Positions 1 to 64,000 of a DNA stretch of 64,000 nt are shown here, piece after piece. Both the position numbers and the translations under genes were made by a program. This DNA comes from a bacterium. GTDB lineage: Bacteria; Patescibacteriota; Microgenomatia; UBA1400; PJMF01. How positions within the stretch are numbered: position 1 is the first letter of the stretch; the number at the start of each line of letters is the position of its first letter. The stretch is from contig JAQBYG010000001.1 of assembly GCA_027620445.1 (NCBI GenBank), positions 5,115-69,114 on the forward strand. The letters are read 5' to 3'. Under the pieces are notes generated by a model. It ran no database searches, had not been told where the DNA came from, and saw nothing but the letters and a program-made list of their open reading frames with translations.

Positions 1-1008
1 GAGCAAACGAATGATGTCATCTGCAAATGCTTGCAAGTTTCCATCAGGCGCGAGCAAGCCAGTCTCGTTGTGTAGAATAATTTCATTTCCTGGCCCATGA
101 TCAAAGGCGACTACAGCTTTGCCGAGAGCCATTCCCTCACAAGCAACTAATCCAAAACCCTCGAGCGGCCAAATTGATGGAACCGCGCACACCCTTGCCT
201 TCGCTAAGATTTCCAACGCATCGGGAACTCGGCCCATAAACGTGATAGAGTCCTGCACTCGAAGTTTCTTCGCAAGATGGCGTACCGTTGGTAGAAAGGA
301 CCCTTCCCCTACGAGAGTCAAGTGTGCACGAGGAACTTTTTTTAGAACCAATGCGAAAATGTGTACCAATACATCCTGTCCTTTACCTTTTTCCATGCGA
401 GAAATGCAAACGATCTCTGGTTTTTTTGATAACACTGTAATCGACTTACGTTGTATTCTCCTCCCACAAGGGATCATGGTGAGTTGCTCTTTTTTTAAAA
501 GATTTTCAGACAACAATCCACGCTGAGAATGGCGTGATGACGTAATCACTGTATCAGTAAATCTGGCTGCCAACTTGTACCAAAATCGAGGTACTCCCAA
601 AAACTTTTTAAATAAAGTAGATAACGGAGCAAACTCTATCCAAACAACTCGAACACCAAGCAGATACGCCCACCAGGAAACAAACAACTTTTCCGCAAAA
701 CCAGACACAAGAAAAACATCTCGCTCGCGCTCTCGCCAGACAATGATTCCGTAGATAACCCAAGCTGCAGGAAGCAGTGCCACTGCTTTGAGCAAACCTT
801 TCCAGTCGCCGATAATGTCTATTTCTACGGGGATGTGCCGGGAGACAATACCTTCTTTTTGCAGTAACTGCTGAAACGACCGATGATTTGTATATGACGA
901 AACAGTGTACTTATTTTGTTGTAGCTCACTAAGGAGTTCACTGACAAACGTCTCTGCGCCACCCATCCCAAATGTTTGCGAAATGTAGCAGATAGAAAGT
1001 GATCTCAT
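1..1008 (-). CDS. Glycosyltransferase family 1 (GT4-like), partial; N-terminus at 1008, C-terminus runs off the window start
   Basis: Minus-strand frame starting ATG 1008..1006 (MRSLSICYISQTFGMGGAETFV...) is open to position 1. Contains the GT1 signature ...PSIWPLEGFGLVACEGMALGKAVVAFDHGP (E-x7-E). Start overlaps the stop of the downstream GT1 gene by 4 nt. Not in the ORF track because it has no stop inside the window. Confidence 0.7.
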   Translation of the reverse strand, partial: MRSLSICYISQTFGMGGAETFVSELLSELQQNKYTVSSYTNHRSFQQLLQKEGIVSRHIPVEIDIIGDWKGLLKAVALLPAAWVIYGIIVWRERERDVFLVSGFAEKLFVSWWAYLLGVRVVWIEFAPLSTLFKKFLGVPRFWYKLAARFTDTVITSSRHSQRGLLSENLLKKEQLTMIPCGRRIQRKSITVLSKKPEIVCISRMEKGKGQDVLVHIFALVLKKVPRAHLTLVGEGSFLPTVRHLAKKLRVQDSITFMGRVPDALEILAKARVCAVPSIWPLEGFGLVACEGMALGKAVVAFDHGPGNEIILHNETGLLAPDGNLQAFADDIIRLL

Positions 1009-2021
1009 CGATCACTCCAGAGCTCATGATATTGCCTAGCAAGTTTTTCCCACGTTTGTTTTTGGGCCCATTGTTCTGCTGCGAATGGTGATCTCATATC
1101 AGCTGCAAGCGCGGCAACAACTTCATCAGGTGTCGTGGCAATGTGTATCCATTTGGCAAAGGGAGTCAGCTGCAAGTAATCCTTTTTGAACCCTGTTTGG
1201 GCATATGCAATCACTAGTACTCCCGCTGACATACTCTCTAATATTGCTAAATATTGACTCACGAACGCATGCGAGTATTTACCAATGAGCAACCCTGCAT
1301 TTGGCACAAAGCCAAAAAAACGAACAGGCAATTTTTGTTTTTTGCAAACCTTTTCTGCCCATGTTCTTTCGCTGCCATCTCCGTAGACATCAAGCGACAC
1401 ACTCTGGCCATTTTGCTTTGCGATCGCAATGGCTGCAACATACTCTCGAAAACCAGTATCAGGCTCAAGTCGCCCAACAAAGACGGCTTTTTTGGTCGTG
1501 AACCGCGAAGACTTTTTGTGTGTAGTTAGAACCGCGCCATAGGAGATCTCATCGCTCACAACTCCATACCATTTTGTGTGAAATCCCCCAATGCACAAAT
1601 TCCCACGCGTCAGCTTCGCCGCTAACTGGTGCCAAAATTTTTGTTTACTACTTGGGCCATCGATTAACTCATAGCCGTGGAAAGTAATATAGATACGCTT
1701 CCACCATAGTACGGGTAGAAATGGCAGCAGCCACCAAAACACGTCGTGCACATGAATAATGTCTGATCGCAAGAATGCGAAGAGACGGCGAGCAACTCTA
1801 AACCATATCGCCAGCTTGTGTGAAAAAATCACATTCTCTTGCCCCAACAGCATACGCTCATTGAAAATGGTAGAGTGGTAACCCAGTTTTTGCAGCTCGG
1901 GAATAAGGTGTGACAAATGTGCTTCTACGCCACCAACGTCGGGTGCAGAGCGACGAGCAAGGTGGAGTACACTTTTTTGCATCTTCACCAGGTATAATAC
2001 TCTCTTATGCAGCTTTGGCAA
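1005..2021 (-). CDS. Glycosyltransferase family 1 (GT4-like)
   Basis: 338 aa. Architecture and motifs of GT-B retaining glycosyltransferases (ARRSAPDVGGVEAHLSHLIPELQKLG N-terminal sugar-acceptor half). Tandem with the upstream partial GT1. Confidence 0.75.
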   Translation of the reverse strand: MPKLHKRVLYLVKMQKSVLHLARRSAPDVGGVEAHLSHLIPELQKLGYHSTIFNERMLLGQENVIFSHKLAIWFRVARRLFAFLRSDIIHVHDVFWWLLPFLPVLWWKRIYITFHGYELIDGPSSKQKFWHQLAAKLTRGNLCIGGFHTKWYGVVSDEISYGAVLTTHKKSSRFTTKKAVFVGRLEPDTGFREYVAAIAIAKQNGQSVSLDVYGDGSERTWAEKVCKKQKLPVRFFGFVPNAGLLIGKYSHAFVSQYLAILESMSAGVLVIAYAQTGFKKDYLQLTPFAKWIHIATTPDEVVAALAADMRSPFAAEQWAQKQTWEKLARQYHELWSDR

Positions 2022-3062
2022 AATAGCAATGCACCGATAATCGGTCTCTCACCCATGGACGGCGTGACCGATCTTCCGTATCGACATATCTACAAAAAGT
2101 ACGGTAACCCTGCAGTGATGTATACAGAGTTTGCGAGTGTTGAAGGCTTATGTCGTGGAGCAGCGCAATTGCTCAAAGACTTTTTGTATGACGAAACCCA
2201 ACGGCCGATCGTGGCGCAAATTTATGGCACAACTCCCAAGTTCTTTCGCCAAATGGCTACAGTCCTTTGTGAGCTTGGATTTGATGGTGTTGATATCAAC
2301 ATGGGTTGCCCTGCCAAAAATGTGGCACATAGTGGCGCGGGTGCTGCGCTCATCAAGACTCCAGACCTGGCACAAGAGATCGTGAGAGAAACAAAAGCGG
2401 GTGTCGAAGACTGGCTGCAAGGAATTGCAGTGAGTGATTTGCCTGATATAACGACAGAAATTGCCAAGATTGTCCAAACGCGTCACGACGCCCTGCCGCA
2501 AGCGTATCAAGAAAAAAGAGCCATTCCGGTGAGTGTCAAAACACGCGTCGGGTATGACAAGCCAGTGATAAGCGATTGGATCCCTCGCCTGCTTGAACTT
2601 GCACCCGCGTGTATCGCGCTGCACGGCCGCACCCTTCGCCAACAATATTCAGGACTGGCAGACTGGGAACGGATTGGTGAGGCGGTTGAGCTGGCGTCTG
2701 GAACCAACACCCTGATGCTTGGTAACGGCGATGTCGATTCTCTCGCTACTGCGCACGAGCGGATAACAACCTATAAACTCGATGGGGTGCTGATCGGACG
2801 AGCGAGTTTCGGCAATCCGTATATTTTCAAGGAAGCGGTCAGTGTGGATGACCCATCACTCTTTTCGATTGCCATCGAACACGCACAGTTGTTTGAAGAC
2901 ACCTATCAACAAAACGATCACTATGCTTTTTTGCCCATGCGCAAAAACTTGGGCTGGTATGTGCGCTCTATTCCCAATGCAAAAGAAGTGCGAGCAGAAC
3001 TCTTCCAGGCTAATTCTGGTGAGCAAGTCAGAACGATACTTACGCGCTACGGGCTGGTGTAA
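2007..3062 (+). CDS. dus: tRNA-dihydrouridine synthase (Dus family)
   Basis: 351 aa. MDGVTDLPYRHIYKKYG..., the FMN-binding TIM barrel, and the catalytic Cys in DINMGCPAKNV, characteristic of DusB/NifR3. Confidence 0.85.
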   Translation: MQLWQNSNAPIIGLSPMDGVTDLPYRHIYKKYGNPAVMYTEFASVEGLCRGAAQLLKDFLYDETQRPIVAQIYGTTPKFFRQMATVLCELGFDGVDINMGCPAKNVAHSGAGAALIKTPDLAQEIVRETKAGVEDWLQGIAVSDLPDITTEIAKIVQTRHDALPQAYQEKRAIPVSVKTRVGYDKPVISDWIPRLLELAPACIALHGRTLRQQYSGLADWERIGEAVELASGTNTLMLGNGDVDSLATAHERITTYKLDGVLIGRASFGNPYIFKEAVSVDDPSLFSIAIEHAQLFEDTYQQNDHYAFLPMRKNLGWYVRSIPNAKEVRAELFQANSGEQVRTILTRYGLV

Positions 3063-3066
3063 ATGC

Positions 3067-3072
3067 TATAAT
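3067..3072 (+). promoter_or_regulatory. Candidate -10 box (TATAAT) 15 nt upstream of tRNA-Val
   Basis: Exact TATAAT hexamer immediately after the dus stop and before the tRNA 5' end. No convincing -35 identified. Confidence 0.3.
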
Positions 3073-3086
3073 CGCTAGAGTTTCTT

Positions 3087-3163
3087 GGTCGCATAGCTCA
3101 GTTGGTTAGAGCGCTGCATTCACATTGCAGAGGTCAAAGGTTCGAATCCTTTTGCGACCACCA
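3087..3163 (+). tRNA. tRNA-Val (anticodon CAC), CCA encoded
   Basis: Cloverleaf read by hand: acceptor GGTCGCA/TGCGACC, D-arm GCTC-AGTTGGTTA-GAGC, anticodon stem CTGCA/TGCAG with loop TTCACAT (CAC), T-arm AGGTC/GGTTCGAATCC-like AAAGG-TTCGAAT-CCTTT, discriminator A, then CCA. Confidence 0.9.
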
Positions 3164-3351
3164 AGAAGTTGCGAGATATGTCATGATTCTATTTGATGTC
3201 CAAATTACAGCAGAAAAACAAGCGATTGTTCCCTAAGCCCTCTCTCACAGAAGAACCTTATCCATATAGAAATTTAATACGAATGAATCCGGTCTTTCAT
3301 ATTTTACTCGAACCAATGTCTAGTCCAGAATAACCTGTTACAATTATCTCC

Positions 3352-3930
3352 GTGATTCTCTCAAAGATAAATGTTAAAAAACTGTTAAAAAGAAGATTAC
3401 TACTAGCACTTGTAGTCATATCTCTCATTTTCTTTAGATACGATTTTGTGTTCTCTCTCTACTCTTATGCTGTTGCTCCTTATGACACTTTTTGGAGCAT
3501 CTTAAACACAAAAGTTTTTCACGACAACGCAGTGACTGGCTTGAGCCTGCAATATCTAGAAACTACCAATCCCAAATTTAATTTTGACAAAATCTTGAAA
3601 AACCAAAACGGTGAGGGCGGATACACAATTAGCATTTTTCTCAATAAGCTCAGAGTTGTCGCCCCAGATAAGAGCATTCTATTAGATAGCTCGCAACTCT
3701 TCCCATCATCATATTTAGTTTCTCACGCTTTGCAGGTGCTGGTGCACAATATTATCATTTTTTCTCTTGTATTTTTTCTCTACACAAGCATACGAGCAAA
3801 TAATTTCCGCCTAAATTTGGAGTATTTTAAAAGCACTTTTTCAATACCCATTATCATAGGACTCGGCATACCAATCACCCTCTTCCTGTTGTTTCTTATG
3901 CTTATACTAGTCACAAGGCCATTCATATAA
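3352..3930 (+). CDS. Hypothetical polytopic membrane protein
   Basis: 192 aa. Several hydrophobic helices and no recognisable domain. AT-rich relative to flanks. In the same frame as the next two ORFs (see findings). Confidence 0.4.
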   Translation: MILSKINVKKLLKRRLLLALVVISLIFFRYDFVFSLYSYAVAPYDTFWSILNTKVFHDNAVTGLSLQYLETTNPKFNFDKILKNQNGEGGYTISIFLNKLRVVAPDKSILLDSSQLFPSSYLVSHALQVLVHNIIIFSLVFFLYTSIRANNFRLNLEYFKSTFSIPIIIGLGIPITLFLLFLMLILVTRPFI

Positions 3931-4164
3931 ATGCCAAATATTCTTCCCCACTTAGTTCCTCGCAGGGTGACAGTTCCTCTATTTGAGCATCAGAATTCGG
4001 CAGTTGTCGGCTACATTCTCTTCTTGTTGTTACTGTCAAGCACGTACAAAGCATTAAAAACAAAGAACCGGGCTTGGAAACAAGCGTCTCTCTTTCTTTT
4101 CATAGCACTTGCCGGTTTAATTTTGACAAATTTGTGGATTGAAAACTTAATTCCTCTGAGATAG
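3931..4164 (+). CDS. Hypothetical small membrane protein
   Basis: 77 aa with two predicted TM helices. Its ATG directly abuts the TAA of the previous ORF (TAAATG). Confidence 0.3.
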   Translation: MPNILPHLVPRRVTVPLFEHQNSAVVGYILFLLLLSSTYKALKTKNRAWKQASLFLFIALAGLILTNLWIENLIPLR

Positions 4165-4176
4165 AAGCGTCGCTAT

Positions 4177-5709
4177 ATGCTTGCCAAACAGCTACAACTA
4201 ACCTTAGTAGCCCTCGCCCTCGTTTGCTACCTCCCCTTTTTGGGCAACAAACTGGTTTGGGATGACGAACAGTTTATCTATAGCAACGCGCATGTGCGCA
4301 ACTTTGCAGTTGGGAAAATCTTCACCACCAGCACAACTGATGGCGCTGGAATTATTAGTAACTACTACCGCCCATTTACGACCTTGAGCTTTGCAATTGA
4401 TCAGCAATTTTGGGGACTTAATCCAGTTGGTTACCACTTGCCAAATATGTTGCTCCATCTCGGATCAGGGCTATTGCTGTTCTACCTGCTGTACCTCATT
4501 GGACTTTCTCGGAACGTGAGTTTTTGGATCAGCGCCCTTTTTATCATTCATCCGATCCAAACAGAAGCAGTCGTGTATGCCAACTCGCGCGGAGATTCGC
4601 TCTACACATTTTTTGCCATCCTCGCGCTGACTAGTTTTTTGTATGCTTACAAACAGAAATCGTTGGCGCTGCGCTTTTATGAACAAAGGTTTGTGATCAA
4701 ACCACTCATCTTTGCAATCGCCACACCGCTGTTGTACCTCAGTAGTATTCTGAGCAAGGAAATCGGTATCGCCACACTTGGTTTATTTGGTCTTGTCTAC
4801 TTACAACAAATTTTAACAAATCAAAAGAAACATGCATTTCGAAAAATAGATATTGCAGTTCTGGTCGGAGTGGGAGTTATCGCGGGCGTGTATTTGTGGC
4901 TTCGTGGCAGTGTACTCAACTTTGATAATTCTTACAACTTCTACAGTAATGCCTCACTTTACGGTTCAAGTATTGTGGTGCGACTACTCACCTTTAGCAA
5001 GGTCATTTGGATTTATTTTCAGCTCCTCCTTGCACCATTCCCACTCCACATGGAACGGGATATCGAGCTCGTCACAACGCTGCGCTCAATCTTTCCTTGG
5101 GCAACACTTGCGCTCGTCACGGCTCTGAGCTGGCTTGGCTGGAGGGAGTATAAAAATTCGAGACAAGTATGGATTTGGCTTGGAGTTGGTTGGTTCTTTG
5201 GCATGCTTGCACCCGTTTCGGGTATTATTCCGATAAACGGCATACTGTATGAGCACTGGTTGTATGTACCAATGATCGGGTTTTTTATCTGTATTTTTGG
5301 GTTGTTAAAAAATAGTAAAAAGTACTTCAAAAGTAGTGAAAAATATGTACATATCATTTTATCTATCTTTGCAGCAATTTTGATTATTCTGACCCTGAGA
5401 CAAAACTATATTTGGGGCTCACCGATTCGGTTTTACTCTCACTTGCTTCAATACACGGAAAGCGCGCGGATTCATAATAATGTCGCCATGGCGTACGCCG
5501 ATGAACAGGAGCTTGAAAAAGCCTTAGAACACTACGAAAGGTCGCTTGAAATCGCACAGGTATATCCACAAACCTACTACAACATGGCAAATCTCTACAT
5601 CGCGATGGGGAAGTACGAAGAAGCAATTCCACTCTTGGAAAAGGCCCTAGAGCTTGCGCCAGAGTTTGGCTTGGCAGAACAAAAATTGAACGCGCTACAC
5701 TCTAGGTAA
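4177..5709 (+). CDS. Polytopic membrane protein with C-terminal TPR repeats (PMT_2/TMTC-like putative glycosyltransferase family)
   Basis: 510 aa. N-terminal TM helix followed by WDDEQFIYSNAHV motif typical of bacterial TMTC/PMT-like TPR proteins, about 10 TM helices, and a C-terminal TPR region (NVAMAYADEQELEKALEHYERSLEIAQVYPQTYYNMANLYIAMGKYEEAIPLLEKALEL). Confidence 0.6.
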   Translation: MLAKQLQLTLVALALVCYLPFLGNKLVWDDEQFIYSNAHVRNFAVGKIFTTSTTDGAGIISNYYRPFTTLSFAIDQQFWGLNPVGYHLPNMLLHLGSGLLLFYLLYLIGLSRNVSFWISALFIIHPIQTEAVVYANSRGDSLYTFFAILALTSFLYAYKQKSLALRFYEQRFVIKPLIFAIATPLLYLSSILSKEIGIATLGLFGLVYLQQILTNQKKHAFRKIDIAVLVGVGVIAGVYLWLRGSVLNFDNSYNFYSNASLYGSSIVVRLLTFSKVIWIYFQLLLAPFPLHMERDIELVTTLRSIFPWATLALVTALSWLGWREYKNSRQVWIWLGVGWFFGMLAPVSGIIPINGILYEHWLYVPMIGFFICIFGLLKNSKKYFKSSEKYVHIILSIFAAILIILTLRQNYIWGSPIRFYSHLLQYTESARIHNNVAMAYADEQELEKALEHYERSLEIAQVYPQTYYNMANLYIAMGKYEEAIPLLEKALELAPEFGLAEQKLNALHSR

Positions 5710-5732
5710 GGTTCTCGCTGTAAGCTCTCTGC

Positions 5733-6374
5733 ATGTTGCGACAATCACTCGTGCTCCTGAGAGAACTCCTCTGGCCACAAGCTTGCGCTGGCTGTGGTAC
5801 CTGGTTTTCTCCCCTCTGCCCCTATTGCTACAACAAACTGTCGTTTCATCTCTTACCCAAAACCTATGAGCTGAGTGACAAATCTACTTTGACTGTCTGG
5901 AGCATGCTGGAGTTCGACGAGCGCGTGCGAACGCTCATTCACCGCCTCAAGTATCAAGGTATGAGTGAGACAGCACCGCTACTGGCTGACCTGTTGTACT
6001 TTGCGAGCTACATCCCGCCCGCTGATATCATTGTTCCCATTCCCTTACACCGGAGCCGAAAGAAACTGCGCGGCTACAACCAATCAGAGCTCATCGCCAA
6101 ACGACTAGCACACCATCTGCAAATTCCTGTTCTTCCTGCAGTACTACGCCTTGTGGCATCTGCCCAACAGGTAAAAACTACTTCTCGCGAAGAACGACTT
6201 CACAACTTAGCAGGACACTTTGTTCTGGCTCCAGAGTATCAAGCAGCTTTGCTCGGCAAACGAATCTTGCTCATCGACGACGTCCTCACCACTGGCGCGA
6301 CCCTCACTGCCTGCGCAGAGGTGCTGCTGAGAGCAGAGCCAAAAGAGATTTTGGGGCTCACTGTTGCACATTGA
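5733..6374 (+). CDS. comFC: ComF-family phosphoribosyltransferase (ComFC-like)
   Basis: 213 aa. N-terminal double CxxC zinc ribbon (CAGCGTWFSPLCPYC) plus C-terminal PRTase PRPP-binding loop ILLIDDVLTTGATL. Confidence 0.75.
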   Translation: MLRQSLVLLRELLWPQACAGCGTWFSPLCPYCYNKLSFHLLPKTYELSDKSTLTVWSMLEFDERVRTLIHRLKYQGMSETAPLLADLLYFASYIPPADIIVPIPLHRSRKKLRGYNQSELIAKRLAHHLQIPVLPAVLRLVASAQQVKTTSREERLHNLAGHFVLAPEYQAALLGKRILLIDDVLTTGATLTACAEVLLRAEPKEILGLTVAH

Positions 6375-6385
6375 GCAAAATACCC

Positions 6386-6391
6386 TATAAT
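6386..6391 (+). promoter_or_regulatory. Candidate -10 box (TATAAT) 12 nt upstream of tmRNA 5' end
   Basis: Exact TATAAT between the comF stop and the GGGGATG 5' end of the tmRNA. Confidence 0.35.
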
Positions 6392-6403
6392 CTTTGGCAC
6401 GTC

Positions 6404-6817
6404 GGGGATGTATTGCTTTGACGTATGGCGCTCATTAACATCGGCAGGTCATCTTTGATAACAGATGTAAAACAGATCAAAACATAACTGCAAATTTCAT
6501 TCGCAGCACAGTTGCAAAGGTGAATCAAGTTGCTACGCAAGTAGCTTCCTACTTCTCCCCAGCTCCTTCAGCTTACGCTTTCGCGTAATCTGACATTTAG
6601 CATTTCACTCTCATGGGTGGTGAGTGCTAGGTGGGAACCCAGCCCGTGTGACTTGATGAATTGTTCGGTTTATTCATCACCAAGCTAATAACGACCGAGG
6701 TTGTCGCTGTATGGTTTGACCATTTCCCGCAGCGGCAATTAACCAAAGATGTTCTATACCTGTAGATGCTGTTAGTGTTCACGTACGGACGGGGGTTCAT
6801 TGCCCCCCATCTCCACA
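6404..6817 (+). ncRNA. ssrA: tmRNA (SsrA), standard one-piece form
   Basis: 5' GGGGATGTATTGCTTTGACG (compare E. coli GGGGCUGAUUCUGGAUUCGACG) and 3' GGACGGGGGTTCATTGCCCCCCATCTCCA-CA. T-arm GGGGG/TTCATTG/CCCCC. Acceptor stem 5' GGGGATG with 3' CATCTCC includes the G3:U70 wobble (alanine identity), then discriminator A. Internal tag reading frame ends ...SPAPSAYAFA-TAA (stop at 6586..6588). Lies in a 460-nt gap with no credible ORF. Confidence 0.85.
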
Positions 6818-6836
6818 TCTGGGATTTTGTCGAACA

Positions 6837-7622
6837 TCAAAACGACAACGAATCTAAAAACCCTGCAAATCCTGTTGCTTGTGTTTCTTCACTCACTTCT
6901 CCAGTTTCATCATTCAGTACCACTTCCGTTTCTACCTGTCGCTTGATAAATCCCAGCAGTCGCTTCGTCACACGTACTTTTTGGCGATACTCTATCTCTT
7001 GCGTGTCTGAGTTTACCGAAACTTCTGCCTCATCGAGTGCGTCTCCTTCAGAAAAAAGACCGACTGCTCTCATTCGCTCAATTGCTTGATCAGGTAAGTG
7101 TTTGAGAGTGCGCTGCTCTCCAGACGGGGTAATAAGGGAAACTTCATTGGTCTCTGAGTTGAGTTCAAACTGCAACCCCTCGGGGATGCTCGCTTTTACC
7201 TGGCGAGATTCCAGCTCAAGTCTGTGTTCATCTCTAGAATCTTTGGTCTTGAGACGCACGGGTTCTGCATCAGACTGAAACTGCATGTCTAGTCGATCAG
7301 CCTCGAGCTGCTCGATCCTTTCTGGCTTGTCTCTCATGACTCGCTCGTCACTCTGAGATCCGCTTGGGGTCGGACGAAGCTCTATTTCGGTGCGCTCACC
7401 AGTTTTCTCCACCCGCACCCGCTGCTTTTGCCTCGTCAAAATCTGTTCTCGCTGAGAATCTTTGGCTCGCCCAGTACGAACTTCAGGGTCTGACTCGCCC
7501 AACACAGTATTTTGAAACACCGAAACAACTCCATCTGATACAACCACCTCAAGCGCGCGAACATCTTGCGAAGCAACGGAAAATATAAAAAAAGCAGCCA
7601 GCACCGCTATCTTTTTCAGCAC
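6837..7622 (-). CDS. Hypothetical secreted protein, charged and low-complexity
   Basis: Track ORF 6837..7697. Start trimmed to GTG at 7622 (V)LKKIAVLAAFFIFSVASQDVRA, which gives a classical signal peptide and avoids overlap with the murI promoter and start. Rest is E/R/D-rich with no known domain. Confidence 0.45.
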   Translation of the reverse strand: MLKKIAVLAAFFIFSVASQDVRALEVVVSDGVVSVFQNTVLGESDPEVRTGRAKDSQREQILTRQKQRVRVEKTGERTEIELRPTPSGSQSDERVMRDKPERIEQLEADRLDMQFQSDAEPVRLKTKDSRDEHRLELESRQVKASIPEGLQFELNSETNEVSLITPSGEQRTLKHLPDQAIERMRAVGLFSEGDALDEAEVSVNSDTQEIEYRQKVRVTKRLLGFIKRQVETEVVLNDETGEVSEETQATGFAGFLDSLSF

Positions 7623-7658
7623 AGTTACACTATAGCTAATACTGTTAAAATACGCTAC

Positions 7659-8327
7659 ATGAAAATTGGTCTGATTGACTCCGGCATTGGTGGGCACACC
7701 ATACTACACGCAGCAAAAGAAAAGTTGCCTGAGCATGAGTACATCTACTTTGCCGATACAGAACACTTCCCCTACTCTCGGCGCTCCACAGAGAATTTAA
7801 TCGAACTGGCAAAAGAACACACACACGCTCTGATCGAAAAACAAGGCTGCGAAATCATTGTCTTGGCCTGCAATACCCTGAGTGTGGCAGCGCTGGCTGC
7901 GGTCCGAGAGGCGTTTCCTGACACCAAGTTTGTCGGTACCGTACCTCCAGTAGCACCTGCTACACACCTGTTAGGAGCGGGTCAATCTATTTTAGTCCTG
8001 GCAACAGAACGAACTGCCAAAAGCCAGTATCTCCAACACTTGCTACAGCCGTACCCTGATCAGGATTGGGTTGTGGTTGGCTCAACCGATCTGGTAGAAG
8101 CAATAGAAGCCGAAGATAGTGAGAAAATTGCAAGCATACTAGCGGACATTAAAGCGTCGCAAGCTAACAAACAGTTTTCTGGCATTGTCCTTGGGTGTAC
8201 ACACTTTCCATTGGCCGCAAAACAAATTCAAAATAACTGGCCAGAAGCAGTGTTGTTCTCACCCAGCGATGGGGTCGTAAAACAGCTTAGTAAACTACTT
8301 ACTCTTGATGGCGCCGAAAGCCAGTGA
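7659..8327 (+). CDS. murI: Glutamate racemase
   Basis: MKIGLIDSGIGGHTILHAAKEKLPEHEYIYFADTEHFPYS... with catalytic Cys regions (IVLACNTLS, VLGCTHFP). Start moved to the internal ATG 7659 that matches the MurI N-terminus. Confidence 0.85.
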   Translation: MKIGLIDSGIGGHTILHAAKEKLPEHEYIYFADTEHFPYSRRSTENLIELAKEHTHALIEKQGCEIIVLACNTLSVAALAAVREAFPDTKFVGTVPPVAPATHLLGAGQSILVLATERTAKSQYLQHLLQPYPDQDWVVVGSTDLVEAIEAEDSEKIASILADIKASQANKQFSGIVLGCTHFPLAAKQIQNNWPEAVLFSPSDGVVKQLSKLLTLDGAESQ

Positions 8328-9209
8328 CATTACAAGAGTGATCGGCAACCAGATTAACATATAGAGCGCAGTCAGCAGCAGCGTGTGCCAGACAAAGTAA
8401 CCAAGCGTTTGCAAAACTCCCCAACCCATCTCTAGTAACTCCCAGCCTGTAGGTCGCGCAGTTGGGTCGAAGTAGCGAGCTCCATCGGACACCGAAACAT
8501 CTACTCGCGCGTACTGTACATTTTCTTCGACAGAGTCTTTTGAGTTTTCAAGATTTTTGATCTGTGTTTGTAGGCGCTGCAGCTGCAGCTCCAATCTTTT
8601 TCTCTCCGAGAGGGTAAGATCATTTTCTGAATCAGCTAAATCTACTTGGATGATTGCGACTTCATCTTGGAGCGCTGCGATCTTTTCTGTTACCGAGACG
8701 TATTGGCCAGTTTCATCTTGAATTGAGGTACTCTCAGAAACAACCGTAACGACATCTTCCTTGATTGCAGACAGTACAAGAGACACACTCTCGCTTGGAA
8801 CGCGAGCAGAAATACTGCCTACCTTGTAGCGACCATACTTCTCGATACTTTGCGAAAGCACCCTACCATCCTGAGCTAAAATTGCTGCGCGCACTCGCTC
8901 GGTATAGTCACTTACGTCACGGACAACGAGCTGCGAATATGAGCTTGTACTGTATAACCGCTGATCTACATCGAGCGCCTCATCTTCTGGGTACCACGGC
9001 ATGGTCTCTGGAGCTGGCACCATCATTTTTTGTTCGTACATTGGCTCGCCCTCTGAAACGCGCATTGATATAGAGTCCGATACCATTATCGGGAAGCGCT
9101 CATCCATATGACGCCACGACATAAACTGTTGAGATAAATGCAACACCGCCGTTGCAAGCGAGAGTAGAAACGCAATCGCGATGAGCTTTCTTGAGAACAA
9201 CTTGGACAT
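8295..9209 (-). CDS. Membrane protein with central coiled coil (DUF4349-like architecture)
   Basis: 304 aa. N-terminal signal anchor, a long coiled-coil segment (LTLSERKRLELQLQRLQTQIKNLENSKDSVEENV) and C-terminal two TM helices. The family name is tentative. Confidence 0.45.
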   Translation of the reverse strand: MSKLFSRKLIAIAFLLSLATAVLHLSQQFMSWRHMDERFPIMVSDSISMRVSEGEPMYEQKMMVPAPETMPWYPEDEALDVDQRLYSTSSYSQLVVRDVSDYTERVRAAILAQDGRVLSQSIEKYGRYKVGSISARVPSESVSLVLSAIKEDVVTVVSESTSIQDETGQYVSVTEKIAALQDEVAIIQVDLADSENDLTLSERKRLELQLQRLQTQIKNLENSKDSVEENVQYARVDVSVSDGARYFDPTARPTGWELLEMGWGVLQTLGYFVWHTLLLTALYMLIWLPITLVMSLAFGAIKSK

Positions 9210-9212
9210 TGC

Positions 9213-11393
9213 TTACTCCTGTGTTTCTCCTGCCTCTACGCTGCGCAGGTGTTCCATTATAGCAGTTACATTGACTTCTCGTGGCTTACTTCCCTCTTGC
9301 GGACCAACCATACCAGCCGCATGGAGCTGATCAAGAATACGAGCTGCCCGGTTGTAACCAACAGAAAATCTGCGCTGAATCATCGAGGAAGAGCCCTTGC
9401 CTGCACTAGCAGCGTACTGCGCTGCTTCGGTAAAAAGCGGATCACGATCTTCCACTTCCGCCTCTGCACCACCAGTAATTGCGCCACCACCCTTGCCAGT
9501 CATGGTGTACTTGCTTGTTACGTCTTCTTCGTACTCTGGCTTCTGTCCCTGGGCCTTGATGAAATCAATCAGGGAGCGAATTTCGGCGTCGGAAACATAG
9601 GCACCCTGGACTCTCGACGGCTTCGCCTGATCCGGCGGAATGAATAACATGTCACCTCTGCCAAGCAATTTCTCGGCACCTGGTGTATCAAGTACAACAC
9701 GGGAATCTGTCATCGAGGAAACGTTAAAGGCGATGCGGGCAGGAATATTTGCCTTGATCAAACCTGTAATAACATCGACCGATGGTCGCTGCGTGGCGAG
9801 CACTAGGTGGATACCAACCGCACGAGCCATTTGGGCAATACGAGTGATACTCTCTTCTACTTCGGCTGGGGCAAACAACATAACGTCAGCCAACTCGTCG
9901 ATGATAATCACGATACTTGGCATAGCAGAGTGACCGGCCAACTCATTGTAGCCAGCAATATTTTTGACCCCAACTTCGGCGAGCTTCTTATATCTCTCTT
10001 CCATCTCATGCACTGCCCACTTGAGGGCAGACACCACCTTTTTGGGATCAACGATAACAGGCACAAGCAAATGGGGGATGTCGTTATAACCCGTCAACTC
10101 GACACGCTTTGGATCGACCAAAATAAAGCGAACTTCTGCTGGGCTTGCCCGAAACAGCATCGAACACATAAAAGCATTGATTGCGACTGATTTTCCTGAA
10201 CCCGTTGCGCCAGCGATCAAGACGTGTGGCATCTTGGCAATGTCCATGACGATCGGCTGCCCGGCGACGCTAATACCAAGCGAGGTAGCAAGCTTGGATG
10301 GATGTTTTTTCATCTGTGCAGATGCAAGCATTTTTCGCAGCGTCACGTACTGAGCAGAGTAGTTTGGCACTTCTACACCAACCAGTGAGCGACCAGCAAT
10401 TGGCGCCTCAATCCGAATCTGTCCAGTGGGGGCGGCCAGAGCCAGTGCTAAGTCGGTAGCCAGACCGGTAATTTTTGACAGCTTGGTACCACGAGTAATC
10501 TCCAACGCATACTGCGTGACTGAGGGACCGTAATTGACTTCGGAAACTTTTGCTTTGATACCAAATGATTCGAGCGTTGTCTCGATTGTTGCTGCATTTT
10601 TGCGTACATCGCCGCGATCTGCTTCGCCGCCCTCAGAATCATTGAGAAGCGAAAGTGGCGGATACTCCCAGATCATTTGTGCATTTGAGGGAGTAAAACC
10701 TACCGGTAGCTCGCCTTCCTTGCCTGGCACGGGTGGTTGTTTGGCAGCGTCAACAGCCGTATCACTCTTGCTCGTCGGGTCGTCTTCTAGTGATTTGCCT
10801 TGATTGATCTGAAATGGTGTTGCTCCAGATTTACCAAACGGCAAGTGCATTTTTGGCAATGACAGGCGACTCTTTGCTTCTGGCTCTTCGCTCAGAGCAG
10901 CAATATCTGCAGCTGCTTTCTTTTGGCGCAATGAGGCGATCCAATCCGCGAGCTCAGTAAAAGAGGTCTGGAAAAGCACGAGTAAACCTGCAATTAGAAT
11001 CGCCAAGAAAAGAAAGTAGCCGCCAACGGGAGTCAGGAGTGTTGCTATGTTGGTCGCTGTGGTAACCCCTACGCTACCGGTCTGAAAAAACCCGAGCACA
11101 CCAAAAAAACACAACGTAGCACCAAGAAATGAGTGTGGTCGCGCCCAAATCCAACGCCCGCGAAAGAACACCAATCCAGCTGAGAAGAACAAAAACGGCA
11201 GGATAAGCGCAGAGAGACCAAGCTTAGAGGAGACAAAAGCATTAATTGCCTGCAGCAACTTACCCTGTCCTGAGAAAGAAACTATAACCAAGATCCCACA
11301 GAGGAACAACGTAACTGCAGCTAATGAGTGCAGGGTCCCATCCTTCAAGTGAAGCGCGCCTTTTTTCTTACTTTTTCGCTTGTGCTTCTTCAT
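9213..11393 (-). CDS. ftsK: DNA translocase FtsK/SpoIIIE
   Basis: 726 aa. N-terminal TM helices, Walker A VLIAGATGSGKSVAINAFM, and a C-terminal gamma domain (SSMIQRRFSVGYNRAARILDQLHAAGMVGP). Confidence 0.9.
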   Translation of the reverse strand: MKKHKRKSKKKGALHLKDGTLHSLAAVTLFLCGILVIVSFSGQGKLLQAINAFVSSKLGLSALILPFLFFSAGLVFFRGRWIWARPHSFLGATLCFFGVLGFFQTGSVGVTTATNIATLLTPVGGYFLFLAILIAGLLVLFQTSFTELADWIASLRQKKAAADIAALSEEPEAKSRLSLPKMHLPFGKSGATPFQINQGKSLEDDPTSKSDTAVDAAKQPPVPGKEGELPVGFTPSNAQMIWEYPPLSLLNDSEGGEADRGDVRKNAATIETTLESFGIKAKVSEVNYGPSVTQYALEITRGTKLSKITGLATDLALALAAPTGQIRIEAPIAGRSLVGVEVPNYSAQYVTLRKMLASAQMKKHPSKLATSLGISVAGQPIVMDIAKMPHVLIAGATGSGKSVAINAFMCSMLFRASPAEVRFILVDPKRVELTGYNDIPHLLVPVIVDPKKVVSALKWAVHEMEERYKKLAEVGVKNIAGYNELAGHSAMPSIVIIIDELADVMLFAPAEVEESITRIAQMARAVGIHLVLATQRPSVDVITGLIKANIPARIAFNVSSMTDSRVVLDTPGAEKLLGRGDMLFIPPDQAKPSRVQGAYVSDAEIRSLIDFIKAQGQKPEYEEDVTSKYTMTGKGGGAITGGAEAEVEDRDPLFTEAAQYAASAGKGSSSMIQRRFSVGYNRAARILDQLHAAGMVGPQEGSKPREVNVTAIMEHLRSVEAGETQE

Positions 11394-11422
11394 AGGTATA
11401 TATTTACTATAGGACGTATATG

Positions 11423-13078
11423 CTAAATGTCAAGTATGACTGGTACAATCAACGGCTCTCGTTGAATGATTTTATACAATTTTCTGGCAAGTCGCTTCTC
11501 TATCATGTGCCTCAGTGCTTCATCCTTAGCTTTCTTTTCTTTTGAAACAATGGTAGCAACTTCTTGTTTGATAAACTCGATCACTTCCTGTGCGTCTCGG
11601 ACGAATATAAAGCCGCGTGAAATAATCATCGTTTGACCTAGATCAAATTGTCTGTTTTTGCGCACAAGCACCACAACCACAATGCCGGCTTTGGAGAGGG
11701 CAACTCGATCTGCCAAAACGACCGGACCAACGTCACCAATCCCCAGTCCATCTACAATCGGTGGCTTGAGCTCTATGCGATCAACAACTCGGGCGTCGTT
11801 TGGTGTCAGTTCCAGCACATCCCCAGAACTAGGGAGGAGAATTTGTTCTGACCGATAACCCAGTGGTCGAGCCACGGACTCAAAGAACTTGAAGCGATGA
11901 CGATCTGCGCCGCCAATCGGGAGCACATATTTTGGTCGAACCAGTTCGAGCAAGTCTCGCTGTTCCGACATGCTGGCATGACCAGATTGGTGTAACCCGG
12001 GAGCTACATCTGGATACAACACGTGCACTCTGTTGCGCGCGAGCTCATCGATGGCACCAAAGTAATTGAGTTCGTTACCTGGAATTGCATCAGCCGAAAA
12101 AATCACCGTATCGTCATCTGTTATCTTGATCATCCGATGCTCGCCATAAATAGCTCGCATCATCGAAGAGCCCTCTTGACCTTGACTGCCGGCGACAATA
12201 ACGCACAACATTTTGTCTGGATACTGATCCATATCATTCTTGTCGATAAGGACTCCTTCTGGAAAGTGGATCTTACCTAGCTGCTGCGCCTGAGCGATAT
12301 TGCGCTCGACCGACCGGCCGATAAAGGTAACTTTTCTACCGTGTTTGCTGGCCGCATTGACTACCTGCTGAATGCGATGAATGTGCGAGCTCATGAGGGT
12401 GATGACACTCTTCCCCCTGGTGCTTGCCATGATTCCTTCGATAACTGGACCAACCGTCCTCTCTGAGGAGGTGCGCTCGGTGCGCTCTACGCGCAAACAA
12501 TCAATCAGCATACACAACACGCCTTCGTCTCCAACTGCCTTGATCGAGGTTAGATCACTCGCTTCGCCATCAACGGGGGTCGGATCGAGTTTGAAGTCAC
12601 TGCCGTGATACACAATGCCAACCGGTGTGCGAATAACGATGTGTCTGGTATCCGGCACCGAATGCGTAACGGGAATGAGCGAAACGGTAAATGACCCCAA
12701 GGTAAACGGCCGCGTGTTATCGATAACAGTGACTTTGTGATCTGTGCCGCCCTCTTTCATGCGATCTTCGGCGAACCCAGCAGTGAGTGGCGAGCCATAA
12801 ATAGGGAAATTTGGTAAATGGGGCAAAATGTGTGCAGTCGCCGCAATATGGTCATCGTGACCGTGACTTAGTACCATCCCAACAATCTTTTTGCCCGCCT
12901 TGAGCTGCTCAAGAATATAGGTGATGTCAGGGATCAAAATATCGACTCCTGGCATCTGGACATCGGGAAACCCAATACCGCAATCAACGAGTAATAACTC
13001 ATTTGCGTACTCATACACATACATGTTTTGGGTTACAACACCGCTGCCACCAAGGGAAATTATTTTTAGACCACTCAC
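11423..13078 (-). CDS. rnj: Ribonuclease J
   Basis: 551 aa. Metallo-beta-lactamase motif VLSHGHDDH, beta-CASP and C-terminal domain. N-terminus MSGLKIISLGGSGVVTQNMYVYEY typical of RNase J. Confidence 0.9.
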   Translation of the reverse strand: MSGLKIISLGGSGVVTQNMYVYEYANELLLVDCGIGFPDVQMPGVDILIPDITYILEQLKAGKKIVGMVLSHGHDDHIAATAHILPHLPNFPIYGSPLTAGFAEDRMKEGGTDHKVTVIDNTRPFTLGSFTVSLIPVTHSVPDTRHIVIRTPVGIVYHGSDFKLDPTPVDGEASDLTSIKAVGDEGVLCMLIDCLRVERTERTSSERTVGPVIEGIMASTRGKSVITLMSSHIHRIQQVVNAASKHGRKVTFIGRSVERNIAQAQQLGKIHFPEGVLIDKNDMDQYPDKMLCVIVAGSQGQEGSSMMRAIYGEHRMIKITDDDTVIFSADAIPGNELNYFGAIDELARNRVHVLYPDVAPGLHQSGHASMSEQRDLLELVRPKYVLPIGGADRHRFKFFESVARPLGYRSEQILLPSSGDVLELTPNDARVVDRIELKPPIVDGLGIGDVGPVVLADRVALSKAGIVVVVLVRKNRQFDLGQTMIISRGFIFVRDAQEVIEFIKQEVATIVSKEKKAKDEALRHMIEKRLARKLYKIIQREPLIVPVILDI

Positions 13079-13878
13079 TTTTGCTCCTGTCTTTTTACTG
13101 TACTTTTTGTCTCATACTGAAAACTCCAGTTGGGTCGTTTGAATTTGTCAAAAAATGCACTCAATGCTTCGAACCTGACTGCAAATAAGGAGTACAGTAC
13201 AGCGGTGAACGAAGCACCAAACGAAACCCAGAACACACTCATTCTGCCTGCAAATGCAGGAGAATACAAGAAGTAAGCGCCAACATGCAGCATAAAGAAA
13301 AATGCAAAAGACAGTTTCATGATACGCATGAAGTTTTCTTTGCCCGGATTGGAGAGCCACACCATAATAAATTGCATGGTGCCCAATACAGCAGAAAACA
13401 AAAAGAGGCTATAGAACTGGAATTTGCTCAACTCTACTTCTAGCGGTAAGAAAATATTCCCGATCCCAAGAATAGTAAACAGCAGTAAAGAACCAATGTA
13501 CATCGTCAGGTGCGAGAGCCAGAGGTGAAAGTACTCGGTGTGCTCAAACAAATCATGCAAGGGATCCTTATACATTTTTCGGTTAAAAGAAGTAGTCAGA
13601 GAATGAATGACTACAAAGGCGTAAATAATCAGCGCCATAGTGCTCAGCACCGTGTCTATGACAAATAGGTTGGTCGGTGACAGAGGCGGATGAATTTCTT
13701 TTGATAAAACAAAGTAAAAAAAACTTTTGATCCAAATGAACATAACAGGCGCGATGACAAAACTGTACACAAATTGCACCACGTCAAACCGCAACAGTTC
13801 TCGCTTGCCATCATGGCGATACAAAAGTAAACCACTCACGACAGCAAAAAGCGGGATGAGCATAAAAAAGATCGTCAT
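13075..13878 (-). CDS. Hypothetical polytopic membrane protein
   Basis: 267 aa with 7 or more hydrophobic helices. 4-nt overlaps with both neighbours (truB stop/start and rnj start). Confidence 0.5.
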   Translation of the reverse strand: MTIFFMLIPLFAVVSGLLLYRHDGKRELLRFDVVQFVYSFVIAPVMFIWIKSFFYFVLSKEIHPPLSPTNLFVIDTVLSTMALIIYAFVVIHSLTTSFNRKMYKDPLHDLFEHTEYFHLWLSHLTMYIGSLLLFTILGIGNIFLPLEVELSKFQFYSLFLFSAVLGTMQFIMVWLSNPGKENFMRIMKLSFAFFFMLHVGAYFLYSPAFAGRMSVFWVSFGASFTAVLYSLFAVRFEALSAFFDKFKRPNWSFQYETKSTVKRQEQK

Positions 13879-14645
13879 ACTCGACCATCATAACATAGTT
13901 TACTCGAGAAGATGGTGTGCGAACCGTTCTTTGTCCGCGTGATTGAGAATGCTGTGGCCGGTATCTGCATTTTGGCAGAAATATCTCTGACAAGCCCTCG
14001 GATGTAGGTGCGCTTACTACAGCTGCAGCGGTGCTTGGTGATAACAAAGGTTTTGTCTTGGACACGCTCGAGTGCATCTTTCCAAGCTAAAAGACAGCGT
14101 TCCTGGCGAAAATCTCCGCTCACCAAGGCAATGTGATCCTGAATCGTTTTGGCAAGTGCTGCGCTCGTGATCTGAGAGAAACCTACAAGCGAAAGACTGG
14201 TGATTGTAATGTCGTTGCTCACAGGTTCTACTTGTTCTCCCCGTTTCGCTTTGTCAAACGATGACTCACCGTCAATCCGCTTAGCAGAAAAACTTGGTTG
14301 TAGTTGTGTTTGTGTGCCAAGAAAGCTGGACGAAACTACAGTGAGCTGGTCACAGAACTTGGTTAGGTTTTTAATCTCGTGAGCATCAGAAATTTCCTGA
14401 ACGAGCCCCAACAGATCATGGGAATCAGTACTCACTCCCCACAACATCTCAAACTCGTACTCCTTGGACCAATCAGAGTACTTTTCTTTGTCAAAGCGAT
14501 CATCGCCCGTGAGTACCACTACTACTCCAGAAGCTAACGGATCGAGGGTGCCGGTATGTGTTGCCTTTTCGCCTCGTGCTTCACCGATTTTCTTGGCTAG
14601 TTGATGGGTGGAGACGCCGAGGGGCTTGTAGGTTGCAATAAGCAT
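13875..14645 (-). CDS. truB: tRNA pseudouridine(55) synthase TruB
   Basis: GVSTHQLAKKIG...HTGTLDPLASGVVVV, with the catalytic Asp in the HxGTLDP motif. Confidence 0.85.
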   Translation of the reverse strand: MLIATYKPLGVSTHQLAKKIGEARGEKATHTGTLDPLASGVVVVLTGDDRFDKEKYSDWSKEYEFEMLWGVSTDSHDLLGLVQEISDAHEIKNLTKFCDQLTVVSSSFLGTQTQLQPSFSAKRIDGESSFDKAKRGEQVEPVSNDITITSLSLVGFSQITSAALAKTIQDHIALVSGDFRQERCLLAWKDALERVQDKTFVITKHRCSCSKRTYIRGLVRDISAKMQIPATAFSITRTKNGSHTIFSSKLCYDGRV

Positions 14646-14738
14646 TGTGCTGGATGTGAAATGTATTTATTGACTTTCGAGGCAAGCATCGTATAAAATA
14701 ACCTTGGTCGCGAGCAATCGCGCCCATCGAAAGAAGAC

Positions 14739-15525
14739 CTATGCAAAAAATCGCAGGTCTTTTTTCGTTTTAGGAGGAAAAAACTTTAATCCCCAACCAT
14801 CGATGACATGCTTTGAATTTTTTGCCAGTTTTTCATAACTCAGCTCATCAAAACGCCAGTAGCTTCCCACAGGCTTGTTGTACTCAAACATATGATATAT
14901 AGGATAACAATATAAGTCTGCAATCTGAATTCCAATTGTAGTATCAGATTGGGAGAAGAGTAATTTTTCGACAATATTGGGACATTTTTTCCATACAGCT
15001 CCATCCTGCCATCTCATTTTGTTATGTAAGCGACTCAGTTCGTTCCCCATAAAATGTTTCTCAACTTGACCTTCCCTAGGATCGATTATGCAAATACCAA
15101 GAGAACTTTTGGATTCTAAATATTTCTGAAATCTCTCAACCAAAAAATACATACGCAATGTCATATGGATTTTGTGATGGATACTGCTCCCAATATGTCT
15201 TTTTGTCGATAACAACACTATACAAAACGACAGGAATTTGTTTCAAAAAGACAGTGACTTCACTTTCCAGCTCATTATATTTATCTCTGGAATGTAGCTT
15301 TAGTGGCGATGATTGAGCTAGGTCGGGGTTTGCGTAGCGCAAGAAATTTGATTTTATTTCAACCTCTGGATCTTGATAATACTTTTGTTTGATCGCTCGC
15401 AGCTGTGTCTCAATTTTCTTATTATCACTCTCATGAATAATGCAACCAGACAATACGAAAAACTGTTTTCCTGCCTGGGATAATGGAATCGTATCCCCTG
15501 ATTCATCGATATACATCAAATGCAT
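14739..15525 (-). pseudogene. DUF3800-family gene interrupted by a +1 frameshift in an A6/T6 homopolymer
   Basis: Track ORFs 15136..15525 (MHLMYIDESGD..., the DUF3800 N-terminus) and 14739..15218 (C-terminal half with the IQIADL motif) overlap in different frames. Removing one T from the TTTTTT run (plus-strand A6 at 15142..15147) joins them as ...DIAYVFLVERFQKYL.... Confidence 0.6.
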
Positions 15526-15531
15526 GCAGCA

Positions 15532-16164
15532 TTATAACAAGGCTTGCGCCACTTTCTCTTGCAACGTTTCGGTCTCTCGCTGCTCCTGCAACCAGCACAA
15601 CACTTTTGGAATTTTTTCCATATCTGCCACAAACTGCTCTTTCGTTTTGGTCGAGCGCAACGCCGCGGCCGGGTGGTACATCGGAAGGACGTATTGGTGT
15701 TGTTCGTTCCAAACAACCTGATGCAACCTGCCGTGCACTTGCGAAATCCGCACGTCGGACAAAAATTTTGCCATCGAAAATCTCCCCAACGTCACGATCA
15801 AACTTGGTTGTAAAATGGCAATTTCGTTGTTTAAAACCGGGCGAAATGCCTCAATTTCCTCTGGAGTCGGGTCACGGTTGTCGGGTGGGCGAACTTTGAC
15901 AATATTGGAAATATAGTACTGCTCTGGCAAAAGCCGAATCTGGTCTATAACTTGTCGCAGCAACTTGCCTGACCTGCCGACGAATGGGCGGTGATCAACA
16001 CTTTCTTGATAACCCGGAGCCTCACCAATAAAGAGAATTTCCGCAGTAGGCGATCCCTCACCGGGAACAATATCTCCCTGCGACCTGGCCAGCGGCAACT
16101 TGCCAAGCGAGGCGTCGTTTTTTAGACTCAAATAGAGCTGTGCAAGCTCTGCTGCCTGATTCAT
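15532..16164 (-). CDS. Uracil-DNA glycosylase, family 4 (Fe-S type)
   Basis: 210 aa. GEGSPTAEILFIGEAPGYQESVDHRPFVGRSGKLL matches the family 4/5 UDG catalytic motif GE(A/G)PG...E and F-x-G-x-x-G. Confidence 0.8.
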   Translation of the reverse strand: MNQAAELAQLYLSLKNDASLGKLPLARSQGDIVPGEGSPTAEILFIGEAPGYQESVDHRPFVGRSGKLLRQVIDQIRLLPEQYYISNIVKVRPPDNRDPTPEEIEAFRPVLNNEIAILQPSLIVTLGRFSMAKFLSDVRISQVHGRLHQVVWNEQHQYVLPMYHPAAALRSTKTKEQFVADMEKIPKVLCWLQEQRETETLQEKVAQALL

Positions 16165-16188
16165 AGCGCTATAGTAACACGGAGCAAA

Positions 16189-17247
16189 CTAATACTGTGG
16201 CAAAAATATCTTCTGATTTTCTGGGGTGATGACTATTTTTGGGTAGTTTTTCTCGACGATAATGCGGGCCGCTTTACGCACTGCCCCCTCGAGTGTACGC
16301 TTGAGCGTACGAATGCCAGCGTCGTACCCAAGTGGCCTCGTAATGCTTGGCCAAACTGCCTCCGCCATAATAAACTGTTCGGGACGAAGTCCGGCTTTTT
16401 TCAGCAAGTCCGGCAAAATGTACTGCTGGGCAATGACAATTTTTTCGTGGTCGGTGTACGACGGCATGGTAATTTTCTCGAGACGATCCATCACGGCAGT
16501 TGCAATTGCGGTCGTGTTGTTGGCGGTTGCCAAAAAGATGGCATGCGATAAATCAATTGGGTAATCAATAAACGCATCTCGAAACGAGTGATTCTGGGCA
16601 GGATCCAAAAGCTCAACCAGGACGCCCATGATATCCTTGTTTGCTTCCTCTGCCACACGATCAATTTCGTCGAGCAAAATAACCGGATTACGCACACCAG
16701 CCTCGACCAAACCCTTTACAACCCGACCTGGCTCTGATTCCAAATTCAACCTGGTGCTTCCTCGTAGTTCTTTGGCAGAACCCATACCGCCAAACGGGAT
16801 CCGCACAAGCTTGCGACCGAGCGCTTCAGACAATGAGTACGCGAACGTTGTCTTGCCTGTTCCAACCAAACCAACCAGGAGCAAGATCGGCGCCCGAAAC
16901 CCTTCCTCGGCTGCTTGTGTCTGGCGGAGTTGTAGGACCGAAATGTACTCGAGAAAACGATTTTTGACATCCAGCATGCCAAAGTGGTGTTTGTCGAACA
17001 CTTGCTTGGCCGTCTCGATTGAGAGTCGATCTGCAGTCTCTGCCTCCCAAGGAATTCCCAAGGTCCACTCGATGTAGCGAGAGACTTTTTCGTACTTCTC
17101 GTCGTATGAACCAAGCGCTACCGATCGCTCGAGCGCGACAATGTCTTTATTGACCTTGCGACGCAATTCCTCTGGTAAAGTTGCAGCAGCCACCCGCGAG
17201 CGCAGCTCTTCAATTTCTTGTTCGAGGAGTTGTTTGTAGTCTTGCAT
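16189..17247 (-). CDS. Lon-like AAA+ ATPase core without LAN N-domain and without protease domain
   Basis: 352 aa. Aligns with E. coli Lon residues about 245-580: Walker A LVGLVGTGKTTFAYSLSEALGRKLVRIPFGGMGSAKELRG, Walker B ILLDEIDRV, and sensor region LVELLDPAQNHSFRDAFIDYPIDLSHAIFLATANN. Ends exactly at the AAA+/protease boundary. Confidence 0.75.
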   Translation of the reverse strand: MQDYKQLLEQEIEELRSRVAAATLPEELRRKVNKDIVALERSVALGSYDEKYEKVSRYIEWTLGIPWEAETADRLSIETAKQVFDKHHFGMLDVKNRFLEYISVLQLRQTQAAEEGFRAPILLLVGLVGTGKTTFAYSLSEALGRKLVRIPFGGMGSAKELRGSTRLNLESEPGRVVKGLVEAGVRNPVILLDEIDRVAEEANKDIMGVLVELLDPAQNHSFRDAFIDYPIDLSHAIFLATANNTTAIATAVMDRLEKITMPSYTDHEKIVIAQQYILPDLLKKAGLRPEQFIMAEAVWPSITRPLGYDAGIRTLKRTLEGAVRKAARIIVEKNYPKIVITPENQKIFLPQY

Positions 17248-18174
17248 CTAGAGAGGCTCTTTCAAAAAATCGTCGAGTCTGAGCAATCCCGCTTTACCAC
17301 CAAAGTGTCTCACGACAGCAGCAGCATTTTGTTTGCCCCAGAGACTGGCGGTTTCTATCGACTCGTTGCGCAGTCGCGCCGTTACGAAGCCTACCGCAAA
17401 CGCATCTCCCGCACCGGTCTCGTCGACAGCTTGCTCGACCACAGCGGTATACGGAATCCAACCACTGCTAGCGGTAAAAACTTGCCCACCATGCGGACCG
17501 TCGGTCACTACAATTGTAGGCACTTGTGCCTGCAGTTGTTGGGAAACAGAACTGAGTTGCTCCCACTCCTGTTTGTTGAGAATCAGTAACTCACAACCAA
17601 GGTCGGCTGGCATAATTTGTTGCGCTGTAATCAGGGCGAGCTCCTGCGCACCGGGGTTCCACGAAAGGTGACTCATTTGCCTCCTCGACCCTGCGATTGT
17701 TTGCAGCGTTGGCAATCTACCGGCAATGCTACTCAGGTGCACCCACCCCACACGAGCAACCGCCTCTTGGGGCACATCTTCCGGATCGAGCATCGAGGCC
17801 GCGCCACGATGGACCAACACTGAGCGTCCACCATCTTGGCCGACCAAAATAACCGAACCACCAGTCTGTTCTCTCTTTTCCTGAACCACATAGTTGGTAC
17901 TCACAGTCTCGGCATGAAAGTCCTGCAGAATCACTTGCGCCAGGGTATCCTTGCCTGTCTCGCACAACACGGCAGCATTGAAGCCTGCTCGCGCAAATCC
18001 GACCGCAGTATTGCCCCCACCCCCACCAGTCAAGACATGAAAGGAGTCGACCTCGAGTTTATTGCCGTAATCTTGGCAGAGTAAAACGTGGTCGTTCTCT
18101 GATTTAAGCTCAAATTGATCCGATTGGATAAAAATATCGATCAAAGCCGAACCAATGGACAGGACATCGTGCAT
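17248..18174 (-). CDS. PfkB-family carbohydrate/nucleoside kinase (ribokinase-like)
   Basis: N-terminal MHDVLSIGSALIDIF, GG motif (VLTGGGGGNTAVGFARAG) and C-terminal DTTGAGD-type anion hole (DETGAGDAFAVGF). Start set at the internal ATG. Confidence 0.8.
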   Translation of the reverse strand: MHDVLSIGSALIDIFIQSDQFELKSENDHVLLCQDYGNKLEVDSFHVLTGGGGGNTAVGFARAGFNAAVLCETGKDTLAQVILQDFHAETVSTNYVVQEKREQTGGSVILVGQDGGRSVLVHRGAASMLDPEDVPQEAVARVGWVHLSSIAGRLPTLQTIAGSRRQMSHLSWNPGAQELALITAQQIMPADLGCELLILNKQEWEQLSSVSQQLQAQVPTIVVTDGPHGGQVFTASSGWIPYTAVVEQAVDETGAGDAFAVGFVTARLRNESIETASLWGKQNAAAVVRHFGGKAGLLRLDDFLKEPL

Positions 18175-18225
18175 GTCTCTATGGTACGACAAATTGGGGA
18201 GGGACTCTAGTGGCTCTACGGCAAA

Positions 18226-18861
18226 CTATCCCCGCCTCGGCAGCCCACACCGATCTGCCAACTCTGTTTCAAACGCATTAAGCGCTTCTATTAATTCTTC
18301 TTGGTTGGTTGCAATTTTATACACCGCGTTCTCTTTTTCCCCGACAAAAAAGTGTTCGTTCATTGTTTTCATGACGTCTTTCCAAAACGCACCGTAGAGA
18401 ATTATCGGCTTGTGATTGCCGTAGTAGAGATGGGATAACAACCACACGGTCGCCCACTCACTCAGCGTACCAGTGCCACCCTGGAAACAAATAAAGGCAT
18501 CGGCTTCGTTGATCAGCCCAAACATGCGCTCGATATAATTGGCTGCTTTTATTTCTTTATCTGGAGTGTTTTCTACGTCCTTGCCTTCAAACTCTGGCAT
18601 ATCAACCGGGTTAAACGTAACAGTCACGGTCTTCCCGCCTGCTGCCTGCGCCCCACGGGTTGCTGCAAGCATCGTGCCAGGACCACCACCATCGATCACC
18701 ACCTTGTTGTGATACGCCAAGTACTGAGCGACGCTAAACACCTCTTCGTACAGAGGATGCTTCTCGTCTACATCGGCGCTACCGAAAATAGCAACACGGT
18801 CTATTGAGCAGCGCACCTTTTGCGAGGGGATTTTGATGGTTTTATGAATCTGTTTCGGCAT
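18226..18861 (-). CDS. LOG-family (TIGR00730) nucleotide phosphoribohydrolase
   Basis: VAIFGSA..., GGGPGTMLAATRG and QGGTGTLSEW motifs of the LOG / lysine-decarboxylase-like family. Confidence 0.8.
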   Translation of the reverse strand: MPKQIHKTIKIPSQKVRCSIDRVAIFGSADVDEKHPLYEEVFSVAQYLAYHNKVVIDGGGPGTMLAATRGAQAAGGKTVTVTFNPVDMPEFEGKDVENTPDKEIKAANYIERMFGLINEADAFICFQGGTGTLSEWATVWLLSHLYYGNHKPIILYGAFWKDVMKTMNEHFFVGEKENAVYKIATNQEELIEALNAFETELADRCGLPRRG

Positions 18862-18865
18862 CGCT

Positions 18866-19525
18866 TTATCCTTTCAAGAACGTTTCTGCTGTTTGTATAA
18901 CATCTGCACTAGTCCAGAGTGCGCTACCGACAGTAATGCTTTGCACTCCGGCTTTGCTCAATTTTGACAGCAACTCTGGCTTGATACCACCATCAATAAT
19001 CAGCTCTACCTCATGATCAAGCTTGGCGATGTGACTCTGCGCCTCTAGTATTTTCTCGAACACTTGCTCACGAAAGTGACTTCCCTGCACCCCAGCCTCT
19101 ATTGACATCAGCTGTAGCACATCGAGCTGCTCCCAACTTTCGTCATCAATAGCTGAAAGTGGGGTAAATAAATCGAGCGACAACCCAGCTTGCCACTGCT
19201 GTTGGCGCGCTTCTTCTAAGAACGGCGCCTGAAATGAGAGTTTTTCTACCTGGGCAATGCACGCGCGGACTTGCGATTTGTCGCACTCGGCAATGAGCTC
19301 GTAAAGAAAGTCGAGTGGCTCAACAGTCATAAAATGCGCGTCGTACTTGAGTTCCCCCAGGTTTAAAAGTGGAATGTCAGCAGGGGTAATGGTAATGTTG
19401 TCGGCAAAGATGCCATCGATAACATCGATCTGCACCGTGGTTATATCTGAGAGCTCAATAATTGAGTCTATCTGGCCTTGGAGCTCGGAAATTGAGTCGC
19501 TCAGAAGCGAGGGATACAGGTTCAT
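18866..19525 (-). CDS. rpe: Ribulose-phosphate 3-epimerase-like protein (divergent)
   Basis: PSLLSDS..., IDVIDGIFADNIT (compare HVDVMDGHFVPNIT), DAHFMT, LMSIEAGVQGSHF, IDGGI and AGV.SITVGSAL follow the Rpe TIM-barrel motif order. Confidence 0.6.
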   Translation of the reverse strand: MNLYPSLLSDSISELQGQIDSIIELSDITTVQIDVIDGIFADNITITPADIPLLNLGELKYDAHFMTVEPLDFLYELIAECDKSQVRACIAQVEKLSFQAPFLEEARQQQWQAGLSLDLFTPLSAIDDESWEQLDVLQLMSIEAGVQGSHFREQVFEKILEAQSHIAKLDHEVELIIDGGIKPELLSKLSKAGVQSITVGSALWTSADVIQTAETFLKG

Positions 19526-19528
19526 GGC

Positions 19529-19981
19529 TTACCTTCCTAATCTGCTCAGTTGTTCTATTCTTCGTACGTGTCGTTCTTCTGCGGTGAATGGAGTGGTTAA
19601 AAATGCTCGCACAATGGCTTCTTGTTCTACCTGGGATAACCAGTCGGCTGAGAGTGACAAGACATTGGCGTCTTCGTCGTTTCTGGCGTGTTGGGCTTGC
19701 TCTGGAGTGAGCGCGGTCACAGCCCGTAAATACGGAAAGCGATTGGCAGCCATAGTCATGCCAGCACCAGAGCGGCACAACAGAATTGCTCTAGTATCTG
19801 GAGCAGCATTGGCCATTTTGGCTGCAACTTCGGCAACAATTTCTGGATAGTCATCATTAGGATCAAGTGTGGGTGAACCACACTCCTCTACCGAGTAACC
19901 TTCCCTTTCCAAAAAAACTTTGAGCGTTTGTTTGTCGGCAAAACCACCGTGGTCGGCGACGAGGAGGAGGTGTAAAGGCAT
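19529..19981 (-). CDS. rpiB: Ribose-5-phosphate isomerase B
   Basis: 150 aa. LLLVADHGGFADKQ..., ILLCRSGAGMTMAANRFP, NDEDANVLSLSA match RpiB/LacAB. Confidence 0.85.
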   Translation of the reverse strand: MPLHLLLVADHGGFADKQTLKVFLEREGYSVEECGSPTLDPNDDYPEIVAEVAAKMANAAPDTRAILLCRSGAGMTMAANRFPYLRAVTALTPEQAQHARNDEDANVLSLSADWLSQVEQEAIVRAFLTTPFTAEERHVRRIEQLSRLGR

Positions 19982-20014
19982 ATGGCTGAGTGTACTATAT
20001 GTCTGCAGCTGAGG

Positions 20015-20347
20015 CTACTCAAACCCTAGCTCTGCCTTGGCTTCATCCGTCATCATATCCTGCACCCAAGGTGGATCGAACACAAGGTTAACGGCTAGAT
20101 CTCGGTAGGGATCAAAGCCTGGTATATCGAGCAATTGCTGTTTAACCAGATCTTCGAACACGTGTGCGAGCGGGCAACCGGGAGTAGTAAGCGTCATCGT
20201 TATCGTCGCTTCTGGTGGAGAAACTCCATCGGGCGCGACCACGTTGTAAACCAATCCCAAGCTGACAATATCAATGCCCAGCTCTGGGTCGATCACTTTT
20301 GCTAGACCATTCCAGATGTGTTGTTCGAGCTTTGAGCGATTTTGCAT
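20015..20347 (-). CDS. sufT: DUF59 (MIP18/SufT-like) Fe-S cluster assembly protein
   Basis: KVIDPELGIDIVSLGLVYNV...MTLTTPGCPLAHV is the DUF59 signature. Start set at internal ATG (MQNRSKLEQ...). Confidence 0.75.
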   Translation of the reverse strand: MQNRSKLEQHIWNGLAKVIDPELGIDIVSLGLVYNVVAPDGVSPPEATITMTLTTPGCPLAHVFEDLVKQQLLDIPGFDPYRDLAVNLVFDPPWVQDMMTDEAKAELGFE

Positions 20348-20413
20348 AGTGATATCGTACCAAACAAAAACACCCCCCATTGCTGGAGGGTGTTATCTTT
20401 CAAAAACGAATAA

Positions 20414-20617
20414 TTATGCACTCTTCTTGAGAACAGGCATGTTGGTGCGCTTGGTCTCCATGACCTCATAGCCAGCTGGAACTGCTGGAAGCGAGCCATC
20501 TCGCTCATCTCGAGCAAAGAAGTAGATGCGTTGTACACGACCATTCTTGAGTGTTACCTCTTTGGTGTGCAGGTAATAGGTTTGACCTTTGGCGTTTTTG
20601 TAGCTAAATGCTGCCAT
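20414..20617 (-). CDS. Small basic hypothetical protein
   Basis: 67 aa MAAFSYKNAKGQTYYLHTKEVTLKNGRVQRIYFFARDE.... Co-directional and tightly spaced with neighbours. Looks like a conserved small protein but is unidentified. Confidence 0.35.
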   Translation of the reverse strand: MAAFSYKNAKGQTYYLHTKEVTLKNGRVQRIYFFARDERDGSLPAVPAGYEVMETKRTNMPVLKKSA

Positions 20618-20769
20618 AGTATCTCCTCTTTCTTTCGCGCTTTGGCGAAAATTAATACTTATACGTTGCTACTTAACTCTAGTGTTACTCTCAATACTCA
20701 GCACTGTGATCGAGTAGCAGTTTTTGTTAGGATAGCATACTCGACGGGCACATCAAGAAGCAAATATTT

Positions 20770-21339
20770 TTACTCCTGTTTTTCCTCGAGAGCTGGACTC
20801 AGCATACCGCGCAGAACAACGTTTTCGAGAACGGTTGCTTTGTCGGCGCTGGTGCTAACTACTACCTCAACTGGCAAGAGATCGGTGCTGATAGCAGCGG
20901 TGCCAACTAAGCCACCCTTACCTGCTACCAAATCGAATGCATGAGAGAGCTCGTTGGTGTCGGTATCGTGCAACCAAGCGTGGTACTCTTCATTTCCCAT
21001 TGCGGTTACGATGACACTAAAGCGGAGTTTGTTGTCTACAACTTCGTAGCGGATGAGGCCGGTTGCTTCTGGTTTCTCCATAGCAGCACCATCGCCCTCA
21101 GCTGCATTTTCTTGTGCGAGCTCTACCGTGTCAAAGTCACCTGCGCCTTGCAACATAGAACGCTGCTCGTCTTCACTCAGGTTTTCGATTTGAATACCTT
21201 CAGAGAAGTTGAGCTCGTTGTTTGCTCGTTGATTACGGAGCTGAAACCAGCGGAACACGAGAAAGAAGACCAGCAAAAAGACGAGTAATGGAAACACGTA
21301 TGGTGTGTACTTTTTTACAGTCGCGCTGTTTAGATTCAT
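20770..21339 (-). CDS. Hypothetical membrane-anchored protein
   Basis: 189 aa with a single N-terminal TM (FPLLVFLLVFFLVFRWF) followed by an acidic extracytoplasmic domain. Confidence 0.45.
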   Translation of the reverse strand: MNLNSATVKKYTPYVFPLLVFLLVFFLVFRWFQLRNQRANNELNFSEGIQIENLSEDEQRSMLQGAGDFDTVELAQENAAEGDGAAMEKPEATGLIRYEVVDNKLRFSVIVTAMGNEEYHAWLHDTDTNELSHAFDLVAGKGGLVGTAAISTDLLPVEVVVSTSADKATVLENVVLRGMLSPALEEKQE

Positions 21340-21364
21340 AGTAACCCTTTTTTCTACCCGCTTG

Positions 21365-22033
21365 TTACTGGGCGGTAGAACGTTCTTGTACTGCTTTTGC
21401 CACCAGGTCTCGCATTTGTGTGGCAGTGGCTTTTTGGCCGTTCACAAAGAAAGTTGGCGTTGCGTTTATGCCGATTTTGGTACCTAGATCTGCATCTTTT
21501 TGTACCAAACTAGAATACACGCTACTATCCTGTATCTTAGCGCTAAATGCTGCCTCGTCAAGTCCAAGCTCTACAGCGTACTGGGTAAAGGTCGCTTTTG
21601 CCTCGTCTACCGAGCCGAGCTTTGACCACACGAGCTGGCGCTCAAAGAGCAAATCGTGCATTGGCCAAAAGGCATTTTCCTCTGCCGCAATCTCAGACGC
21701 GACGGCAGCAGTGCGTGCGAGTGGGTGGAGTTGATCGAGCGGAAAGTGACGGTAGACCAGCCGAACTTGATCACCAAATTCTGCTACAACTGCCTTGACC
21801 AGTGGTTGACTCGCTTTGCAGGCTGGACACTGCAAGTCGCTAAACTCGACTATGGTGACTGGTGCTGAGTCCGGACCGATTGTATGTTTGGCGCCGGCCA
21901 CGAGCTCTGCCTGATCAGCCACTTGTGCCGTCGGCGTCGTCTCTTTAGAAAAAAACACTGCGATGCCACCGATCAGAAGCAGTGTTCCAATGATAGTACC
22001 AAGGAGTAAGGAAATATTTTTCATACTGGCCAC
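21365..22033 (-). CDS. DsbA-like thiol:disulfide oxidoreductase (thioredoxin fold), membrane-anchored
   Basis: N-terminal TM, then VEFSDLQCPACKAS (CPxC active site) and the DsbA helical insert. Confidence 0.75.
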   Translation of the reverse strand: MASMKNISLLLGTIIGTLLLIGGIAVFFSKETTPTAQVADQAELVAGAKHTIGPDSAPVTIVEFSDLQCPACKASQPLVKAVVAEFGDQVRLVYRHFPLDQLHPLARTAAVASEIAAEENAFWPMHDLLFERQLVWSKLGSVDEAKATFTQYAVELGLDEAAFSAKIQDSSVYSSLVQKDADLGTKIGINATPTFFVNGQKATATQMRDLVAKAVQERSTAQ

Positions 22034-22269
22034 ACCTGTTTACCCGACGCTGTGTCGGTTACTATTATTGCCATTGTCGGACAGCTTTGGGCTGCCAACA
22101 ACTTGGTTTCATCGTCATTGCCATCTTGACTGATGACGCGCGCGAGCTGCTCTTCGTCGAGCTCAAAAACGCCTGGCGCGATCACGGCGCAACTAGCAGC
22201 GCTGATACACTTTTCGCGAATGACTTCGACTTTGTACTTTCCAATGTGTTTAACTTGTGGATCTGCCAT
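22021..22269 (-). CDS. Small ferredoxin-like protein (single-cluster, 3-Cys)
   Basis: 82 aa. CISAASC...SCP cysteine pattern with the C-terminal C-P typical of single-cluster Fer4_13-type ferredoxins. Immediately upstream of the FNR-like reductase. Confidence 0.55.
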   Translation of the reverse strand: MADPQVKHIGKYKVEVIREKCISAASCAVIAPGVFELDEEQLARVISQDGNDDETKLLAAQSCPTMAIIVTDTASGKQVWPV

Positions 22270-22281
22270 AACTCCTTTTTT

Positions 22282-22992
22282 TTAATAAAACTTTTCGTGA
22301 TGAATGTGCGCTTCTGTAATACCTTTGGCAAGTACTGTTTGAGTAACATCACCAATCATCGTCGCATTGCCACAGAGGTAGTAACCAACGCTTGCGGCCT
22401 GCTCATGCGCCGTCAAACAATCGGTCACCCGTCCGCGACAAAGGGGCCAGGCTTGTTCTGGCTGTGAGATAACCGGATGAAAAGAAAAATGAGGGAATGA
22501 CTCTGCCAATTCTTCGAACTCATCCTCCCAAAATAACTGATTGGCGTGACGCATGCCCCAGTAGAGTGTGATGGGTCGAGTGTCTTGTCGTACTTGCAGG
22601 TGTTCAAACAGCATCGAACGAAACGGTGCAATACCGGACCCAGTTGCGACTAAGGCGAGTGAAGTCTCATCCGTGTCAGGCACAATCGTAAAGATGCCTA
22701 ATGGTGCGAGGAGCTCAATTTCTTGACCAAAAGCAAGACTTTCTAAATACGTGCAACCGATACCAGCAGGCTGGTGATCTACCAATAACTCAAAACCGTG
22801 GGTGATAGCGGGAGAGGAACAAATCGAGTAGGATCTGCGCTCACCTTTGTCTGAAACTTTGATAGAAACATACTGACCAGCTGCGAAGGCAAGTTCGTTT
22901 GGCTCGACCAACTCAAAGTCATACTGCATAAAGCGCTCATTGAGCTGCTGTTTGTCTTCTAATTTTGCGCGGTACTGTTTTGGTGGCTGCAT
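22282..22992 (-). CDS. Ferredoxin-NADP reductase-like FAD/NAD(P)-binding oxidoreductase
   Basis: RRYSICSSP (RxYS FAD motif), GTGIAPF (NAD-binding GxGxxP), 236 aa. Confidence 0.75.
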   Translation of the reverse strand: MQPPKQYRAKLEDKQQLNERFMQYDFELVEPNELAFAAGQYVSIKVSDKGERRSYSICSSPAITHGFELLVDHQPAGIGCTYLESLAFGQEIELLAPLGIFTIVPDTDETSLALVATGSGIAPFRSMLFEHLQVRQDTRPITLYWGMRHANQLFWEDEFEELAESFPHFSFHPVISQPEQAWPLCRGRVTDCLTAHEQAASVGYYLCGNATMIGDVTQTVLAKGITEAHIHHEKFY

Positions 22993-22993
22993 A

Positions 22994-23536
22994 TTACTTT
23001 CCTATGATGTCTTGTTCCCAGTCACGACCGAACCAGAGACCGAGTGCTAACTTTGCAATACTAGCATATTCTGTAGTTCTATCAACAAAGCCACGCGTGA
23101 TCACCCCGATTGCCCCCTGCTTTTGCTTGATGTTATCTGTGGCAAATAACTGACTGACTGCGGGACCCATCTCTGCGCCAGCAGCTAATTTGTCTGCAAT
23201 TATTTTTGGCAGTTTGAAACGCGCACCGTTGCTTTCGTAGTACTCACCTGCCTGATCGATCAGCACCACCCACACGGTCGACCAGAGCTCTCCCTCATAG
23301 ATGTGAATGCCTCCCTCGAGACCAAGACCAAGGTCGGTCGTGTTGCCACCGGCTTCGAGCGCTGCGGCAGCTCTGTTTCTCGCACCTTGGCGAGTTTCTT
23401 CGTCGCTGCGCGGTTGCTCTGAGACGCCACTCGGGACCTCAAAGCCTGTCACTATTACATCTGGCCACTGGCCTTGGGCGGCTAGCCGCACAGCATTGAG
23501 CTTGACCGGATTGGTGCTGCCGACCGCAATTTTCAT
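22994..23536 (-). CDS. Inosine/xanthosine triphosphatase (YjjX/DUF84, Maf-Ham1 superfamily)
   Basis: MKIAVGSTNPVKLNAV...PSGVSEQPRSDEETRQGARNRA... aligns with E. coli YjjX (CATTNPAKI...[22 protein letters not shown]). Start set at internal ATG. 4-nt overlap with sufU stop. Confidence 0.75.
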   Translation of the reverse strand: MKIAVGSTNPVKLNAVRLAAQGQWPDVIVTGFEVPSGVSEQPRSDEETRQGARNRAAAALEAGGNTTDLGLGLEGGIHIYEGELWSTVWVVLIDQAGEYYESNGARFKLPKIIADKLAAGAEMGPAVSQLFATDNIKQKQGAIGVITRGFVDRTTEYASIAKLALGLWFGRDWEQDIIGK

Positions 23537-23913
23537 ACTTTCTCCAGTACTTTTTGTACGGTGTTGAGGCCAAGGAGTAAACACTTCTTGCGCGCGGTCG
23601 AAAAGGTCTTGAGCCCCAGCCAGCTCAAGAGGGTGTGCTCATCCCAGGTTACTACCTCGGCGACTTGTTCTCCCTGGAGATGATCGGACAGCAAGCTCAG
23701 GCTCGCGGTGCTGATGACGCAACCGGTGCCTTGCCACTTCATGGCTGTGATGTGTTTTTTATCTGCAGTGAGCCTGACAAAAACCCGGCAGCTATCGCCG
23801 CACGAGTTTACCTCTGGCGGAGAAGTTACATCAGCATCTAGCATCTCCCCTTTATGATGTGGGTCGCGTGCTGCTTCGAGCAACTCTTCGTGATATAAAT
23901 CGTCCATCTTCAC
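23533..23913 (-). CDS. sufU: SufU/IscU-like Fe-S cluster scaffold
   Basis: NSCGDSCRVFVRL...GTGCVISTASLS are the NifU-N/SufU cysteine motifs. Confidence 0.8.
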   Translation of the reverse strand: MKMDDLYHEELLEAARDPHHKGEMLDADVTSPPEVNSCGDSCRVFVRLTADKKHITAMKWQGTGCVISTASLSLLSDHLQGEQVAEVVTWDEHTLLSWLGLKTFSTARKKCLLLGLNTVQKVLEKV

Positions 23914-23916
23914 TTT

Positions 23917-25170
23917 CTATACGTTAAAAACTTGGCGAACTTTGGCCAGTCCTGCCACCAAAGCGTCAATATCAGCAGTTGTATTGTAGACGTTAAAACT
24001 CGCGCGCACGCTCGCCGTCCAGCCGAACTGCTCATGCAGCGGCATGGTGCAGTGATGGCCACTGCGAACAGCCACCCCAACGCTATCGAGTACCTGCGCT
24101 ACATCGTGGGCGTGCACTCCGTTGTAGGTAAAAGCGACCGAGCCAACTCGATCAACCTCGGTCTCACTAAAATCCTGTGGACCGATGATTGTAAGCTGTG
24201 GTACCGCCGAGAGTTTATCGAGCGCATACAGCACAAGATCTAGATCGTGCTGCCCAACGTCGCTCATGTGGAGCTTGGACAGGTACTCACAAGCAGCGGC
24301 CAAGCCAACGGCACTGGCCACATCCGGCGTCCCAGCGGTAAATCGCTCGCTTGCTTCGTCGGTGAAAGTGGTCCCTTTTGTCGTCACCGCCGCAATCATG
24401 CCACCACCAAATAACCACGGTCGTACTTCATTCGATTGCAAAAGAGCGCTGCGAACAAACACGCCCCCAATCCCCATCGGACCGAGCATTTTATGACCGC
24501 TGAACACAAGAAAGTCTGCGTCGAGCTTGGCAAATGAAACGGGGAGGTGTGGTGCAGACTGGGCAGCGTCAACGAGTACGCGAATGCCTGATTGAAGAGT
24601 GTGTGCCTCGGCAATAATCTCGGCAATCGGGTTGAGCGTCCCCAAGGTATTGGACACGTGTGAAAGTGCAAGAAGCTTCACTTTTGGCAAGGAAAGTTTG
24701 GCGCTCAAGGATGTACGATCGAGCCGACCGTCTTTGGTGAGCCCAATATACTCGACACTCGCACCAGTTCGTTTGGCTAACTCTTGCCAACACACAATGT
24801 TGGAGTGATGCTCCATGAGTGAAGTTAGAATGATATCGCCTGCTTGTAAATTGTGATCACCCCAGCCGTAGGCCACACCATTGATTGCCTCAGTCGTGTT
24901 GCGGGTGACGATCAGTTCGTCACTGTGCGCATCAAAAAACTTTGCGATGGTCGCACGACTTTCATCCCAAACTTGTGTACTCCTATCAGAGAGTTGATGC
25001 ACGCCGCGATGCACATTGGCATTGGTCGTTTGGTAGTACTGGGTAATGGCGTCAAGAACAACTTGGGGTTTTTGGCTTGTTGCTGCGCTGTCGAGGTAGA
25101 CGAGCTTGTCTCCCTGGGGGTTGTGGGTGAAAATGGGAAAGTCTTGGCGGATTGTGAGTGGGTTGAACAT
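23917..25170 (-). CDS. sufS: Cysteine desulfurase SufS
   Basis: 417 aa class-V aminotransferase: HHSNIVCWQ, PLP-lysine region FSGHKMLGPMGIGGVF, and active-site RSGHHC. Confidence 0.9.
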   Translation of the reverse strand: MFNPLTIRQDFPIFTHNPQGDKLVYLDSAATSQKPQVVLDAITQYYQTTNANVHRGVHQLSDRSTQVWDESRATIAKFFDAHSDELIVTRNTTEAINGVAYGWGDHNLQAGDIILTSLMEHHSNIVCWQELAKRTGASVEYIGLTKDGRLDRTSLSAKLSLPKVKLLALSHVSNTLGTLNPIAEIIAEAHTLQSGIRVLVDAAQSAPHLPVSFAKLDADFLVFSGHKMLGPMGIGGVFVRSALLQSNEVRPWLFGGGMIAAVTTKGTTFTDEASERFTAGTPDVASAVGLAAACEYLSKLHMSDVGQHDLDLVLYALDKLSAVPQLTIIGPQDFSETEVDRVGSVAFTYNGVHAHDVAQVLDSVGVAVRSGHHCTMPLHEQFGWTASVRASFNVYNTTADIDALVAGLAKVRQVFNV

Positions 25171-26453
25171 TAGATAGTTTTATCAAAATTTTCAACTATA
25201 GTGTTGAAATCAAAGAGATCAATCTTACAATCTCCCACTTGGTTATAGAAACAGTTTTCTGTATCGTACACGCCAGCAGCAATACTAACATCAAAAATGT
25301 CTACTTTATTATCTCTATTAAAGTCCCCCAACAATCTTGGGACTGGTGTGGGGGATGGTGTGGGAACAGGAGTTGGTACGGGGGTTGGTGTTGGCTGCGG
25401 ACACCGACTGATGGATGCTGTACGAAAAACGTCGTGCCACGGTCGTTTTCTGCCAGTAGAATCTATCAACCCCATTGCTGGATTACTAGAAAAATCACCC
25501 ATAGTGTGAAAAAAAGCAAGCGGCACGAACGAAAATTCAGGACTCGCAAGTCGCTCGATTGATTGAGATAAAAACTCCGCCCCTTGCGCCTCTGATATTG
25601 ATGTATCAGCACCCGGAATAACATTCCAACCATACTCTGTAATCCAGATAGGCTTTTGCGCCAGCTGATGCAGTCGCTTGACACTATCAAGATCAATGGC
25701 GCCGTGCCAATTGTAGGGATGTATAGAGAAAACATCGTAAGACCTGCCACCAGGACTGGAGTGCAGTCGCTCAACAAATGGTTCGTCCAAACGATCAAGC
25801 CCGCCAACGGAAACTATGATTGATTGGGAAACAGATTTCAGAGCCTTGTAGGTGATGTCTAGCCAATATGCATAGTCACGGACGGAATCATCTGAGTTGC
25901 CACAAAATCCCGTGCTCGAGCCGCAGCCGTTTTGCTCATTCCAGTACTCATATCGTGTCACCTGTGGGTACCTGCGAGCAGCAGTTTGCAAAAATCTCGT
26001 GTAATCTTGCTCAAACTCTCGTCTGGGCAATGCTTGGTGTGCTGGTAATGATCCCTCTTTTGCCCAATCGGGCGTGCCGACGACAAGTATCGTCACTGCC
26101 AAGCCATATTTTTCCGCCTCGGCAATGTCTGCATCTAGCTGTGCAAAATTGTATGCGCCTCTGCTTCTTTCAGAAATATCCCAATTTAGTGTCAATTTGG
26201 TTGCAGTGCCTCCAGCTTCATAAATAGCTTTGTACATGTTAGAAACATTTCCTCCTGGGTTGATGCCAAATAACAAAGGCCTAGTAAAGTTTGGACACGA
26301 AATACTTGCCGCAATAGCTTGGCTGCGAAAGGCTGTGTAACATACGATTAGAAAAGCTACTATCGCGACAACAGGGAAAAAGTGTTTACGTACAGCTTGA
26401 AAATGTAACATTAGTGATATTGTAGCAAGAAAGTTGCTATGCCTGGCCGCCAT
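25170..26453 (-). CDS. Secreted clan GH-A glycoside-hydrolase-like protein (GH5/GH39-like) with Pro-Thr linker and dockerin-like C-terminus
   Basis: Signal peptide. Candidate catalytic acid/base in YEYWNEQN and nucleophile in IWITEYGW, in the right order for a (beta/alpha)8 clan GH-A enzyme. Then CPQPTPTPVPTPVPTPSPTPVP linker and two Ca-binding-like segments GDFNRDNKVDIFD / GDCKIDLFDFN. 1-nt stop/start overlap with sufS. Confidence 0.55.
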   Translation of the reverse strand: MAARHSNFLATISLMLHFQAVRKHFFPVVAIVAFLIVCYTAFRSQAIAASISCPNFTRPLLFGINPGGNVSNMYKAIYEAGGTATKLTLNWDISERSRGAYNFAQLDADIAEAEKYGLAVTILVVGTPDWAKEGSLPAHQALPRREFEQDYTRFLQTAARRYPQVTRYEYWNEQNGCGSSTGFCGNSDDSVRDYAYWLDITYKALKSVSQSIIVSVGGLDRLDEPFVERLHSSPGGRSYDVFSIHPYNWHGAIDLDSVKRLHQLAQKPIWITEYGWNVIPGADTSISEAQGAEFLSQSIERLASPEFSFVPLAFFHTMGDFSSNPAMGLIDSTGRKRPWHDVFRTASISRCPQPTPTPVPTPVPTPSPTPVPRLLGDFNRDNKVDIFDVSIAAGVYDTENCFYNQVGDCKIDLFDFNTIVENFDKTI

Positions 26454-26507
26454 AAGTATTTACCACTTCTCTATCGGTATGGTTTAAGATTACTGCAAAT
26501 ATGTGTT

Positions 26508-27003
26508 TTAGATATCGATATAAAAAATTTGTGTGATACCGTAACCATCTACCCATAAATTGGGTATCTTGAAACCGACATACTTCACAGCTACTTCTGC
26601 TTTTAACTCTCTTAATTTTTGAGCAAAACTGCAACATGCAACACACTTGACTGTAAAGCCTCTAGCGCCAGCAGGAGTGCGGCAAGTGTTGTTCTCGAAT
26701 CTATCATATCCTCAATTACAAGCACATACTTTCCCGCTAATTCCTGTTCGTCGAAATGAAAATGAATAATTGGCTTACCTGTCGACTCCATTCCCTGATA
26801 ACTACTAATCTTGACTGATTCCCAGCGAATGCTGATTCCTAATTTTTTCAGCTCAACAACAAGTTGCTCAGCAAAAACTTGGGCGCTTTCGAGCACACAA
26901 AGTACGACTAGTTCAGCATCGCTTTCACCTACGGTTTACTCTCGAAAATCGGTCGCAATTTCAGTTGCGAAACTTCTAACACGAGCGAGAATTTAGTGCT
27001 CAT
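26508..27003 (-). pseudogene. hpt: Hypoxanthine-guanine phosphoribosyltransferase gene carrying two frameshifts
   Basis: Three frames together give a colinear HPRT: MSTKFSLVLEVSQLKLRPIFESKP | GESDAELVVLCVLESAQVFAEQLVVELKKLGISIRWESVKISSYQGMESTGKPIIHFHFDEQELAGKYVLVIEDMIDSRTTLAALLLALEALQSSVLHVAVLLKN | LRELKAEVAVKYVGFKIPNLWVDGYGITQIFYIDI. The second shift is at a T5/A5 run (26616..26620); the first is near 26925..26930. Confidence 0.6.
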
Positions 27004-27424
27004 ATAACAAAATTTCTTGAACCAAAGTAACCAACTCTATCGAGGAATATGGCGCATGAAAATACTCTTCGTTTACCAAAACTACCTGAACTGACTCAGA
27101 TCCGTCCCTAGTAAAAAGCACTGGTTGTCCTGCTACAGTACTAATAGGCACCCGCTCATGAGTTTGTCTTGGGGCAGCTAGACTCAACTTTGCCTGCTCA
27201 ACAGAGCAATTTTGCCAACTCACCCAAGTTTGAGGTGGCAACGTGATTGTTCCCGAAACGGATCGTGGTTCGAGCTCACCTGGGAGGATAATACTAAATG
27301 AGCCGAACTTTCCGACTGACTTGAGCAAGCAAAGAACTGCACAATCAGCATGTGAGAGTACTTCTGGAGCTGCTCCGCAGCCATAACCAATAGGCCTTTC
27401 ACTGTTTGGTATCATGGTAGGCAA
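26993..27424 (-). CDS. Hypothetical protein
   Basis: 143 aa, no recognised motif. Sits where tilS is found in many tilS-hpt-ftsH operons but lacks the PP-loop. Possibly a remnant. Confidence 0.3.
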   Translation of the reverse strand: MPTMIPNSERPIGYGCGAAPEVLSHADCAVLCLLKSVGKFGSFSIILPGELEPRSVSGTITLPPQTWVSWQNCSVEQAKLSLAAPRQTHERVPISTVAGQPVLFTRDGSESVQVVLVNEEYFHAPYSSIELVTLVQEILLYEH

Positions 27425-27463
27425 CTATAATAAACCCTGTCAACAGTGATACTATGAGTACGC

Positions 27464-27943
27464 ATGCAAAAAATCACCAAACTCCTCGCCTCAATCGTCG
27501 GTTGTGAACTTGTCGGGATTATCGGTGGCGTGAGCACAACCTTGTCGATCAGCACTTGGTATGTCACGCTCGAAAAACCGTTCTTTTCTCCGCCGAACTG
27601 GCTCTTTGGTCCCGTCTGGACAACTTTGTATCTTTTGATGGGAGTTTCATTTTTTCTGTTGTGGCAGCAAGGCTGGAAGAAAAAACAAGTTCGGACTGCT
27701 CGCAACTACTTCTTGGCACAACTCGGGCTCAACTTTATCTGGACTCCGGTATTCTTCGGCCTGAGATCCCCCGCGCTGGCACTGGTGATAATTCTTGGCT
27801 TACTTGTCCTTATCGTGCTGACGATCAAACACACATATAAAGTGTCGCGCTGGGCTGCATACTTGCTGGTACCCTACTTGCTCTGGGTGAGTTTTGCGAC
27901 GGCGCTCAATGCGGCGATAGTGGGGTTGAATTATGCGAAATAA
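27464..27943 (+). CDS. tspO: TspO/MBR family tryptophan-rich sensory protein
   Basis: WYVTLEKPFFSPPNWLFGPVWTTLYLLMG...LAQLGLNFIWTPVFFG...AAYLLVPYLLWVSFATALNAAIVGLN. Five TM helices with all TspO signature residues. Confidence 0.85.
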   Translation: MQKITKLLASIVGCELVGIIGGVSTTLSISTWYVTLEKPFFSPPNWLFGPVWTTLYLLMGVSFFLLWQQGWKKKQVRTARNYFLAQLGLNFIWTPVFFGLRSPALALVIILGLLVLIVLTIKHTYKVSRWAAYLLVPYLLWVSFATALNAAIVGLNYAK

Positions 27944-28463
27944 ATCCATCAAAAAAATTGCCATTTACCAAACTAAGAGCGGTGCGATTGTATTTCGTGA
28001 CGATTCGAAGCGAGAAACAATTTGGGGGGATTTGAATCAAATTGCAGATTTGTTTGGTCGTGATAAATCGGTTATTTCTCGTCACATCAATAATATTTAT
28101 AAATCAAGAGAACTTGAAGAGGCAGCAACTGTTGCAAAAATTGCAACAGTTCAAAAAGAAGGTGGTAGAGAGGTAACTCGTGAGATTGAACATTTTAACC
28201 TTGATATGATTTTATCTGTCGGATACAGGGTAGATTCTAAACAAGCAACGCAATTTCGCATCTGGGCAACCAAAACCCTCAAGCAGCACATTGTCCAGGG
28301 CTACACTATCAACAAAAAACGCGTTGGCGAGAATTACGAAAAATTCATGCAAGCGGTGGCGGATGTGAAAGCCTTGACTCTCCTTTTGGCAGAAAGTAAT
28401 CCGAAAGATAAAGATAAAATGATTGGGCTAACCTTGTTACTTCTGAATGGGGGAAGACAATAG
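27933..28463 (+). CDS. RhuM-family protein, N-terminal domain (ends at in-frame TAG)
   Basis: IAIYQTKSGAIVFRDDSKRETIWGDLNQIADLFGRDKSVISRHINNIYKSRELEEAATVAKIATVQKEGGREVTREIEHFNLDMILSVGYRVDSKQATQFRIWATKTLKQHIVQGYTINKKR matches the Virulence_RhuM N-domain. Overlaps the tspO stop by 11 nt. Confidence 0.75.
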   Translation: MRNKSIKKIAIYQTKSGAIVFRDDSKRETIWGDLNQIADLFGRDKSVISRHINNIYKSRELEEAATVAKIATVQKEGGREVTREIEHFNLDMILSVGYRVDSKQATQFRIWATKTLKQHIVQGYTINKKRVGENYEKFMQAVADVKALTLLLAESNPKDKDKMIGLTLLLLNGGRQ

Positions 28464-29069
28464 ATGCATGAAGTTAATTTGCGGCGGGAACATGATAGTG
28501 ATGACTTTGACTCAACCGCCAAAACTCTTTTTGCCCTCTCTGACATAAAATGGGAACTCCTCAATTTTGTAAAAAATAATCCGGGATGTGATATCGCGAC
28601 TATTGTAGAGCAGATCGGGGCGCCAACACCCGCAGTCATCCAAAAACACTTGAAAAGATTGGAGGTGTATGGGTTTATTGCATCACAAACAGGCCACGCC
28701 GTTAAACAAACTGGCGAGAAAAGACTGCTCTACTCACTTGCCCCAAGACATATTGCAGCTGCTATGGATAGTACACGGCAAATAGAAGAAGAACTAACAA
28801 TCAAACTTGATCCTCAGCTGGTGGTACGAATCCAGCAGCTCGGAAATGAACGAAAAATACGCAATCAAATCATTTGCATTTGTACTATGCTTCAAGATAA
28901 AGCACTTACACAAAGGGAGATTTTACTCGGACTGAGAGATTACTTTACACTAAAAAACTTACCCACCAATCATGCAGAGGTGTTACGACAACTTGTCGAA
29001 GCGGAGATTTTGAGGCGGACTATCAGTGAGAGGAAGCTAGGATACATCTATCAGCTGCCCAAATCCTGA
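28464..29069 (+). CDS. Winged-helix DNA-binding protein; likely the C-terminal continuation of the RhuM-family gene
   Basis: Starts with ATG immediately after the TAG, in the same frame. ArsR/MarR-like wHTH (CDIATIVEQIGAPTPAVIQKHLKRLEVYGFIA). Combined length 377 aa is similar to full-length RhuM-family proteins. Confidence 0.45.
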   Translation: MHEVNLRREHDSDDFDSTAKTLFALSDIKWELLNFVKNNPGCDIATIVEQIGAPTPAVIQKHLKRLEVYGFIASQTGHAVKQTGEKRLLYSLAPRHIAAAMDSTRQIEEELTIKLDPQLVVRIQQLGNERKIRNQIICICTMLQDKALTQREILLGLRDYFTLKNLPTNHAEVLRQLVEAEILRRTISERKLGYIYQLPKS

Positions 29070-29137
29070 TAAAGCATTATCATTGATCACGCTTTTCACC
29101 ATGAAAAAACTGTATTTGTTAAAATGATCATACAAAT

Positions 29138-30271
29138 ATGTCAAAGAGTAGTGAACAAATTCTGGCAGAAGCAAGACCCTCTAGAAAGAGACGAAAAGCA
29201 GAACGAATTCCAAGAAGAGCATTTTCAAAAGGACTCGCTTTGTTTTTACTAGGAACAGGTGCAGTTGTAGCATCGGGAGGCGTATTTCTTTGGAACAGAG
29301 AAAAAGACAAGGTGCCCAGTGTCGAAGCATCAATTTCCTTCATAAAAAATGAAGTTGAGAATCAAAAAAACTTGCCTTCACTGAGGGAGTACGGCGAGAG
29401 AAAAACAAAGATTTTTATTTTCCATGCCTATAATATTTTCTCTCAAGTGACTGGAAGTGCTCAATCGGCTAGAGCCATCATCGACAATACCTCACTAGTT
29501 GAGGCTGCGTATATTACTGCCCTGCATCAACAAGATATGTCGGGAGTTAACCTCAGTGAGCACCCAACTGCATCTGACCCCAGGGATACTAACGGAAAAG
29601 TTTATACAGCTGATAAAAAATCGGGCAAACTTGGTGTGGCTGTTAATCTAGATGCGCACTTGTTTCACTTAGATCAAATCCGAACGCGAACATATGATCA
29701 TTTTCAGGTGCAACAAACTGTACTGGGAAATTTGCTTGACACCGTTCTGCATGAGCCACATCACTACGAAATACCACGACAAACACTGACTACACCAATC
29801 GAGTATTCATTTCAAACTGCAGTTGGCACTACACACATTTCATACGAAGAAATCTGGGGTCTATCCATAAGTGGGACACTCGAAACACCGCCATATACTA
29901 CAATGTTGTCAGCAAACTTTGATGAAGCAAGCATTTATCTGATCCACAGAGACTTGCTACAACCAGCAGTCCAATCAAATTTTCCAACATATAGCTACTC
30001 GCCTCCAATGCGGGAGAATGCTTTGTTGTACATTCAACAAGTATTCCAGGCCATAGGAATCAACTCGCCACAAGCAATTCTAGAACTCAGAAGAGCACCC
30101 AGTGGAGGTCGTACCCTCATAGAAAAATTGGGAGCAAAACTGCCAGCAGGCACTTTTGGAGTCGAAAACGCTACAGAAAGAGGTATTGTTTTCTTGGGAA
30201 AATCAGAGGCTGCAGTAGATGGCAATGATCAAAAGAAAATGGATGAGTTGCTTGGGTTGTTGATAAATTAG
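29138..30271 (+). CDS. Hypothetical membrane-anchored protein with HExxH-like motif
   Basis: 377 aa. Basic N-terminus plus one TM helix (GLALFLLGTGAVVASGGVFLW), extracytoplasmic domain containing VLHEPHHYE (H-E-x-x-H). No other recognisable domain. Confidence 0.4.
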   Translation: MSKSSEQILAEARPSRKRRKAERIPRRAFSKGLALFLLGTGAVVASGGVFLWNREKDKVPSVEASISFIKNEVENQKNLPSLREYGERKTKIFIFHAYNIFSQVTGSAQSARAIIDNTSLVEAAYITALHQQDMSGVNLSEHPTASDPRDTNGKVYTADKKSGKLGVAVNLDAHLFHLDQIRTRTYDHFQVQQTVLGNLLDTVLHEPHHYEIPRQTLTTPIEYSFQTAVGTTHISYEEIWGLSISGTLETPPYTTMLSANFDEASIYLIHRDLLQPAVQSNFPTYSYSPPMRENALLYIQQVFQAIGINSPQAILELRRAPSGGRTLIEKLGAKLPAGTFGVENATERGIVFLGKSEAAVDGNDQKKMDELLGLLIN

Positions 30272-30365
30272 GAGCAAAGGTGAAAACTGCTCGGCTTACC
30301 CAAGTATTGAGGAAAAAGCCGCGCAACTTGAAATGTTAAGTAATTCTTAACAGCTGGAAAATAGC

Positions 30366-30393
30366 TTGACGACTTAAAAAATAAGCCTATAAT
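30366..30393 (+). promoter_or_regulatory. Near-consensus sigma70-type promoter (TTGACG-16 nt-TATAAT)
   Basis: TTGACG at 30366..30371 and TATAAT at 30388..30393 with a 16-nt spacer. No protein-coding gene follows on this strand. Confidence 0.5.
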
Positions 30394-30399
30394 AGCGAA

Positions 30400-30545
30400 T
30401 CAGCAAGTCCGGGTTTGGAGGAGAAGGTGGAATCCCTCCTTAAACAATCGTATCCAGACTCCAAGTTGGAAGAGGGTGGGTTTTCAGCCTCCTCTGAAAA
30501 AGTCCGATCAAAGCGGTACTCCAGCTGCTTGTTGTATTTTTTTTG
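30400..30545 (+). ncRNA. Candidate small RNA of about 145 nt, class unknown
   Basis: Begins about 7 nt after the -10 box. 5' CAGCAAG pairs with 3' CUUGUUG directly followed by a U8 run (intrinsic-terminator-like closing stem). Internal hairpins GGAGG...CCUCC and AGAGG...CCUCU. No ORF. Confidence 0.4.
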
Positions 30546-30546
30546 A

Positions 30547-30756
30547 TCAGAGAAGCGAGCTACTCGTTTTTCTTACTCTGTCTTTGACCTCAGAGTGAGT
30601 AAGCATTTTCAACATTTGATAATCGTGTCTACCGAGATAATAAACGAACTGTCCAATGCTTTCATTAAAAAATGCAGCTTCGATGGTAAATGTCATTCCT
30701 TCATAACGAACAAGATCGCCTTGCTTAAATAATGGCTCATCTTTTGGTTTTGACAT
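30547..30756 (-). CDS. Small hypothetical protein
   Basis: 69 aa, downstream of the short sufD in the same orientation. No motif. Confidence 0.3.
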   Translation of the reverse strand: MSKPKDEPLFKQGDLVRYEGMTFTIEAAFFNESIGQFVYYLGRHDYQMLKMLTHSEVKDRVRKTSSSLL

Positions 30757-30823
30757 AGTTAGATTATTCTAGTTTTTGAACTGTTTCCAAAATGAAAATA
30801 ACCACTTCGTGCCAAAGCTTCCC

Positions 30824-31312
30824 TCATTCTACCCCCAAAAAACCCTCCACAATCAGCCCCTCCGCCTTATTGCGACTCACCCCGCGACTCATGAGATAAA
30901 ACAGTTGTTCCTCGGGAATTGAGCTGATGCTCGCCGCGTGAGAGCACTTGACGTCGTCAGTCAAAATCTCGAGCTCTGGCACTGCCTCTGCCTTTGCTTC
31001 TGGTGAAAGTAACAGGATGCGCTCGGTCAGGAATGAGTTGGTGTCGGGACACTCGGGATCAATTTTTATCTTGCCCCAAAATGAGATAAACCCTGTATCA
31101 GCCACAGCCCCGTGCAGCTTGGTGGTCGCTCGGGTGTGCGGGGCTTGGTGGTGGATAGTGACGGCAATTTTGATGCGCTCGGTACCGGTGGCATGGAAGC
31201 TACCAGTGAGTGTCAACTCCACACTTGGCTTGGTCAAGAAATACTCGTACTCGCCCGGGGTTGAGATCGTAATATTTTGTGACTCGCTGATGGTGGTTTG
31301 GATTGCCGACAT
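30824..31312 (-). CDS. sufD: Minimal SufD-like Fe-S assembly protein (SufBD C-terminal beta-helix only)
   Basis: 162 aa. C-terminal ...[29 protein letters not shown] parallels the SufB C-terminus ([26 protein letters not shown]). 1-nt overlap with the sufB stop. Confidence 0.6.
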   Translation of the reverse strand: MSAIQTTISESQNITISTPGEYEYFLTKPSVELTLTGSFHATGTERIKIAVTIHHQAPHTRATTKLHGAVADTGFISFWGKIKIDPECPDTNSFLTERILLLSPEAKAEAVPELEILTDDVKCSHAASISSIPEEQLFYLMSRGVSRNKAEGLIVEGFLGVE

Positions 31313-32739
31313 TACCCGATGCTCCCTTCCATCTCGTGATCAATCAGACGATTCATCTCGACCGCGTATTCGAGTGGCAGTTTTTTGATGAGATCACCGA
31401 TAAAACCGTGCACGATCATTTTGCGGGCTGCTTCTTCGTTGACGCCGCGACTCATGAGATAAAACAGCTGCTCGTCGCCGATTTTAGAAACGGTTGCTTC
31501 GTGCTGAATTGCTACATCTGAGGCAAATACTTTATCGACGGGGTACGTGTCGGAGCGAGATTCTGGATCCAGGAGGAGTGCGTCACAGATGACAGAGTTT
31601 TGACTGTGGTGGGCGTGTGGCCCGACCGAGACAAGGCCCCGATAGCTCGTGCGGCCGCCATTTTTACTAATCGACTTTGAAACTATTGAAGAGCTCGTGT
31701 AGGGCGCCAAGTGAATCGCTTTGCTGCCGGTATCTTGATGCTGACCAGCGCCGGCCAGAGCCATGCTCAGCGTCTCGCCTCTGGCACCTTTGCCTGCGAG
31801 AATGAAACTGGGGTACTTCATCGTGACCTTGGAGCCCATGTTAAAGTCCGTCCAGATCATCTCGCCCTCAGCCTCGACGCGCGCGCGCTTGGTGACGAGG
31901 TTGTAGACGTTTTTGTACCAGTTTTGGATGGTGGTGTATTGGCAGCGTGCGCCAGCTTTGACGTAGATCTCGACAACCGCAGAATGGAGCGAGCCGCTCG
32001 AAAAACTTGGGGCGGTGCACCCTTCAACATAATGCACACTCGCACCTTCGTCGACGATAATGAGCGTACGCTCGAACTGGCCAGCGTTGGGTGAGTTAAT
32101 GCGAAAGTAGGTCTGGAGTGGGAGCTGCACTTTGACATTTTTTGGAATGTACACAAAAGAGCCACCCGACCAGACTGCTGAGTTGAGCGCCGCAAACGTG
32201 TTGTCACCACTCGGGATCAGTTTACCAAAGTATTCCTTGACCAATTCGGGGTACTGCGCCAATCCCTCGTCCATCGAGAGAAAAATGACACCGTCTTTGG
32301 CGTAGGCTGCCTTGAGCGAACCGTACACAACCTCGCTATCGTACTGGGCTTTGACACCCGCGAGCACACCGCGCTCTGCCTCGGGGATGCCGAGTTTGTC
32401 AAAGGTCGCTTTGACCTCTGGAGGGACGTCGTCCCAGGACTTGGACTGAGCATCGGTTGGCTTGAGGTAGTAGTGAATGTCGTCAAAAGCTATGCCAGAG
32501 AGATCGGCGCCCCACGGGGGCAACTGCATGTGCTGGTACTGCTCTAGTGCCTTGAGTCGGTACTGGAGCATCCAATCTGGTTCAGATTTGAATGCAGAAA
32601 TTTCTCCTACCACCCGCTTCGATAAACCAGGTTTGGCGATGTGTTTGTAGCCTGCCGTCGAGGAAGAGTAGCCATGCTCGTATGTCTCGTCTCGGCTTGG
32701 GGTGAAGGCGGTAGTGTGTTTTTGCGCAAAACGAGCCAT
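31312..32739 (-). CDS. sufB: Fe-S cluster assembly protein SufB
   Basis: 475 aa. Conserved SufB core and C-terminal signature. Confidence 0.9.
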
Positions 32740-33200
32740 CAGGTATTGCTCCGGACCAGTATCTGGCGAATAAATCCGTTGGGCTCTCCTGCAAAACCAA
32801 AGTCATACAAACCAAGCTCTGCAAACGAAACCCAAGCAAACTCGGTGTGCTCGCTACTGAGGCGTACTTTTTGTGTACCAGACAAGGCAACCCTCCAACC
32901 AACAATGAGTGAATACACTTGCCTTTCGGCGTCAAAGTAGGTATCAAAATAAATCGGCTGAGTGAACATGCTGTTTGCCAGGGAGATTCCTGTTTCTTCC
33001 ATAATTTCACGCGTAATATCGTCTTGGTGTAAGCCGTGTTGCGTTCGTTGCATCTCTGGCCACTCGCTATTGCCGCCAGGGAGATCCCATTTTCCTGCAC
33101 GTGTTTTACTGTCATCTGCTCGCTTGAGGATGAGAACTTGGCCATCAGCCACCAGGGCAGCTTTTTGCAGTACTTTTACCTGTTCTGTGAGTTGATGCAT
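32739..33200 (-). CDS. NUDIX hydrolase
   Basis: Nudix box GGNSEWPE-x7-REIMEETGI. Embedded between sufC and sufB with 1-4 nt overlaps. Confidence 0.8.
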
Positions 33201-33203
33201 AGT

Positions 33204-33962
33204 CTAGTCCTTGAGCGTTGTGTAGCCTGATTTCTCGAGCTTCTCGACCAATTCTGGACCGCCAGATTGTTTTATTTTACCCGCAACGAGCACGTGGACA
33301 ACATCTGGTTTGAGGTACTGCAAAATGCGCTGATAATGGGTAATAACCAAGACGCCCAGGGAAAATTTCTTTTGCAAAACAGCAACGGCCTTTGCAACTT
33401 TTTTGATGGCGTCGATATCGAGCCCCGAGTCTGTCTCATCGAGAATAACGTACTTGGGTTCGAGCACCGCTAGTTGCAAAATCTCGAGCTGCTTCTTCTC
33501 ACCACCGCTGAATCCTTCATTGAGCCCACGCCTAAGAAACGTCTCGTCAATTTTGAGCTCCTGAGCAATTGCCTTGAGGTGGTTGCGAAACGCCAAGACT
33601 GTTTTGAATTGGCGGTTGGGCTCACTGGCAAACCGCGCTTGGTAGGCTTGGCGCAGGAAGTTCTGGACCGAGACACCGGGCACTTCGACCGGATACTGGA
33701 AAGCTAGAAACAAGCCTTTTTGGGCGCGCTCGTCGGGGGAAAGCTCGATAATATCTTCGCCGTCGAGTGTCACTTTTGAACCCGAGAGGATGGTGTATGA
33801 CGGATGACCTGCCAGCGCATACGCGAGCGTACTTTTGCCCGAGCCATTGGGACCCATGATCGCGTGCAGCTCTCCCGGCTTGAGCGTCAGTGACACACCA
33901 TTGAGAATCTGCTTCTCATCGATTGAAACTTGTAAATTGGTGAGTTGTAATCCCTTTGTCAT
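33204..33962 (-). CDS. sufC: Fe-S cluster assembly ATPase SufC
   Basis: MTKGLQLTNLQVSIDEKQILNGVSLTLKPGELHAIMGPNGSGKST (Walker A), ABC signature LSGGEKK-like FSGGEKKQ, Walker B ILDETDSGLD. Start set at internal ATG. Confidence 0.9.
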   Translation of the reverse strand: MTKGLQLTNLQVSIDEKQILNGVSLTLKPGELHAIMGPNGSGKSTLAYALAGHPSYTILSGSKVTLDGEDIIELSPDERAQKGLFLAFQYPVEVPGVSVQNFLRQAYQARFASEPNRQFKTVLAFRNHLKAIAQELKIDETFLRRGLNEGFSGGEKKQLEILQLAVLEPKYVILDETDSGLDIDAIKKVAKAVAVLQKKFSLGVLVITHYQRILQYLKPDVVHVLVAGKIKQSGGPELVEKLEKSGYTTLKD

Positions 33963-34020
33963 GCAGGGGGGATTATAGCAGCACTTGACTATATACACCA
34001 CAAAATGATATATATACACC

Positions 34021-34269
34021 ATGCAAAGATATCAAGTATATTTTGAACCCAGCACAATGGACACGCTACAACAACTTGGGCAAATGTCTGGTGTTTCGAG
34101 ATCACACTTGTTGCAAGAATTGGCAGATATACTTGCCACACGCTATAAATCCTTTGTAAAACAGGAACAAAAAACCATGGGAAATATTCTAAACTTATCT
34201 GGAATCATCTCTGGAAAATCAACTACACACACAGCTACAAAATCTGATGCCGAGTACTTCGGCATATAA
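34021..34269 (+). CDS. Ribbon-helix-helix (CopG-like) antitoxin, VapB-like
   Basis: RYQVYFEPSTMDTLQQLGQMSGVSRSHLLQELADILA fits the RHH beta-alpha-alpha fold. Its stop is 1 nt before the PIN gene start. Confidence 0.55.
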   Translation: MQRYQVYFEPSTMDTLQQLGQMSGVSRSHLLQELADILATRYKSFVKQEQKTMGNILNLSGIISGKSTTHTATKSDAEYFGI

Positions 34270-34270
34270 A

Positions 34271-34690
34271 ATGAAAATCCTTCTTGATACCAGCGTACTT
34301 ATTTCGCTACAGGTTGATACAGAAGCGACACATGCAAAAGTACAAAAATACCTGGCAGAACAACAAAGACTTGGCAGTAGATTCCTGGTTACAGACTATG
34401 TGCTTGATGAACTATTTACCAGAATCTTGTATGACTTTGGTGCCAAGGCTGCAAAAGTATCCACAAAAGCTATCGCCAAAGAACTAGAAAACGGTTCTCT
34501 CCACTTATTTCCTATTTCTTCTGACCTCTTCAATCGAGCACAAGACATTTTTGTTGAAATGGCTACCAGAAAATTCTCATTTACAGATGCTTCTACCTTG
34601 GCCGTATATCGCCACTATAAAATTGATGAAATCTGTACGCTTGATGGAGGATTTCACAAAGCAGGGGCTGTTATCAGCTATCTTGACTAA
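34271..34690 (+). CDS. vapC: PIN-domain toxin (VapC-like)
   Basis: MKILLDTSVLIS (first Asp), DYVLDE and FTDASTLAV acidic motifs. About 140 aa. Confidence 0.8.
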   Translation: MKILLDTSVLISLQVDTEATHAKVQKYLAEQQRLGSRFLVTDYVLDELFTRILYDFGAKAAKVSTKAIAKELENGSLHLFPISSDLFNRAQDIFVEMATRKFSFTDASTLAVYRHYKIDEICTLDGGFHKAGAVISYLD

Positions 34691-36630
34691 TGTAACTGCT
34701 CTTGAAACTGCTTTCTTTGCTGCAGAAAGCGAAGCTTGTCGTCCAAGACCGATCGCACATACCAATATGCCTCTACCGGATGAAAGAGGCAGTAGCGAAT
34801 TGCTTTGGCACAGTTTGGGGCAAGGTAAACGTCGACATCTTGCGAAAAAGCCCCCGCTGTAATCAGCGCGTTCACATGCATCGGTTTTTGCGCAACAATG
34901 TCAATAAAGATCATTCCATTACTACCGTGCGGAGGCAAGCTGCTTGCGGTAGCTTCGGCCGCTGAGAGCGAGATGTCTGGCGGTTCAGAAAGAAGTATGG
35001 GAAAGCCTTCACTGTCGTTTGGAAACAATACGAGTCGAGCAGGATTTCTGCCTGCAACAGCGTAACGATTATTGATGAAGAGCGTGGTCTGTTCAACAAC
35101 TATCTCACCTAGTTGAATTTCGGGAAATAATTGGCCTTTCTTACTTTTGCGCTCTGAAGCAAGTAACTCGGGTGAGGAAAACGGGGTGTAGGTGTTATTG
35201 CTTACTGCAAATCCCCAAGCTGGAAGCCCTACAGTTGTTTGCCAATCCAAAGTAATTTGAGGTCCCCCTTGCAGTAACTCAAATGAATTTGGAGAAAAGC
35301 GAATAATCGATGTAGTTATTTCCTCAAATGAAAGTGGTGACAAGTCACTTGCTATCTCCCAAAGCTTCGCCTCTGGATACGAGCTCGGTCGATCTTTGAG
35401 AACATCATTGCGCGCTGCCTGCCCCACCTGTGTTGTGCTCCCTCTGGAGCCATCCAGAATGTAGGGCACAATCCACCACCCCATACTCCTTGCCGTATCG
35501 TCCAGGTATGGATCGGGAAATTGCTCGTCGTAGATTCTCAGATCGGTAATTGCCAATGTGCCATCACTCAATCGCAAACGAACTCGATACTTAGGTGTCG
35601 TAATCCACCAAGCTCGTTCTGCTGCATCTGTTTGACTGACACCTTCATAGACCGACATTTTTTGTACAGGCTGCGTCCGCATCCATGAGTAAAAATCGCC
35701 CGCTGTAACAACCCGACCGTGCGAGTTTGCTTGCCAGTTCTCAACTACATCAAGCTGCTGAAAAAACTCCTGTTGGTTCTCGGCCGCGAGCGAGTTTTCT
35801 ATTCCAAGCTGGGCAAAGGTATAGCCATTGCTTGCCGGCTGGTCGTGCGCCTGTAGAAATAAGTGGGAAAAATACTCTGTCGTGGCACCACGCAAGCGAT
35901 AATCATTTGGTTGGGAGGTAAACGCACTCGTCTGGTCACCATAGTTATAGACCGGATCAGTGATCGTTTGACGGAGAATCAAAGTCGAATCCACAGCACT
36001 CTCGCTCGGCATCACTGCCCAGTCCGCGCCGCTCCAATACGGGTAATGTGGCGGACCACCATACAGCGTGTACGAATCTGTACCAAACTGTTCACGCGTA
36101 ATCTCATGAGTGGTAACCCCATACTCATTTCGCAGGTACCTGAGTGAAAAAGGATCAATCATCCAGGCCGTCGTGGTCTTTGGGTACACTCCAAAAACTG
36201 TTTTAAACTGCTCCATGTACGCGTCAATCAATGCCGCTCGCTCCTCTTGTGAGTAGCCAACTAAAAAGACATGCTGTGCCTCAAACCAGTTTTCTGCAGA
36301 ACCGGTGTACTCCACACTCGCTGCCTCAGCTAACGAGGGAGTGACTTCGAGTAACCCCCCGTACTCAAACTCAGGATAATTCTTGATAGCGGCGACAAAA
36401 TCTGGGTTACTCAGAGCGTCGTAGCGAATAGTAAAAGTAGCAGCCAGATTTCTGTTTTGTAACTCTCGCTGTTGCTCACTAAAAGCAGCTACAGTTCCCG
36501 CATCACAACACTCAGTACCGCGTACTTGGTTGATAATGACGGCATAGTGAGGAATATCTTCTACGGCAAATGCCGGCGAATACGTGCTACACAAACCAAA
36601 TAAAAAAACAACAAAAATCAAGATTCGCAT
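34687..36630 (-). CDS. Large secreted hypothetical protein
   Basis: 647 aa with a cleavable signal peptide (MRILIFVVFLFGLCSTYSPAFA). No confidently recognised domain. Possibly carbohydrate-active, but this is only a guess from composition. Confidence 0.45.
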   Translation of the reverse strand: MRILIFVVFLFGLCSTYSPAFAVEDIPHYAVIINQVRGTECCDAGTVAAFSEQQRELQNRNLAATFTIRYDALSNPDFVAAIKNYPEFEYGGLLEVTPSLAEAASVEYTGSAENWFEAQHVFLVGYSQEERAALIDAYMEQFKTVFGVYPKTTTAWMIDPFSLRYLRNEYGVTTHEITREQFGTDSYTLYGGPPHYPYWSGADWAVMPSESAVDSTLILRQTITDPVYNYGDQTSAFTSQPNDYRLRGATTEYFSHLFLQAHDQPASNGYTFAQLGIENSLAAENQQEFFQQLDVVENWQANSHGRVVTAGDFYSWMRTQPVQKMSVYEGVSQTDAAERAWWITTPKYRVRLRLSDGTLAITDLRIYDEQFPDPYLDDTARSMGWWIVPYILDGSRGSTTQVGQAARNDVLKDRPSSYPEAKLWEIASDLSPLSFEEITTSIIRFSPNSFELLQGGPQITLDWQTTVGLPAWGFAVSNNTYTPFSSPELLASERKSKKGQLFPEIQLGEIVVEQTTLFINNRYAVAGRNPARLVLFPNDSEGFPILLSEPPDISLSAAEATASSLPPHGSNGMIFIDIVAQKPMHVNALITAGAFSQDVDVYLAPNCAKAIRYCLFHPVEAYWYVRSVLDDKLRFLQQRKQFQEQLH

Positions 36631-36631
36631 A

Positions 36632-37171
36632 TTATTTTTTCAGAGCAGCTACAATCTCAAACCCGTGCTGCAACTGTGCTTTCATATCGTCCCTCAAGTC
36701 AAAGTCTGCCACCTCGCCGCGAGTAACCCAACGAATCTGGGTTACTTCTTCGACTTGTCGCTGCAGTTTGATTGAGCCGGTCGGCCGCACCAAGTACAGA
36801 AAGCCGATATGTTGCTCACACCCCTTCAATCTAACAGGTGCTTCTGCATAGGCTTCTGGATCACTGGTGCGCTCCGCAAAATTCTGCTCGCTAATCCAGT
36901 GCAAATTTGTCTCGACAGGCGATGGCACATACTCGGTTGCTTGCGAGTCCCTTGTATAAAAAGGATCATAGGCCTCCACAGCCATGCCCGTTTCCTCCAA
37001 AAACTCTCGCTCTGCAGCTTGGTGTGGCAGCTCTCCTGCCTCCATGTGCCCACCAGGACAGAGCCACTTATTCAGTTTTTTGTGAAGAATAAGCAGTGTC
37101 TTATCATCGTGGATCAACATCCCAGCGGCGGTAAAACAAATTTTGGCGGGGTATTGTTGGAGGTTGGCCAT
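36632..37171 (-). CDS. NUDIX hydrolase
   Basis: Nudix box GGHMEAGELPHQAAEREFLEETGM. Confidence 0.8.
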   Translation of the reverse strand: MANLQQYPAKICFTAAGMLIHDDKTLLILHKKLNKWLCPGGHMEAGELPHQAAEREFLEETGMAVEAYDPFYTRDSQATEYVPSPVETNLHWISEQNFAERTSDPEAYAEAPVRLKGCEQHIGFLYLVRPTGSIKLQRQVEEVTQIRWVTRGEVADFDLRDDMKAQLQHGFEIVAALKK

Positions 37172-37173
37172 AG

Positions 37174-37758
37174 TTACAACAAACTCATCTGCATCCCCAC
37201 GTGCTTTTTGGGAGTAAAGCTAAAATCCACCGGACAATCTACCAAACGATTCCATTTATTGCGAAACTTCACTGTCCCTTTTGTCCTACCAAAATCATAC
37301 ACATCTCTAGTGACTGCTACGTCCTGCAAACAGTACTTTTCGAGCGCATCAAAATTTCCAGTCTGGTAAAACTTGACCGCATCGAGGCCGTCACCAGTTT
37401 TGCCAATCCCCAAGGTTGATTGTGCCACTGCATCTAGGCTAATTCTATGACCAGCACTTTTTTTGATACATGTGAGTAAATCGAGTGTCGGAATCTGAGT
37501 GATATCCCCTTTGTAATACGGTACCAATGTCTGCATATCAAATCCGTCAATATTAAAACCAATCACGACATCAGCTGACTCAAGCAAGGGAAATAATTTG
37601 GGCAAATCTTCTTCAAAAAAACTACGCATCTCCCCTTCACCAGAGGTTCCCTCGCGAAGACAGACGCCGACGAACGAAATCCCGAGGCGATCAGGGAAGT
37701 AACCGCCGACCTCATCAAAAATCTTTTTGGTTTCTACATCGAGAATGATCTGTCGCAT
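37174..37758 (-). CDS. DEDD-family 3'-5' exonuclease (DnaQ-like fold)
   Basis: Exo I ILDVETKK (D-x-E), Exo II FNIDGFDMQTL, Exo III YCLQDVAVTRDVY. Confidence 0.6.
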   Translation of the reverse strand: MRQIILDVETKKIFDEVGGYFPDRLGISFVGVCLREGTSGEGEMRSFFEEDLPKLFPLLESADVVIGFNIDGFDMQTLVPYYKGDITQIPTLDLLTCIKKSAGHRISLDAVAQSTLGIGKTGDGLDAVKFYQTGNFDALEKYCLQDVAVTRDVYDFGRTKGTVKFRNKWNRLVDCPVDFSFTPKKHVGMQMSLL

Positions 37759-37764
37759 GACAGA

Positions 37765-38376
37765 CTACTGTACCATTGCGGCATAGCGTGCTTCAACCTG
37801 AGACCAGTCCAGCACCTGCCAAATGGCTTGAATATAATCTGGGCGCTTGTTTTGGTACTTAAGGTAATAAGCATGTTCCCAAACATCGAGACCAATGATT
37901 GGCTGATCTGCCTGCAAGAGCGGCGAGTCCTGATTTGGCGTGCTGTAGATTGCAAGCGTTCCGTCTGCTTTTTGTACTAACCAGGCCCAACCTGAGCCAA
38001 ATTGACCGGCTGCTGCATCGGCGAACTTTTGCTTAAACACATCCATACTGCCAAATGTCTTCGTTATTGCGGCTACGAGGGTTGGCGCTTGTGCCTCAGT
38101 GGTACCAACGCCAAGAATTGACCAGAAAAATGAGTGATTGGCGTGGCCACCAGCGTGGTTGCGCACTGCCGTTTTGATTTCTTCGGGCAAACTGGAAAAC
38201 TTGCCGAGCAGCTCTACAACCGAAAGTGCTTGCAAATCTGCGTGTTTCTCGAGTGCGGCATTCAACTTATCGACGTAAGTCTGGTGATGCTTAGTGTGAT
38301 GGATCTCCATCGTCTTCGCATCGATGTGTGGTTCGAGGGCTGAATACTCAAATGGGAGTGGGGGAAGTGTATGCAT
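37765..38376 (-). CDS. sodA: Fe/Mn superoxide dismutase
   Basis: HHTKHHQTY, metal ligands in [18 protein letters not shown]. Start set at ATG 38376 ([11 protein letters not shown]...), which gives a canonical 203-aa SOD. The longer track ORF adds an unlikely N-terminal extension. Confidence 0.9.
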
Positions 38377-38438
38377 ATTAAGAGTACTATAGCATACAAG
38401 AGCCTCGAAGTTTTTGACTAGGTATGTAATAATATGTT

Positions 38439-38642
38439 GTGATGAAAAATATATTTCTGCAACAATTAGAAGAAAATGAAGAATCCAGACAAGTAAGAAT
38501 TCGCGTGTTTGGACCACCTCCTGCAAACGAAGACGAGGGCATTAGACCAGGAAAATCTGTGTCCGAAATCTTGAATGCAATGAAAAAAGCCTCGAAAGAA
38601 AATCTGCTGCGTGTCCCCCGAAGTAATGCAATCACCAACTAA
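38439..38642 (+). CDS. Small acidic protein, putative antitoxin partner of downstream PIN protein
   Basis: 67 aa. Overlaps the PIN gene start. No fold assignable. Confidence 0.3.
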
Positions 38643-39144
38643 GTACCCTTACTTACTGCTAGACACTTGTATAATCGAATACCTTCTTGATAAATATCAA
38701 CAACCTGCTGTTACACAACAAATTTCTGAGTGGGCTGGAGATTCTTTTGATTTAGCAATATCTGAAATTACCTATGCAGAATTAGTTGACGGTGCGTTTA
38801 AAGAAAAAATAGAGAAAGTAACCCGCTTACTTGATTCGTACACAAGATTTTGGGTTTTAAAAGAAATACTAAGAGCTGCGGGAATTATTTCGAATGTATA
38901 TAGAACGCAGGGCAATAGCACTGTTGGGTCAAGTTTATCGGATAAGGTGATAGCTGCCACAGCTTTTTCATATAATCTTCCTGTTATCACAGCTGATGTG
39001 AATGATTTTCCCTATCCATTTTTTACTAGCGATGCTAGTGAAAACATAAAATATAGAAAAAAGAACAAGGATCATTATATTGCAATCAGCATTCTCAAAC
39101 CAAATGTGACTATCCTCAACTATTGGTTTAGTAAAACTAAATAA
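38611..39144 (+). CDS. PIN-domain protein (VapC-like)
   Basis: YLLLDTCIIEYLL, ISEITYAEL, DKVIAATAFSYNLPVITADVNDF carry the conserved acidic residues of the PIN fold. AT-rich gene. Confidence 0.7.
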   Translation: MSPEVMQSPTKYPYLLLDTCIIEYLLDKYQQPAVTQQISEWAGDSFDLAISEITYAELVDGAFKEKIEKVTRLLDSYTRFWVLKEILRAAGIISNVYRTQGNSTVGSSLSDKVIAATAFSYNLPVITADVNDFPYPFFTSDASENIKYRKKNKDHYIAISILKPNVTILNYWFSKTK

Positions 39145-39150
39145 GTGAGG

Positions 39151-39996
39151 TTAGGCCGGGCTATTATTAGTTTCTTCTCTAATCCGCTCCAACTCAATCA
39201 CCCGATCCCGCGCCGTCGTCGCAAAAAACTCTGCCACCCGTTCGGGTGATCGCTGCTCGTGCGGCACCTCTGCTGGTAGTAGTTGTGAACCAATCACGTA
39301 ACCTCTCGCGCCACTTTCAAACGACGCGCGCACTTGCTCTTTGAACTCCTCATACGCCACCCCACGGCCCGAAACTACCCACGGCACATCAAGACTCGCA
39401 GTTAGCGTGACAGCAGAGAGTGGATCGATCGGATACTCGAGGAAAAAGAGATCGCAGTACTCTTGCAGCTCCGCAATGGCGTCGAGCTGCAGCTCTAAAA
39501 ACTGCGCCTTATACTTTTCTTTGGCTGTTTCTAGGTACAACACGAGGTCAATGATGAACGCGATACCTTCGTGCCGACAGTAATCTGCCAACTCTACCAC
39601 CATCTGTTTTTTTGACCGCGCATCTTCTTCTTGTGGATTGTAATAGAGCTCGAGCTTGGCAACACCATAGTTATTGCGCGTTTGCTCGACACCCCAAGTC
39701 TGGGCCAGCACCGGTACAGTCAAAGGATCTTTGGCCCGGACCATATCAGAAAGTTCAAAAATAACACCTGCGTTCTTGGGCAAATCAGCCACGGCCGAAA
39801 AACCAACATCGGGAGCAAGACAGACGCCACTGGCGTGGGGAGCTAATACCCTACTTGCCTCGGCAATAAGATCAACAACTTGGGCTGCCTCTTCTGGATT
39901 TTTCAACGATAAACCAGCATGATCTGCCACTGCTAAAGGATCAGCCAAAGTAATCAGCGAAAAACCTGCGTCCGCGCGGATGGCATCGAGTGTCAT
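39151..39996 (-). CDS. Class I aldolase of the LacD / tagatose-1,6-bisphosphate aldolase family
   Basis: [41 protein letters not shown] parallels LacD [53 protein letters not shown] parallels SILLDPEYGL. Confidence 0.55.
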   Translation of the reverse strand: [281 protein letters not shown]

Positions 39997-40010
39997 GCAC
40001 TCAGTATACC

Positions 40011-42254
40011 TTAGCGACGATCGTATCGATCGCGCGAGTTACCCCCGCCGCGTCGATCGCCCCCACCTGGTCTGCCACCACGGAATGGTGGTCTGCCCTG
40101 TGGACGATTGGATCTGGCAGCAGCTTGCTCTTCTGCGGAAAGCAGTGAGAGACCGATTTTGCCATCTTCCTTGATCTCAGAAACTCTGACATGCAGCGCA
40201 TCGCCAACCGAGACTTTTTCGTGCGCGTCTGGCACAAACTCCGTGCTCATGGCAGAGACGTGGACCAAACCTTCGCGCCCTGGCAAGAACTCGACAAAGC
40301 AACCATACTCCTCGACTCTGGTAACCGTTCCATCGAACTCATCATTTTCGTGAATCTCGCGGAACATGTTTTCTATGGCCGTCTTGGCTGCAGAAATTGC
40401 TGCTTGATCTGGCGAAGAGATCGAGACCAAACCAACTTGTCGCTCTTTGTCTTCGTCAACATTGATTTCACAACCTGTTTTTTCGATCAGTGCTTTAATA
40501 TTTTTGCCTCCAGGACCAATTAACTCACCAATTCTGTCACCAGGAATGGTGATTTGCTCGATCTTTGGCGCGTACTGTGAAAGCTCCGCACGTGGTGCAG
40601 CAATACACTTGTTCATCTCACCAAGGATATGGAGACGACCCAAGCGTGCTTGCTCGAGTGCCTGCTCTAGAACCTCGCGTGGTATACCGGTTAACTTGAT
40701 ATCCATTTGGATAGCGGTAATACCTTCTGAAGTACCAGCAACTTTAAAGTCCATATCGCCAACGTGATCCTCAAGTCCTTGGATGTCAGACAGGACGACG
40801 TACTCAGTGCCATCACTCATCAGACCCATGGCAATACCGGCCACTGGTCGTTTGATTGGTACGCCTGCTGCCATGAGTGAAAGCGTCGAACCACAGACCG
40901 AAGCCTGAGAGGTCGAACCATTCGAACTCACAATTTCAGAAACAACATGAATCGCGTATGGGAACTCTTCTTGAGACGGGATCATTGGCAAGAGTGCGCG
41001 CTCTGCGAGGGCGCCATGACCAATCTCTCGTCGTTTGGGCGAACCAAAGCGGCCGGCTTCACCAGAAGCGTATGGAGGCATGTTGTAGTGATGCATGTAG
41101 TGACGTGTTTCTTCGCCTTCGATACTCTCAATCACCTGTCCCAAACTTGGGGCGCCCAAAGTGGTGATAGTCACTGCTTGGGTAGCACCGCGTTTGAACA
41201 TGGCGCTGCCGTGGGTTCGTGGGAAAACGTCGACCTCACACCAGATCTGACGAATCTCATTTGTCTTACGACCATCAGGACGAATCTTTTCTTTGATGAT
41301 CATGTCACGAGCAAATTGCTTGGTGATAGATGACAATGCTCCGCTGACTTCTCCCTCACTATATGGCTCTTCGCTCTTTGGTTGTCCTTCGACAATCTGC
41401 GCTGCCAATTCTGCAAATCCTGATGGCTCGAGCTTGGCATCTTTGGCCACAACTACAGCTGCTTCTTTTGCGTACTTCTTTTCTATGTGTGCCACGAGCT
41501 CTTTTTTGCGCGCCTCAGCTGCTACGTCTACAGTAACAAGCTCGACTTTTTCTTTGCCAACCTCTTTGGCGATAGCATTAATCTTCGCGCAAACTTTGAC
41601 AAATTCTGCCTGTGCCTTGAGCATTCCCTCGAGCACAACTGCTTCAGAAACCTCACTTGCGCCGGCTTCTACCATAACAATTGCGTCGCCAGTACCAGAC
41701 ACGATCAAGTCAAGGTCACTTGTTTTCTGCTCTGTTTGGGTTGGGTTGAAGATATATTGTTGAGTCTCTTTGCTGTAGGCAATGCGGGCACCAGCCAATG
41801 GGCCGTTGAAAGGAATCTGCGAAACAGCAAGAGCTATAGTACTGCCGATAAGACCAAGCATATCTGGCTCATTTTCACCATCGTAGGAGAAGACAGTCGA
41901 AATAACTTGGACTTCATTGGTAATGCCATCTGGGAACAAAGGACGAAGTGAGCGGTCAATCACGCGCGCGCGAAGCACGGTGTCATCAAGTGGGCGGCCA
42001 TCGCGTTTGACCCAGCGAGAACCTTTGATAATGCCAGATGCGTAGAGTTTTTCGGCAAACTCGACAGAAAGAGGAAAGTAGCCAAGGTTAACTTTGCGAC
42101 CCAAGGCAACCGTGGTATGCACCACCGTCTCACCGCAACTGGTGATAACAGCACCTGCTGCTTGCTCTGAGAACTTGCCGATCTCGACCGAAATGGTCTT
42201 ATCGCCAAGCGCGATAGTTGTTTTATACGTTTTGGAATAGTCTGGATAAGCCAT
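40011..42254 (-). CDS. pnp: Polynucleotide phosphorylase with Arg/Gly-rich C-terminal tail
   Basis: 747 aa. Two RNase PH domains, KH and S1 domains, then ...RSNRPQGRPPFRGGRPGGGDRRGGGNSRDRYDRR. Confidence 0.95.
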   Translation of the reverse strand: MAYPDYSKTYKTTIALGDKTISVEIGKFSEQAAGAVITSCGETVVHTTVALGRKVNLGYFPLSVEFAEKLYASGIIKGSRWVKRDGRPLDDTVLRARVIDRSLRPLFPDGITNEVQVISTVFSYDGENEPDMLGLIGSTIALAVSQIPFNGPLAGARIAYSKETQQYIFNPTQTEQKTSDLDLIVSGTGDAIVMVEAGASEVSEAVVLEGMLKAQAEFVKVCAKINAIAKEVGKEKVELVTVDVAAEARKKELVAHIEKKYAKEAAVVVAKDAKLEPSGFAELAAQIVEGQPKSEEPYSEGEVSGALSSITKQFARDMIIKEKIRPDGRKTNEIRQIWCEVDVFPRTHGSAMFKRGATQAVTITTLGAPSLGQVIESIEGEETRHYMHHYNMPPYASGEAGRFGSPKRREIGHGALAERALLPMIPSQEEFPYAIHVVSEIVSSNGSTSQASVCGSTLSLMAAGVPIKRPVAGIAMGLMSDGTEYVVLSDIQGLEDHVGDMDFKVAGTSEGITAIQMDIKLTGIPREVLEQALEQARLGRLHILGEMNKCIAAPRAELSQYAPKIEQITIPGDRIGELIGPGGKNIKALIEKTGCEINVDEDKERQVGLVSISSPDQAAISAAKTAIENMFREIHENDEFDGTVTRVEEYGCFVEFLPGREGLVHVSAMSTEFVPDAHEKVSVGDALHVRVSEIKEDGKIGLSLLSAEEQAAARSNRPQGRPPFRGGRPGGGDRRGGGNSRDRYDRR

Positions 42255-42408
42255 GCTATTTCTCCTTTAACTAGTCGCGGGGAATGTGCTGTAAGTATTC
42301 TGGAGAAAAGACATCTGAGTCTCAGCCTGCCATCTCTCTTGAATCCTCAACAGTTCACAATCCTCGCAAATTACTTCGAGTAGTATAGCACAGGTTGTCG
42401 AATAACTT

Positions 42409-43032
42409 TTATTCTGCGGTATAAACCGGATAAGCCATATCTTGAATGTCATCGATTACAAGATCCTCATTTGCCACAACAGTTTCTATTTTCACTTCCC
42501 CGTCTACAAAGATCTCCACTCTTCTAACACTCCCTTTTGACTGATAATCCTCCATTACGTCAAGCTCATCCCGTCCCAGCAAAGGCTGTTTATCCAAAAA
42601 CTGATAAAGAAAGAAAAGAGGGTCTCCGTGAGAGCAGATGATGTATGATTTTCCTGACGATCGATCCAAGCTCTCATAAAAGTCAACGATTCTGTCTTGA
42701 ATATCTTGGTTTGTTTCCCCACCCAGCTCATCAGTATGGGCAAAGAAATGACTCCAATCCTCTTCCCAATAACCTTGATAAGCAGAGTGTGTTTCAAGTA
42801 GTCGCTTGTCAAAGATTATCTCTACTTTGTCTCCAGCTATAGCTTGGCTTGTCTGCTTACATCGAAGTACGGAGCTACTATAAATTGCATCTACTTTTTT
42901 GCTGGCAAAATAATCTCTGAGCCTTTCTGCCTGAGTAATTCCTTGCTCAGACAGTGGCACTGGTAATCTGCCGGGCAGAATTTTTCTGGGATTTGCATAC
43001 TCACAGTGGCGCACAAGATAAAGGGTGGTCAC
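42409..43032 (-). CDS. Histidine phosphatase superfamily protein (phosphoglycerate-mutase-like)
   Basis: LYLVRHCEYANP (RHG-type catalytic His motif with G to C) and a C-terminal His region. Confidence 0.7.
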   Translation of the reverse strand: MTTLYLVRHCEYANPRKILPGRLPVPLSEQGITQAERLRDYFASKKVDAIYSSSVLRCKQTSQAIAGDKVEIIFDKRLLETHSAYQGYWEEDWSHFFAHTDELGGETNQDIQDRIVDFYESLDRSSGKSYIICSHGDPLFFLYQFLDKQPLLGRDELDVMEDYQSKGSVRRVEIFVDGEVKIETVVANEDLVIDDIQDMAYPVYTAE

Positions 43033-43033
43033 G

Positions 43034-43672
43034 TTATTTTTTTGTCCTTATAACCGCCACCCCCTGTGACTGTTCTGTTGGATACGCCCATGCCTTTGTA
43101 AATTGCGCAAATGAAACTTTGCGCTCCTTTTGCGGTGGTAAACCAGGATCCTGCAAAAAAAGATGATCGCCGCTGTGATTATAAATCAAAACAAAGTGGC
43201 CAGAGTAACCCGGCTCATTATTGAGTGCTTTCAAATTGACATTACAGATAACAAGAGCACTCTCGTCCAAAGCCGCTGTGATGTCGACTATATGCGCCTG
43301 TCGCGTTTCTCTTGAACTTTTTTTGATGAATTTTTGTGCGATTGCCTGCTCTTGTGGAATATCCGAGTGTTCAATCTGACTCTGCCCAACTGGTTTGCCA
43401 TAAAAATCAAGCAGGTACTTCTCACCTTGTTCTGCAAACTCCTGGTAGTCGAACAAGCTAATACTCTGCACCGACAAACCCTTTTCTGCCAACCAAAGCA
43501 AACCAGCTGTCGGCCAAGTCCATAATCCCTCAACCTTAGCGGAAATTTTTTCTAACTCCTTCCACAAATAATTTTCATGCGGGAAGTACTGCTTCAACAG
43601 CATCTTTAAAACTGATTGGTAGCAATGGGTGTTATCTGGGGTATTGGGGAAAAATGGTGGGGGGTTTTGCAT
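43034..43672 (-). CDS. Papain-like cysteine peptidase fold protein (peptidase C39-like domain)
   Basis: Candidate catalytic Cys in NTHCYQSVLKML and His in YSGHFVLIYNHSGDHLFLQDPG, with spacing like C39-like/BtrH-type domains. No signal peptide. Confidence 0.45.
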   Translation of the reverse strand: MQNPPPFFPNTPDNTHCYQSVLKMLLKQYFPHENYLWKELEKISAKVEGLWTWPTAGLLWLAEKGLSVQSISLFDYQEFAEQGEKYLLDFYGKPVGQSQIEHSDIPQEQAIAQKFIKKSSRETRQAHIVDITAALDESALVICNVNLKALNNEPGYSGHFVLIYNHSGDHLFLQDPGLPPQKERKVSFAQFTKAWAYPTEQSQGVAVIRTKK

Positions 43673-43678
43673 ACTATT

Positions 43679-44167
43679 TTATGAAAGCTTCACATCCTCT
43701 ATACTCAACTCCTTAGGATTATCATCAGCGCGCTTACCCGTTCGCACTATCCAACCCAAACTCAGTAGTTCATTTGCTCCATCTTCTGGTACATAGTCCG
43801 AATATTTTACTTCACCCTCAATACTCTGATAGTTGCCTTTAATCAATTGAACTACATATTGATAATCATGCGCATTTTCGAGTTTGTAGCGCCTACCTCT
43901 AAAAAGCAATTCTTGCTTGTTACCAATGTCCTCATCTGCAATTTCATCAAAAGGCTCTGGTGCTTTGTCAGAATAGAGCAACAATTCTTCACCAGGAATA
44001 ATGAGTAGCAGAGAGTGGTCATCAAAAATGGCTTTGAAATACCCCTCATCACCCAGATTAATTGAACGAAACTCTGCAAAGCCGACTATTTCTTTTTGCT
44101 TTCCTCTGATTGCAATTTTTCGGTTGGGATTTTCTAACAATGCATTTAGCAGTTCTTTGATTTTCAT
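43679..44167 (-). CDS. Hypothetical protein
   Basis: 162 aa acidic protein. 6-nt gap to the downstream C39-like gene. No recognisable motif. Confidence 0.4.
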   Translation of the reverse strand: MKIKELLNALLENPNRKIAIRGKQKEIVGFAEFRSINLGDEGYFKAIFDDHSLLLIIPGEELLLYSDKAPEPFDEIADEDIGNKQELLFRGRRYKLENAHDYQYVVQLIKGNYQSIEGEVKYSDYVPEDGANELLSLGWIVRTGKRADDNPKELSIEDVKLS

Positions 44168-44180
44168 AGCTTTCTCCTCT

Positions 44181-44531
44181 TTATACTCCCCTCGAAAGAT
44201 TAGAGGTTATATACGTATTTAAGCTCACACCCTCCTGTTTTGCCTGATGTGCCAAAGATCTATGTAAAAACTTTGGCAACCGCAGATGCAGCTTTCCGCT
44301 ATAGTCATCTCTTGCTGGCTCAGAAATCGAAATCTTTCGCTCCAATGCTGCCGTAATCCAAGCCTTTTTTGCATCCTCGATCATTGAGATTGCGGCTTGC
44401 TCTGAGTCAGCCTCAGAAAAACAACCAGGTAGTTCCTCCACCTCGACAAAATATGAACCGTCGCCATTCTTTTTGAGTCGAATTGTGTAGTCTAGATCTA
44501 GATAGTAGTTTAGTTGTTTATTTTGCTTCAT
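44181..44531 (-). CDS. hicB: HicB-family antitoxin
   Basis: YYLDLDYTIRLKKNGDGSYFVEVEELPGCFSEADSEQAAISMIEDA (HicB RNase-H-like N-domain), then RHH-like LHLRLPKFLHRSLAHQAKQEGVSLNTYITSNL. Confidence 0.8.
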   Translation of the reverse strand: MKQNKQLNYYLDLDYTIRLKKNGDGSYFVEVEELPGCFSEADSEQAAISMIEDAKKAWITAALERKISISEPARDDYSGKLHLRLPKFLHRSLAHQAKQEGVSLNTYITSNLSRGV

Positions 44532-44757
44532 TTTCGATGAGCTCCCTAACTCGCTTAACGTATATTGCTTTGATAAATGGTCGCTTATACGGCACAGTTA
44601 TTTGTTTTTCCTTTTTGTAGTACACATAGTGGCTACTGCCACCGCTCGGTTGCCTACAAGCAAATCCATGTTCTAACAAAATAGCGTCAAGCACTTCGAA
44701 ACGGATGTTCTTAGGACTAGTAGTGAGTTTTTTGACTCGTTTCTGACGCTTTGTCAC
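44518..44757 (-). CDS. hicA: HicA-family mRNA interferase toxin
   Basis: 79 aa basic protein. LEHGFACRQPSGGSSHYVYYKKEKQITVPYKRP matches the HicA dsRBD-like core (G-S-H motif). 14-nt overlap with hicB. Confidence 0.7.
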   Translation of the reverse strand: MTKRQKRVKKLTTSPKNIRFEVLDAILLEHGFACRQPSGGSSHYVYYKKEKQITVPYKRPFIKAIYVKRVRELIENEAK

Positions 44758-44795
44758 TCTTTATATGATACCATATGTGGTATCATATACAAGAA

Positions 44796-45395
44796 TCAGT
44801 CAACAATAATTTGAGTATAAATAAAACAGTGTTTCTTGATATATTTTACAAACTCAGCTTGCTTGGTTTTCGGCAATTTTTTTATGGCCTCATACAACTT
44901 CTTTTTCGCCAATCTCAAACTTCCAAATACGGCCGTTATGTTCACCACCCAATTTCTTCTTTCTTTCCGATATAAAATTGGAGAACTTCCTGTTGAATTA
45001 ATCCCATCTTTTCTCAAATTGTAATGGTGGGATAAACCATTGCGAACTCTCCAGAGTGCATTCGATTGTCTTTTATTCATTCCAAACCAAGTCTCTGCCG
45101 ATTCTTTGAAAAATTTTTGAGTCTCACCTTGTTTTGGAGATCGCATGTGCCAGACCCTAGACAAGCAATCTATCGCCGCAAAATAAGTCAGTAGGTAGGA
45201 AAAAATTGGCAAATGTAAGGTCAGATGTTCAAACAATTTGTCATCAATTTTTTCCTTACTTCTCAAACTATTAAAAAAAATGCCGTTGCAGAACTGCATG
45301 TCTCTGAATGCTACAAGTAAGACACTTTTTCTATTTGTGCCAATTTTAGTGAGCACGCCATCACTAATAAAAAACTCTTCAATGTAATCATTCAT
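44796..45395 (-). CDS. Hypothetical protein with candidate HEPN Rx4H motif
   Basis: 199 aa, very AT-rich gene. ALWRVRNGLSHHY contains R118-N-x3-H123 (plus-strand 45027..45044) in a predicted helical context. No other similarity recognised. Confidence 0.4.
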   Translation of the reverse strand: MNDYIEEFFISDGVLTKIGTNRKSVLLVAFRDMQFCNGIFFNSLRSKEKIDDKLFEHLTLHLPIFSYLLTYFAAIDCLSRVWHMRSPKQGETQKFFKESAETWFGMNKRQSNALWRVRNGLSHHYNLRKDGINSTGSSPILYRKERRNWVVNITAVFGSLRLAKKKLYEAIKKLPKTKQAEFVKYIKKHCFIYTQIIVD

Positions 45396-45415
45396 GTTAT
45401 GTTAAAAAGTAAACC

Positions 45416-46330
45416 TTAATTAAAATACCCCAACCCCCACCACTCGATTGGGTCAACAAATCGATAATTTCTATTCAACTTGGTAAGTTTCTCCATCTCA
45501 GCATCACTCAACTCAAAATCAAACACATTGGCATTTTCCGCAATCCGGTCTGGGTTGGTTGATTTTGGAATCACAACCAAACCGCGCTGCAGTGACCAGC
45601 GGATCAGCACCTGCGCAGGAGTCTTATTGTGTGCTTTCGCAATAGAAAGCACTGCTGCATCACTAATCGGCTTATTCGAAGCATCTCCGTGGGAACCGAG
45701 CGGTGAGTATGCAGTGACCGCAACATCCTTTGCCAAACAAAAGTTGACCAACTCTGGTTGGGCGTTGTAGGGATGGATCTCAACCTGGTTCATGACTGGT
45801 TTGACTTTGGCGTACGTGAGTAAATCAATCAACATGGCTGTAGTGAAGTTAGCTACACCAATAGATTTGACCAAACCTTTTTCAACCAACGACTCCATCG
45901 CGCGCCAAGTGTCTTGGATAGAGACAGGCTCGGTCATAATTAGGCCAGTTTCGTCGAGCGGTTCTTTTTCTTTACTTGGCTTGAATGCAATGCCCCAGTG
46001 GATGAGATAGAGATCTAGGTATTCAAGTTGTAAATCTGTCAAAGTTTGTCTACATGCTTCCTCAACTACATCGGGGTGGTGCTTATTATTCCAGAGTTTG
46101 CTCGTCACAAAAATATCTTCTCTGGCAACATCTCCTTGCGCAAAAACACGAGAAAAAGCTTCGCCCACTTCGGGCTCATTCATATAAATCGCTGCACAAT
46201 CGATGTGTCGATACCCTATCTTAAGCGCAGTTTCTACCGCTGCACCAACTTTGCCTGGTTCGGAGCGCCAGGTGCCGAGACCAAGCTGGGGCATAGTCTT
46301 GCCATTGTTGAGAGTGATAGAGTTGGTCAT
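45416..46330 (-). CDS. Aldo/keto reductase
   Basis: ITLNNGKTMPQLGLGTW, IGYRHIDCAAIY, and a C-terminal IPKS-type motif (VVIPKSTNPDRI). Confidence 0.85.
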   Translation of the reverse strand: MTNSITLNNGKTMPQLGLGTWRSEPGKVGAAVETALKIGYRHIDCAAIYMNEPEVGEAFSRVFAQGDVAREDIFVTSKLWNNKHHPDVVEEACRQTLTDLQLEYLDLYLIHWGIAFKPSKEKEPLDETGLIMTEPVSIQDTWRAMESLVEKGLVKSIGVANFTTAMLIDLLTYAKVKPVMNQVEIHPYNAQPELVNFCLAKDVAVTAYSPLGSHGDASNKPISDAAVLSIAKAHNKTPAQVLIRWSLQRGLVVIPKSTNPDRIAENANVFDFELSDAEMEKLTKLNRNYRFVDPIEWWGLGYFN

Positions 46331-46373
46331 ATGGGTTGATTCTATCATCATCGTCGAGTACCATACCCCTACC

Positions 46374-46913
46374 GTGCTGTCAGAACTCATCTCGCTCCTC
46401 AGTTATCTCGGGATTACCGCACAAAGTGTGGTTCCCATCGGGATTGTGGGATTTTTCCTCTGGTGGTCACTGTCCAAAAAATTAGCGCAGGTAGAAGATA
46501 GAACGGCCGATATCGAAAAAAGCGTCGTCGAAATCCAAGGAATTTTGACCAATAAGTATCGCCTAAAGTTTCAACAAAGTATTGCTAGTAAATACGGCAA
46601 GTCCAATAGTCCCATCGTACTGAAGTCGACATTTAAACCATTTATAACCAAGCCAAAGCTGGATAAACAGATAGAAACGAAAAAACCACAGCTGCTAGAG
46701 TGGCTCGAGGACCAAGAGCCGCAGACTGGCCTCGATGCCCAAGATGCTATATCTGCGCTTGTGCTTTCAGACGAAATTGACCATTTTCTAGATTTGAAAT
46801 CCTACAAGCAGTACCTGTATGAACAGGGTAAAACCTCGGAGGATGCACAAGGCATCCTCATCCTCTATTTATTTGAGGTCTTGATTCCGGAACTGAAAAT
46901 TTCGAAGGCGTAA
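46374..46913 (+). CDS. Hypothetical membrane-anchored protein
   Basis: Track ORF 46203..46913 trimmed to the first in-frame GTG after the oppositely oriented AKR start. N-terminal TM (VVPIGIVGFFLWWSL), then a charged domain. Confidence 0.35.
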   Translation: MLSELISLLSYLGITAQSVVPIGIVGFFLWWSLSKKLAQVEDRTADIEKSVVEIQGILTNKYRLKFQQSIASKYGKSNSPIVLKSTFKPFITKPKLDKQIETKKPQLLEWLEDQEPQTGLDAQDAISALVLSDEIDHFLDLKSYKQYLYEQGKTSEDAQGILILYLFEVLIPELKISKA

Positions 46914-46917
46914 GCTC

Positions 46918-47187
46918 TTACTTACTCAACCCAAGTCGCTCGATGAGCTTCTTGTAGCGCTCTTCTGATCTCTCGAGCAAGAAAGTGAGCAAGCGTCGGC
47001 GTTTGGCCACTTGTTTGAGCAGGCCTCTGCGTGAGTGATTGTCTTTTTTATGACCTGTAAGGTGGTCAGTTAGCTCTTGAATAGAAGCGGTAAGCAGCGC
47101 AATCTGCACCTCTGGCGAACCGGTATCACCCTCGAAGAGTTGAAAATCTTTGATAATTTGGGTCTTTTGGACCTTACTTAATGCCAT
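46918..47187 (-). CDS. rpsO: 30S ribosomal protein S15
   Basis: 89 aa [33 protein letters not shown]...[13 protein letters not shown]. Confidence 0.95.
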
Positions 47188-47273
47188 GGTATTCCTTTCT
47201 TTATATATTCCCTTGTCTTGTTCGCCTTGCGGCCAACGAGCAAAGTAACCATTTTAGCCTGTGTAGTATATCA

Positions 47274-48752
47274 CTACTCTGCAATGTGGTACGCAACCAC
47301 TCTATCCCCAACCTCAAACTTGAGTTTTGACTGTTTGAAAACTAAGCCTGCTTCACCTTTAGTCTTGACAGAATCTACCTCTTCTTTGCCATGCCGCATG
47401 CTCTTGATGGTTGGTGCGCCAATGCGGTCTTCACCTCTGGCAAGATAAAAGGTATCGGCTTTTTTGATCTCACCAGTTTTTACCTTGATGCCAGCAATAC
47501 GCTCGCCCCGCACCTCAAAAATTTGCAGGATCTCAGCTTCACCAGTCACCACCTCATCGAGTGTTGGATCGATCAACTTGAGCATCTGCTTTTGCAAGTT
47601 TTCGATCAATTCGTAAATAACGTCGTATGACTTAACCCGTACTTTTGCTTGTTTTGCTAAGTTGAGTATCTGCTTGGAAACTTTGGAGTGGAAACTGACA
47701 ACTAATGCACCCGTAGCAGCAGCCAGCTCTATATCTGCCTCACTAACTTCGCCCACTGCAGAGAAAAGTAACTCCGTGCTTTCCGGATCGAGCGTGTCTA
47801 CAATTGCTTCGAGCGTCCCTTGGACGTCGGCACGAATAATCAGCTTCAGGCGTGGTTTGTCATCGAGTAAAAAGTTAAAGTCGAGATCGGTCAGTTCTTG
47901 GCTCATGGCTGCAGTCATCTCTGGTTGAGCTTCTGGTTTTGCCGATTCTGCGACTGCAGTATACTCTGCAGCCTGGTCATGAACAACGGCACCAACAGCA
48001 GGAACCGATTTAAATCCGACTATCTCCGCTGGACTACCTGGTGTGACCGCGTCAACCATCTTGCCAAGTGGATCCAACAGCTGTTTGACTCTACCGTCTG
48101 CTTCTGCGGCAACGATATCCTGGCGCAAACGAAGAGTGCCAGCACGGACAATAACAGAAGCGATTGAGCCGCGACGCGAATCCTTGGAAGACTCGATCAC
48201 GACAGCTTCAAGTGGTGCATCGGGATCTGCCTTGAGTTCATTTAGTTCCGCGAGGAGCAAAATAGTATCGAGCAACGCATCGACTCCCTTGCCAGTTTTG
48301 GCAGAGAGCGGAATGGCTTCGACGTCACCGCCAAAACCTTGTACTAGAATACCGTGCTCAACAAGCTGTGATTTCGCCAGATCTGGTTGTGCATCTGGTA
48401 AATCCATTTTATTTATCGCGACGATGACTGGTAGTTTGGCCTCAGTGATGTGTCGGATCGACTCTATCGTCTGTGGCTTCACCCCATCATTGGCGGCTAC
48501 CACCAACACTACAATGTCGGTTACCTGCGCCCCACGGGCACGCATTTTGTTAAAAGCCGCGTGTCCAGGTGTGTCGATGAAGGTAATCAGCTGCTTTTTG
48601 TGCTCTATTTGATACGCGCCAATGTGCTGCGTGATGCCACCAGCCTCTTTAGCAGTGGTGCGCGATTTTCGAATAAAATCGAGCAAAGTTGTCTTGCCGT
48701 GGTCGACATGACCCATGATCGTCACTACTGGTGGTCGCGTTTGTACTGCCAT
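47274..48752 (-). CDS. infB: Translation initiation factor IF-2 (short form: G domain to C-terminus)
   Basis: PVVTIMGHVDHGKTTLLD, DTPGHAAF, NKMD, then domains II to C2. Confidence 0.9.
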   Translation of the reverse strand: MAVQTRPPVVTIMGHVDHGKTTLLDFIRKSRTTAKEAGGITQHIGAYQIEHKKQLITFIDTPGHAAFNKMRARGAQVTDIVVLVVAANDGVKPQTIESIRHITEAKLPVIVAINKMDLPDAQPDLAKSQLVEHGILVQGFGGDVEAIPLSAKTGKGVDALLDTILLLAELNELKADPDAPLEAVVIESSKDSRRGSIASVIVRAGTLRLRQDIVAAEADGRVKQLLDPLGKMVDAVTPGSPAEIVGFKSVPAVGAVVHDQAAEYTAVAESAKPEAQPEMTAAMSQELTDLDFNFLLDDKPRLKLIIRADVQGTLEAIVDTLDPESTELLFSAVGEVSEADIELAAATGALVVSFHSKVSKQILNLAKQAKVRVKSYDVIYELIENLQKQMLKLIDPTLDEVVTGEAEILQIFEVRGERIAGIKVKTGEIKKADTFYLARGEDRIGAPTIKSMRHGKEEVDSVKTKGEAGLVFKQSKLKFEVGDRVVAYHIAE

Positions 48753-48754
48753 GC

Positions 48755-50026
48755 TTAAAGCGTATCCCGTCCGATGCGCGCGGCATCAAGTTTTGCTTGT
48801 TCTGTTTCGAAAACTGCAATTCTCTTGTCGAGCATCTCGACTTGATCGGCTGCAAACTCAAAATCATGCCACTTGTCTTTGAAGCGACTCAGATCGCCCA
48901 GTGTTGTCAATTTGTGCTCTACCAATTGGGTTCTGGTCTCTTCACTCAAGCCTGGGAACGTATCGATTTCGTACTCTTCCTCGCCAGTAGCGGAGGATTT
49001 TTCTTCGCCTTCGGCTGATACAATCCTAATCTTCCACTGAGAGAGCTTGGCTGCGATACGCGCGTTCTGACCACCTCTGCCGATAGCAAGTGAGAGTTGA
49101 TCATCGGGTGCCGTTACAGTTGCAACTTTGAGCTTTTCGTCTAGTTTGATTGTCAAGTTATCAGCAGGAGCGAGCGCAGCTTGCAGAAGTAACTTAGGAT
49201 TTTCCGAGTATGGGATGATGTCCAGCTTTTCATTATTTAATTCACGGATGACTTCTTGGACGCGAACACCGCGCTGACCCACACATGAGCCGACCGGATC
49301 GACACCTTCTTGGGTAGAACGGACAGCGAGCTTCGTTCTCACGCCTGCTTCACGAGCAATGAGTGCAATCTCAACCGCACCAGAAGCAACTTCTGGTACT
49401 TCACGCTCGAACAACTTGCTCACAAGAGCTGCATCTGAGCGAGAGACGATAACTGCTTGACCGCGATTGGTATCACGAATTTCTTTGATCAACACAGACA
49501 CGCGGTTGTTGATGCGATAGAACTCGCCACGCATCTGCTCTTCTGGAGGCATGATGCCCTGGCCTCGACCGATATCGAGCACAACAGTTCTGCCATCCAT
49601 GCGCAATATTTGGGCCGAAACGACCTCACCCAACTTAGTAGCGTACTCAGAAATAATCTGGGCTCGCTCTGATTCGCGAATTTTTTGCAGCACCACTTGT
49701 TTAGCAGTTTGGGCAGCAATACGGCCAAAACCTGCGGGTGTAACATCTTTTGCTTTTGTCTCATCCCACTTGAGGACCTCGAGTGTTTCCTCGTCTCGCT
49801 CGATTACTGGCGCTTCAAAAATTTTAGATTCGCCTGTACCTGGATCAAGCTCGACAAAGTAGTGAGACTCATCGGCTTCATCTGCATATTGCTTGCGGTA
49901 CGCGGAAACGAGTGCCTGACGGATCGCATCTAAAATCGATTCTGGTTCAATCTTGCGTTCGTTTGCAATCTGATTGATTGCTGCAGCGAACTCAGTTCGG
50001 GCCATGTTATTTGGTGTTTGTTGCAT
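48755..50026 (-). CDS. nusA: Transcription termination/antitermination factor NusA
   Basis: N-terminal NusA domain, S1 and two KH domains. A 2-nt gap to infB. The true start may be an internal ATG (MARTEF...). Confidence 0.9.
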   Translation of the reverse strand: MQQTPNNMARTEFAAAINQIANERKIEPESILDAIRQALVSAYRKQYADEADESHYFVELDPGTGESKIFEAPVIERDEETLEVLKWDETKAKDVTPAGFGRIAAQTAKQVVLQKIRESERAQIISEYATKLGEVVSAQILRMDGRTVVLDIGRGQGIMPPEEQMRGEFYRINNRVSVLIKEIRDTNRGQAVIVSRSDAALVSKLFEREVPEVASGAVEIALIAREAGVRTKLAVRSTQEGVDPVGSCVGQRGVRVQEVIRELNNEKLDIIPYSENPKLLLQAALAPADNLTIKLDEKLKVATVTAPDDQLSLAIGRGGQNARIAAKLSQWKIRIVSAEGEEKSSATGEEEYEIDTFPGLSEETRTQLVEHKLTTLGDLSRFKDKWHDFEFAADQVEMLDKRIAVFETEQAKLDAARIGRDTL

Positions 50027-50051
50027 ATGCGTTCTTTCTCAACTTTGTAAT

Positions 50052-50075
50052 AAAAAGGACCCGTTTTTCGAGTCC
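50052..50075 (-). terminator. Intrinsic terminator downstream of dnaJ (minus strand)
   Basis: Minus-strand hairpin GGACTCG-AAAAA-CGGGTCC followed by TTTTT, in the dnaJ-nusA intergenic gap. Confidence 0.5.
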
Positions 50076-50143
50076 CTCTCCTGTAATTTCGAACCTGCCA
50101 GGCTATTATAGCGCTAACTCGAGAAAAGACAAGAGAAGTGTCG

Positions 50144-50998
50144 CTAAATACCAACTTCTCTCAGCATCTCCGCAGCCCTTTTCTGTTCACCAGAAAGTTT
50201 CGACGGGACCGCAACAATCAGTCTGACGTACAGATCACCCTTGCCAGAGTGTTGCAAATGCGGGACGCCTTCGCCTCTCAGGCGCACCAGTGTGTGTGAA
50301 GCTGTACCTGCGCGCACTTTCAGTTTTAACTTGCCATCAACTGTCTCTACCTCTGTCGTACCACCAAGCGTCGCCAAACTAAACGGAATGGGATGATCGA
50401 CAAACAAATCCGCGCCGTCGCGCTTGTAGCGAGGGTGGGTGCCAACATTGATCGTCACATCAAAGTCGTCAAACCGAATGCGGGTACCGTCGTTGGCACC
50501 GGCAGGAACCTTAATCTTCTGTTTTTTGCCATCAATTGCCACTTCTTTTGTCACCCCACGGACAGCTTCGAGAAACTCAATGCGCATCGAGTAGCGCGGC
50601 CGCTGAGCAGCACGCGAAAATCCCCCGCCAAAAAATTGTTCAAAAATCTCAAAGGGGTCGCCAAAATCGGTATCACCAAAGGGGGATGCTCCGCTGGAAT
50701 ATGTGTAGGTAAATGGTCCCTGACGAGAACCACCTGCAAACGGGTTGCCTCCCATGCCGCTCGCTGGATCAAAGGCAGCATGACCGAATTGGTCGTATTG
50801 TTGTTTCTTTTGTGCGTCAGAAAGTACCTGGTACGCTTCATTAATTTCTTTGAATTTTTCTTCTGCCTCTGGCTTGTTGGATTGATTTTTATCTGGATGC
50901 CACTTGAGAGCCATCTTGCGGTAAGAGGCTTTGATCTCGCTCGCCGATGCTGATTTGGTTAGGCCTAGAATTTCGTAGTAATCTCGTTTGGTACTCAT
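50144..50998 (-). CDS. dnaJ: DnaJ-like chaperone (J domain + G/F region + C-terminal domains, no zinc finger)
   Basis: [35 protein letters not shown] with the HPD motif. No CxxCxGxG repeats, so class B/CbpA-like. Confidence 0.8.
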
Positions 50999-51061
50999 AA
51001 GAATAAGACCGCATTGTAACAAAGATTGGGATGGCTGTTAAGCAGACAAAAGTGTTGAGTG

Positions 51062-53335
51062 CTAAATCTTAGATTTGCGGGGCAGAAAAATCACCAGACA
51101 AGCAAGCAGGGTGGTCGCCGTTACAACAAGACCAACATAGAAAGCACGAGGCTCATACCACAACTGCACGTCGTTTCTGCCCTGCTCGAGCAAGATCCGG
51201 CGCATGCCATTGTGGTTGTCAATTTCTACTTCTTTACCATTGACCGTAGCTCGCCAATCTTTGTCATAGCGGTCAGCAACGATCAGCTCACGGCGGTTGG
51301 TTGCGTCTAACAGAAGTGAGATGCTGTTGGGCGTTTCTGTTCTCTCTAACAGCTGGGCAGCAGAGTCGTCTTCGTGGCGAAAGCGTGGCTTTGCAGGCAG
51401 CTGGTAAAGTGCTAAATTGTCAGTTTCTGCGATCAACTCCTCTGGCATTGTCGCACCATAGAGCGGGAACCATGTGTCTCGAACATAGTAAGCTACAGAC
51501 CACTCGGCAAGTGCTTGGTGTGATGTAGGAATTTCGGGCAGATTGTTGATGCTTGCCTCAATAACAGTGCTGCCAACAAATCGCTCCTGCACATCTTGTG
51601 GCAAAAGAGTGGTATACCCATTGATAACCGGAATGCCAAACGCCATATTCCAATCTGGAGTTGCACCTGATCGCATACGCTGTAAATGCTCATAGTTTTT
51701 TAATTCTTTTGCATCGATATAGGAGTCTGAGAATGGCTGGCGAACTGCGAGCGCATCCCAGTAAGCTCCAAAATCGGTGTACGGCGTGTTGTAGTTGCGG
51801 GTTAAAACGCGATACTGTGTTAGGTCTTCTTCCTCCATGAGAGTTATGACCTCATTCTTTGCCAATTCTGTCGAGTATATTTCTTTTGGAGCAAAGAAGA
51901 AAAGATGCGAGGTATTAAAAATAAGATCCAAGGCAACACAAACCAACAGCTGCTTGTACTTTTTTTGCAGCCAGAAAAATAAGGAAAATACGAGCAATGT
52001 AGATGTAAAAGTGGCTGCCTGCAGTATATTTTTGAGTATCAGGGCATCTCTCTCGAGTGTATGAAATACACTTTGAGATAATCGACCAGAAAGCAATAGG
52101 TCGGCTTTTTCCCAGAGTGGTGAAAATGCTCGCGACACCACAAGCCAAGCAACCCCAGCAAGTATGACAGCAAGTGCTGCTAGCCAGAGCACACGTCCCC
52201 AACGAAGCTCATTCTTTGACCTGCAGAAATCAAAACTCCAGCCGATCACCAATGCGCCAGAAAGCGCAGTCAGTTGCAAAATACCGCTGGCACCTCGAGC
52301 GTCACCGAACAGCGGCACATGCTGTAACAAAGAGAACCACGGCATTGCCTCACCAAATGAAAGCAGCAGTGAGACTGCAAAAATCAGCCACAATGTCTTT
52401 ATAAAGCGTGGCGCTTGTTTGAAATATGCCAAACCGACTCCAAGTAACAACAGCCCAAACCAACCAAAGTACATTACTACATTTGGCTGCGCACTCCACA
52501 AAAATCCCCATTTAATACCGAGGGCTGGGTTATAAAAAAAAGTTGGTAAAATTGCATGCATCAGCTCGCCAAGTAGCAGAGATCCTGATCCTGCCTGATC
52601 AAGTGACTGAACTACTCTGGTAGAGTTTGTCAATGTTGGTAAAAAAGGTAACCATGCAACTGCGCTCGCACCAATTGCAACCACCCCCGCCAATAACCAA
52701 GCCTGAACAAACTTTGTCTCCCGCTGCCATGACAAACTGAGCAAAAAACTAAACGCTACAGCATACAGCACATACTGTGGATATCCCCCCAGAAGTTGCA
52801 GTGCTACGAGTAAACCCACTGCGATAGCCGAATGGAGAGAGCGCTGTGCCTCTAGACCAGCCCAAACAATCCACGGCAAGAGACTCAAAGATTGTAAAGT
52901 TGCAATATTATTGATCGAGCCAGCAATTTGTGGCGAACAGGACCATACAATAGCCACAAAATATGCGGCCGTGTATGAGAACTTGAGCCGCCGAGCCAAA
53001 AAGTATGCACCTGCAAATGTCAGTACAAGGTGTGAAAGGATCGTTATATTGAGCGCATTTGCCGGAGAGAGTATGAGGAAAAAAAACGTAGAAGGATACA
53101 AGATTGATTGATTGATATCACCAATCCATGTGATCCCGGCAAGCAGTAAAGGGTTCCAAAGAGGCAGCACTCCCTGTCGCAACCATTCAATCGTGAACAA
53201 CTTTCCGGGAACCATAAGGGAAAAGTTATCGCCATAAAGAAATGTTTTGCCAACAAAAAAATGCCAGAAGCGCCCTACGGCAAGTAGTAGTCCGAGGATC
53301 CAAACACTCAAATAGCTGTTGGCGCGTATTCGCAT
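51062..53335 (-). CDS. yfhO: YfhO-family polytopic membrane protein (putative lipid-linked glycosyl transferase)
   Basis: 757 aa with more than 12 TM helices. N-terminal YGDNFSLMVPGKLFTIEWLRQGVLPLWNP matches the YfhO N-terminal motif. Confidence 0.7.
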   Translation of the reverse strand: MRIRANSYLSVWILGLLLAVGRFWHFFVGKTFLYGDNFSLMVPGKLFTIEWLRQGVLPLWNPLLLAGITWIGDINQSILYPSTFFFLILSPANALNITILSHLVLTFAGAYFLARRLKFSYTAAYFVAIVWSCSPQIAGSINNIATLQSLSLLPWIVWAGLEAQRSLHSAIAVGLLVALQLLGGYPQYVLYAVAFSFLLSLSWQRETKFVQAWLLAGVVAIGASAVAWLPFLPTLTNSTRVVQSLDQAGSGSLLLGELMHAILPTFFYNPALGIKWGFLWSAQPNVVMYFGWFGLLLLGVGLAYFKQAPRFIKTLWLIFAVSLLLSFGEAMPWFSLLQHVPLFGDARGASGILQLTALSGALVIGWSFDFCRSKNELRWGRVLWLAALAVILAGVAWLVVSRAFSPLWEKADLLLSGRLSQSVFHTLERDALILKNILQAATFTSTLLVFSLFFWLQKKYKQLLVCVALDLIFNTSHLFFFAPKEIYSTELAKNEVITLMEEEDLTQYRVLTRNYNTPYTDFGAYWDALAVRQPFSDSYIDAKELKNYEHLQRMRSGATPDWNMAFGIPVINGYTTLLPQDVQERFVGSTVIEASINNLPEIPTSHQALAEWSVAYYVRDTWFPLYGATMPEELIAETDNLALYQLPAKPRFRHEDDSAAQLLERTETPNSISLLLDATNRRELIVADRYDKDWRATVNGKEVEIDNHNGMRRILLEQGRNDVQLWYEPRAFYVGLVVTATTLLACLVIFLPRKSKI

Positions 53336-53338
53336 CGA

Positions 53339-54043
53339 CTATTGGTTGGTTAAGCGCAACTGAACAATGGTGCGAACTGCCGACACCCCATCTCGCCATG
53401 TAATTTTCTTGCCTTCAGAAAAATCTCTTCCTATATAACTAATCGGCACCTCAAAAATTTTGTGGCCGCGTTTGAGCAATTTGCACGTAATCTCTGGCTC
53501 AATATCAAATGCGTTGCTCGTTAATTTGAGTTCGCGCAGCAACTTGGTAGGCACAACTTTGTAGCACGTCTCCATGTCCGACAGTGTTGTGTTGTACAAA
53601 ATGTTTACCAAAAAGTTGAGCACCGAGTTTCCTACCCGATGCCAAAAGAGTAAGTTGAGGTGGGGACCCAAGAAACGTGAGCCGTAGACAATGTCGACTC
53701 TGCCTCGCTTGATTGGTTCTAACAACCCTGGGATATCCTCAGGGTCGTACTCGAGATCTGCATCTTGAATCAACACATACTCACCCGTCGCATGTTCGAG
53801 AGCAAAACGCAGCGCGCTTCCTTTGCCACCATTTTCTTTGCGAAATGTCTTGAGTTTTTTGTGTTTGAGCTTTGCAAGAATTTCTGGTGTGCTGTCGGTC
53901 GAGCCGTCATCAACAACAATCACCTCGGATACGTCCGAGACGCTCAAGAGCTTTTGCAGCACTTCCTTGAGCGTCTTTTCTTCGTTATAAATCGGGACAA
54001 GAACAGAGAGTTTGATAGCGCGTTTCATACGCCTATCATACAT
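53339..54043 (-). CDS. GT2 polyprenyl-phosphate glycosyltransferase (CsbB/GtrB-like)
   Basis: LSVLVPIYNEE...VIVVDDGSTDST...LIQDADLEY (DxD). 1-nt overlap with the dnaK stop. Confidence 0.8.
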   Translation of the reverse strand: MYDRRMKRAIKLSVLVPIYNEEKTLKEVLQKLLSVSDVSEVIVVDDGSTDSTPEILAKLKHKKLKTFRKENGGKGSALRFALEHATGEYVLIQDADLEYDPEDIPGLLEPIKRGRVDIVYGSRFLGPHLNLLFWHRVGNSVLNFLVNILYNTTLSDMETCYKVVPTKLLRELKLTSNAFDIEPEITCKLLKRGHKIFEVPISYIGRDFSEGKKITWRDGVSAVRTIVQLRLTNQ

Positions 54044-55974
54044 TACTCTTTGACAACTTCACCCTCTTCGGCGTCTTCACCTTTCTGTTCTTTTTTGTCG
54101 GCTTTTTCACCATCTTTCGCTTCCTCAGCAGCTCCAGGAGCTTTTTCGGCTTGGGCATTTTGCATTGCCTCACCAATTTTTTGCGCCGAAGCAAACGTGG
54201 CCTCTACCGCTTTGTCCAGCTCTTCTTTGGTCGCGTCTTCTTTGGCAGCCAACTCTTTGAGCTGTTTGACGTTGGTTTCGATAGACTCTTTGTCTTTGGC
54301 ATCAAGCTTGTCGCCATACTCTTTGAGCTGTTTCTCTATTTCAAAAGACACACTCGTAGCCTGATTGCGGGCTTCGACCAACTCCTTTTTCTTTTTGTCC
54401 TCTTCGGCGTGCTGTTCTGCATCTGCCTTCATTTTCTCGACCTCTTCCTCTGACAAATTGGTGGAGTTTTGGATTGAAATCTTTTGTTCCTTACTGGTAT
54501 TTTTGTCTTTGGCGGTCACATGCAAAATGCCGTTTGAGTCAATGTCAAAGGTCACCTCAATCTGCGGGGTACCACGCATAGCTGGTGGGATACCATCGAG
54601 AACAAAGCGTCCAAGTGATTTGTTGTCACTCGCCATCTCACGCTCCCCTTGCAGAACATTGATCTCTACCTGCGTCTGATTGTCAGCCGCCGTCGAGAAT
54701 ACCTGAGACTTGCTGGTTGGCACAGTGGTGTTGCGCTCAATCAGTGGTGTTCTAACTCCCCCGAGTGTCTCGAGACCGAGTGTTAATGGCGTAACATCAA
54801 GGAGGACAACATCTGAGACATCGCCGCCAATGACTCCTGCTTGAATAGCAGCGCCAATCGCGACAACCTCATCCGGGTTGACACCCTTGTGTGGCTCTTT
54901 GCCAAAAAACTTTTTGACTGCTTCAACGACTTTTGGCATACGAGTCATACCACCGACTAGAACAACATCGTTGATATCACTTGGCTGTAACTTGGCGTCC
55001 TTGAGTGCTTTCTCGACTGGTTTGAACGAGCGCTGAATGAGATCGTCTACCAACTCCTCAAGCTTCGAGCGAGAGAGAGATAACGTGAGGTGGAGTGGCT
55101 GTCCTTCATCTCCTTGGGTTATGAATGGTTGATTAATCTCGGTTGATTGTGCGCTCGAGAGCTCTATCTTTGCTTTTTCTGCGACGTCTTTGACACGCTG
55201 TAAAGCTTGTGGGTCTTTGGTCAGATCCTTGCCAAATTCTTTTTTAAACTCTGCGACGATCCAGTCAATAATGACGTGATCAAAGTCATCTCCGCCCAAG
55301 AATGTATCTCCATTGGTAGCTTTTACCTCGAATACGCCGTCGCCAATTTCCAGGATGGAAATGTCAAAGGTACCGCCACCCAGATCGTACACAGCAATAG
55401 TGCTCGAGCCTTTTTTATCGAGACCGTAGGCAAGGGCAGCTGCGGTTGGCTCGTTGACGATACGCTCAACAGTCAGGCCGGCAATTTCACCTGCCTGCTT
55501 GGTTGCTTGGCGCTGAGAATCATCAAAGTAAGCAGGAACCGTTATGACCGCTCTGGAAACTGTGCTTCCAAGGTAGCTCTCTGCATCTGCCTTAGCCTTC
55601 GCCAGAATCTTGGCAGAAATTTCTTGCGGGGTGTAGGACTTGTTCTCAATTTTGACAACTGCCATGCCTTCTTTGCCCTCTGTTATAGGGTAAGAAACGT
55701 GCTTAATAGCTTCTTTGACCGCAGCGTCTTTGAGCTTGCGACCCATGAAACGCTTCACAGAATTCACCGTCTTGGTTGGATTCAGAACCATCTGGCGCTT
55801 TGCGATGTCACCAACAGTGACTTCATCGCCTTTGAAAGAAACGATTGATGGAAAGGTATTGCGACCTTCGGCGGTTGGAATAATTTTGGCGGTACCGCCT
55901 TCCATCACTGCCACAGCGGAGTTGGTGGTTCCAAGATCGATTCCAATGATTTTTCCTGTTTTTGTATCTGACAT
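54043..55974 (-). CDS. dnaK: Chaperone DnaK (Hsp70)
   Basis: [21 protein letters not shown], and full Hsp70 architecture. 643 aa. Confidence 0.95.
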
Positions 55975-56062
55975 ACTTCCTTTCGTGTTATTTGTTTCTC
56001 TTAATTTTTACGAAGTGAGAACAGAATAGCATAAACTAGCAGTCGTGTAAAGAGACTGCCAA

Positions 56063-56521
56063 TTATCCTAGAACTACCTTGGTGTGCTGAATAATTTCGC
56101 CATGCAAGGTAAAGCCAGGACGGACAACCGAGCTCACAACCGCAGCGACATTTTCTGGCGAAACCACTTCTACTGCTTCCATTATCGTAGCGTCAAACGG
56201 TTTTCCCAATACCTCAATTTCTGCCAAACCGTGTGTACTGAGCGTCTTCCACAACTGCTCTATCACCATGCGAAGACCCGGATCATTCAGTTGCTGACTG
56301 GCTAGAGAAAGATGTGCCAAGGGGTCGAGTAGATCGGTTACTAGATGCTTGGTGGCAAGTTTGCTGTGAGTAAGTTTATCTTCTCTAGTTCTGCGGACAA
56401 GATTTTGATAATCTGCCTGCAAACGTCGTTCTCGCTCCGTCATCTCGGCAAGTTGTGCGCGCAACAACTCAAGTTCTGGTGAGAATGGAGCGCTCGCTGG
56501 TGCAGAAGTTTTTTTTGACAT
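56063..56521 (-). CDS. grpE: Nucleotide exchange factor GrpE
   Basis: Coiled-coil N-terminus and RLQADYQNLVRRTRED signature. Confidence 0.85.
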   Translation of the reverse strand: MSKKTSAPASAPFSPELELLRAQLAEMTERERRLQADYQNLVRRTREDKLTHSKLATKHLVTDLLDPLAHLSLASQQLNDPGLRMVIEQLWKTLSTHGLAEIEVLGKPFDATIMEAVEVVSPENVAAVVSSVVRPGFTLHGEIIQHTKVVLG

Positions 56522-56526
56522 ACAGA

Positions 56527-57249
56527 TTACTCAACAATATCTTGGATAAGCGTGCGCATATACTTCATCATCGGAATTATATAGGGGTAGTCGAACCTGC
56601 TCGAACCGATGACAGCTAATTCACACTGTACTTCTCCTACCAGAAAAGAGGTGTGAATTACGCCGAGTGACACCAAATTTCGATTGCCCAGTTCGGGTCC
56701 ATATACAACTTGAATAATGTTATCGCTCGTGTTGGTAGAGAAGATTTCATTTAGAAGAGAGACTTCTTCAATTAACTGCAAAACAGTTCGCATGACTTTG
56801 ATGTCGTAAAACTCCGGCATTTGTAACAGGTTGGCGTACCCAGAATGGTAGAGTCGCTCTTTGTCGAGCATAGCAAGACCGAGGGCATGCGATTTATCTG
56901 CGAGCACTCTGGTAATCTGGGTAAATACCTCATCAATCTTCTTGCGAGATCCCCATACTTTTTCCTTTGCCGCAACTTCATCGGCCACGGTTAACTCTTT
57001 TTCTCGCATTAACTCATTGACATAGAGCTTGAGCGCAACCGGTGTCGGTATGCGACCGGAACTCGAGTGACCTTTTTGTAAGTAGCCTTGCTTGGTCAGC
57101 TGCACCATTTCGTTACGAATAGTAGCTGGTGAAACACCAATTGCGTACTTGCGATCAATCGTATCTGATCCGACTGGTTCGGCTGTCTCGATAAAATCCT
57201 GGATAACAGCGCGCAAAATTTGGATTTGTCTGGCTGTGAGATCAATCAT
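56527..57249 (-). CDS. hrcA: Heat-inducible transcription repressor HrcA
   Basis: MIDLTARQIQILRAVIQDFIETAEPVGSDTI... (wHTH). Start set at ATG 57249. Confidence 0.85.
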   Translation of the reverse strand: MIDLTARQIQILRAVIQDFIETAEPVGSDTIDRKYAIGVSPATIRNEMVQLTKQGYLQKGHSSSGRIPTPVALKLYVNELMREKELTVADEVAAKEKVWGSRKKIDEVFTQITRVLADKSHALGLAMLDKERLYHSGYANLLQMPEFYDIKVMRTVLQLIEEVSLLNEIFSTNTSDNIIQVVYGPELGNRNLVSLGVIHTSFLVGEVQCELAVIGSSRFDYPYIIPMMKYMRTLIQDIVE

Positions 57250-57265
57250 AGGTATCACTTTCTGC

Positions 57266-57292
57266 TTAGCAGAAGGCAGTTGTTACTGCTAA
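57266..57292. promoter_or_regulatory. CIRCE-like inverted repeat (HrcA operator) upstream of hrcA-grpE-dnaK
   Basis: TTAGCAGAA-GGCAGTTGT-TACTGCTAA, versus consensus TTAGCACTC-N9-GAGTGCTAA. Outer TTAGCA/TGCTAA arms are perfect with a 9-nt spacer. Confidence 0.6.
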
Positions 57293-57345
57293 TGATAACC
57301 AGCAAGCGATAGAATGTCAATCGATATCCTGCTACGATATGAGAA

Positions 57346-58758
57346 ATGCAACGAAGAAAAAAAGTTAGAACTAAGATGGTTGTAACCGGCCTCGTGTCGC
57401 TCCTACTTCTTGCAGCTACCGTGCTTGGGGCAACACAGATCGGTGTTGTGAGAGAGTTTTTCTCGTTTGCAAGTAATCCAGAACCAGCCAATATTACGGT
57501 TGATGCACAGGCAATCCTCGGCCCACTGCCTCGACCCTGGAGAAATCTGGCTCAAGGTGGCGAAGAGTCTGCCTGGGAGATCGAGCCCATAGCAGCGCAA
57601 GTCAAGCAATTGCGACCAGAGTACATTCGCATTGATCACATTTATGATTTTTATGAAATTGCTCAAGGTTCACCAGGTAACATAACATTTAACTTTGCCA
57701 AGTTTGACAAAATCCTCGACGGAATTACCGCCACAGGTGCCAAGCCATACATCGCCCTCTCATACATGCCGCCAGCACTCGGTGGCAGTGACATCGTCTC
57801 GAGTCCTGCTCGCTATGCGGATTGGCAACTTGTTGTCCAAAAAACTATTGAACATGTGTCCGGCACAAAGGGCATTCGCGATGTCTACTACGAAGTTTGG
57901 AACGAGCCAGATCTGTTTGGTGGCTGGAAGTACTACGGCGACAAAAGTTACCTCACGCTCTACGACGCATCGGCCCGGGGAGCGCGACAGGCCCGAGGCG
58001 TGCAGCCATTTAAAATCGGAGGTCCTGCTACGACCGGATTCTATAAAAACTGGTTTGACGCCCTGGCCGAGCACGCAATGAAGAATAACTTGCAGCTCGA
58101 TTTCATTTCTTGGCATCGCTACGACACTGATGTCGAACAGTTCAAACAAGATATCCTGGATATTCGAACCTGGGCAGAAAAGTATCCGCAATTAACACCA
58201 ACACTGGAGTTTCATATTACCGAGTGGGGACATGATAGCGAAAATGATCCCGGCTATGACAATAACTACGGCGCAGCCCACACGGTAGCAGCTGCCATCG
58301 AGATGGTTGGGGTGGTTGAGCGTGCCTTTGTGTTTGAAATCCAGGACGGCAAAGATCCCAAAGGCGCTGAAAACTGGGGCAGGTGGGGACTCCTCACACA
58401 CCAATCGTTTGGATCAAAACCAAAACCACGGTATCACGCTCTGCGAATGCTTGACTCTCTCGGTGAGCAGCGTCTGCAACTGCTAGGCAAAGGCACTTTT
58501 GTCAAAGCGCTCGCGAGTAAATCGATCGACGGCGTCTACAACGTAGTGTTGAGCAACTTCGACCCACGTGGCAGAAATGCAGAAAGCGTGCCGGTTGCCT
58601 TTTTTAACCTTGCACCTGGAACCTACACCCTCAAACGAGAGTACATTAGCAAAGCTGCTGCAAGCGAAACAGTGGTAGTTGGCGCAGAGCCGCTACAAAC
58701 AGTCGTGTCGCTTGCTCCATTTGACGTGGCAAAAATAACACTCACTCAAGTTAATTGA
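57346..58758 (+). CDS. Secreted clan GH-A glycoside-hydrolase-like protein (GH39/GH5-like), paralog of 25170..26453
   Basis: Basic N-terminus plus signal anchor. YEVWNEPDLFGGWKY (candidate acid/base NEP) and FHITEWGHD (candidate nucleophile TE.G). Same motif order as the other paralog. Confidence 0.55.
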   Translation: MQRRKKVRTKMVVTGLVSLLLLAATVLGATQIGVVREFFSFASNPEPANITVDAQAILGPLPRPWRNLAQGGEESAWEIEPIAAQVKQLRPEYIRIDHIYDFYEIAQGSPGNITFNFAKFDKILDGITATGAKPYIALSYMPPALGGSDIVSSPARYADWQLVVQKTIEHVSGTKGIRDVYYEVWNEPDLFGGWKYYGDKSYLTLYDASARGARQARGVQPFKIGGPATTGFYKNWFDALAEHAMKNNLQLDFISWHRYDTDVEQFKQDILDIRTWAEKYPQLTPTLEFHITEWGHDSENDPGYDNNYGAAHTVAAAIEMVGVVERAFVFEIQDGKDPKGAENWGRWGLLTHQSFGSKPKPRYHALRMLDSLGEQRLQLLGKGTFVKALASKSIDGVYNVVLSNFDPRGRNAESVPVAFFNLAPGTYTLKREYISKAAASETVVVGAEPLQTVVSLAPFDVAKITLTQVN

Positions 58759-59849
58759 GCTACCAATTTGAGAATATTTTTCTTGAAAGCGGTCAGCGAA
58801 AACTGCTGACTGTGTGTGTACAACTCCTCAGGTGAAAAGCGAATTTTTTCTGCACGTTGCATCGCCTGCCAAAGACCAGTGGTCGATAATTCTGCAAACA
58901 GCACGCCAGATTTGTCAGGAATAATTGTTTCTCTCGGTCCGCCAGAGTTATGGGCAATCACCGGCACTCCATGCGCCATCGCCTCAACCGGAACTATGCC
59001 AAAATCTTCATCTTCTACTGGGTACAGTAATGCCTTTGCCCCCGCATACAGCCGATTCAGCTCCTCATCACTCACTGCCCCGCAAAACGCAACCGTAGAC
59101 CCTGCCATCTCACGCAAGTCGTCCAACATCTTCCCCGAACCCACCACTTTAAGCGGCACGTTTTGCTCGGTGCACACTTGGACTGCAATCTCTGGGTGCT
59201 TAGCGAGTGCCAACCGATTGACGTACAAGTAGTATGAGCGAGACTTACTCTCGGGCGGGTTGGGTGGGATGTTGACAGGCGGATACACAATGGTCGATTC
59301 CCGACGATAGAACTTGGTAATTCTGCGCTGGGTCTCTTGCGAATTTGCGATGAAAAAATCTACTTCCTGCGCCACATAGTAATCGACAACGCGCAGGTAG
59401 TGATTGATGAGCATGCCAAAAAACTTGGTAACTGGATTAGCTCGCCAATTGCTTGTGGTTGTATAGCCGTAGAGCGAACGAGCCGGCGTGTGACAGTAAC
59501 AAATATGCTTGCCATTGGGCACGCGAACGGCCTTGGCAAAGTAGGCGTTTGACGAGGAGATCACCACATCAAATGCTGACAGGTCGAGCGACTTGAAGTA
59601 ATTGGGTGCCCAAATGCGCAGTGGCGAAAACAACAATTTATATCCGGGGATTTTGGTCAACCAAGTCGTACGAATATCCCAATCAGCAAAGCGCTGCCAA
59701 TGTAGACCTAATTGTTCTCGATCAACAAAAGCAGTGAAAACGGGCGCCTCGGGATAGAGCTCATGTAGTGCTTCCAACACGCGTTCTGCCCCACCATACT
59801 CGCGGAGGTAATCATGGACAAGTGCGACTGTCTGTTTCTTTTTTGGCAT
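58746..59849 (-). CDS. Glycosyltransferase family 4
   Basis: MPKKKQTVALVHDYLREYGGAERV... and C-terminal EDFGIVPVEAMAHGVPVIAHNSGGPRETI. Start set at ATG 59849, 2 nt after the FEN stop. The track ORF extends upstream from a TTG. Confidence 0.8.
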   Translation of the reverse strand: MPKKKQTVALVHDYLREYGGAERVLEALHELYPEAPVFTAFVDREQLGLHWQRFADWDIRTTWLTKIPGYKLLFSPLRIWAPNYFKSLDLSAFDVVISSSNAYFAKAVRVPNGKHICYCHTPARSLYGYTTTSNWRANPVTKFFGMLINHYLRVVDYYVAQEVDFFIANSQETQRRITKFYRRESTIVYPPVNIPPNPPESKSRSYYLYVNRLALAKHPEIAVQVCTEQNVPLKVVGSGKMLDDLREMAGSTVAFCGAVSDEELNRLYAGAKALLYPVEDEDFGIVPVEAMAHGVPVIAHNSGGPRETIIPDKSGVLFAELSTTGLWQAMQRAEKIRFSPEELYTHSQQFSLTAFKKNILKLVAQLT

Positions 59850-59850
59850 T

Positions 59851-60792
59851 TTAAAAGAGCGCTTTCTGAATCGAAAGTTCAAACGTGTCTTTTGGCAACA
59901 AGCCGTGCAGTGATTTGAAATTAAATTTTTCGAACAATGTACTCGCTGCTTCTTTGTTGTACTCAGAAACCGCGCATGGCTCCAAGGCAAAATCGATCGG
60001 AACTGCTCGATCGATCGTGGCCAGTTTTTGACTTAAGAACGCCATTTCTCGATCTTGCGCAATTTTTTTGAAAACTGAACCAACCAAGACTTCATCGGCG
60101 CTCGGCGCATCGCCGGCTAGCAACTCATCGACTCGTTTGTAAATCCCTGCAAGTGAGTGGTATCTCTCGAGTAATTGGCGAGCAGTCTTGGGACCGACCC
60201 CTTTCACCCCAGGAATATTATCCGACGAATCTCCCATGAGCGCCTTGAGATCAATTATTTGCGAAACCGGCACGCCCATTTTTTTGAGCACCTCGTCTTC
60301 GTCGTACTCAGTATCGAGAGAGCCGCGACCTCTTCCTGGCAACCAAGCGTGGGTCTTCTCACTCACCAGCTGAAATATATCTTTATCACCTGTAACAATG
60401 ATTGAGCGAACGTCGGGGTGCTGCTGCTCTACTTGTTGTGTGATTGTGCCAAGCAAGTCGTCGGCCTCAATACCATCCTGAGAAAACTGCGGGATGTTGA
60501 GCGCACTGACCACATCTTTGACTAAAGCTATTTGTGGAATAAGGTCATCGGGCATAGCCATTCTGTGCGCCTTGTACTCGGTGTAGGCTTCTGCGCGCTT
60601 GGTCTTTCCTTTGCTGTCAAAAGTGGCTGCAATATAGGTCGGTTTGAGATCTCGGATTGCAACCAACACGCTGCGGCTAAAACCATACACCGCATTCACC
60701 AGTGTCCCGTCTGGAGCAGTCAAGTTGGGAAACGCGTGGTAGGCACGATAAATGAGCGCGTGACTATCAATGAGAACAAAGGTTTTCGACAC
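59851..60792 (-). CDS. Stand-alone 5'-3' exonuclease (FEN / Pol I 5'-nuclease-domain-like)
   Basis: MSKTFVLIDSHALIYRAYHAF..., acidic metal-binding clusters, and helix-hairpin-helix (GIPGVKGVGPKTARQLL). 313 aa. Confidence 0.85.
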   Translation of the reverse strand: MSKTFVLIDSHALIYRAYHAFPNLTAPDGTLVNAVYGFSRSVLVAIRDLKPTYIAATFDSKGKTKRAEAYTEYKAHRMAMPDDLIPQIALVKDVVSALNIPQFSQDGIEADDLLGTITQQVEQQHPDVRSIIVTGDKDIFQLVSEKTHAWLPGRGRGSLDTEYDEDEVLKKMGVPVSQIIDLKALMGDSSDNIPGVKGVGPKTARQLLERYHSLAGIYKRVDELLAGDAPSADEVLVGSVFKKIAQDREMAFLSQKLATIDRAVPIDFALEPCAVSEYNKEAASTLFEKFNFKSLHGLLPKDTFELSIQKALF

Positions 60793-60799
60793 AGGTTGA

Positions 60800-62728
60800 T
60801 TATACCTGAGATGCCTTGGCTTGGCCCATCAGAGCAGCGAATTCGTCGCCATCGAGGGATTCTTTTTCGAGCAGATTGAGCGAAACTGCGTCGAGTTGCT
60901 TGCGATATTTTGTAATTAGTTGCATCGCGCGTTTTTGGCCTGCAGAGATAAATTCCTGAATAGCTGAGTCGACTTTTTCTTGGAGTGCGTCAGAAATTTT
61001 CATTGGCTCGCCAAAGGCACGATTGTAGTTAGTAGTTTCAAATTGTGGACCAAAGTTCATGGCACCAAGATCACTCATACCGTACTCAACCACCATGGCT
61101 CGGGCGATTCTGGTAGCTCGATCAATATCGCTGCTTGCTCCCGCGGTCAGCTCCTGAAACACAAGTTGCTCTGCAGCACGACCACCCAGCAGGACTGCAA
61201 TCTCATCTATCAGCTCTGACTTAGTTGTTTGCAGCTTATCGCGTTCTGGTGGTGTTAGGGTAAAACCAAGTGCGCGTCCGCGCGAAACAATGGAGATACG
61301 ATGCACTGGATCAGCAAAGGTAGAAACGTGAGCCACTACTGCGTGACCAGCTTCGTGGTACGCGGTCATCTTGCGCTCTAGCTCATCTTGCATGCGTCGC
61401 TTACTCGGACCCAACTTTACCTTGAGTGAGGCTTCTTCTATATCGTTCATGTTGATTTCTGTCTTGCCGGCACGTGCTACAGCAATCGCAGCTTCATTAA
61501 GCATGTTCTCGATATCAGCGCCAGAAAAACCAACGGTTCGTTTGGCGACACGATCCCAGTTCACGTCGGTTGCAAACGGCTTGGACTTGGCATGAATCGA
61601 GAGAATGTACTTGCGCTCTTCTAGATCTGGCAAGTTAACAGTCACTCTGCGATCAAATCGACCTGGGCGCACCAGTGCTGGATCGAGCATATCGCCACGA
61701 TTCGTGGCTGCCATCACAATGACATTATCATTCTGGGTGAAACCATCCATCTCGACCAGGATTTGATTCAAGGTCTGCTCTCGCTCATCGTGGCCACCCA
61801 TGTTCCCAGCTCCTCGCATGCGACCAATGGCATCAATTTCATCGATGAAGATGATAGAAGGAGCAATCTTTTTTGCAGTCGCAAAGAGATCTCGGGCTCG
61901 TGAGGCACCTACACCAACCAGCATCTCCATGAATTCACTGCCAGCAATAGAAAGAAACTGCACGCTGGCTTCGCCGGCAACTGCTCGCGCGAGTAAAGTT
62001 TTTCCAGTTCCGGATGGACCAACAAGCAACACACCACGTGGGGTGCGAGCGCCAACTTTTTGATACTTCTTTGGGTTCTTGAGGAAATCAACAATTTCTT
62101 CGAGCTCTTGCTTGGCTTCGTCCATTCCGCCAACATCTTTAAACTTAGTATTTTGCTTACCTTTGACAAATAGTTTTGCCTTGCTGCGACCGATTCCCAT
62201 CATGCCGTCCTGGGCGCCACGCGCTTGACGGAAAATGAAAAAGAAGAACACAAACATAAGTAACACAGGCAAAATATTGAGCGCCATCTCCCAAGCCATT
62301 TCACCAAACGAAAGGTTAGTGACTTCGACATCTGCTTCTGCAAGGTCAATGCCTGCAGCAACTAGGATGCTCAAGACTTCTTGATTGTTTTCTTTGCGGG
62401 CGATCTTATTTGCTCCGTCTTTGTAGGAAATTCTCAGTTCATCGCCGGCAACTTTGACTTCACTCACAGTTTGCTCACGCACGTCTTTGACGAATTTGCT
62501 CAAGCTGATGCTGTTGTCTTCGCTACTCGAGAAAAGTGAGGCAAAAAAGGGCAAAAAAAGCAAGGCCATCAATACATAGAGTATGCCGCGGCTAAAAAAT
62601 TTCGAGAGATTAATCTCCATATGAAACTGCTTGCCAACGATTTTTTTGTCTGCTGGTTTTATTGGATTTGTATCTGATTTTTTCTTTGGGGTAGCCATAT
62701 ATCTCCAGATCGAGCTGTATTGTAACAC
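60800..62728 (-). CDS. ftsH: ATP-dependent zinc metalloprotease FtsH
   Basis: Two N-terminal TM helices, AAA+ module ([17 protein letters not shown]), SRH, and [10 protein letters not shown] zinc site. Confidence 0.95.
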
Positions 62729-62737
62729 GCAAAAATG

Positions 62738-63079
62738 CTAACGCAGAATTGATCCTGCCGAGAGTGATTGATCTGGATGCAGTAAAACTGCACGTGTCCC
62801 ATCATCAGCGGCAACCAGCATGCCCTGACTCTCGATCCCTCGTAACAGACGCGGTTCCAAGTTTGCCAAGTAACTCACCTGCTTGCCAATCAAGTCTTCG
62901 GGGGCGTACCAAGCTTTGATGCCAGCGGCGATGGTGCGCTCGCCAAGTTCGCCAACGTCGAGCGTGAGCTTGAGGAGCTTGTCAGCGCCCTCAATAGGCT
63001 CGGCGGCAACGATGGTTGCAATGCGCAAATCCAAACGGGCAAAATCATCGTAGCTAATACTTGGTTTTATATCTGGCAT
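62738..63079 (-). CDS. tRNA-binding protein (CsaA/Trbp111-like OB fold)
   Basis: 113 aa. [28 protein letters not shown]...GMLVAADDG matches the EMAP/MetRS-C-like tRNA-binding domain. Confidence 0.75.
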
Positions 63080-63081
63080 AC

Positions 63082-64000
63082 TTAACCTAGTCCCATCTTT
63101 TCTTTTACTTCATCAAGTGTCCTGCTCGCAACAGCTTGTGCCTTGGTTGCGCCAGTTGCTATAACGTCATCGATATACTTCGGATTGACCATGAGTTCTG
63201 CGCGTTTTGCTTGCAGTGGCTTGAGCTCTGCGGCAATACTCGCTGCCAACTCTTTTTTGAGATCGCCGTAGCGGATCCCAGCACCCTCGTATTGCGCTTC
63301 ATACTCTGCGCGCTTCTCCGCTCCAGAAAATAACTCTACAAATTGCAAAATATTCTTGACTCCCTGCGGCATAGTTTGCAAATTTCCTTTCCCATCATCG
63401 GTTGGCGCGGCTTTGAGACGCTCAAGAATCTCAGCTTCGCTATCTGTCAGTGAAATGAAACTTCCCGCAACACTCTTACTCATTTTGCCACTGCCCTGCA
63501 GCGATGGGACGTACTCACCTTTGGTGGCAAAGCGCGTTGGTTCTGGGAAATCGGTGCCATATGCCTCATTCATCTTTCGTGCAACTTGGCGAGCAATCTC
63601 GATATGTGGCTCTTGATCGATACCAACTGGCACCAAATTTGCTTTGTAGAGCAAAATGTCAGAAGCCATGAGCAGCGGATAATTGAGCAGCGCCATCGTG
63701 GCGTGATCAGGATACTGCTTGACCTTGTCTTTAAATGTTGGTAAATGTTGCATGCGCGCGATGCTCATGACAGAGGAAAACAGAAATGAGAGCTCAAGGT
63801 GCTCGCCAACCATAGATTGCAGAAACAAGGTGGAGCGCTCTGGATCAAGGCCAGCAGCCAGGTAATCAATAATAACCTCGCGGCGATTGAGCTTGAGTTC
63901 GTCTATATCGTAAGGAGTAGTAATAGTATGGACATCCGCCACCATAAAAAAGGTGTCGATCGTACTATCTTCTTGCAGTGCAAGCATGCCTTTGACGGCA
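63082..64000 (-). CDS. trpS: Tryptophanyl-tRNA synthetase, partial (N-terminus beyond window end)
   Basis: [12 protein letters not shown] and KMSKS motifs. The HIGH region is not in the window because the frame is open to position 64000. Confidence 0.85.

Follow-up and report, generated by a model that had tools for sequence, protein, structure and literature searches.

The stretch of DNA analysed here (64,000 nucleotides, hereafter the window) carries on its minus strand an open reading frame whose 352-aa product matches the ATPase part of the Lon protease. The frame opens with ATG and closes with a stop codon at 16189-16191; its features are collected in Table 1. The stop codon of an upstream PfkB kinase gene abuts the ATG, and a family-4-type UDG gene lies 24 nt downstream of the stop, leaving no room for a missed domain because the next gene is so close. 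Both neighbours had been named in a preliminary description of the window, and the ORF list and Pfam agree with it. Gene calling on an independent ENA metagenome contig gives the identical 352-aa protein. An intact FtsH gene (60800-62728) and a tmRNA (6404-6818; Rfam, 92.8 bits; missed by ARAGORN) lie in the same window, as the preliminary description had also reported.

Table 1 Features of the Lon-type ATPase gene, with positions in the window
Feature	Residues	Positions	Strand	Basis
Protease-less Lon-type AAA+ ATPase gene, complete	1-352	16189..17247	minus	ORF list, Pfam, TIGR00763
Three-helix bundle (Lon NTD3H)	1-64	17056..17247	minus	AlphaFold2 secondary structure, alignment
AAA+ large alpha/beta subdomain	70-262	16462..17040	minus	Pfam AAA, Foldseek TM 0.77-0.87
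Walker A, GLVGTGKT	K132	16849..16872	minus	alignment (K132 invariant 79/79)
Pore loop 1, GSTRLNLESEPG		16726..16761	minus	alignment
Walker B, VILLDE	D193, E194	16666..16683	minus	alignment (both invariant)
Pre-sensor-1 beta-hairpin region, PAQNHSFRDAFIDYPIDLS		16546..16602	minus	alignment, AlphaFold2 model
Sensor-1	N244	16516-16518	minus	invariant 79/79
Arginine finger	R255	16483-16485	minus	invariant 79/79
Lon-type lid (small alpha subdomain)	266-335	16243..16452	minus	Pfam Lon_lid 283-334
Sensor-2, in lid	R313	16309-16311	minus	invariant
C-terminal tail, PKIVITPENQKIFLPQY (17 residues)	336-352	16192..16242	minus	alignment

Domain limits and fold

Pfam recognizes only two domains in the protein, AAA (residues 122-260) and Lon_lid (283-334). 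There is no match to Lon_C, the S16 protease domain with its Ser-Lys dyad, and none to LON_substr_bdg (PF02190); the long coiled-coil helix of LonA is absent as well. The model for endopeptidase La (TIGR00763) aligns with residues 10-334 through its positions 253-568 of 795 (E 2.7e-86), and with two thirds of the model left uncovered the score of 290.7 bits stays far under the cut-off of 608; the score with NF008053 (211 against a cut-off of 891) is likewise below. The best sequence matches among solved structures are all LonA and span residues ~245-580 only. When full-length E. coli Lon (taken from NC_000913.3) is compared with the window by tblastn, the sole match is 16201-17217, equivalent to Lon 250-579 (E 5e-57), with no credible match to Lon 1-249 or 585-784 across the 64 kb. 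The counterpart of the protein in E. coli Lon is about residues 241-583.

The preliminary description had taken the protein for a stand-alone AAA+ core from the middle of LonA, starting after the LAN domain and ending at the natural AAA+/protease boundary, with limits to be checked by an HMM scan. These searches bear it out at both ends: the alignment begins at Lon ~241-250, and the chain stops at Lon ~583. Lacking protease and LAN domains, and scoring under the cut-off, the protein is not a member of LonA (TIGR00763 / MEROPS S16).

What is present is a complete Lon-type AAA+ module composed of NTD3H, alpha/beta subdomain and Lon lid, as seen by Pfam, an AlphaFold2 model and Foldseek. The monomer model, for which a 42-sequence family alignment was the input, has a pLDDT of 90.1 and a pTM of 0.83, and its top 50 PDB matches in Foldseek are all LonA chains (TM 0.77-0.87). 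Superimposition on 6n2i, an engineered AAA+ construct of E. coli Lon, gives TM values of 0.85/0.89; the natural boundaries of the protein are therefore almost the same as those of the engineered construct.

The N-terminal part had been described at first as a coiled-coil region. It is indeed derived from Lon, but it is the NTD3H bundle and not the long coiled coil. Its helices cover residues 2-21, 26-45 and 50-64 in the model; in Lon, NTD3H comprises residues 253-305 (PMC7239648). Y58 and W61 coincide with Lon Y294 and W297, aromatics that are kept in the family, and an invariant Y48 occupies the position of Lon M284.

At the other extreme, the C-terminal tail stops at the linker between the AAA+ and protease domains of Lon (E. 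coli ~583) and has a part in common with Lon's own linker, N-x-x-x-[FY]-[LI]-[PG]. The IFLPQY end of the tail is at least 90% conserved in Pacebacteria, and the tails of the Dojkabacteria homologues described below end in LPDQGPLS or PEGIGTLS. An HbYX-like docking motif was considered for this tail; the extreme ends differ by lineage and no known motif fits.

The protein descends from the AAA+ module of LonA. Compared with LonA (E. coli Lon; PDB 6n2i, 7p6u and 6on2), it has the same three-helix bundle, HCLR-type AAA+ fold, pre-sensor-1 hairpin and lid, identical Walker A and B, sensor-1, arginine-finger and sensor-2 elements, and 32-36% identity over its whole length, with TM values of 0.77-0.89. 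By analogy, it may also work like that module.

Conservation and selection

The best 120 protein clusters (90% identity) matching the window protein are 352-368 aa long and 74-95% identical, and their named members belong to Pacebacteria, Woesebacteria, Microgenomates or Patescibacteria. Among GTDB species representatives, a scan revealed 111 encoding stretches, 80 of which were retrieved for analysis, all of them from CPR MAGs; the automated names of several of these MAGs, for instance "uncultured Pseudomonadales", are plainly wrong. Each of these loci has one copy of the gene. Together with the window the loci make 81 sequences, and a full-length ORF of 352-372 aa was recovered in 79 of them; lengths above 352 aa arise because the ORF-calling rule took the first possible start.

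Median identity to the window protein in these loci is 73.7%, the highest value in the neighbourhood, where the other genes reach 40-68%: the LOG-like protein follows with 67.8%, then FtsK (63.6%), RNase J (58.5%), UDG (57.6%), PfkB (47.5%) and RPE (41.5%). Comparison with the closest relatives gives pN of 0.04-0.15 and pS of 0.73-0.86, at which synonymous sites are saturated; the sole finite estimate of dN/dS is ~0.016. This is a real gene under strong purifying selection.

These data decide on whether the gene could be a decaying remnant, that is, a truncated lon duplicate, a pseudogene, or an assembly or frameshift artefact. The architecture does resemble a Lon fragment, and the TIGR00763 score is under the cut-off. 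Against this, at least 111 GTDB species matches and 240 protein clusters of two lineages agree in start, stop and length, synonymous change is ~5-20 times as frequent as nonsynonymous change, no other gene of the neighbourhood is as conserved, all catalytic residues are invariant, and the identical protein exists on an independent assembly. The preliminary description had itself named, as a case against its reading, a truncated duplicate whose homologues contain premature stops; the homologues are instead ~352 aa long. Their uniform length, together with purifying selection, therefore excludes a truncated pseudogene or an assembly artefact, and we give decay in any form practically no chance.

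A protease-less clade in two CPR lineages

An exhaustive search of 1.84 billion protein representatives uncovered more short forms, likewise ending at the AAA+ boundary, with lengths of 351-669 aa and 38-53% identity. Some have low-complexity or unassigned N-terminal extensions, and neither Lon_C nor LON_substr_bdg is found in any of these forms. A profile built from these distant forms retrieved clusters of which the best 120 all contain AAA and Lon_lid only, with Lon_C absent from these Dojkabacteria-type matches, and the DGPSAG motif is found in 0 of 115 Dojkabacteria homologues. Where named, the distant clusters are assigned to Candidatus Dojkabacteria, WS6 or Patescibacteria, and a Woesebacteria genome encodes one intermediate form. 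Complete or near-complete genomes with the gene include CP129478.1 (Dojkabacteria, 1.04 Mb), BOKR01000001.1, BOKX01000001.1, JACKFW010000001.1, DASPLQ010000012.1 and a 0.82-Mb genome of Woesebacteria (QLG69818.1).

A neighbour-joining analysis over 341 columns, with 25 protease-less sequences and 41 LonA modules, kept the two sets apart in all 100 bootstraps. Pacebacteria and Dojkabacteria forms have a mean identity of 0.42; the mean is 0.36 for Pacebacteria forms against LonA and 0.51 for the LonA modules against one another. The nearest full-length Lons are not from CPR; they are ordinary enzymes of Firmicutes and Chloroflexi. The protease-less forms thus make up a distinct clade of two related CPR lineages, Microgenomates (Pacebacteria/Woesebacteria) and Dojkabacteria (WS6), and the clade probably had a single origin.

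Other departures from the Lon plan differ from this clade. A recent Lon classification (PMC9569914) describes LonB, LonC and LonBA as relatives in which individual Lon features are lost or altered, and has all Lons containing both ATPase and protease domains; LonB, LonC and LonBA all keep the protease domain, which the stand-alone family does not have. Tandem-AAA Lons, for example P0121 of Candidatus Dependentiae, also turned up in the exhaustive search and have two to three Lon-type AAA+ modules followed by one Lon_C. They too depart from the scheme of one ATPase and one protease, but they keep Lon_C, their pore loop 1 mostly has Y, W or F, and they are 30-36% identical to the stand-alone module. 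An origin of the stand-alone module as a detached D1 ring of tandem-AAA Lons was considered and rejected: tandem Lons are no closer to it than ordinary LonA, and their pore loops are mostly aromatic.

The ATPase site and pore loop 1

The family alignment (79 members plus E. coli Lon) was read with the residue roles assigned for the Y. pestis and E. coli enzymes (PMC7239648). K132, D193, E194, N244, R255 and R313 are invariant in 79/79 members, and the same six catalytic residues remain invariant after addition of Dojkabacteria in a 42-sequence cross-lineage alignment. The ATPase site is thus intact at the level of sequence, and hydrolysis is predicted.

Outside this set, replacements are found. 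The pre-sensor-1 hairpin is modelled as short paired strands at residues ~222-232, and in the window protein the equivalents of Lon E447, Y456 and E458 are Ala, Phe and Asp, respectively. Family-wide, the Y456 equivalent is Y or F and the E458 equivalent D or N; E447, the bridging Glu of Lon, is replaced by Ala in 69 of 79 members. One of the tandem Arg residues of Lon, R395, is Ser or Thr in the family.

Pore loop 1 is rewritten. The Lon pattern G-H-R-R-T-Y-I-G-x-M-P-G becomes G-x-S-R-L-x-L-[GE]-x-E-P-G, so that R-L-x-L-[GE]-x-E-P-G of the stand-alone family faces R-T-Y-I-G-x-M-P-G of LonA. R166, L167, L169, E172, P173 and G174 are invariant or nearly so. Between the two leucines, N168 of the window protein replaces Y398 (N168-L169), the residue by which Lon grips its substrate (PMC7239648). 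The preliminary description had asked whether the pore loops are intact: the flanking residues R166, L167 and L169 are frozen, and the Lon Tyr itself has become Asn. In the 79 Pacebacteria sequences the position is occupied by L (32), I (20), V (5), Y (7), F (2), N (5), H (5), R (2) and K (1), thus L, I, V, Y or F in 66 and a polar residue in 13. In about 80 of 115 Dojkabacteria-type sequences the loop reads QS[KR]A[FY]LDAE, with the aromatic-hydrophobic pair kept, and Y, W or F is found at the Tyr position in 129 of 154 LonA modules that have further sequence downstream. These counts point to a constraint on the central residue that is far weaker than in LonA. They also correct an impression gained from representatives at 50% identity, that the pore loops are degenerate clade-wide; the pair is mostly hydrophobic or aromatic in the 79 and 115 sequences, and the loop of most members still has the look of one that grips polypeptide.

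Given the labile Tyr and the substitutions E447 to Ala and R395 to Ser/Thr, the translocation mechanism may be altered or lost in the subclade of the window protein. Taken further, the protein might be a non-threading ATP-dependent switch, a ring or smaller oligomer that binds and releases a partner or a nucleic acid without translocation. The variation of the Tyr position (L, I, V, Y, F, N, H, R, K) in an otherwise frozen loop, the Asn found there in the window protein and the replaced E447 and R395 are consistent with such a switch; the alpha-domains of Lon AAA+ modules bind DNA, and 4git and 1x37 are among the PDB sequence matches. On the other side, the acidic loop (E/D-x-E-P-G) is unfavourable for nucleic acid, the invariant flanking leucines with a mostly hydrophobic centre are as expected of a loop that grips polypeptide, and the pore-forming NTD3H bundle is kept and highly conserved. 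We consider a switch of this kind quite improbable.

Gene neighbourhood and the search for a partner

Pacebacteria carry the gene in a block with the order RpiB-like, RPE-like, LOG/SLOG, PfkB, LPxTG-like, Lon-AAA, UDG, membrane protein, RNase J and FtsK. Its spacers are 0-25 nt long, and this block of core genes is collinear in nearly all Pacebacteria; the LPxTG-like surface protein is present in 28 loci only. The Dojkabacteria-type loci have other surroundings, in one locus an M23 peptidase and a VirB4/TraG-PrgI cluster, in another PilM and FtsK, and no neighbour is common to the Pacebacteria and Dojkabacteria-type loci. A function was sought in this neighbourhood, and the attempt was given up: the synteny is simple core-gene collinearity in Pacebacteria and is absent in Dojkabacteria. 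With neighbours that are unshared between the lineages, the context therefore gives no functional lead, for or against a distant partner.

The collinear block does bear on a different proposal, that the protein is the ATPase of an anti-phage defence system or of a mobile element. Weak PADLOC/NCBIfam matches are found with DolB (1e-7), IetA (4e-6) and IteA (6e-3). They are 80 orders of magnitude weaker than the match to Lon and reflect generic AAA similarity, as does the best PADLOC match (29.5 bits), and a core-gene block that is collinear in nearly all Pacebacteria is unlike the patchy defence islands. The synteny contradicts a defence role, which we regard as highly improbable.

The preliminary description had noted that no protease domain is encoded next to the gene, and the wider search agrees with it. 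A hidden or adjacent protease ORF was sought by tblastn in the window and in 1.38 Mb of related sequence (80 syntenic loci), which returned the AAA+ module only and no signal for the Lon N or P domain. Neither domain shows up in the gene lists of loci L082-L085. Across 84 related loci, the 10 kb on either side of the gene contain no gene for Lon_C, a ClpP-like protein or another peptidase ring; the sole peptidase nearby is the M23 cell-wall peptidase of one locus. One tblastn extension as far as Lon 674 (locus L003) was discarded, as it crosses a stop codon into the UDG gene at low identity.

ClpX and HslU belong to the same AAA+ clade as Lon and are free-standing ATPases that serve ClpP and HslV. 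They offer a possible working analogy, an ATPase polypeptide without a protease of its own, although their homology to the 352-aa protein is limited to the AAA+ core; the protein is devoid of their zinc-binding domain, I domain and IGF loop, and no peptidase partner was found at the examined loci. On this analogy the ATPase ring could be one half of a split two-component protease, unfolding substrates for a peptidase ring encoded elsewhere, whether Lon_C on its own or some other self-compartmentalising peptidase, as in ClpX-ClpP and HslU-HslV. The hydrophobic or aromatic pore loop of most members fits threading, and other ATPases of the HCLR clade do work with separate peptidases; the chain ends at the Lon AAA+/protease linker, and its conserved, lineage-specific tails (IFLPQY; LPDQGPLS) could dock a partner. 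These points have to be weighed against the lack of an adjoining Lon_C or peptidase-ring gene in the window, the 80 Pacebacteria loci and the three Dojkabacteria-type loci, against contexts of the two lineages that have no candidate partner in common, and against the failure to identify an IGF-like loop or a known docking motif. Such a split protease seems unlikely to us.

Proposed function and significance

In Lon, the textbook ATP-dependent protease, a single chain carries both the motor and the protease. We propose, with moderate confidence and by analogy to Lon, that the 352-aa protein is a free-standing hexameric Lon-type ATPase that would unfold or remodel protein clients without a fused protease. 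Of the three functions offered in the preliminary description, an unfoldase or chaperone, a partner for a separate protease and a regulatory paralogue, this proposal favours the first. The Lon motor probably fulfils a separate role in both CPR lineages. As in Lon, the subunits would assemble into a hexameric ring in which Walker A and B would bind ATP, sensor-1 and sensor-2 would sense it, and the arginine finger would assist hydrolysis in trans. Nucleotide-driven movements of the subunits would then act on a client in the central channel, gripped there by pore loop 1 in its rewritten and largely hydrophobic form (Pacebacteria R-L-x-L, Dojkabacteria [KR]-A-[FY]-L). Without a fused protease the ring would unfold or remodel its clients, a chaperone-like action in place of self-contained degradation, and it may do so without any peptidase partner. 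That a ring forms without the protease domain is an assumption, since in canonical Lon this domain helps the hexamer to form. Yeast Lon (PIM1) devoid of proteolytic activity reportedly still supports the assembly of mitochondrial complexes.

A bolder version of this proposal would make the freed Lon motor an essential stand-alone machine, either a two-component protease whose partner docks on the C-terminal tail or a protease-free unfoldase that replaces missing chaperones, with the gripping Tyr dispensable. We put this forward as a tentative idea, open to considerable doubt.

Domain loss in itself is ordinary. What makes the family noteworthy is its clade-wide conservation, a constraint above that of its housekeeping neighbours and the relaxed pore-loop Tyr: an entire clade of reduced-genome bacteria has retained the motor of Lon alone, under stronger constraint than RNase J or FtsK. 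The clade is a natural experiment in Lon ATPase function in the absence of proteolysis, with a bearing on the long-debated chaperone-like activity of Lon, on the dependence of the hexameric Lon ring on the protease domain, and on whether the pore-loop Tyr is indispensable.

Our literature searches returned no description of a protease-less Lon, nor of Lon in CPR. Databases label the family "AAA family ATPase", "ATP-dependent Lon protease" (JGI) or "Lon protease" (UniRef); the misleading Lon protease labels would lead reconstructions of CPR proteostasis networks to count a Lon protease wrongly.

Tandem arrangements of Lon-type modules

Public protein data contain tandem Lons, in which two or three Lon-type AAA+ modules in a single chain are followed by one Lon_C (the S16 protease domain of Lon). 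At least two Lon-type AAA+ modules are present in 36 of the best 150 representatives from the protein-collection search, P0121 (1113 aa, Candidatus Dependentiae), P0122 and P0124 among them. Some AAA+ modules of these proteins are missing the Walker B motif or the arginine finger. No account of tandem Lons was found in the literature searched.

Surroundings of the Lon-AAA gene

The DUF3800 gene of the window is split into two overlapping ORFs on the minus strand, the ORF at 15136-15525 covering profile positions 2-75 and that at 14739-15218 covering positions 62-148. On L085, an independent ENA metagenome contig that encodes the identical Lon-AAA protein, the gene is called with the same split (126 and 141 aa), which suggests that we are seeing a real frameshift or a pseudogene and not a sequencing error. 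Clustering of ORFs gave no counterpart of the DUF3800 gene and the adjoining TruB at that position in the other Pacebacteria loci.

About one-third of the Pacebacteria loci carry an extra gene between those for PfkB and Lon-AAA; it encodes a small Thr/Ser-rich secreted protein that the window lacks. This protein ends in an LPxTG-like C-terminal anchor, of the form LPSTG, LPVSGG or LPATGAHD.

In two Dojkabacteria-type loci, L082 and L083, a conserved cluster of VirB4/TraG-like ATPase, TraC-like and PrgI genes lies a few kilobases from the Lon-AAA gene, and T4SS-pilin genes are also nearby in L082. These genes suggest an apparatus akin to type IV secretion or conjugation in both CPR genomes.

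Features of the window and of the related loci
Feature	Location	Strand	Evidence
tmRNA	window 6404-6818	+	Rfam RF00023, 92.8 bits, full-length model
DUF3800 gene, two overlapping ORFs	window 14739-15525	-	profile match
DnaK (Hsp70)	window 54043-55974	-	829 bits
FtsH	window 60800-62728	-	
Regions noted for the VirB4/TraG-like cluster	L082:12578-16716; L083:13411-17317		
Thr/Ser-rich LPxTG-like protein	L022:3793-4335; L037:9368-9964; L081:885-1406; about 28 other loci		

Other features of the window and contig labels

Besides the Lon-AAA gene, the window carries the core proteostasis genes DnaK and FtsH. A 234-aa ORF lies directly downstream of DnaK, both being within 53339-55974 (-). For the 647-aa ORF at 34687-36630 (-), Pfam gave no hit with E <= 1e-5. 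ARAGORN missed the tmRNA, though it was detected by Rfam, and reported solely a tRNA-Val (3087-3163) in the window.

Many of the CPR MAG contigs bearing the Lon-AAA gene (L005-L081) have implausible taxon names in their record titles, including 'uncultured Pseudomonadales', 'Vitreimonas sp.', 'Limisphaerales' and 'Methylococcaceae'. The oddly named contigs show Pacebacteria synteny and measure 1.0-1.4 Mb, sizes typical of CPR genomes; the names are probably automated mislabels.

What the first reader, a model, noticed from the sequence alone, without database searches (positions are those of the whole stretch)
25170..26453. Secreted GH-A-type hydrolase with Pro-Thr linker and dockerin-like C-terminus, co-transcribed with sufS
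The protein carries candidate NEQ/TEYG catalytic glutamates in clan GH-A order, then a (PT)n linker (DNA 25344..25405 looks like a GGTGTGGG tandem repeat on the plus strand), then two GDxNxDxKxDxxD-like calcium-binding segments resembling a type I dockerin. Dockerin-like modules imply attachment to a cohesin-bearing scaffold or cell-surface partner, which would be unexpected in a small-genome organism. Its stop overlaps the sufS start by 1 nt, an odd operon partner.
Basis: partly seen in the sequence, partly recalled or inferred. Interest (0 to 1): 0.5.

Follow-up and report, generated by a model that had tools for sequence, protein, structure and literature searches.

The report
Secreted glycosidase with dockerin-like tail
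This gene from a tiny-genome (CPR/Pacebacteria-type) bacterium encodes a secreted sugar-chain-cutting enzyme with a flexible linker and a divergent dockerin-type attachment module, wedged into the iron-sulfur (suf) operon; it is a recognisable enzyme type, and the interesting part is that relatives carry candidate cohesin-like anchor genes next to it.

Summary
The ORF is real: 25170..26453, minus strand, 427 aa (public annotation starts at M15, 413 aa, "glycosyl hydrolase").

- **Linker:** a 21-aa Pro/Thr-rich linker follows the barrel.
- **C-terminal module:** 55 aa. A family profile hits almost only solved dockerins (best E 1.9e-5). Pfam Dockerin_1 stays below threshold. Loop 1 is canonical. 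Loop 2 is degenerate and bracketed by a conserved Cys pair, a variant seen in many metagenomic proteins.
- **sufS overlap:** the TAATG stop/start overlap is confirmed. At least five Pacebacteria lineages keep a GH-dockerin gene just upstream of sufS, inside a variable island that splits the suf operon. This looks like synteny, not a functional link.
- **Partners:** no cohesin or second dockerin module was found in the 64 kb. In two relatives the orthologous GH-dockerin genes are followed by three membrane-anchored candidate cohesin-like genes, the last ending in LPxSG plus a transmembrane segment. The cohesin evidence is weak.

Verdict: an ordinary enzyme class and a new member of a known kind. 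The likely mechanism is surface tethering of a scavenging glycanase. Interest is moderate.

The parts
25170..26453 (-). Whole ORF, 427 aa including stop (public call starts at 26411 and gives 413 aa): signal peptide, clan GH-A catalytic barrel, PT linker, dockerin-like module
26310..26453 (-). N-terminal export signal (residues 1-48). It has an RK n-region, the hydrophobic core FFPVVAIVAFLIVCYTAF (25-42) and an AIA|AS cleavage-type motif. It could instead be an uncleaved membrane anchor.
   Evidence: Read from the sequence. Homologues have equivalent hydrophobic N-termini ending in V-x-A|AD. No signal-peptide predictor was available.
25401..26297 (-). (β/α)8 clan GH-A catalytic domain (residues about 53-351), bounded by conserved C53 and C351. 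C177 and C184 flank the loop after the acid/base Glu.
25935..25937 (-). E173, predicted general acid/base (WNEQN)
   Evidence: Invariant in A1 and A2. Aligns with the PslG NEP Glu (chain residue 139, which is E165 if the construct offset is 26; PMC4928890).
25635..25637 (-). E273, predicted nucleophile (ITEYGW)
   Evidence: Invariant in A1 and at least 90% conserved in A2. Aligns with the PslG TEWGW Glu (chain residue 250). The 111-residue spacing equals E165-E276.
25338..25400 (-). Pro/Thr(Val,Ser) linker PQPTPTPVPTPVPTPSPTPVP. On the plus strand it shows a short GGTGTGGG period-12 echo.
   Evidence: Homologues have linkers of variable length at this position.
25173..25337 (-). Dockerin-like module (residues 373-427)
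   Evidence: Profile A3 against PDB: 2y3n_B E 1.9e-5, and 20 of 23 hits are dockerins. Pfam Dockerin_1 is sub-threshold. Profile A4 finds 1732 representatives at E<=1e-3, and 20 of 50 sampled pass Dockerin_1 at E<=1e-3.
25290..25325 (-). Ca-binding loop 1, DFNRDNKVDIFD. Ligand positions 1, 3, 5, 9 and 12 are D, N, D, D, D, which is canonical.
   Evidence: Alignment to the 2y3n_B dockerin
25209..25244 (-). Degenerate loop 2, NQVGDCKIDLFD (N at position 1, V at position 3). It is bracketed by conserved C401 and C409, a putative disulfide.
   Evidence: both Cys invariant in A4; 67 of 83 full-length module matches carry the C-x5-10-C pair
25168..25172 (-). TAATG junction: the GH stop codon overlaps the sufS start codon by 1 nt
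23917..25170 (-). sufS (class-V aminotransferase / cysteine desulfurase), the immediate downstream gene. It is followed by sufU (23533..23913).
   Evidence: Pfam PF00266 E 3.9e-126 and NifU_N E 1.8e-13
30824..34022 (-). Upstream half of the split suf operon: sufC, NUDIX gene, sufB, short sufD. The GH lies in the variable island between this block and sufS.
   Evidence: ORFs. Identities rest on matching lengths and order with the annotated relatives; the window's own sufB sequence hits the relatives' sufB with phmmer. These four window ORFs were not scanned against Pfam.

Best explanation
The gene encodes a Sec-exported, retaining clan GH-A glycanase. E173 is the predicted acid/base and E273 the predicted nucleophile. 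A flexible Pro/Thr linker joins the barrel to a divergent dockerin-type module. Shown here: the fold, the catalytic pair, the linker, homology of the tail to dockerins, and the gene order. Inferred: the enzyme leaves the cell through the Sec pathway. Its six extracytoplasmic Cys form three disulfides, one of which clamps the degenerate second loop of the dockerin-like module. The module then tethers the enzyme to the cell surface by binding a membrane- or wall-anchored cohesin-like protein encoded elsewhere in the genome. From that position the enzyme depolymerises an exogenous β-linked glycan (host-derived or environmental) to feed a scavenging, fermentative cell. The gene is very probably co-transcribed, and possibly translationally coupled, with sufS. 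The reason is that in Pacebacteria a GH-dockerin cassette was inserted into a variable spot between sufD and sufS. The adjacency does not indicate that the enzyme takes part in Fe-S cluster assembly.
For: Fold and family. Invariant glutamates aligned with the PslG catalytic pair. Dockerin homology. Conserved synteny: a GH-dockerin gene lies immediately upstream of sufS in the window and in at least four other lineages at 58-66% identity (L008/L024, L009/L026, L027, L019-22/L025/L028). Candidate partner linkage: in Ca. Pacebacteria RIFCSPLOWO2_01_FULL_47 (L019-L022) and in the unrelated genomic context of Patescibacteria LejiaA_43_11 (L010, next to gyrA), the GH-dockerin genes are followed by three genes for TM-anchored proteins with a shared β-rich domain. 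Two of these hit Pfam Cohesin at E 1.4e-4 to 7e-3 over about 120 of 139 model positions. The last protein ends in LPSSG or LPESG plus a TM segment, a sortase-type signal. Scavenging role: the same Cys-pair module sits on GH28, GH5, β-helix/pectate-lyase-like, nuclease/phosphatase and metallophosphatase proteins. A separate GH39 next to glycosyltransferases (57346..58758) is the better candidate for processing the cell's own glycans. No terminator-like site lies between the GH gene and sufS.
Against: No cohesin-like ORF and no second dockerin module were found in the 64 kb, so the partner in this organism is hypothetical. Three of the five suf-linked lineages, including the window, lack the cohesin-like genes in the island. 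Evidence that the neighbours in relatives are cohesins is weak. The Pfam hits are below the cut-off. hhalign against C. thermocellum cohesins is not significant. The PDB profile hits are at E 0.03. The AF2 model of P0211 has pLDDT 51, and Foldseek gives no significant match with it. The dockerin-like module itself is modelled with low confidence (block pLDDT 42-76) and fails the Pfam threshold. Substrate and endo/exo mode are unknown. A promoter-like hexamer pair inside the 3' end of the GH gene (25222..25195) could drive sufS independently.
Confidence: 0.6

Rival explanations
1. Orphan dockerin-like module. The C-terminal module is a dockerin-fold Ca2+/disulfide-stabilised domain that does not bind a cohesin in this organism. 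It might bind a glycan, an S-layer or host-surface component, or simply stabilise the secreted enzyme. The enzyme is then free or attached by other means.
For: No cohesin-like ORF in the window. Three of five related suf islands carry GH-dockerin genes without cohesin-like neighbours. The locus of another Cys-pair dockerin protein (L023, 810-kb contig) shows no Cohesin family among its neighbours. The second loop is degenerate. Dockerin-like modules without matching cohesins are widespread outside cellulosome producers; this is general knowledge from the literature on non-cellulosomal dockerins and was not tested here.
Against: GH-dockerin genes are adjacent to the same set of three anchored β-domain genes in two different genomic contexts (L019 and L010), which suggests a functional pairing. 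Only 64 kb of the genome could be searched.
Confidence: 0.3
2. PslG-like housekeeping enzyme. The GH trims or releases the cell's own exopolysaccharide or wall glycan during biosynthesis, as PslG does, rather than degrading foreign polysaccharide.
For: PslG is the best sequence and Foldseek match. Distant Chloroflexi homologues carry LysM, SH3_3 and GH18 domains, which suggests cell-wall association.
Against: Identity to PslG is only about 20%, and the PslG/GH39 C-terminal β-sandwich is absent. The gene is not next to glycosyltransferases, whereas another GH39 in the window is. The family shows tandem duplication and variable inserted domains (P0004, L010 1081 aa), as is typical of foraging enzymes. 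The module is shared with pectinase-, cellulase- and nuclease-type proteins.
Confidence: 0.25
3. Functional partnership with Fe-S cluster assembly. The GH is a genuine component or regulator of the Suf pathway, which would explain the overlap with sufS.
For: The 1-nt stop/start overlap and conservation of the GH-sufS adjacency in at least five lineages.
Against: The protein is exported while Suf is cytoplasmic. The sufD-sufS gap holds unrelated cargo in different genomes: MazG, a helicase, HPRT, TspO, RhuM, and cohesin-like genes. The L010 orthologue sits next to gyrA with no suf genes nearby. More distant homologues show no suf linkage.
Confidence: 0.03

Closest known systems
PslG of Pseudomonas aeruginosa (PDB 4zn2, 5bx9) and the Bacteroides cellulosilyticus GH39 protein (5jvk); CAZy GH39, clan GH-A
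   Different: Only about 20% identity. There is no hit to Pfam GH39 (PF01229). The C-terminal β-sandwich domain is missing. A PT linker and dockerin-like module take its place. The gene is not in a polysaccharide-synthesis cluster.
Pfam PF11790 Glyco_hydro_cc (to my recollection, not checked here, this corresponds to CAZy GH128 / Asl1-like β-1,3-glucanases)
   Same: It is the only Pfam family above its gathering score (30.9 vs 21 bits). It is also the precomputed annotation of all close homologues.
   Different: The match covers only model positions 127-199 of 237, the region around β6-β7. Substrate specificity cannot be transferred from it.
Type I dockerins of cellulosomal enzymes (e.g. Pseudobacteroides cellulosolvens Cel48 dockerin, 2y3n_B) and non-cellulosomal dockerins such as the Clostridium perfringens GH84 module (2jnk, 2ozn)
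   Same: C-terminal position after a Pro/Thr linker on a glycoside hydrolase. Length about 55 aa. The first 12-residue loop is canonical and followed by a helix. The full-length profile match is E 1.9e-5.
   Different: The second loop has a hydrophobic residue at ligand position 3 and is bracketed by a conserved Cys pair. The module is below the Pfam cut-off. No cohesin partner has been shown. There is no cellulosome context: no multi-cohesin scaffoldin or CBM was seen.
Dockerin and cohesin proteins reported in CPR bacteria (essential dockerin-domain protein SEML1_0315 of Southlakia epibionticum; expressed cohesin- and dockerin-domain proteins of Ca. Shapirobacterales)
   Same: Cell-envelope proteins with dockerin-type modules in small-genome epibiotic or symbiotic bacteria, proposed to target glycans or mediate adhesion (PMC10633639; 10.1101/2021.08.21.457207).
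   Different: Those reports are domain annotations without described partners or gene cassettes. The link here is to a specific GH family and, in relatives, to adjacent candidate anchors inside the suf operon.

Membership tests
Clan GH-A glycoside hydrolases (4/7 superfamily) | (β/α)8 TIM-barrel catalytic fold | tested here: met
Clan GH-A glycoside hydrolases (4/7 superfamily) | Acid/base Glu preceded by Asn at the end of strand 4, and nucleophile Glu at the end of strand 7 | tested here: met
   N172-E173 and E273 are invariant in 11 homologues. N172, E173 and H245 are invariant and E273 is at least 90% conserved in 31 homologues. They align with the PslG NEP and TEWGW glutamates, spacing 111 as for E165/E276.
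Clan GH-A glycoside hydrolases (4/7 superfamily) | Retaining hydrolysis of a glycosidic bond | not testable with these tools
   Needs enzymology.
CAZy GH39 (PslG-like) | Significant match to the family sequence model (Pfam PF01229) | tested here: not met
   No PF01229 hit at E<=0.1. The other GH in the window (57346..58758) does hit PF01229, E 1.2e-30. dbCAN was not available.
CAZy GH39 (PslG-like) | C-terminal β-sandwich domain packed against the barrel | tested here: not met
   The barrel ends at about residue 351 and runs straight into the PT linker.
Pfam PF11790 Glyco_hydro_cc | Whole-protein score above the gathering cut-off | tested here: met
   30.9 bits against a cut-off of 21, but only 73 of 237 model positions are aligned.
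Type I dockerin (Pfam PF00404) | Score above the Pfam gathering cut-off | tested here: not met
   13.8 bits against 22.9, matching only the first 17 residues. The best among 9 family members is E 0.0042.
Type I dockerin (Pfam PF00404) | Homology to solved dockerin modules over the full length | tested here: met
   Family profile A3 against PDB: 2y3n_B E 1.9e-5 (profile 6-59 to chain 4-63), and 20 of 23 hits are dockerins. Of 50 representatives retrieved with profile A4, 20 pass Dockerin_1 at E<=1e-3.
Type I dockerin (Pfam PF00404) | Two duplicated loop-helix (F-hand) segments, each with Asp/Asn at loop positions 1, 3, 5, 9 and 12 | tested here: inconclusive
   Loop 1 (DFNRDNKVDIFD) has all five. 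Loop 2 (NQVGDCKIDLFD) has N, V, D, D, D, so position 3 is lost, and a Cys pair is added. Homologue P0009 keeps two canonical repeats. The model shows two helices but with low pLDDT.
Type I dockerin (Pfam PF00404) | Ca2+-dependent binding to a cohesin module | not testable with these tools
   No cohesin was found in the window. Candidate cohesin-like genes are adjacent in relatives L019 and L010, but with sub-threshold evidence.
Cellulosome | Scaffoldin with multiple cohesins plus a cellulose-binding module, recruiting several dockerin enzymes | tested here: not met
   The window has one dockerin-like protein and no cohesin or CBM family hit. Relatives show at most one or two cohesin-like domains per protein.

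The most novel reading that the evidence does not exclude
Pacebacteria (CPR) have a minimal, non-cellulosomal cohesin-dockerin surface-display system. Its enzyme subunits are a distinct PslG/GH39-like branch of clan GH-A. These carry a previously undescribed dockerin variant in which the second Ca2+ loop is replaced or clamped by a disulfide, which would imply a single binding mode and partial Ca independence. The anchors are TM- and sortase-attached cohesin-like proteins. The cassette is embedded in the essential suf operon. The window holds a reduced version, with the enzyme retained and the anchors elsewhere or lost.
Probability: 0.3. Interest if true: 0.55.

Novelty: new member of a known kind. 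Interest (0 to 1): 0.38.

Why it matters
CPR bacteria depend on other cells and on scavenged polymers. How they attach enzymes to their surface is poorly known. A GH with a dockerin-type tail, genetically linked in relatives to anchored cohesin-like proteins, gives a concrete and testable candidate for enzyme display in these organisms. It also defines a Cys-bracketed dockerin variant that is common in metagenomes. The enzyme class and modular design are otherwise familiar, and the sufS overlap is best explained by genome compaction around an insertion-prone site.

Tried and rejected
1. **Functional link to Suf: rejected.** The sufD-sufS gap carries unrelated cargo in different genomes, and the L010 orthologue lies next to gyrA.
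2. **Cohesin in the window: not found.** Pfam scans of about 47 ORFs, hmmsearch with the dockerin profile, and phmmer/hmmsearch with the relatives' cohesin-like proteins gave only PT-linker matches.
3. **Proving the cohesin fold of the relatives' neighbours: inconclusive.**
   - hhalign of A5 against C. thermocellum cohesins (sequences verified against PDB) gave probability 0.4%.
   - The PDB profile search gave R. flavefaciens cohesins on top, but at E 0.03.
   - A narrower two-sequence profile lost even these hits.
   - Single-sequence AF2 of P0211 reached pLDDT 51, and Foldseek found no significant match. Cohesins merely had the best TM-scores, 0.40-0.44.
4. **Other dead ends.**
   - NCBIfam gave nothing for the GH or the unknown neighbours.
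   - The afdb50 fold library was unavailable.
   - Cluster look-up of ten Cys-pair dockerin proteins returned no names, so their taxonomy stays unknown.
5. **Relation to the window's other GH: rejected as a close paralogue.** The GH39 at 57346..58758 shows BLASTP E 0.13 to this protein.
Full report
**Observation.** The minus strand carries an ORF from ATG 26453 to TAA 25172..25170, 427 codons. Public assemblies hold the identical gene called from M15 (413 aa) and named "MAG: glycosyl hydrolase [bacterium]".

- WNEQNG at residues 171-176.
- ITEYGW at residues 271-276.
- The linker PQPTPTPVPTPVPTPSPTPVP at residues 352-372.
- A C-terminal module of 55 aa.

The stop codon shares one base with the sufS ATG, reading TAATG.

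Two details were overstated. The "GGTGTGGG tandem repeat" is two exact copies 12 nt apart, which TRF reports as 2.1 copies. It is only the codon echo of the linker. Also, only the first Ca-type segment fits the stated pattern.

**Organism and surroundings.** Close homologues come from Candidatus Pacebacteria/Paceibacterota and other Patescibacteria MAGs. The window has CPR-like content, with one tRNA and a tmRNA. The gene sits between an HPRT-like gene and sufS-sufU. sufC, a NUDIX gene, sufB and sufD lie 5.6 kb upstream on the same strand. So the GH is inside an island that splits the suf operon.

**Catalytic domain.**
- Pfam gives only PF11790 Glyco_hydro_cc (30.9 bits, partial coverage).
- PDB sequence search gives PslG at E 3e-7. 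NEQ aligns with NEP and TEYGW with TEWGW.
- The two aligned PslG glutamates are 111 residues apart, as are the published catalytic E165 and E276 (PMC4928890).
- E173 and E273 are invariant in 11 homologues. N172, E173 and H245 are invariant in a 31-sequence alignment reaching Chloroflexi GH5/GH39/GH10-annotated proteins.
- An AlphaFold2 model (mean pLDDT 83) gives a confident TIM barrel.

The protein lacks the GH39 β-sandwich domain and does not hit the GH39 Pfam model. It is therefore a clan GH-A enzyme nearest to GH39/PslG, not a demonstrated GH39 member. Substrate and endo/exo mode remain unknown.

**Export.** The N-terminus has a basic n-region, an 18-residue hydrophobic core and AIA|AS. 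Homologues have equivalent N-termini. Six Cys in the mature part are conserved: C53, C177, C184, C351, C401 and C409. This fits an extracytoplasmic protein. It is inference, because no predictor was available.

**C-terminal module.**
- Alone, it scores 13.8 bits against Dockerin_1 (cut-off 22.9), on its first 17 residues only.
- A profile of nine family members hits 23 PDB sequences at E<=10, of which 20 are dockerins. The best is the Cel48 dockerin 2y3n_B at E 1.9e-5 over the full length.
- An exhaustive HMMER search with an eight-member version of the profile (A4) finds 1732 representatives at E<=1e-3, mostly at protein C-termini.
- Of 50 sampled representatives, 20 pass Dockerin_1 at E<=1e-3. 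Their catalytic parts include GH28, GH5, β-helix, nuclease/phosphatase and metallophosphatase families.

Loop 1 (DFNRDNKVDIFD) has all five canonical ligand positions. Loop 2 (NQVGDCKIDLFD) has Val at position 3 and is bracketed by C401 and C409, which are invariant in the family. Of 83 full-length module matches among the top representatives, 67 carry such a Cys pair. That figure is biased upward, because the query profile contains the Cys pair. Homologue P0009 retains two canonical repeats.

The module is thus a divergent member of the dockerin superfamily, of a common but apparently undescribed Cys-bracketed type. A literature search found no description of it. In the model it forms two helices at low confidence.

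**Partners.** The window contains no other dockerin-like module. No Cohesin family hit appeared among about 47 ORFs scanned. No homologue of the relatives' cohesin-like proteins was found either.

In relatives the picture differs:
- In Ca. Pacebacteria RIFCSPLOWO2_01_FULL_47 (L019-L022, L025, L028) the sufD-sufS island reads GH-dockerin (410 aa), GH-dockerin (640 aa), then three further genes. These are a 372-aa TM-anchored protein with a cohesin-like domain and a C-terminal dockerin-like segment; a 196-aa TM-anchored protein; and a 322-aa protein with the same β-domain, a PT linker, a Cys-rich stretch and LPSSG plus a TM segment. sufS follows.
- In Patescibacteria LejiaA_43_11 (L010) a 1081-aa GH-dockerin next to gyrA is followed by an equivalent trio, the last ending in LPESG plus a TM segment.

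The same pairing in two different genomic contexts argues for a functional link.

The evidence that these domains are cohesins is weak:
- Pfam Cohesin at E 1.4e-4 to 7e-3, below the cut-off.
- R. flavefaciens cohesins top the PDB profile search, but at E 0.03.
- hhalign against C. thermocellum cohesins is not significant.
- A single-sequence AF2 model was too poor to decide.

**Why next to sufS.** GH-dockerin genes lie directly upstream of sufS in the window, L008/L024, L009/L026, L027 and the L019 group. The adjacency is therefore old within this clade. The sufD-sufS gap also carries MazG, a helicase, HPRT, TspO, RhuM-like, MarR-like and other genes in different genomes. The L010 orthologue is not near suf genes. 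More distant homologues in Planctomycetota, Verrucomicrobiota and Myxococcota have neither a dockerin module nor suf neighbours.

Co-transcription with sufS is likely, given the overlap and the absence of a terminator-like site. A promoter-like site at 25222..25195 could also serve sufS. A role in Fe-S assembly is very unlikely.

**Mechanism proposed.** The protein is exported by the Sec pathway and folds oxidatively. Its dockerin-type tail then attaches it to a cohesin-like anchor on the membrane or wall. From there it performs retaining hydrolysis of an exogenous β-glycan at the cell surface.

- Shown: fold, catalytic pair, module homology and synteny.
- Inferred: export, disulfides, docking and substrate class.

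The main rival is that the module is an orphan with no cohesin partner in this organism.

**Comparison and novelty.** GH plus PT linker plus dockerin is a classic design. Dockerin and cohesin domains have already been noted in CPR bacteria (PMC10633639; 10.1101/2021.08.21.457207). The gene is already annotated generically. It is a new member of a known kind. Two modestly new aspects stand out: the Cys-bracketed, half-degenerate dockerin variant, and the candidate cohesin-like cassette embedded in the suf operon of relatives. Interest is 0.38.

Noticed in passing
window 26480..26896 (-): The HPRT-like (Pribosyltran) gene just upstream of the GH is split. A 94-aa ORF (26612..26896) matches residues 1-87 of the relative's 164-aa protein. 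The C-terminal part (KAEVAVKYVGFKIPNLWVDGYGI...) continues in another frame. The frameshift lies near an A-run at about 26610-26625, so this is either a pseudogene or an assembly error.
   Followed up: partly
window 57346..58758 (+), with 58746..59990 (-), 53339..54043 (-), 51062..53335 (-): A second, unrelated clan-A enzyme: a TM-anchored GH39 (PF01229, E 1.2e-30) with a C-terminal β-rich tail. It lies next to GT4, GT2 and YfhO-like genes. It is a better PslG-type candidate for processing the cell's own glycans.
   Followed up: partly
window 25173..30823: The suf operon is split by a 5.6-kb island of mixed orientation. It holds a TM-anchored 377-aa protein with an HEPHH (HExxH-type) motif (29138..30271 +), a MarR-like gene, a truncated RhuM-like gene, TspO (27464..27943 +), a 143-aa unknown, the HPRT-like gene and the GH. 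Relatives carry different cargo at the same spot.
   Followed up: partly
L019 3668..9516; L010 7971..14657: In two related CPR genomes the GH-dockerin genes are followed by three TM-anchored proteins with a shared candidate cohesin-like β-domain. One also has a C-terminal dockerin-like segment. The last ends in LPSSG or LPESG plus a TM segment, a sortase-type signal.
   Followed up: partly
window 34687..36630 (-): A 647-aa protein with a clear signal peptide (MRILIFVVFLFGLCSTYSPAFA|VED) and no Pfam or NCBIfam family. Its function is unknown.
   Followed up: no
representatives P0064-P0210: The Cys-pair dockerin modules fall into two sub-variants. The longer one, NCGNxADIDGNCKVDIFDYN, keeps a canonical second loop. 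The shorter one, NCxYNLTGSCLIDIFDYN, has a degenerate second loop like the window's. Their taxonomy is unknown. Two such proteins lie on one 810-kb contig (L023 region).
   Followed up: partly
window 34247..34690 (+), 38611..39144 (+), 43034..43672 (-): Two PIN-domain genes and a Peptidase_C39-like gene are scattered among housekeeping genes. A superoxide dismutase (37765..38526) has an N-terminal extension of about 50 aa.
   Followed up: no

What the first reader, a model, noticed from the sequence alone, without database searches (positions are those of the whole stretch)
26454..30545. AT-rich accessory island inserted between the sufS-sufU and sufC-sufB-sufD clusters
SUF genes are normally contiguous. 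Here sufC-nudix-sufB-sufD' (34.0-30.8 kb) and sufS-sufU (25.2-23.5 kb) are separated by about 4 kb. That stretch is visibly more AT-rich than the flanks and half of it is on the opposite strand. It carries a frameshifted hpt, tspO, a RhuM-family gene (a marker of mobile/defence islands, often inside type I R-M loci) interrupted by TAG, an HExxH membrane protein and the orphan sRNA. The pattern fits horizontally acquired cargo undergoing decay rather than core metabolism.
Basis: partly seen in the sequence, partly recalled or inferred. Interest (0 to 1): 0.55.

Follow-up and report, generated by a model that had tools for sequence, protein, structure and literature searches.

The report
Decaying accessory genes splitting suf operon
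In this ultra-small (Patescibacteria) bacterium, the iron-sulfur assembly operon is split by a 5.65-kb patchwork of lineage-specific accessory genes, two of them visibly broken, at a junction where related genomes carry nothing or quite different inserts; this is an ordinary variable hot spot, not a new kind of element.

Summary
The split is real. sufD' (30824-31312) and sufS (23917-25170) are 5.65 kb apart, not about 4 kb. Twelve related Microgenomates lineages carry both genes on one contig. Five have them adjacent and seven hold inserts. Apart from the GH gene, which is shared within the window's own clade, those inserts are unrelated to one another.

L102 (SufB 94% identical) reads sufD'-GH-sufS. 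It is effectively the empty site for the window-specific 4.3-kb cargo (26454-30781). The two closest relatives carry a type I hsdM directly after sufD'.

The AT-richness is modest: GC 0.426 against 0.472, within the lowest 5% of equal-sized windows. tspO is not AT-poor.

hpt is a pseudogene with two in-frame TAA codons and a 1-nt frameshift. The RhuM gene is not interrupted by TAG. It has an in-frame deletion of about 150 codons that removes the whole Fic/DOC core, and TAG is its native stop. The next ORF is a separate winged-helix gene.

The HExxH gene is intact and belongs to a very rare family that looks zincin-like. The "sRNA" is only a promoter-plus-terminator candidate.

No integrase, tRNA or flanking repeats were found.

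Verdict: the region is layered insertion and decay at a recurrent hot spot. Interest is low to moderate.

The parts
30824..31312 (-). Short sufD' (162 aa). It is the right-hand conserved flank and the last gene of sufC-Nudix-sufB-sufD'.
   Evidence: PF01458 E 3e-41. It is 71-91% identical to 150-177-aa SufD proteins of Patescibacteria.
30782..30823 (-). Conserved spacer just downstream of sufD'. Similarity to relatives ends here, so this marks the right edge of the cargo.
   Evidence: blastn similarity to L089/L090 runs to 30782, and to L087/L088 only to 30821. A short peptide match to the L089 62-aa ORF lies at 30781-30807.
30547..30756 (-). orf69, a small hydrophilic ORF of unknown function, co-directional with suf.
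   Evidence: No Pfam, NCBIfam, PHROG or PADLOC match. No tblastn hit in any related locus.
30366..30546 (+). Orphan promoter-like site (30366-30393) followed by a 150-nt unit that ends in a hairpin and T8. It is an sRNA candidate, or alternatively a 43-codon ORF (30415-30546).
   Evidence: TTGACG-16-TATAAT matches 11 of 12 positions, with a terminator-like hairpin at 30511-30530. MFE -46.2 kcal/mol, z -1.70. No Rfam family. The ORF is listed. No similar DNA in the fetched loci or in metagenome contigs.
29138..30271 (+). Intact 377-aa HExxH protein with a Tat-like RR signal or anchor. It is a putative secreted or membrane-anchored zincin-like metallohydrolase from a very rare family.
28464..29069 (+). 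Separate 201-aa winged-helix (MarR/Csa3-like) protein. Its ATG directly follows the RhuM stop (TAGATG).
   Evidence: Weak MarR_2/LexA wHTH hits. Csa3 E 8e-7 and SoFic C-terminus E 5e-4. It is not covered by any RhuM homologue. No close relatives in JGI metagenomes or IMG/VR.
27933..28463 (+). Fic-less remnant of a RhuM/Fic/DOC gene (176 aa). Profile positions 1-148 are joined in frame to 299-325, with the junction at about 28376. TAG is the native stop.
   Evidence: It is 81% identical to 328-aa RhuM+Fic proteins over the N-terminal 148 aa only. hmmsearch finds two colinear pieces, hmm 1-148 and 299-325. The invariant H264-PFxDGNKR-272 is absent. It matches PADLOC PDC-S23/S05.
27464..27943 (+). 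Intact tspO (159 aa). It overlaps the RhuM remnant's start by 11 nt.
   Evidence: PF03073 E 6e-50, covering 2-143 of 145. Homologues are 62-72% identical in Pacebacteria, Woesebacteria and other Patescibacteria. GC3 0.61, synonymous-usage z -2.3.
26993..27424 (-). orf143, an unknown ORF. Its last ~13 codons look like the N-terminus of the hpt pseudogene, so the ORF probably runs into it.
   Evidence: No family match. No relatives in IMG/VR. The tail LVTLVQEILLYEH* lies in frame with hpt.
26508..27034 (-). hpt pseudogene. It has in-frame TAA codons at 26993-26995 and 26936-26938, and a 1-nt frameshift in an A5 run at about 26615-26621. The PRPP motif reads EDMIDSRTTL (Gly to Arg).
   Evidence: Three-frame translation and coordinates. 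The repaired conceptual protein aligns colinearly to M. tuberculosis Hpt residues 23-181 at E 8e-18. TIGR01203 scores 44.7 bits on the longest fragment, against a cut-off of 150.
25170..26453 (-). Glycosyl-hydrolase-like secreted protein (427 aa; signal peptide, GH_cc core, Pro/Thr linker, dockerin-like tail). This is the older layer of the filler, and its stop overlaps the sufS start.
   Evidence: PF11790 E 3e-7. Orthologues occupy the same position in L093 (66% identical) and in L102, L103 and L104 (61-63%). The TAATG overlap is shown.
23917..25170 (-). sufS (417 aa), the left-hand conserved flank, followed by sufU at 23533-23913.
   Evidence: It is 53-80% identical to the SufS of relatives in conserved synteny sufS-sufU-ITPase-FNR-Fdx-DsbA. 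The orthologues carry Pfam Aminotran_5 and NifU_N.

Best explanation
The spacer between sufD' and sufS is a recurrent insertion and turnover hot spot in this Microgenomates (Patescibacteria) lineage. The window's 5.65-kb filler is a layered mosaic, not one element.

Layer 1 is the older one. It is a secreted glycosyl-hydrolase-like gene, now translationally abutting sufS, and it is shared with relatives whose SufB is 89-95% identical.

Layer 2 is the 4.3-kb cargo at 26454-30781, which has no counterpart in any fetched relative. It has two parts:
- A co-directional stretch made of orf143 and a dead hpt.
- An opposite-strand, tightly packed block of tspO, a Fic-less RhuM remnant, a wHTH gene and an HExxH zincin-like gene, followed by an orphan promoter/terminator unit and by orf69, which is co-directional with suf.

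What is shown:
- Gene content, the lesions, the synteny and the composition.
- hpt was inactivated by two nonsense codons and a homopolymer frameshift.
- The RhuM/Fic/DOC gene (a candidate single-gene phage-defence toxin, PADLOC PDC-S23/S05) lost its whole catalytic Fic core through an in-frame deletion of about 150 codons.

What is inferred:
- The deletion arose between short imperfect repeats (AAGCnTTG).
- The cargo arrived by homologous or illegitimate recombination of transformed DNA, not by a site-specific integrase. It was probably part of a defence-type islet like the type I R-M genes at this junction in the two closest relatives, and it is now eroding.
- The region has no collective function today. 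tspO, wHTH, the HExxH protein and orf69 are kept as individual accessory genes.
- sufSU is probably now expressed from a promoter upstream of orf143 (the TTGACA-18-TACCAT site at 27443-27414).
For: Synteny:
- The order Nudix2-sufC-(Nudix)-sufB-sufD'-[gap]-sufS-sufU-ITPase-FNR-Fdx-DsbA is conserved in L001-L012.
- The gap is 18-79 nt in L002, L005, L006, L008 and L011.
- It is 0.55-1.7 kb in L012, L010, L007, L001 and L003, with mutually unrelated ORFs.
- L093 has a 6-kb gap with two GH paralogues and three unknown ORFs.
- L102 and L103 have only GH in the gap.
- L087 and L101 (SufD' 90-91% identical) have two different hsdM genes directly after sufD'.
- No cargo gene hits any of these loci.

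Composition: GC is 0.426 against 0.472, in the lowest 5% of equal-sized windows. Per-gene GC ranges from 0.39 to 0.49. The gaps of four of the five relatives with 0.55-1.7-kb inserts are clearly lower in GC than their loci, and the fifth (L012) is about equal.

Decay: the hpt evidence is, and the RhuM evidence.

Junction microhomology.

No mobility signature.

Linkage: an independent assembly (L096, 100% identical over 27401-31943) links the opposite-strand block to sufD'/sufB.

Background from papers: RhuM genes are enriched next to type I R-M loci (PMC9881135). Genomic islands, including one carrying type I R-M, are already documented in Patescibacteria (PMC12455944).
Against: - The closest relatives with long enough contigs are still distant (SufS 76-80% identical). 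The timing and number of insertion events are therefore not resolved.
- The contigs of the two closest relatives end inside or just after hsdM, so a shared ancestry between their R-M loci and the window's RhuM remnant is conjecture.
- No hsd remnant was found in the window.
- The orf143|tspO junction (27425-27463) rests on the window assembly alone. Two other assemblies break there.
- The donor of no cargo gene has been identified.
- TspO and RhuM homologues are common within the phylum, so 'horizontal' here may mean intra-phylum shuffling.
Confidence: 0.78

Rival explanations
1. The region is a single, recently integrated mobile genomic island or prophage remnant. The whole 4-kb stretch arrived in one site-specific event and is now decaying.
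For: - The cargo is absent from all relatives.
- It is mildly AT-rich.
- The opposite-strand block is compact, with overlapping or abutting genes.
- The RhuM family is typical of defence and mobile contexts.
- Other assemblies break at the block's left edge.
Against: - No integrase, transposase, relaxase or phage gene was found.
- There is no tRNA within the region.
- Only chance-level repeats occur at the edges.
- Composition is heterogeneous: tspO has GC3 0.61, against 0.34-0.40 for its neighbours.
- RhuM, TspO and HExxH homologues sit singly in unrelated contexts elsewhere.
- wHTH and orf143 have no relatives in IMG/VR.
Confidence: 0.1
2. The region is an eroded type I restriction-modification or defence islet. 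The locus once held hsdM/S/R with an embedded RhuM-Fic gene, as in the closest relatives. The hsd genes were lost and the RhuM remnant is the last trace. This is a more specific version of the best explanation for part of the cargo, not an exclusive alternative.
For: - hsdM lies immediately after sufD' in L087 and L101, the two closest relatives.
- RhuM is enriched beside type I R-M, with an odds ratio of 14 (PMC9881135).
- In L099/L100 a 69%-identical TspO lies next to a type I R-M locus and an IS.
- The RhuM gene is inactivated.
Against: - No hsdM, hsdS or hsdR remnant is detectable in the window (tblastn; Pfam).
- The two relatives' hsdM genes belong to different subfamilies, so they are independent arrivals.
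- The nearest full-length RhuM-Fic homologues (L081, L083) are not inside R-M loci. One is beside an Mrr gene.
Confidence: 0.3
3. The layout is ancestral. The filler genes were present in the common ancestor and were lost in the relatives.
For: The GH gene is indeed shared with L093 and L102.
Against: - Apart from GH, the gap contents of different genomes are unrelated to one another.
- Adjacency is found in five divergent lineages, and the Anaerolineae outgroup L013 has sufB-sufD-sufS within 0.5 kb.
- L102 shows sufD'-GH-sufS without the cargo.
Confidence: 0.03
4. The region is an assembly artefact. The metagenome-assembled contig joins two strains or loci inside the region.
For: - L096 begins at window 27401, and L097 spans exactly 27426-28376. 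Two other assemblies therefore break at the orf143|tspO spacer, and one breaks at the RhuM deletion junction.
Against: - Both sides of the suspect join are anchored in the expected syntenic suf halves.
- L096 independently links tspO through HExxH and orf69 to sufD' and sufB at 100% identity.
- A chimeric join would change details but not the finding that foreign genes lie between sufD' and sufS.
Confidence: 0.06

Closest known systems
Chromosomal integration hot spots or 'defence islets' between conserved core genes. Examples are the Listeria monocytogenes immigration control region between lmo0301 and lmo0305 (PMC10059834) and the hot spots of the E. coli pan-genome (PMC10121019).
   Same: A fixed junction between conserved genes holds different cargo in different genomes, often defence-related. 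Here that means type I hsdM in two relatives, PIN-like genes in another, and a RhuM/Fic remnant in the window. The cargo is lower in GC than its surroundings.
   Different: The hot spot here lies inside a housekeeping operon (suf) of a streamlined Patescibacteria genome. No integrase or att site is associated with it. Most of the window's cargo is not recognisably defensive (tspO, hpt, GH, HExxH).
Genomic islands of Patescibacteria described from aquifer MAGs, including an island with a complete type I R-M system (PMC12455944).
   Same: Same phylum, same kind of small low-GC accessory region, and gene exchange mostly within the phylum.
   Different: The window's region lacks a functional defence system, is partly pseudogenised, and was defined here by synteny, not by island-prediction software.
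RhuM/Fic/DOC family proteins (Pfam PF13310 + PF02661; PADLOC candidate systems PDC-S23 and PDC-S05), often found beside type I R-M genes (PMC9881135).
   Same: The N-terminal 148 residues are 81% identical to full-length members, and the C-terminal 27 residues and the native stop are retained.
   Different: The whole Fic core, including the invariant HPFxDGNKR motif, is deleted in frame. The product therefore cannot act as a Fic/DOC enzyme. At most it is a DNA-binding stub.
Zincin-type HExxH metallohydrolases (thermolysin-like/M30, M1, YbeY, SprT; PDB 3cmn 'putative hydrolase, novel fold').
   Different: There is no sequence-family match and no Foldseek match. Only 17 relatives were found among 1.84 billion cluster representatives. 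The fold outside the active-site helices is unmatched.

Membership tests
Classical integrative genomic island | Atypical base composition relative to the host | tested here: met
   GC is 0.426 against 0.472, in the lowest 5% of 4.1-kb windows. The deviation is modest and heterogeneous.
Classical integrative genomic island | Sporadic distribution: absent at the same site in related genomes | tested here: met
   No cargo gene is present in L001-L013, L087-L095 or L101-L104. L102 shows sufD'-GH-sufS.
Classical integrative genomic island | Integrase, transposase or other mobility gene | tested here: not met
   Pfam, NCBIfam and PHROG scans of all ORFs in 25170-30756 found none.
Classical integrative genomic island | Flanking direct repeats (att) and/or an adjacent tRNA gene | tested here: not met
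   Only 12-20-nt chance-level repeats were found, and none bracket the cargo. The only tRNA in the window is at 3087-3163.
RhuM/Fic/DOC (PF13310+PF02661; PADLOC PDC-S23) | N-terminal RhuM/DNA-binding region | tested here: met
   PF13310 E 5e-25. PDC-S23 E 2e-59. 81% identical to P0001 over residues 1-148.
RhuM/Fic/DOC (PF13310+PF02661; PADLOC PDC-S23) | Fic core with the HPFx[D/E]GN[G/K]R motif | tested here: not met
   Profile positions 149-298, which include the invariant H264-R272, are missing. hmmsearch finds only positions 1-148 and 299-325, joined in frame.
Hypoxanthine phosphoribosyltransferase (TIGR01203) | Colinear similarity over the whole enzyme | tested here: met
   The repaired conceptual translation aligns to Hpt 4rht residues 23-181 at E 8e-18.
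Hypoxanthine phosphoribosyltransferase (TIGR01203) | Uninterrupted reading frame that reaches the family cut-off | tested here: not met
   There are two in-frame TAA codons and one frameshift. The longest fragment scores 44.7 bits against a cut-off of 150.
TspO/MBR (PF03073) | Full-length match above Pfam's gathering score | tested here: met
   169 bits against a cut-off of 24, covering profile positions 2-143 of 145. It falls below the alphaproteobacterial equivalog cut-off, 112 against 180.
Type I restriction-modification locus | hsdM, hsdS and hsdR genes or their remnants | tested here: not met
   None by Pfam. tblastn with the L087 HsdM gave E 0.27 elsewhere in the window. hsdM is present at the same junction in L087 and L101 only.
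Zincin metallopeptidase | HExxH plus a third ligand conserved across the family | tested here: met
   H205, E206, H209 and E263 are invariant in 14 sequences.
Zincin metallopeptidase | Fold similarity to solved zincins, or membership of a curated peptidase family | tested here: inconclusive
   [not shown]
Known bacterial sRNA or cis-regulatory RNA (Rfam) | Match to a covariance model | tested here: not met
   Nothing at gathering threshold. Only chance-level hits at E <= 10.
Independent sRNA gene (generic) | Own promoter and intrinsic terminator | tested here: met
   An 11-of-12 promoter match lies at 30366-30393, and a hairpin at 30511-30530 is followed by T8. These are consensus-level matches only.
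Independent sRNA gene (generic) | Structure more stable than shuffles, or conservation and covariation | tested here: inconclusive
   z is -1.70, and 12 of 200 shuffles fold as well. No homologue is available for covariation. A 43-codon ORF overlaps it.

The most novel reading that the evidence does not exclude
The sufD'|sufS spacer may be a dedicated, integrase-independent landing pad for defence and accessory cargo across Microgenomates, with type I R-M in the closest relatives and a Fic-toxin relic here.

Within it, the retained parts may not be junk. The Fic-less RhuM stub and the abutting wHTH gene could form a domesticated regulator pair. The orphan promoter-terminator unit could be a new sRNA or micro-protein. 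The HExxH protein could found a structurally new, Patescibacteria-restricted metallohydrolase family.
Probability: 0.1. Interest if true: 0.5.

Novelty: new member of a known kind. Interest (0 to 1): 0.28.

Why it matters
The finding gives a clean, synteny-anchored example of gene gain, turnover and pseudogenisation inside a housekeeping operon of a streamlined, episymbiotic-type bacterium, in which non-functional DNA would be expected to be rare. An 'empty site' relative and defence genes at the same junction in the nearest relatives make the case unusually clear.

It also shows one way a Fic-type toxin can be disarmed, by an in-frame deletion of its core. And it flags a very rare HExxH protein family.

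None of this changes current concepts. Islands and R-M cargo in Patescibacteria are already described.

Tried and rejected
- The exact look-up of the window's SufB found nothing. The genome turned out to be in the collection anyway, through TspO.
- I searched for flanking direct or inverted repeats and found only chance-level matches.
- A tRNA or tmRNA as an integration target was rejected. The only tRNA and the tmRNA lie at 3-7 kb.
- I tested the reading 'RhuM interrupted by TAG' by searching with the read-through product. No homologue covers the downstream 201 aa, so that reading was rejected.
- I looked for the deleted Fic core elsewhere in the window. One 13-aa match (30291-30329, SAYPSIEEKAAQL, profile positions 244-256) has E 0.001 for the fragment alone but about 1 window-wide. 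At nucleotide level, 5 of 438 control windows score as well. It is left as unproven.
- I tested whether the ORF downstream of a full-length RhuM (L083, 156 aa) resembles the wHTH gene. It does not.
- I looked for close relatives of wHTH and orf143 in JGI metagenomes and IMG/VR, and found none.
- An exact 23-mer from the sRNA candidate had no match in metagenome contigs.
- PDB sequence searches for wHTH and orf143 found nothing significant.

Full report
**Source organism.** The best matches of the window's SufB are metagenome-assembled Patescibacteria of the Microgenomates type (Pacebacteria, Woesebacteria, Chisholmbacteria) at 69-78% identity. Closer relatives were reached through SufD' and lie at 71-91% identity. 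A TspO protein 100% identical to the window's is recorded at NCBI as 'MAG: bacterium' on an 80-kb contig. Two other assemblies of the same population reproduce part of the region at 100% identity (L096 and L097).

**Checking the observation.** The ORF map and family scans give the following layout.
- Minus strand, right side: sufC 33204-34022, a Nudix gene 32739-33200, sufB 31312-32739, and a short sufD' 30824-31312.
- Minus strand, left side: sufS 23917-25170 and sufU 23533-23913.
- The distance from the sufD' stop to the sufS start is 5,653 bp, not about 4 kb.
Its stop overlaps the sufS start codon (TAATG).

GC of 26454-30545 is 0.426, against 0.472 for the window. Among sliding windows of equal size the mean is 0.472 (sd 0.022), and only 5% are as low. 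All the others that low lie at 41-48 kb. The visual contrast is heightened because the suf genes are GC-rich (0.52-0.53). Within the region, GC ranges from 0.39 (RhuM remnant) to 0.49 (tspO, GC3 0.61). The opposite-strand part (27464-30546) is 71% of the cargo and 55% of the whole gap.

**Synteny.** I ran tblastn with the window's proteins against the twelve closest GTDB species representatives. It shows a conserved order: Nudix2-sufC-(Nudix)-sufB-sufD'-[gap]-sufS-sufU-ITPase-FNR-ferredoxin-DsbA.
- The sufD'-sufS gap is 18-79 nt in L002, L005, L006, L008 and L011.
- It is 551, 767, 1046, 1228 and 1735 nt in L012, L010, L007, L001 and L003.
- Those five gaps hold unrelated ORFs (a PIN-like protein, RNase HII on the other strand, and unknown proteins of 241 and 544 aa). 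Four of them are clearly lower in GC than their locus, and L012 is about equal.
- L009 has no sufS within 10 kb.
- The Anaerolineae outgroup L013 has sufB-sufD-sufS within 0.5 kb.

The closer relatives are the most informative.
- L093 (SufB 91%, SufS 76% identical) has a 6-kb gap with two GH paralogues (47% and 66% identical to the window's GH) and three unknown ORFs.
- L102, L103 and L104 (SufB 89-95%, SufS 80%) read sufD'-141 nt-GH-6 nt-sufS. That is the window's layout minus its cargo.
- L087 and L101 (SufD' 90-91%, the closest found) each have a type I hsdM right after sufD', from two different subfamilies.
- L089 has two small ORFs there, one of them MazG-like by eye.

No gene of the window's cargo hits any of these loci. 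Nucleotide similarity to relatives stops at 30782-30821, just past sufD'. The GH gene is therefore an older layer. The stretch 26454-30781 (4.3 kb) is specific to the window's lineage, and this junction is recurrently occupied by different DNA.

**Gene-by-gene anatomy.**

*hpt (26508-27034, minus strand).* The reading frame contains TAA at 26993-26995 and at 26936-26938, and it shifts by one base in an A5 run at about 26615-26621. A conceptual repair aligns colinearly with M. tuberculosis Hpt residues 23-181 at E 8e-18. The PRPP loop reads EDMIDSRTTL where HPRTs have Gly. The last ~13 codons of 'orf143' are in frame with hpt and resemble its N-terminus, so that ORF probably reads into the pseudogene. 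This last point is an inference.

*tspO (27464-27943).* The gene is intact. Homologues of 62-72% identity are common in Pace- and Woesebacteria. Elsewhere they sit alone among housekeeping genes (L098), or beside a type I R-M locus and an IS (L099/L100).

*RhuM (27933-28463).* A search with the read-through product found 328-aa RhuM+Fic proteins that match only the first ~148 residues, at about 80% identity. The sequences and a 28-member profile show that positions 1-148 are joined in frame to positions 299-325. The deleted part contains the invariant H264-PFxDGNKR-272. The gene ends where its homologues end, so TAG is the native stop. The DNA on both sides of the deletion in the L081 homologue carries AAGCnTTG, which is compatible with a microhomology-mediated deletion; that is an inference. 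PADLOC files the family under candidate defence systems PDC-S23 and PDC-S05. A published survey finds RhuM genes enriched next to type I R-M loci (PMC9881135).

*wHTH (28464-29069).* This is a separate gene with weak MarR/Csa3/SoFic-C-terminal similarity. No close relatives were found in JGI metagenomes or IMG/VR.

*HExxH protein (29138-30271).*
- Only 17 relatives exist among 1.84 billion representatives, the best at 38% identity.
- That best relative is encoded in an unrelated context, next to an MFS transporter and toxin-antitoxin genes.
- HExxH, E263 and an N-terminal RRxF signal or anchor are conserved.
- The AlphaFold model is confident (pLDDT 84.5, pTM 0.80).

*30272-30546.* This stretch holds the best promoter match of the region (11 of 12 positions), a hairpin and T8. 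The fold is only marginally better than shuffles (z -1.7). No Rfam family matches, no similar DNA was found, and a 43-codon ORF overlaps it.

*orf69 (30547-30756).* It has no match anywhere.

**Edges and mobility signatures.** There is no integrase, transposase or phage gene. There is no tRNA nearby. No direct or inverted repeats bracket either the cargo or the opposite-strand block.

**Interpretation.** The filler was built in layers at a hot spot, and part of it is eroding. The picture of one AT-rich island does not. The GH layer is older, composition is mixed, several genes are intact and typical of the phylum, and there is no integration machinery.

I infer that the DNA entered by recombination after uptake, with local deletions afterwards. 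The hsdM genes in the two nearest relatives, together with the disarmed RhuM/Fic gene, make a former defence islet plausible for part of the cargo. I put that sub-hypothesis at about 0.3, but no hsd remnant is present.

An assembly chimera is unlikely to change the picture. L096 links the opposite-strand block to sufD'/sufB independently. The 27401-27463 join does rest on one assembly, and two other assemblies break there. One of them also breaks exactly at the RhuM deletion junction, which hints at strain heterogeneity.

**Comparison with what is known, and novelty.** Variable hot spots between conserved genes that collect R-M and other defence genes are well described (PMC10059834 and PMC10121019). 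Genomic islands in Patescibacteria, including one with type I R-M, are also described (PMC12455944). This is a new instance of that kind.

Its mildly unusual traits are its position inside the suf operon, the presence of two clear pseudogenes in a streamlined genome, and a very rare HExxH family. I rate interest at about 0.28.

Noticed in passing
[not shown]
   Followed up: partly
window 27401-27426 and 28376; loci L096, L097: Two other assemblies of the same population are 100% identical to the window. Both break at the orf143|tspO spacer, and one (L097) also ends exactly at the RhuM deletion junction. This suggests co-existing variants, for example a full-length RhuM allele, or graph branching caused by paralogues.
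   Followed up: no
window 30291-30329 (+): The stretch translates to SAYPSIEEKAAQL, which matches RhuM/Fic profile positions 244-256 inside the deleted core. E is 0.001 for the fragment alone but about 1 for the whole window. It may be a relic of a Fic segment inside the 'sRNA' intergenic region, but that is unproven.
   Followed up: partly
window 34021-36630: A second insertion lies next to the suf cluster: an RHH-PIN (VapBC-like) pair on the plus strand and a 647-aa ORF of unknown function, between sufC and the Nudix2 gene. L093 shares it. It is absent in L001, L002, L004, L005 and L010, where Nudix2 abuts sufC. In L093 the 647-aa gene appears fragmented.
   Followed up: partly
window 32739-33200 (-): A Nudix hydrolase gene sits inside the operon between sufC and sufB. 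It is present in only part of the relatives (L003, L004, L009, L089, L093).
   Followed up: no
window 30824-31312 (-): SufD in this lineage is a 162-aa protein that covers only the C-terminal part of the SUFBD core. Sizes of 150-177 aa are the rule among more than 100 Patescibacteria homologues, so this is a conserved minimal SufD and not a truncation.
   Followed up: partly
L087 886-2475; L101 803-1117: The two closest relatives (SufD' 90-91% identical) each carry a type I R-M hsdM gene immediately after sufD'. The two HsdM proteins are not detectably similar to each other by tblastn, which implies independent arrivals at the same junction.
   Followed up: partly
window 25170-26453 (-); L093 10588-13695: The secreted GH_cc-like protein has a Pro/Thr linker and a dockerin-like C-terminal module. 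L093 carries two paralogues of it, one with an extra domain of about 250 aa. A cohesin/dockerin-type module is unexpected in a Patescibacteria genome.
   Followed up: no
window 38611-39144, 43034-45395: Other low-GC patches of the window also carry accessory or toxin-antitoxin genes: a PIN protein (GC 0.35), a HicB antitoxin, a C39-like peptidase and unknown ORFs. Low GC therefore marks accessory genes throughout this genome.
   Followed up: partly

Follow-up and report, generated by a model that had tools for sequence, protein, structure and literature searches.

A short, independently transcribed unit of about 140-146 nt, probably non-coding and specific to its lineage, may lie in the 3' UTR of a horizontally acquired island operon in the window (the whole stretch of DNA analyzed here, 64,000 nt in length); we hold this reading tentatively, and the parts of which it is made differ in strength. 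The orphan promoter at the upstream end of the unit (Table 1) is likely to fire. That a discrete non-coding RNA results is slightly less than an even bet, and that such an RNA has a selected function is rather unlikely. The original prediction was of a candidate novel sRNA; what survives of it is a plausible non-coding unit, equipped with a promoter and a stop signal, that shows no conservation and only weak structure.

Several findings speak for a non-coding unit: an excess of near-consensus promoter matches in the window over the number expected by chance, the length of the spacer in which the unit lies, the non-coding score of the reading frame inside it, the helix that closes its two ends, and its position in an inserted island. 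Against it stand its occurrence as a singleton, a fold near that of shuffled sequences, a weak terminator hairpin, and the lack of a comparable unit at the same junction in the nearest relative (contig L082). A further point against it is that at least one chance promoter match at 11 or more of 12 positions is to be expected per window about half the time.

If the preferred reading is true, the unit would add to the few candidate regulatory RNAs of CPR bacteria, about whose control of transcription and of later steps very little is known, and it would be an sRNA brought by a mobile island to a site beside the core Fe-S assembly operon. We found no characterized sRNA from CPR/Patescibacteria in the literature. 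At best the unit would represent a new lineage-specific sRNA, island-borne or embedded in a 3' UTR, of a kind already known; a confirmed case would be of some value to CPR biology.

Table 1. Predicted features at the convergent junction, in window positions.
Feature	Positions	Strand	Remarks
377-aa island gene	29138..30271	+	N-terminal TM helix and HEPHH (HExxH-type) motif; 3' UTR holds the candidate
Sigma-70-type promoter	30366..30393	+	TTGACG (-35, 30366-71), 16-nt spacer, TATAAT (-10, 30388-93); 11/12 match
Predicted transcript, ~140-146 nt	30400..30545	+	placed from promoter and U-tract positions
Closing helix, 5' arm CAGCAAGU	30401..30408	+	pairs with 30527-30534
Hairpin 1	30417..30439	+	GGAGG 30417-21 / CCUCC 30435-39; encloses GTG 30427; 5' arm is the SD-like GGAGGAG
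Small ORF, 39 codons (GTG 30427) or 43 codons (TTG 30415)	30427..30546	+	stop codon TGA inside U-tract
Hairpin 2	30471..30495	+	AGAGG(G) 30471-75 / (U)CCUCU 30491-95; present in MFE structure
Terminator-like element	30511..~30545	+	7-bp hairpin 30511-30530, GUUGUA, U8 30537-30544; from consensus scan
Closing helix, 3' arm GCUUGUUG	30527..30534	+	overlaps 3' arm of local terminator hairpin; followed by UA and U8
69-aa gene, last after sufBD, convergent	30547..30756	-	stop codon abuts U-tract

The inserted island and its neighbors

The window belongs to the genome of an uncultured member of the Patescibacteria (CPR), of the Microgenomates type. Its G+C content is 47%, and its SufB is 69-78% identical to proteins from MAGs of Patescibacteria, Woesebacteria, Pacebacteria and Chisholmbacteria. 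The sequence of the window is present also in the ENA assembly ERZ23495043 (contig L001) and in an 80-kb NCBI MAG contig. The candidate is a singleton, seen only in two identical contigs that represent one metagenome-assembled population.

The nearest relative, L082, is a 28.5-kb contig whose suf operon is ~80% identical to that of the window and which is collinear with the window on both sides of the junction. At the junction itself, L082 has a 67-aa gene, then a 298-nt spacer, then a phosphoribosyltransferase gene. The window has, in the interval from the 69-aa gene to a truncated transferase, a 143-aa ORF, tspO, a truncated rhuM, a 201-aa winged-helix (wHTH) ORF, the 377-aa gene and the candidate. 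This synteny identifies the tspO/rhuM island as inserted DNA by comparison with L082, and its G+C content is 40-43%, as against 52-56% for the suf operon. The same comparison agrees with the placement first proposed for the candidate, at the right edge of the inserted island and convergent with the suf operon. Four of the island genes (tspO, rhuM, the 201-aa gene and the 377-aa gene) are closely packed on the plus strand. No attachment-site repeats were found around the island, and the window contains no second copy of the candidate and no other repeats.

Some of the neighboring genes merit separate description. The rhuM-like gene (27933-28463, plus strand) corresponds to only the N-terminal ~145 residues of PDC-S05/PDC-S23 (E 1e-59), which are PADLOC candidate defense models, and the 201-aa winged-helix ORF (28464-29069, plus strand) follows it with zero gap; together they may represent a split or rearranged RhuM-type defense candidate. 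The 201-aa protein has one relative; its gene is on a 2-kb contig that is arranged differently, with a full-length 334-aa RhuM as neighbor and the candidate region absent. For the 377-aa protein, possibly an orphan membrane-anchored metalloprotease-like protein, searches of 5.8 billion clustered proteins and of JGI metagenomes turned up no homologs, a result to be read with the fact that the first search returned not even the protein's own sequence. For the 69-aa protein the sole homolog cluster is P0002, 62% identical, in L082. Matches to an apparently "long SufB" in relatives were considered as an intein or intron and rejected; tblastn had joined SufB to an adjacent SufD paralog.

At the far side of the island, the adjoining phosphoribosyltransferase ORF (26612-26896, minus strand) encodes 94 aa, as against 164 aa in L082, and is probably a truncated gene or pseudogene that arose at or after insertion of the island. 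The leftmost ORF of the island, with 143 aa (26993-27424, minus strand), has a non-coding-like codon score of -1.1 per 39 codons and no family match, and is perhaps not a genuine gene, although its start is overlapped by a TTGACA-18-TACCAT site. L082 carries genes for a MazG-like protein and a Schlafen-group-3-type helicase (positions 3790-5985 of that contig), inserted between sufD and the 67-aa gene. Since this is a different insertion at the same junction, the sufD/69-aa/transferase junction seems to be a hotspot for accessory, defense-like genes in this lineage.

Promoter and stop signal in the convergent spacer

The promoter is placed 95 nt past the stop codon of the 377-aa gene. It is predicted from sequence to belong to the sigma-70 type, a class in which a hexamer like TTGACA and one like TATAAT are separated by 16-18 nt. 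The exact pattern TTGACN-N15-18-TATAAT occurs here and nowhere else in the window, where 0.15 occurrences are expected and 15% of shuffled versions contain one. Sites that match the consensus in at least 11 of 12 positions number three, while first-order Markov simulations give an expectation of 0.7 (P(>=3)=0.03). The site had been described as the best sigma70-like promoter in the window; it is indeed near-consensus, with 11 of 12 positions, and shares that rank with two other 11/12 sites, both on the minus strand, which lie 33 nt (57320-57292) and 12 nt (11433-11406) upstream of gene starts. The tmRNA gene is preceded by TTGCAC-16-TATAAT, a site of the same architecture. From such sites it clearly appears that this genome uses sigma-70-consensus promoters, which makes a near-consensus site within a 275-nt non-coding spacer likelier to be real than spurious.

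The use of sigma-70-consensus promoters, along with many apparently leaderless mRNAs, is the more general by-product of the analysis. Many genes of the window lack an SD and carry, just 6-12 nt ahead of the start codon, a TAnnnT box resembling a -10 element; examples are found at 2007 (+), 59851-60792 (-), 9213-11393 (-), 39151-39996 (-), 27464 (+) and 57346 (+). This arrangement suggests that leaderless mRNAs are widespread in this Patescibacteria genome. Strong SDs of the GGAGG type are rare in the window, and most genes are without one. No start codon lies at leaderless distance from the orphan promoter.

Only slightly less likely than the preferred reading is that the spacer encodes no functional RNA at all, and that a fortuitous or spurious promoter, which may or may not fire, happens to lie in an AT-richer acquired spacer whose hairpin and U8 tract end the island operon and shield suf. 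Horizontally acquired AT-rich DNA carries many spurious promoters, and the low G+C content of the island fits this description, as does the expectation of ~0.7 chance matches at 11 of 12 positions or better per window. Chance matches, however, should land mostly in the ~90% of the window that is coding rather than in a spacer of 275 nt, and the excess of near-consensus sites over expectation suggests that most of them are real.

The stop signal bears on both readings. From 25076 to 31044, the plus strand has no terminator-like site other than this hairpin and U8 tract. Two hairpins without U-runs lie between the stop codon of the 377-aa gene and the -35 box, and no plus-strand terminator was found between that stop codon and the T8 run. 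The U8 signal would also terminate the island operon tspO-rhuM-201aa-377aa, since no other plus-strand terminator follows that operon. A terminator is needed for the island operon regardless of whether the internal promoter functions, as the reading with no functional RNA would have it, so only the promoter is truly an orphan. In the preferred reading, transcription would start near 30400, 6-9 nt past the -10 box, and would stop within the U8 tract; the island operon mRNA and the short RNA would share this stop, and the short RNA would be identical to the last 145 nt of the operon 3' UTR.

The local terminator stem has 7 bp, of which three are G-C pairs and two are G-U pairs; it has a predicted energy of -8.4 kcal/mol (z -1.55) and ends 6 nt before the U-tract. 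An alternative long-range helix of 8 bp ends 2 nt ahead of the U-tract. T-runs of at least seven in this genome are mostly found within genes, and classical intrinsic terminators therefore may not be the rule here.

An arrangement of this sort is familiar from sRNAs embedded in 3' UTRs. DapZ and MicL, both type I 3'-UTR sRNAs, are each transcribed from a promoter of their own and end at a terminator shared with the upstream mRNA. The candidate is like them in having a promoter after the upstream stop codon, no terminator between the two, and one hairpin with U-tract to serve both transcripts, a likeness of sequence geometry only. It is unlike sRNAs of the DapZ/MicL type in that the candidate promoter is situated in the UTR and not within a coding sequence, and in having no homologs to show selection.

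The spacer between the convergent genes, at 275 nt, is unusually long; other convergent genes in this compact genome abut or overlap. No terminator-like site was found on the minus strand after the 69-aa gene, and transcription of the suf/69-aa operon probably continues into the spacer. The candidate RNA would be perfectly complementary to any such read-through, since no minus-strand terminator intervenes. If it is functional, it would most likely act as a cis-antisense RNA or by transcriptional interference where the two operons converge, and not as a housekeeping RNA. Here the candidate resembles the cis-antisense RNAs known from convergent junctions (excludon-like arrangements; RatA and SR4), being convergent with the 69-aa/suf operon and complementary to its read-through. 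It differs from RatA and SR4 in that the overlap depends on hypothetical read-through, the partner is not a hydrophobic toxin, and L082 has no such unit.

Folding and coding capacity of the predicted transcript

The pairings on which the original prediction was built (GGAGG with CCUCC, AGAGG with CCUCU, and the 5' end with the 3' end) are all where it had put them, as is the U8 tract at ~145 nt. Its description of the transcript as "structured" is weakly supported by the folding models: the 8-bp closing helix goes beyond what shuffled sequences offer, while the overall fold stays near the shuffles and the single hairpins are no better than shuffles. The MFE of the predicted transcript is -44.9 kcal/mol, as compared with -38.3 +/- 4.0 kcal/mol for shuffles (z -1.67, or -1.84 without the U-tail). 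The MFE structure is multibranched and accounts for ~1% of the ensemble, and the fold of the opposite strand is nearly as good (z -1.52). Folded alone, hairpin 1 reaches -9.1 kcal/mol (z -0.47) and hairpin 2 reaches -12.7 kcal/mol (z -0.08). Hairpins that do no better than shuffles are in keeping with a spacer that encodes no functional RNA. The end-to-end helix of 8 bp is not; it is found in just 0.9% of shuffles of the predicted transcript (P=0.009) and would be unexpected on that reading. It is the one element retained in centroid structures, and the ends that it joins are defined independently, by the promoter and by the U-tract.

A fuller proposal for function can be built on these elements. 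It would make the candidate an island-borne regulatory sRNA of ~145 nt, with paired ends, two SD/anti-SD-like hairpins (GGAGG/CCUCC) and its own promoter within the 3' UTR of a defense-like island operon, acting either in cis as an antisense RNA on suf read-through or in trans on ribosome-binding sites. We consider this version unlikely.

It had been claimed that no plus-strand ORF follows the promoter. This is not strictly true; a small ORF of 39 or 43 codons, with an SD-like site, had been overlooked. The locus could then be a small-protein gene with a leader of 17-26 nt, a GGAGGAG site and a start at GTG 30427 or TTG 30415, in which hairpin 1 would sequester both the SD and the start codon. 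The GGAGGAG lies 5 nt before GTG 30427, the ORF fills the interval from promoter to terminator almost exactly, and gene callers routinely miss ORFs of this size (none was called in L001). The codon log-odds score, however, is -3.85. Only the lowest 1.4% of real 39-codon segments score so poorly, and non-coding frames free of stops typically do; the score was trained on 57 genes of the window and is not decisive, as island genes also score below core genes. The ORF has no match in Pfam, NCBIfam, PHROG or PADLOC. When 1.84 billion representative proteins were searched exhaustively with HMMER, a single match came up, to a repeat protein, which is spurious because its score is the sum over seven chance matches of 21 residues. 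The peptide is hydrophilic, with no TM or signal-like segment (the highest 19-aa Kyte-Doolittle window of the 43-aa ORF is -0.27). An SD-dependent start would also be out of keeping with most genes here, which have no strong SD and of which many look leaderless. With non-coding-like codons, no homologs and no family membership, the small ORF is rejected as a conserved protein, and a small-protein gene of any kind at this site is improbable. The broader point of the original prediction, that no protein gene convincingly uses the promoter, holds.

The convergent arrangement and the small ORF together invite comparison with type I toxin-antitoxin systems, such as the Bacillus txpA/RatA pair, in which the toxin mRNA and the antitoxin RNA (RatA) overlap at the 3' end of the mRNA. 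Here the toxin would be encoded by the 69-aa gene or by the 43-codon ORF. The predicted RNA does end right against the stop codon of the convergent 69-aa gene, with no minus-strand terminator between them, and the pairing of the 5' and 3' ends with a sequestered SD recalls toxin mRNAs of the hok and aapA types. What the locus lacks is a hydrophobic helix; the highest 19-aa Kyte-Doolittle window of the 69-aa protein is 0.70, and that of the 43-aa ORF is the negative value given above. Moreover, the homolog of the 69-aa gene in L082 has no convergent RNA unit. Neither peptide being hydrophobic, we reject the toxin-antitoxin reading as highly improbable.

Searches for known RNAs and for relatives

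A scan of the whole window with Rfam 15 at the gathering score finds only tmRNA and one tRNA. Relaxing the threshold to E<=10 for positions 30200-30800, on both strands, adds nothing credible, only one chance match to a lncRNA. These results agree with the original prediction in finding no identity with SRP RNA or a riboswitch; RNase P likewise gives no match at E<=10. They go against its suggestion that the transcript could be 6S RNA, for which there is no match at the gathering score or at E<=10 over the same interval. The candidate is like 6S RNA (RF00013) in being small, in having a strong promoter and in having paired 5' and 3' ends. It is unlike 6S RNA in giving no covariance match, in its length of ~145 nt as against ~180 nt (160-200 nt for the class), in its marginally stable, multibranched fold (z -1.7) where 6S RNA has a rod with a central bubble, and in its location in accessory DNA.

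The same evidence weighs on the wider notion that the transcript is a divergent housekeeping RNA (6S, SRP/4.5S, RNase P, Y RNA) or a known riboswitch or leader. The pairing of its ends is a trait of several stable RNAs, and its promoter resembles that of the tmRNA gene. No Rfam family other than tmRNA and tRNA is found, however, the fold is not the rod of 6S RNA and is of modest stability (z ~-1.7), and the locus belongs to an accessory stretch that the closest relative lacks; a riboswitch, for its part, would have no downstream plus-strand gene to control. We regard this reading as close to refuted.

No relative of the candidate was found. Searches by nhmmer and blastn against 80 SufB loci return only the identical contig L001, and there is no homolog in 15 Microgenomates loci. 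A single-sequence covariance model (R1) finds nothing in 22 related loci. The orthologous spacer in L082 gives no significant alignment with 30272-30546 (P=0.1-0.2), and it contains no promoter/terminator unit and no Rfam match. An exact 23-mer of hairpin 1 is absent from viral contigs, and blastn against phages and plasmids finds nothing. Two apparent leads were rejected. A marginal match in locus L004 (E=0.09) falls inside a 544-aa ORF that is homologous neither to the 377-aa gene nor to the candidate, and is attributed to chance; a purine/pyrimidine-degenerate pattern made from hairpin 1 finds, in JGI metagenomes, two copies of an unrelated coding sequence.

The original prediction had proposed that a lack of conservation and covariation in relatives would count against it, and none was found anywhere. 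The result is uninformative rather than refuting, because L082, the only close relative, is without the whole island. It is also what a spacer with no functional RNA would give.

The tmRNA gene of this genome (6404-6818, plus strand), found by Rfam at 92.8 bits, is missed by ARAGORN; compared with the model, its tag region contains 57 nt of inserted sequence. Should GCA at 6490 be its resume codon, the tag would be unusually long, with 32 aa: ANFIRSTVAKVNQVATQVASYFSPAPSAYAFA.
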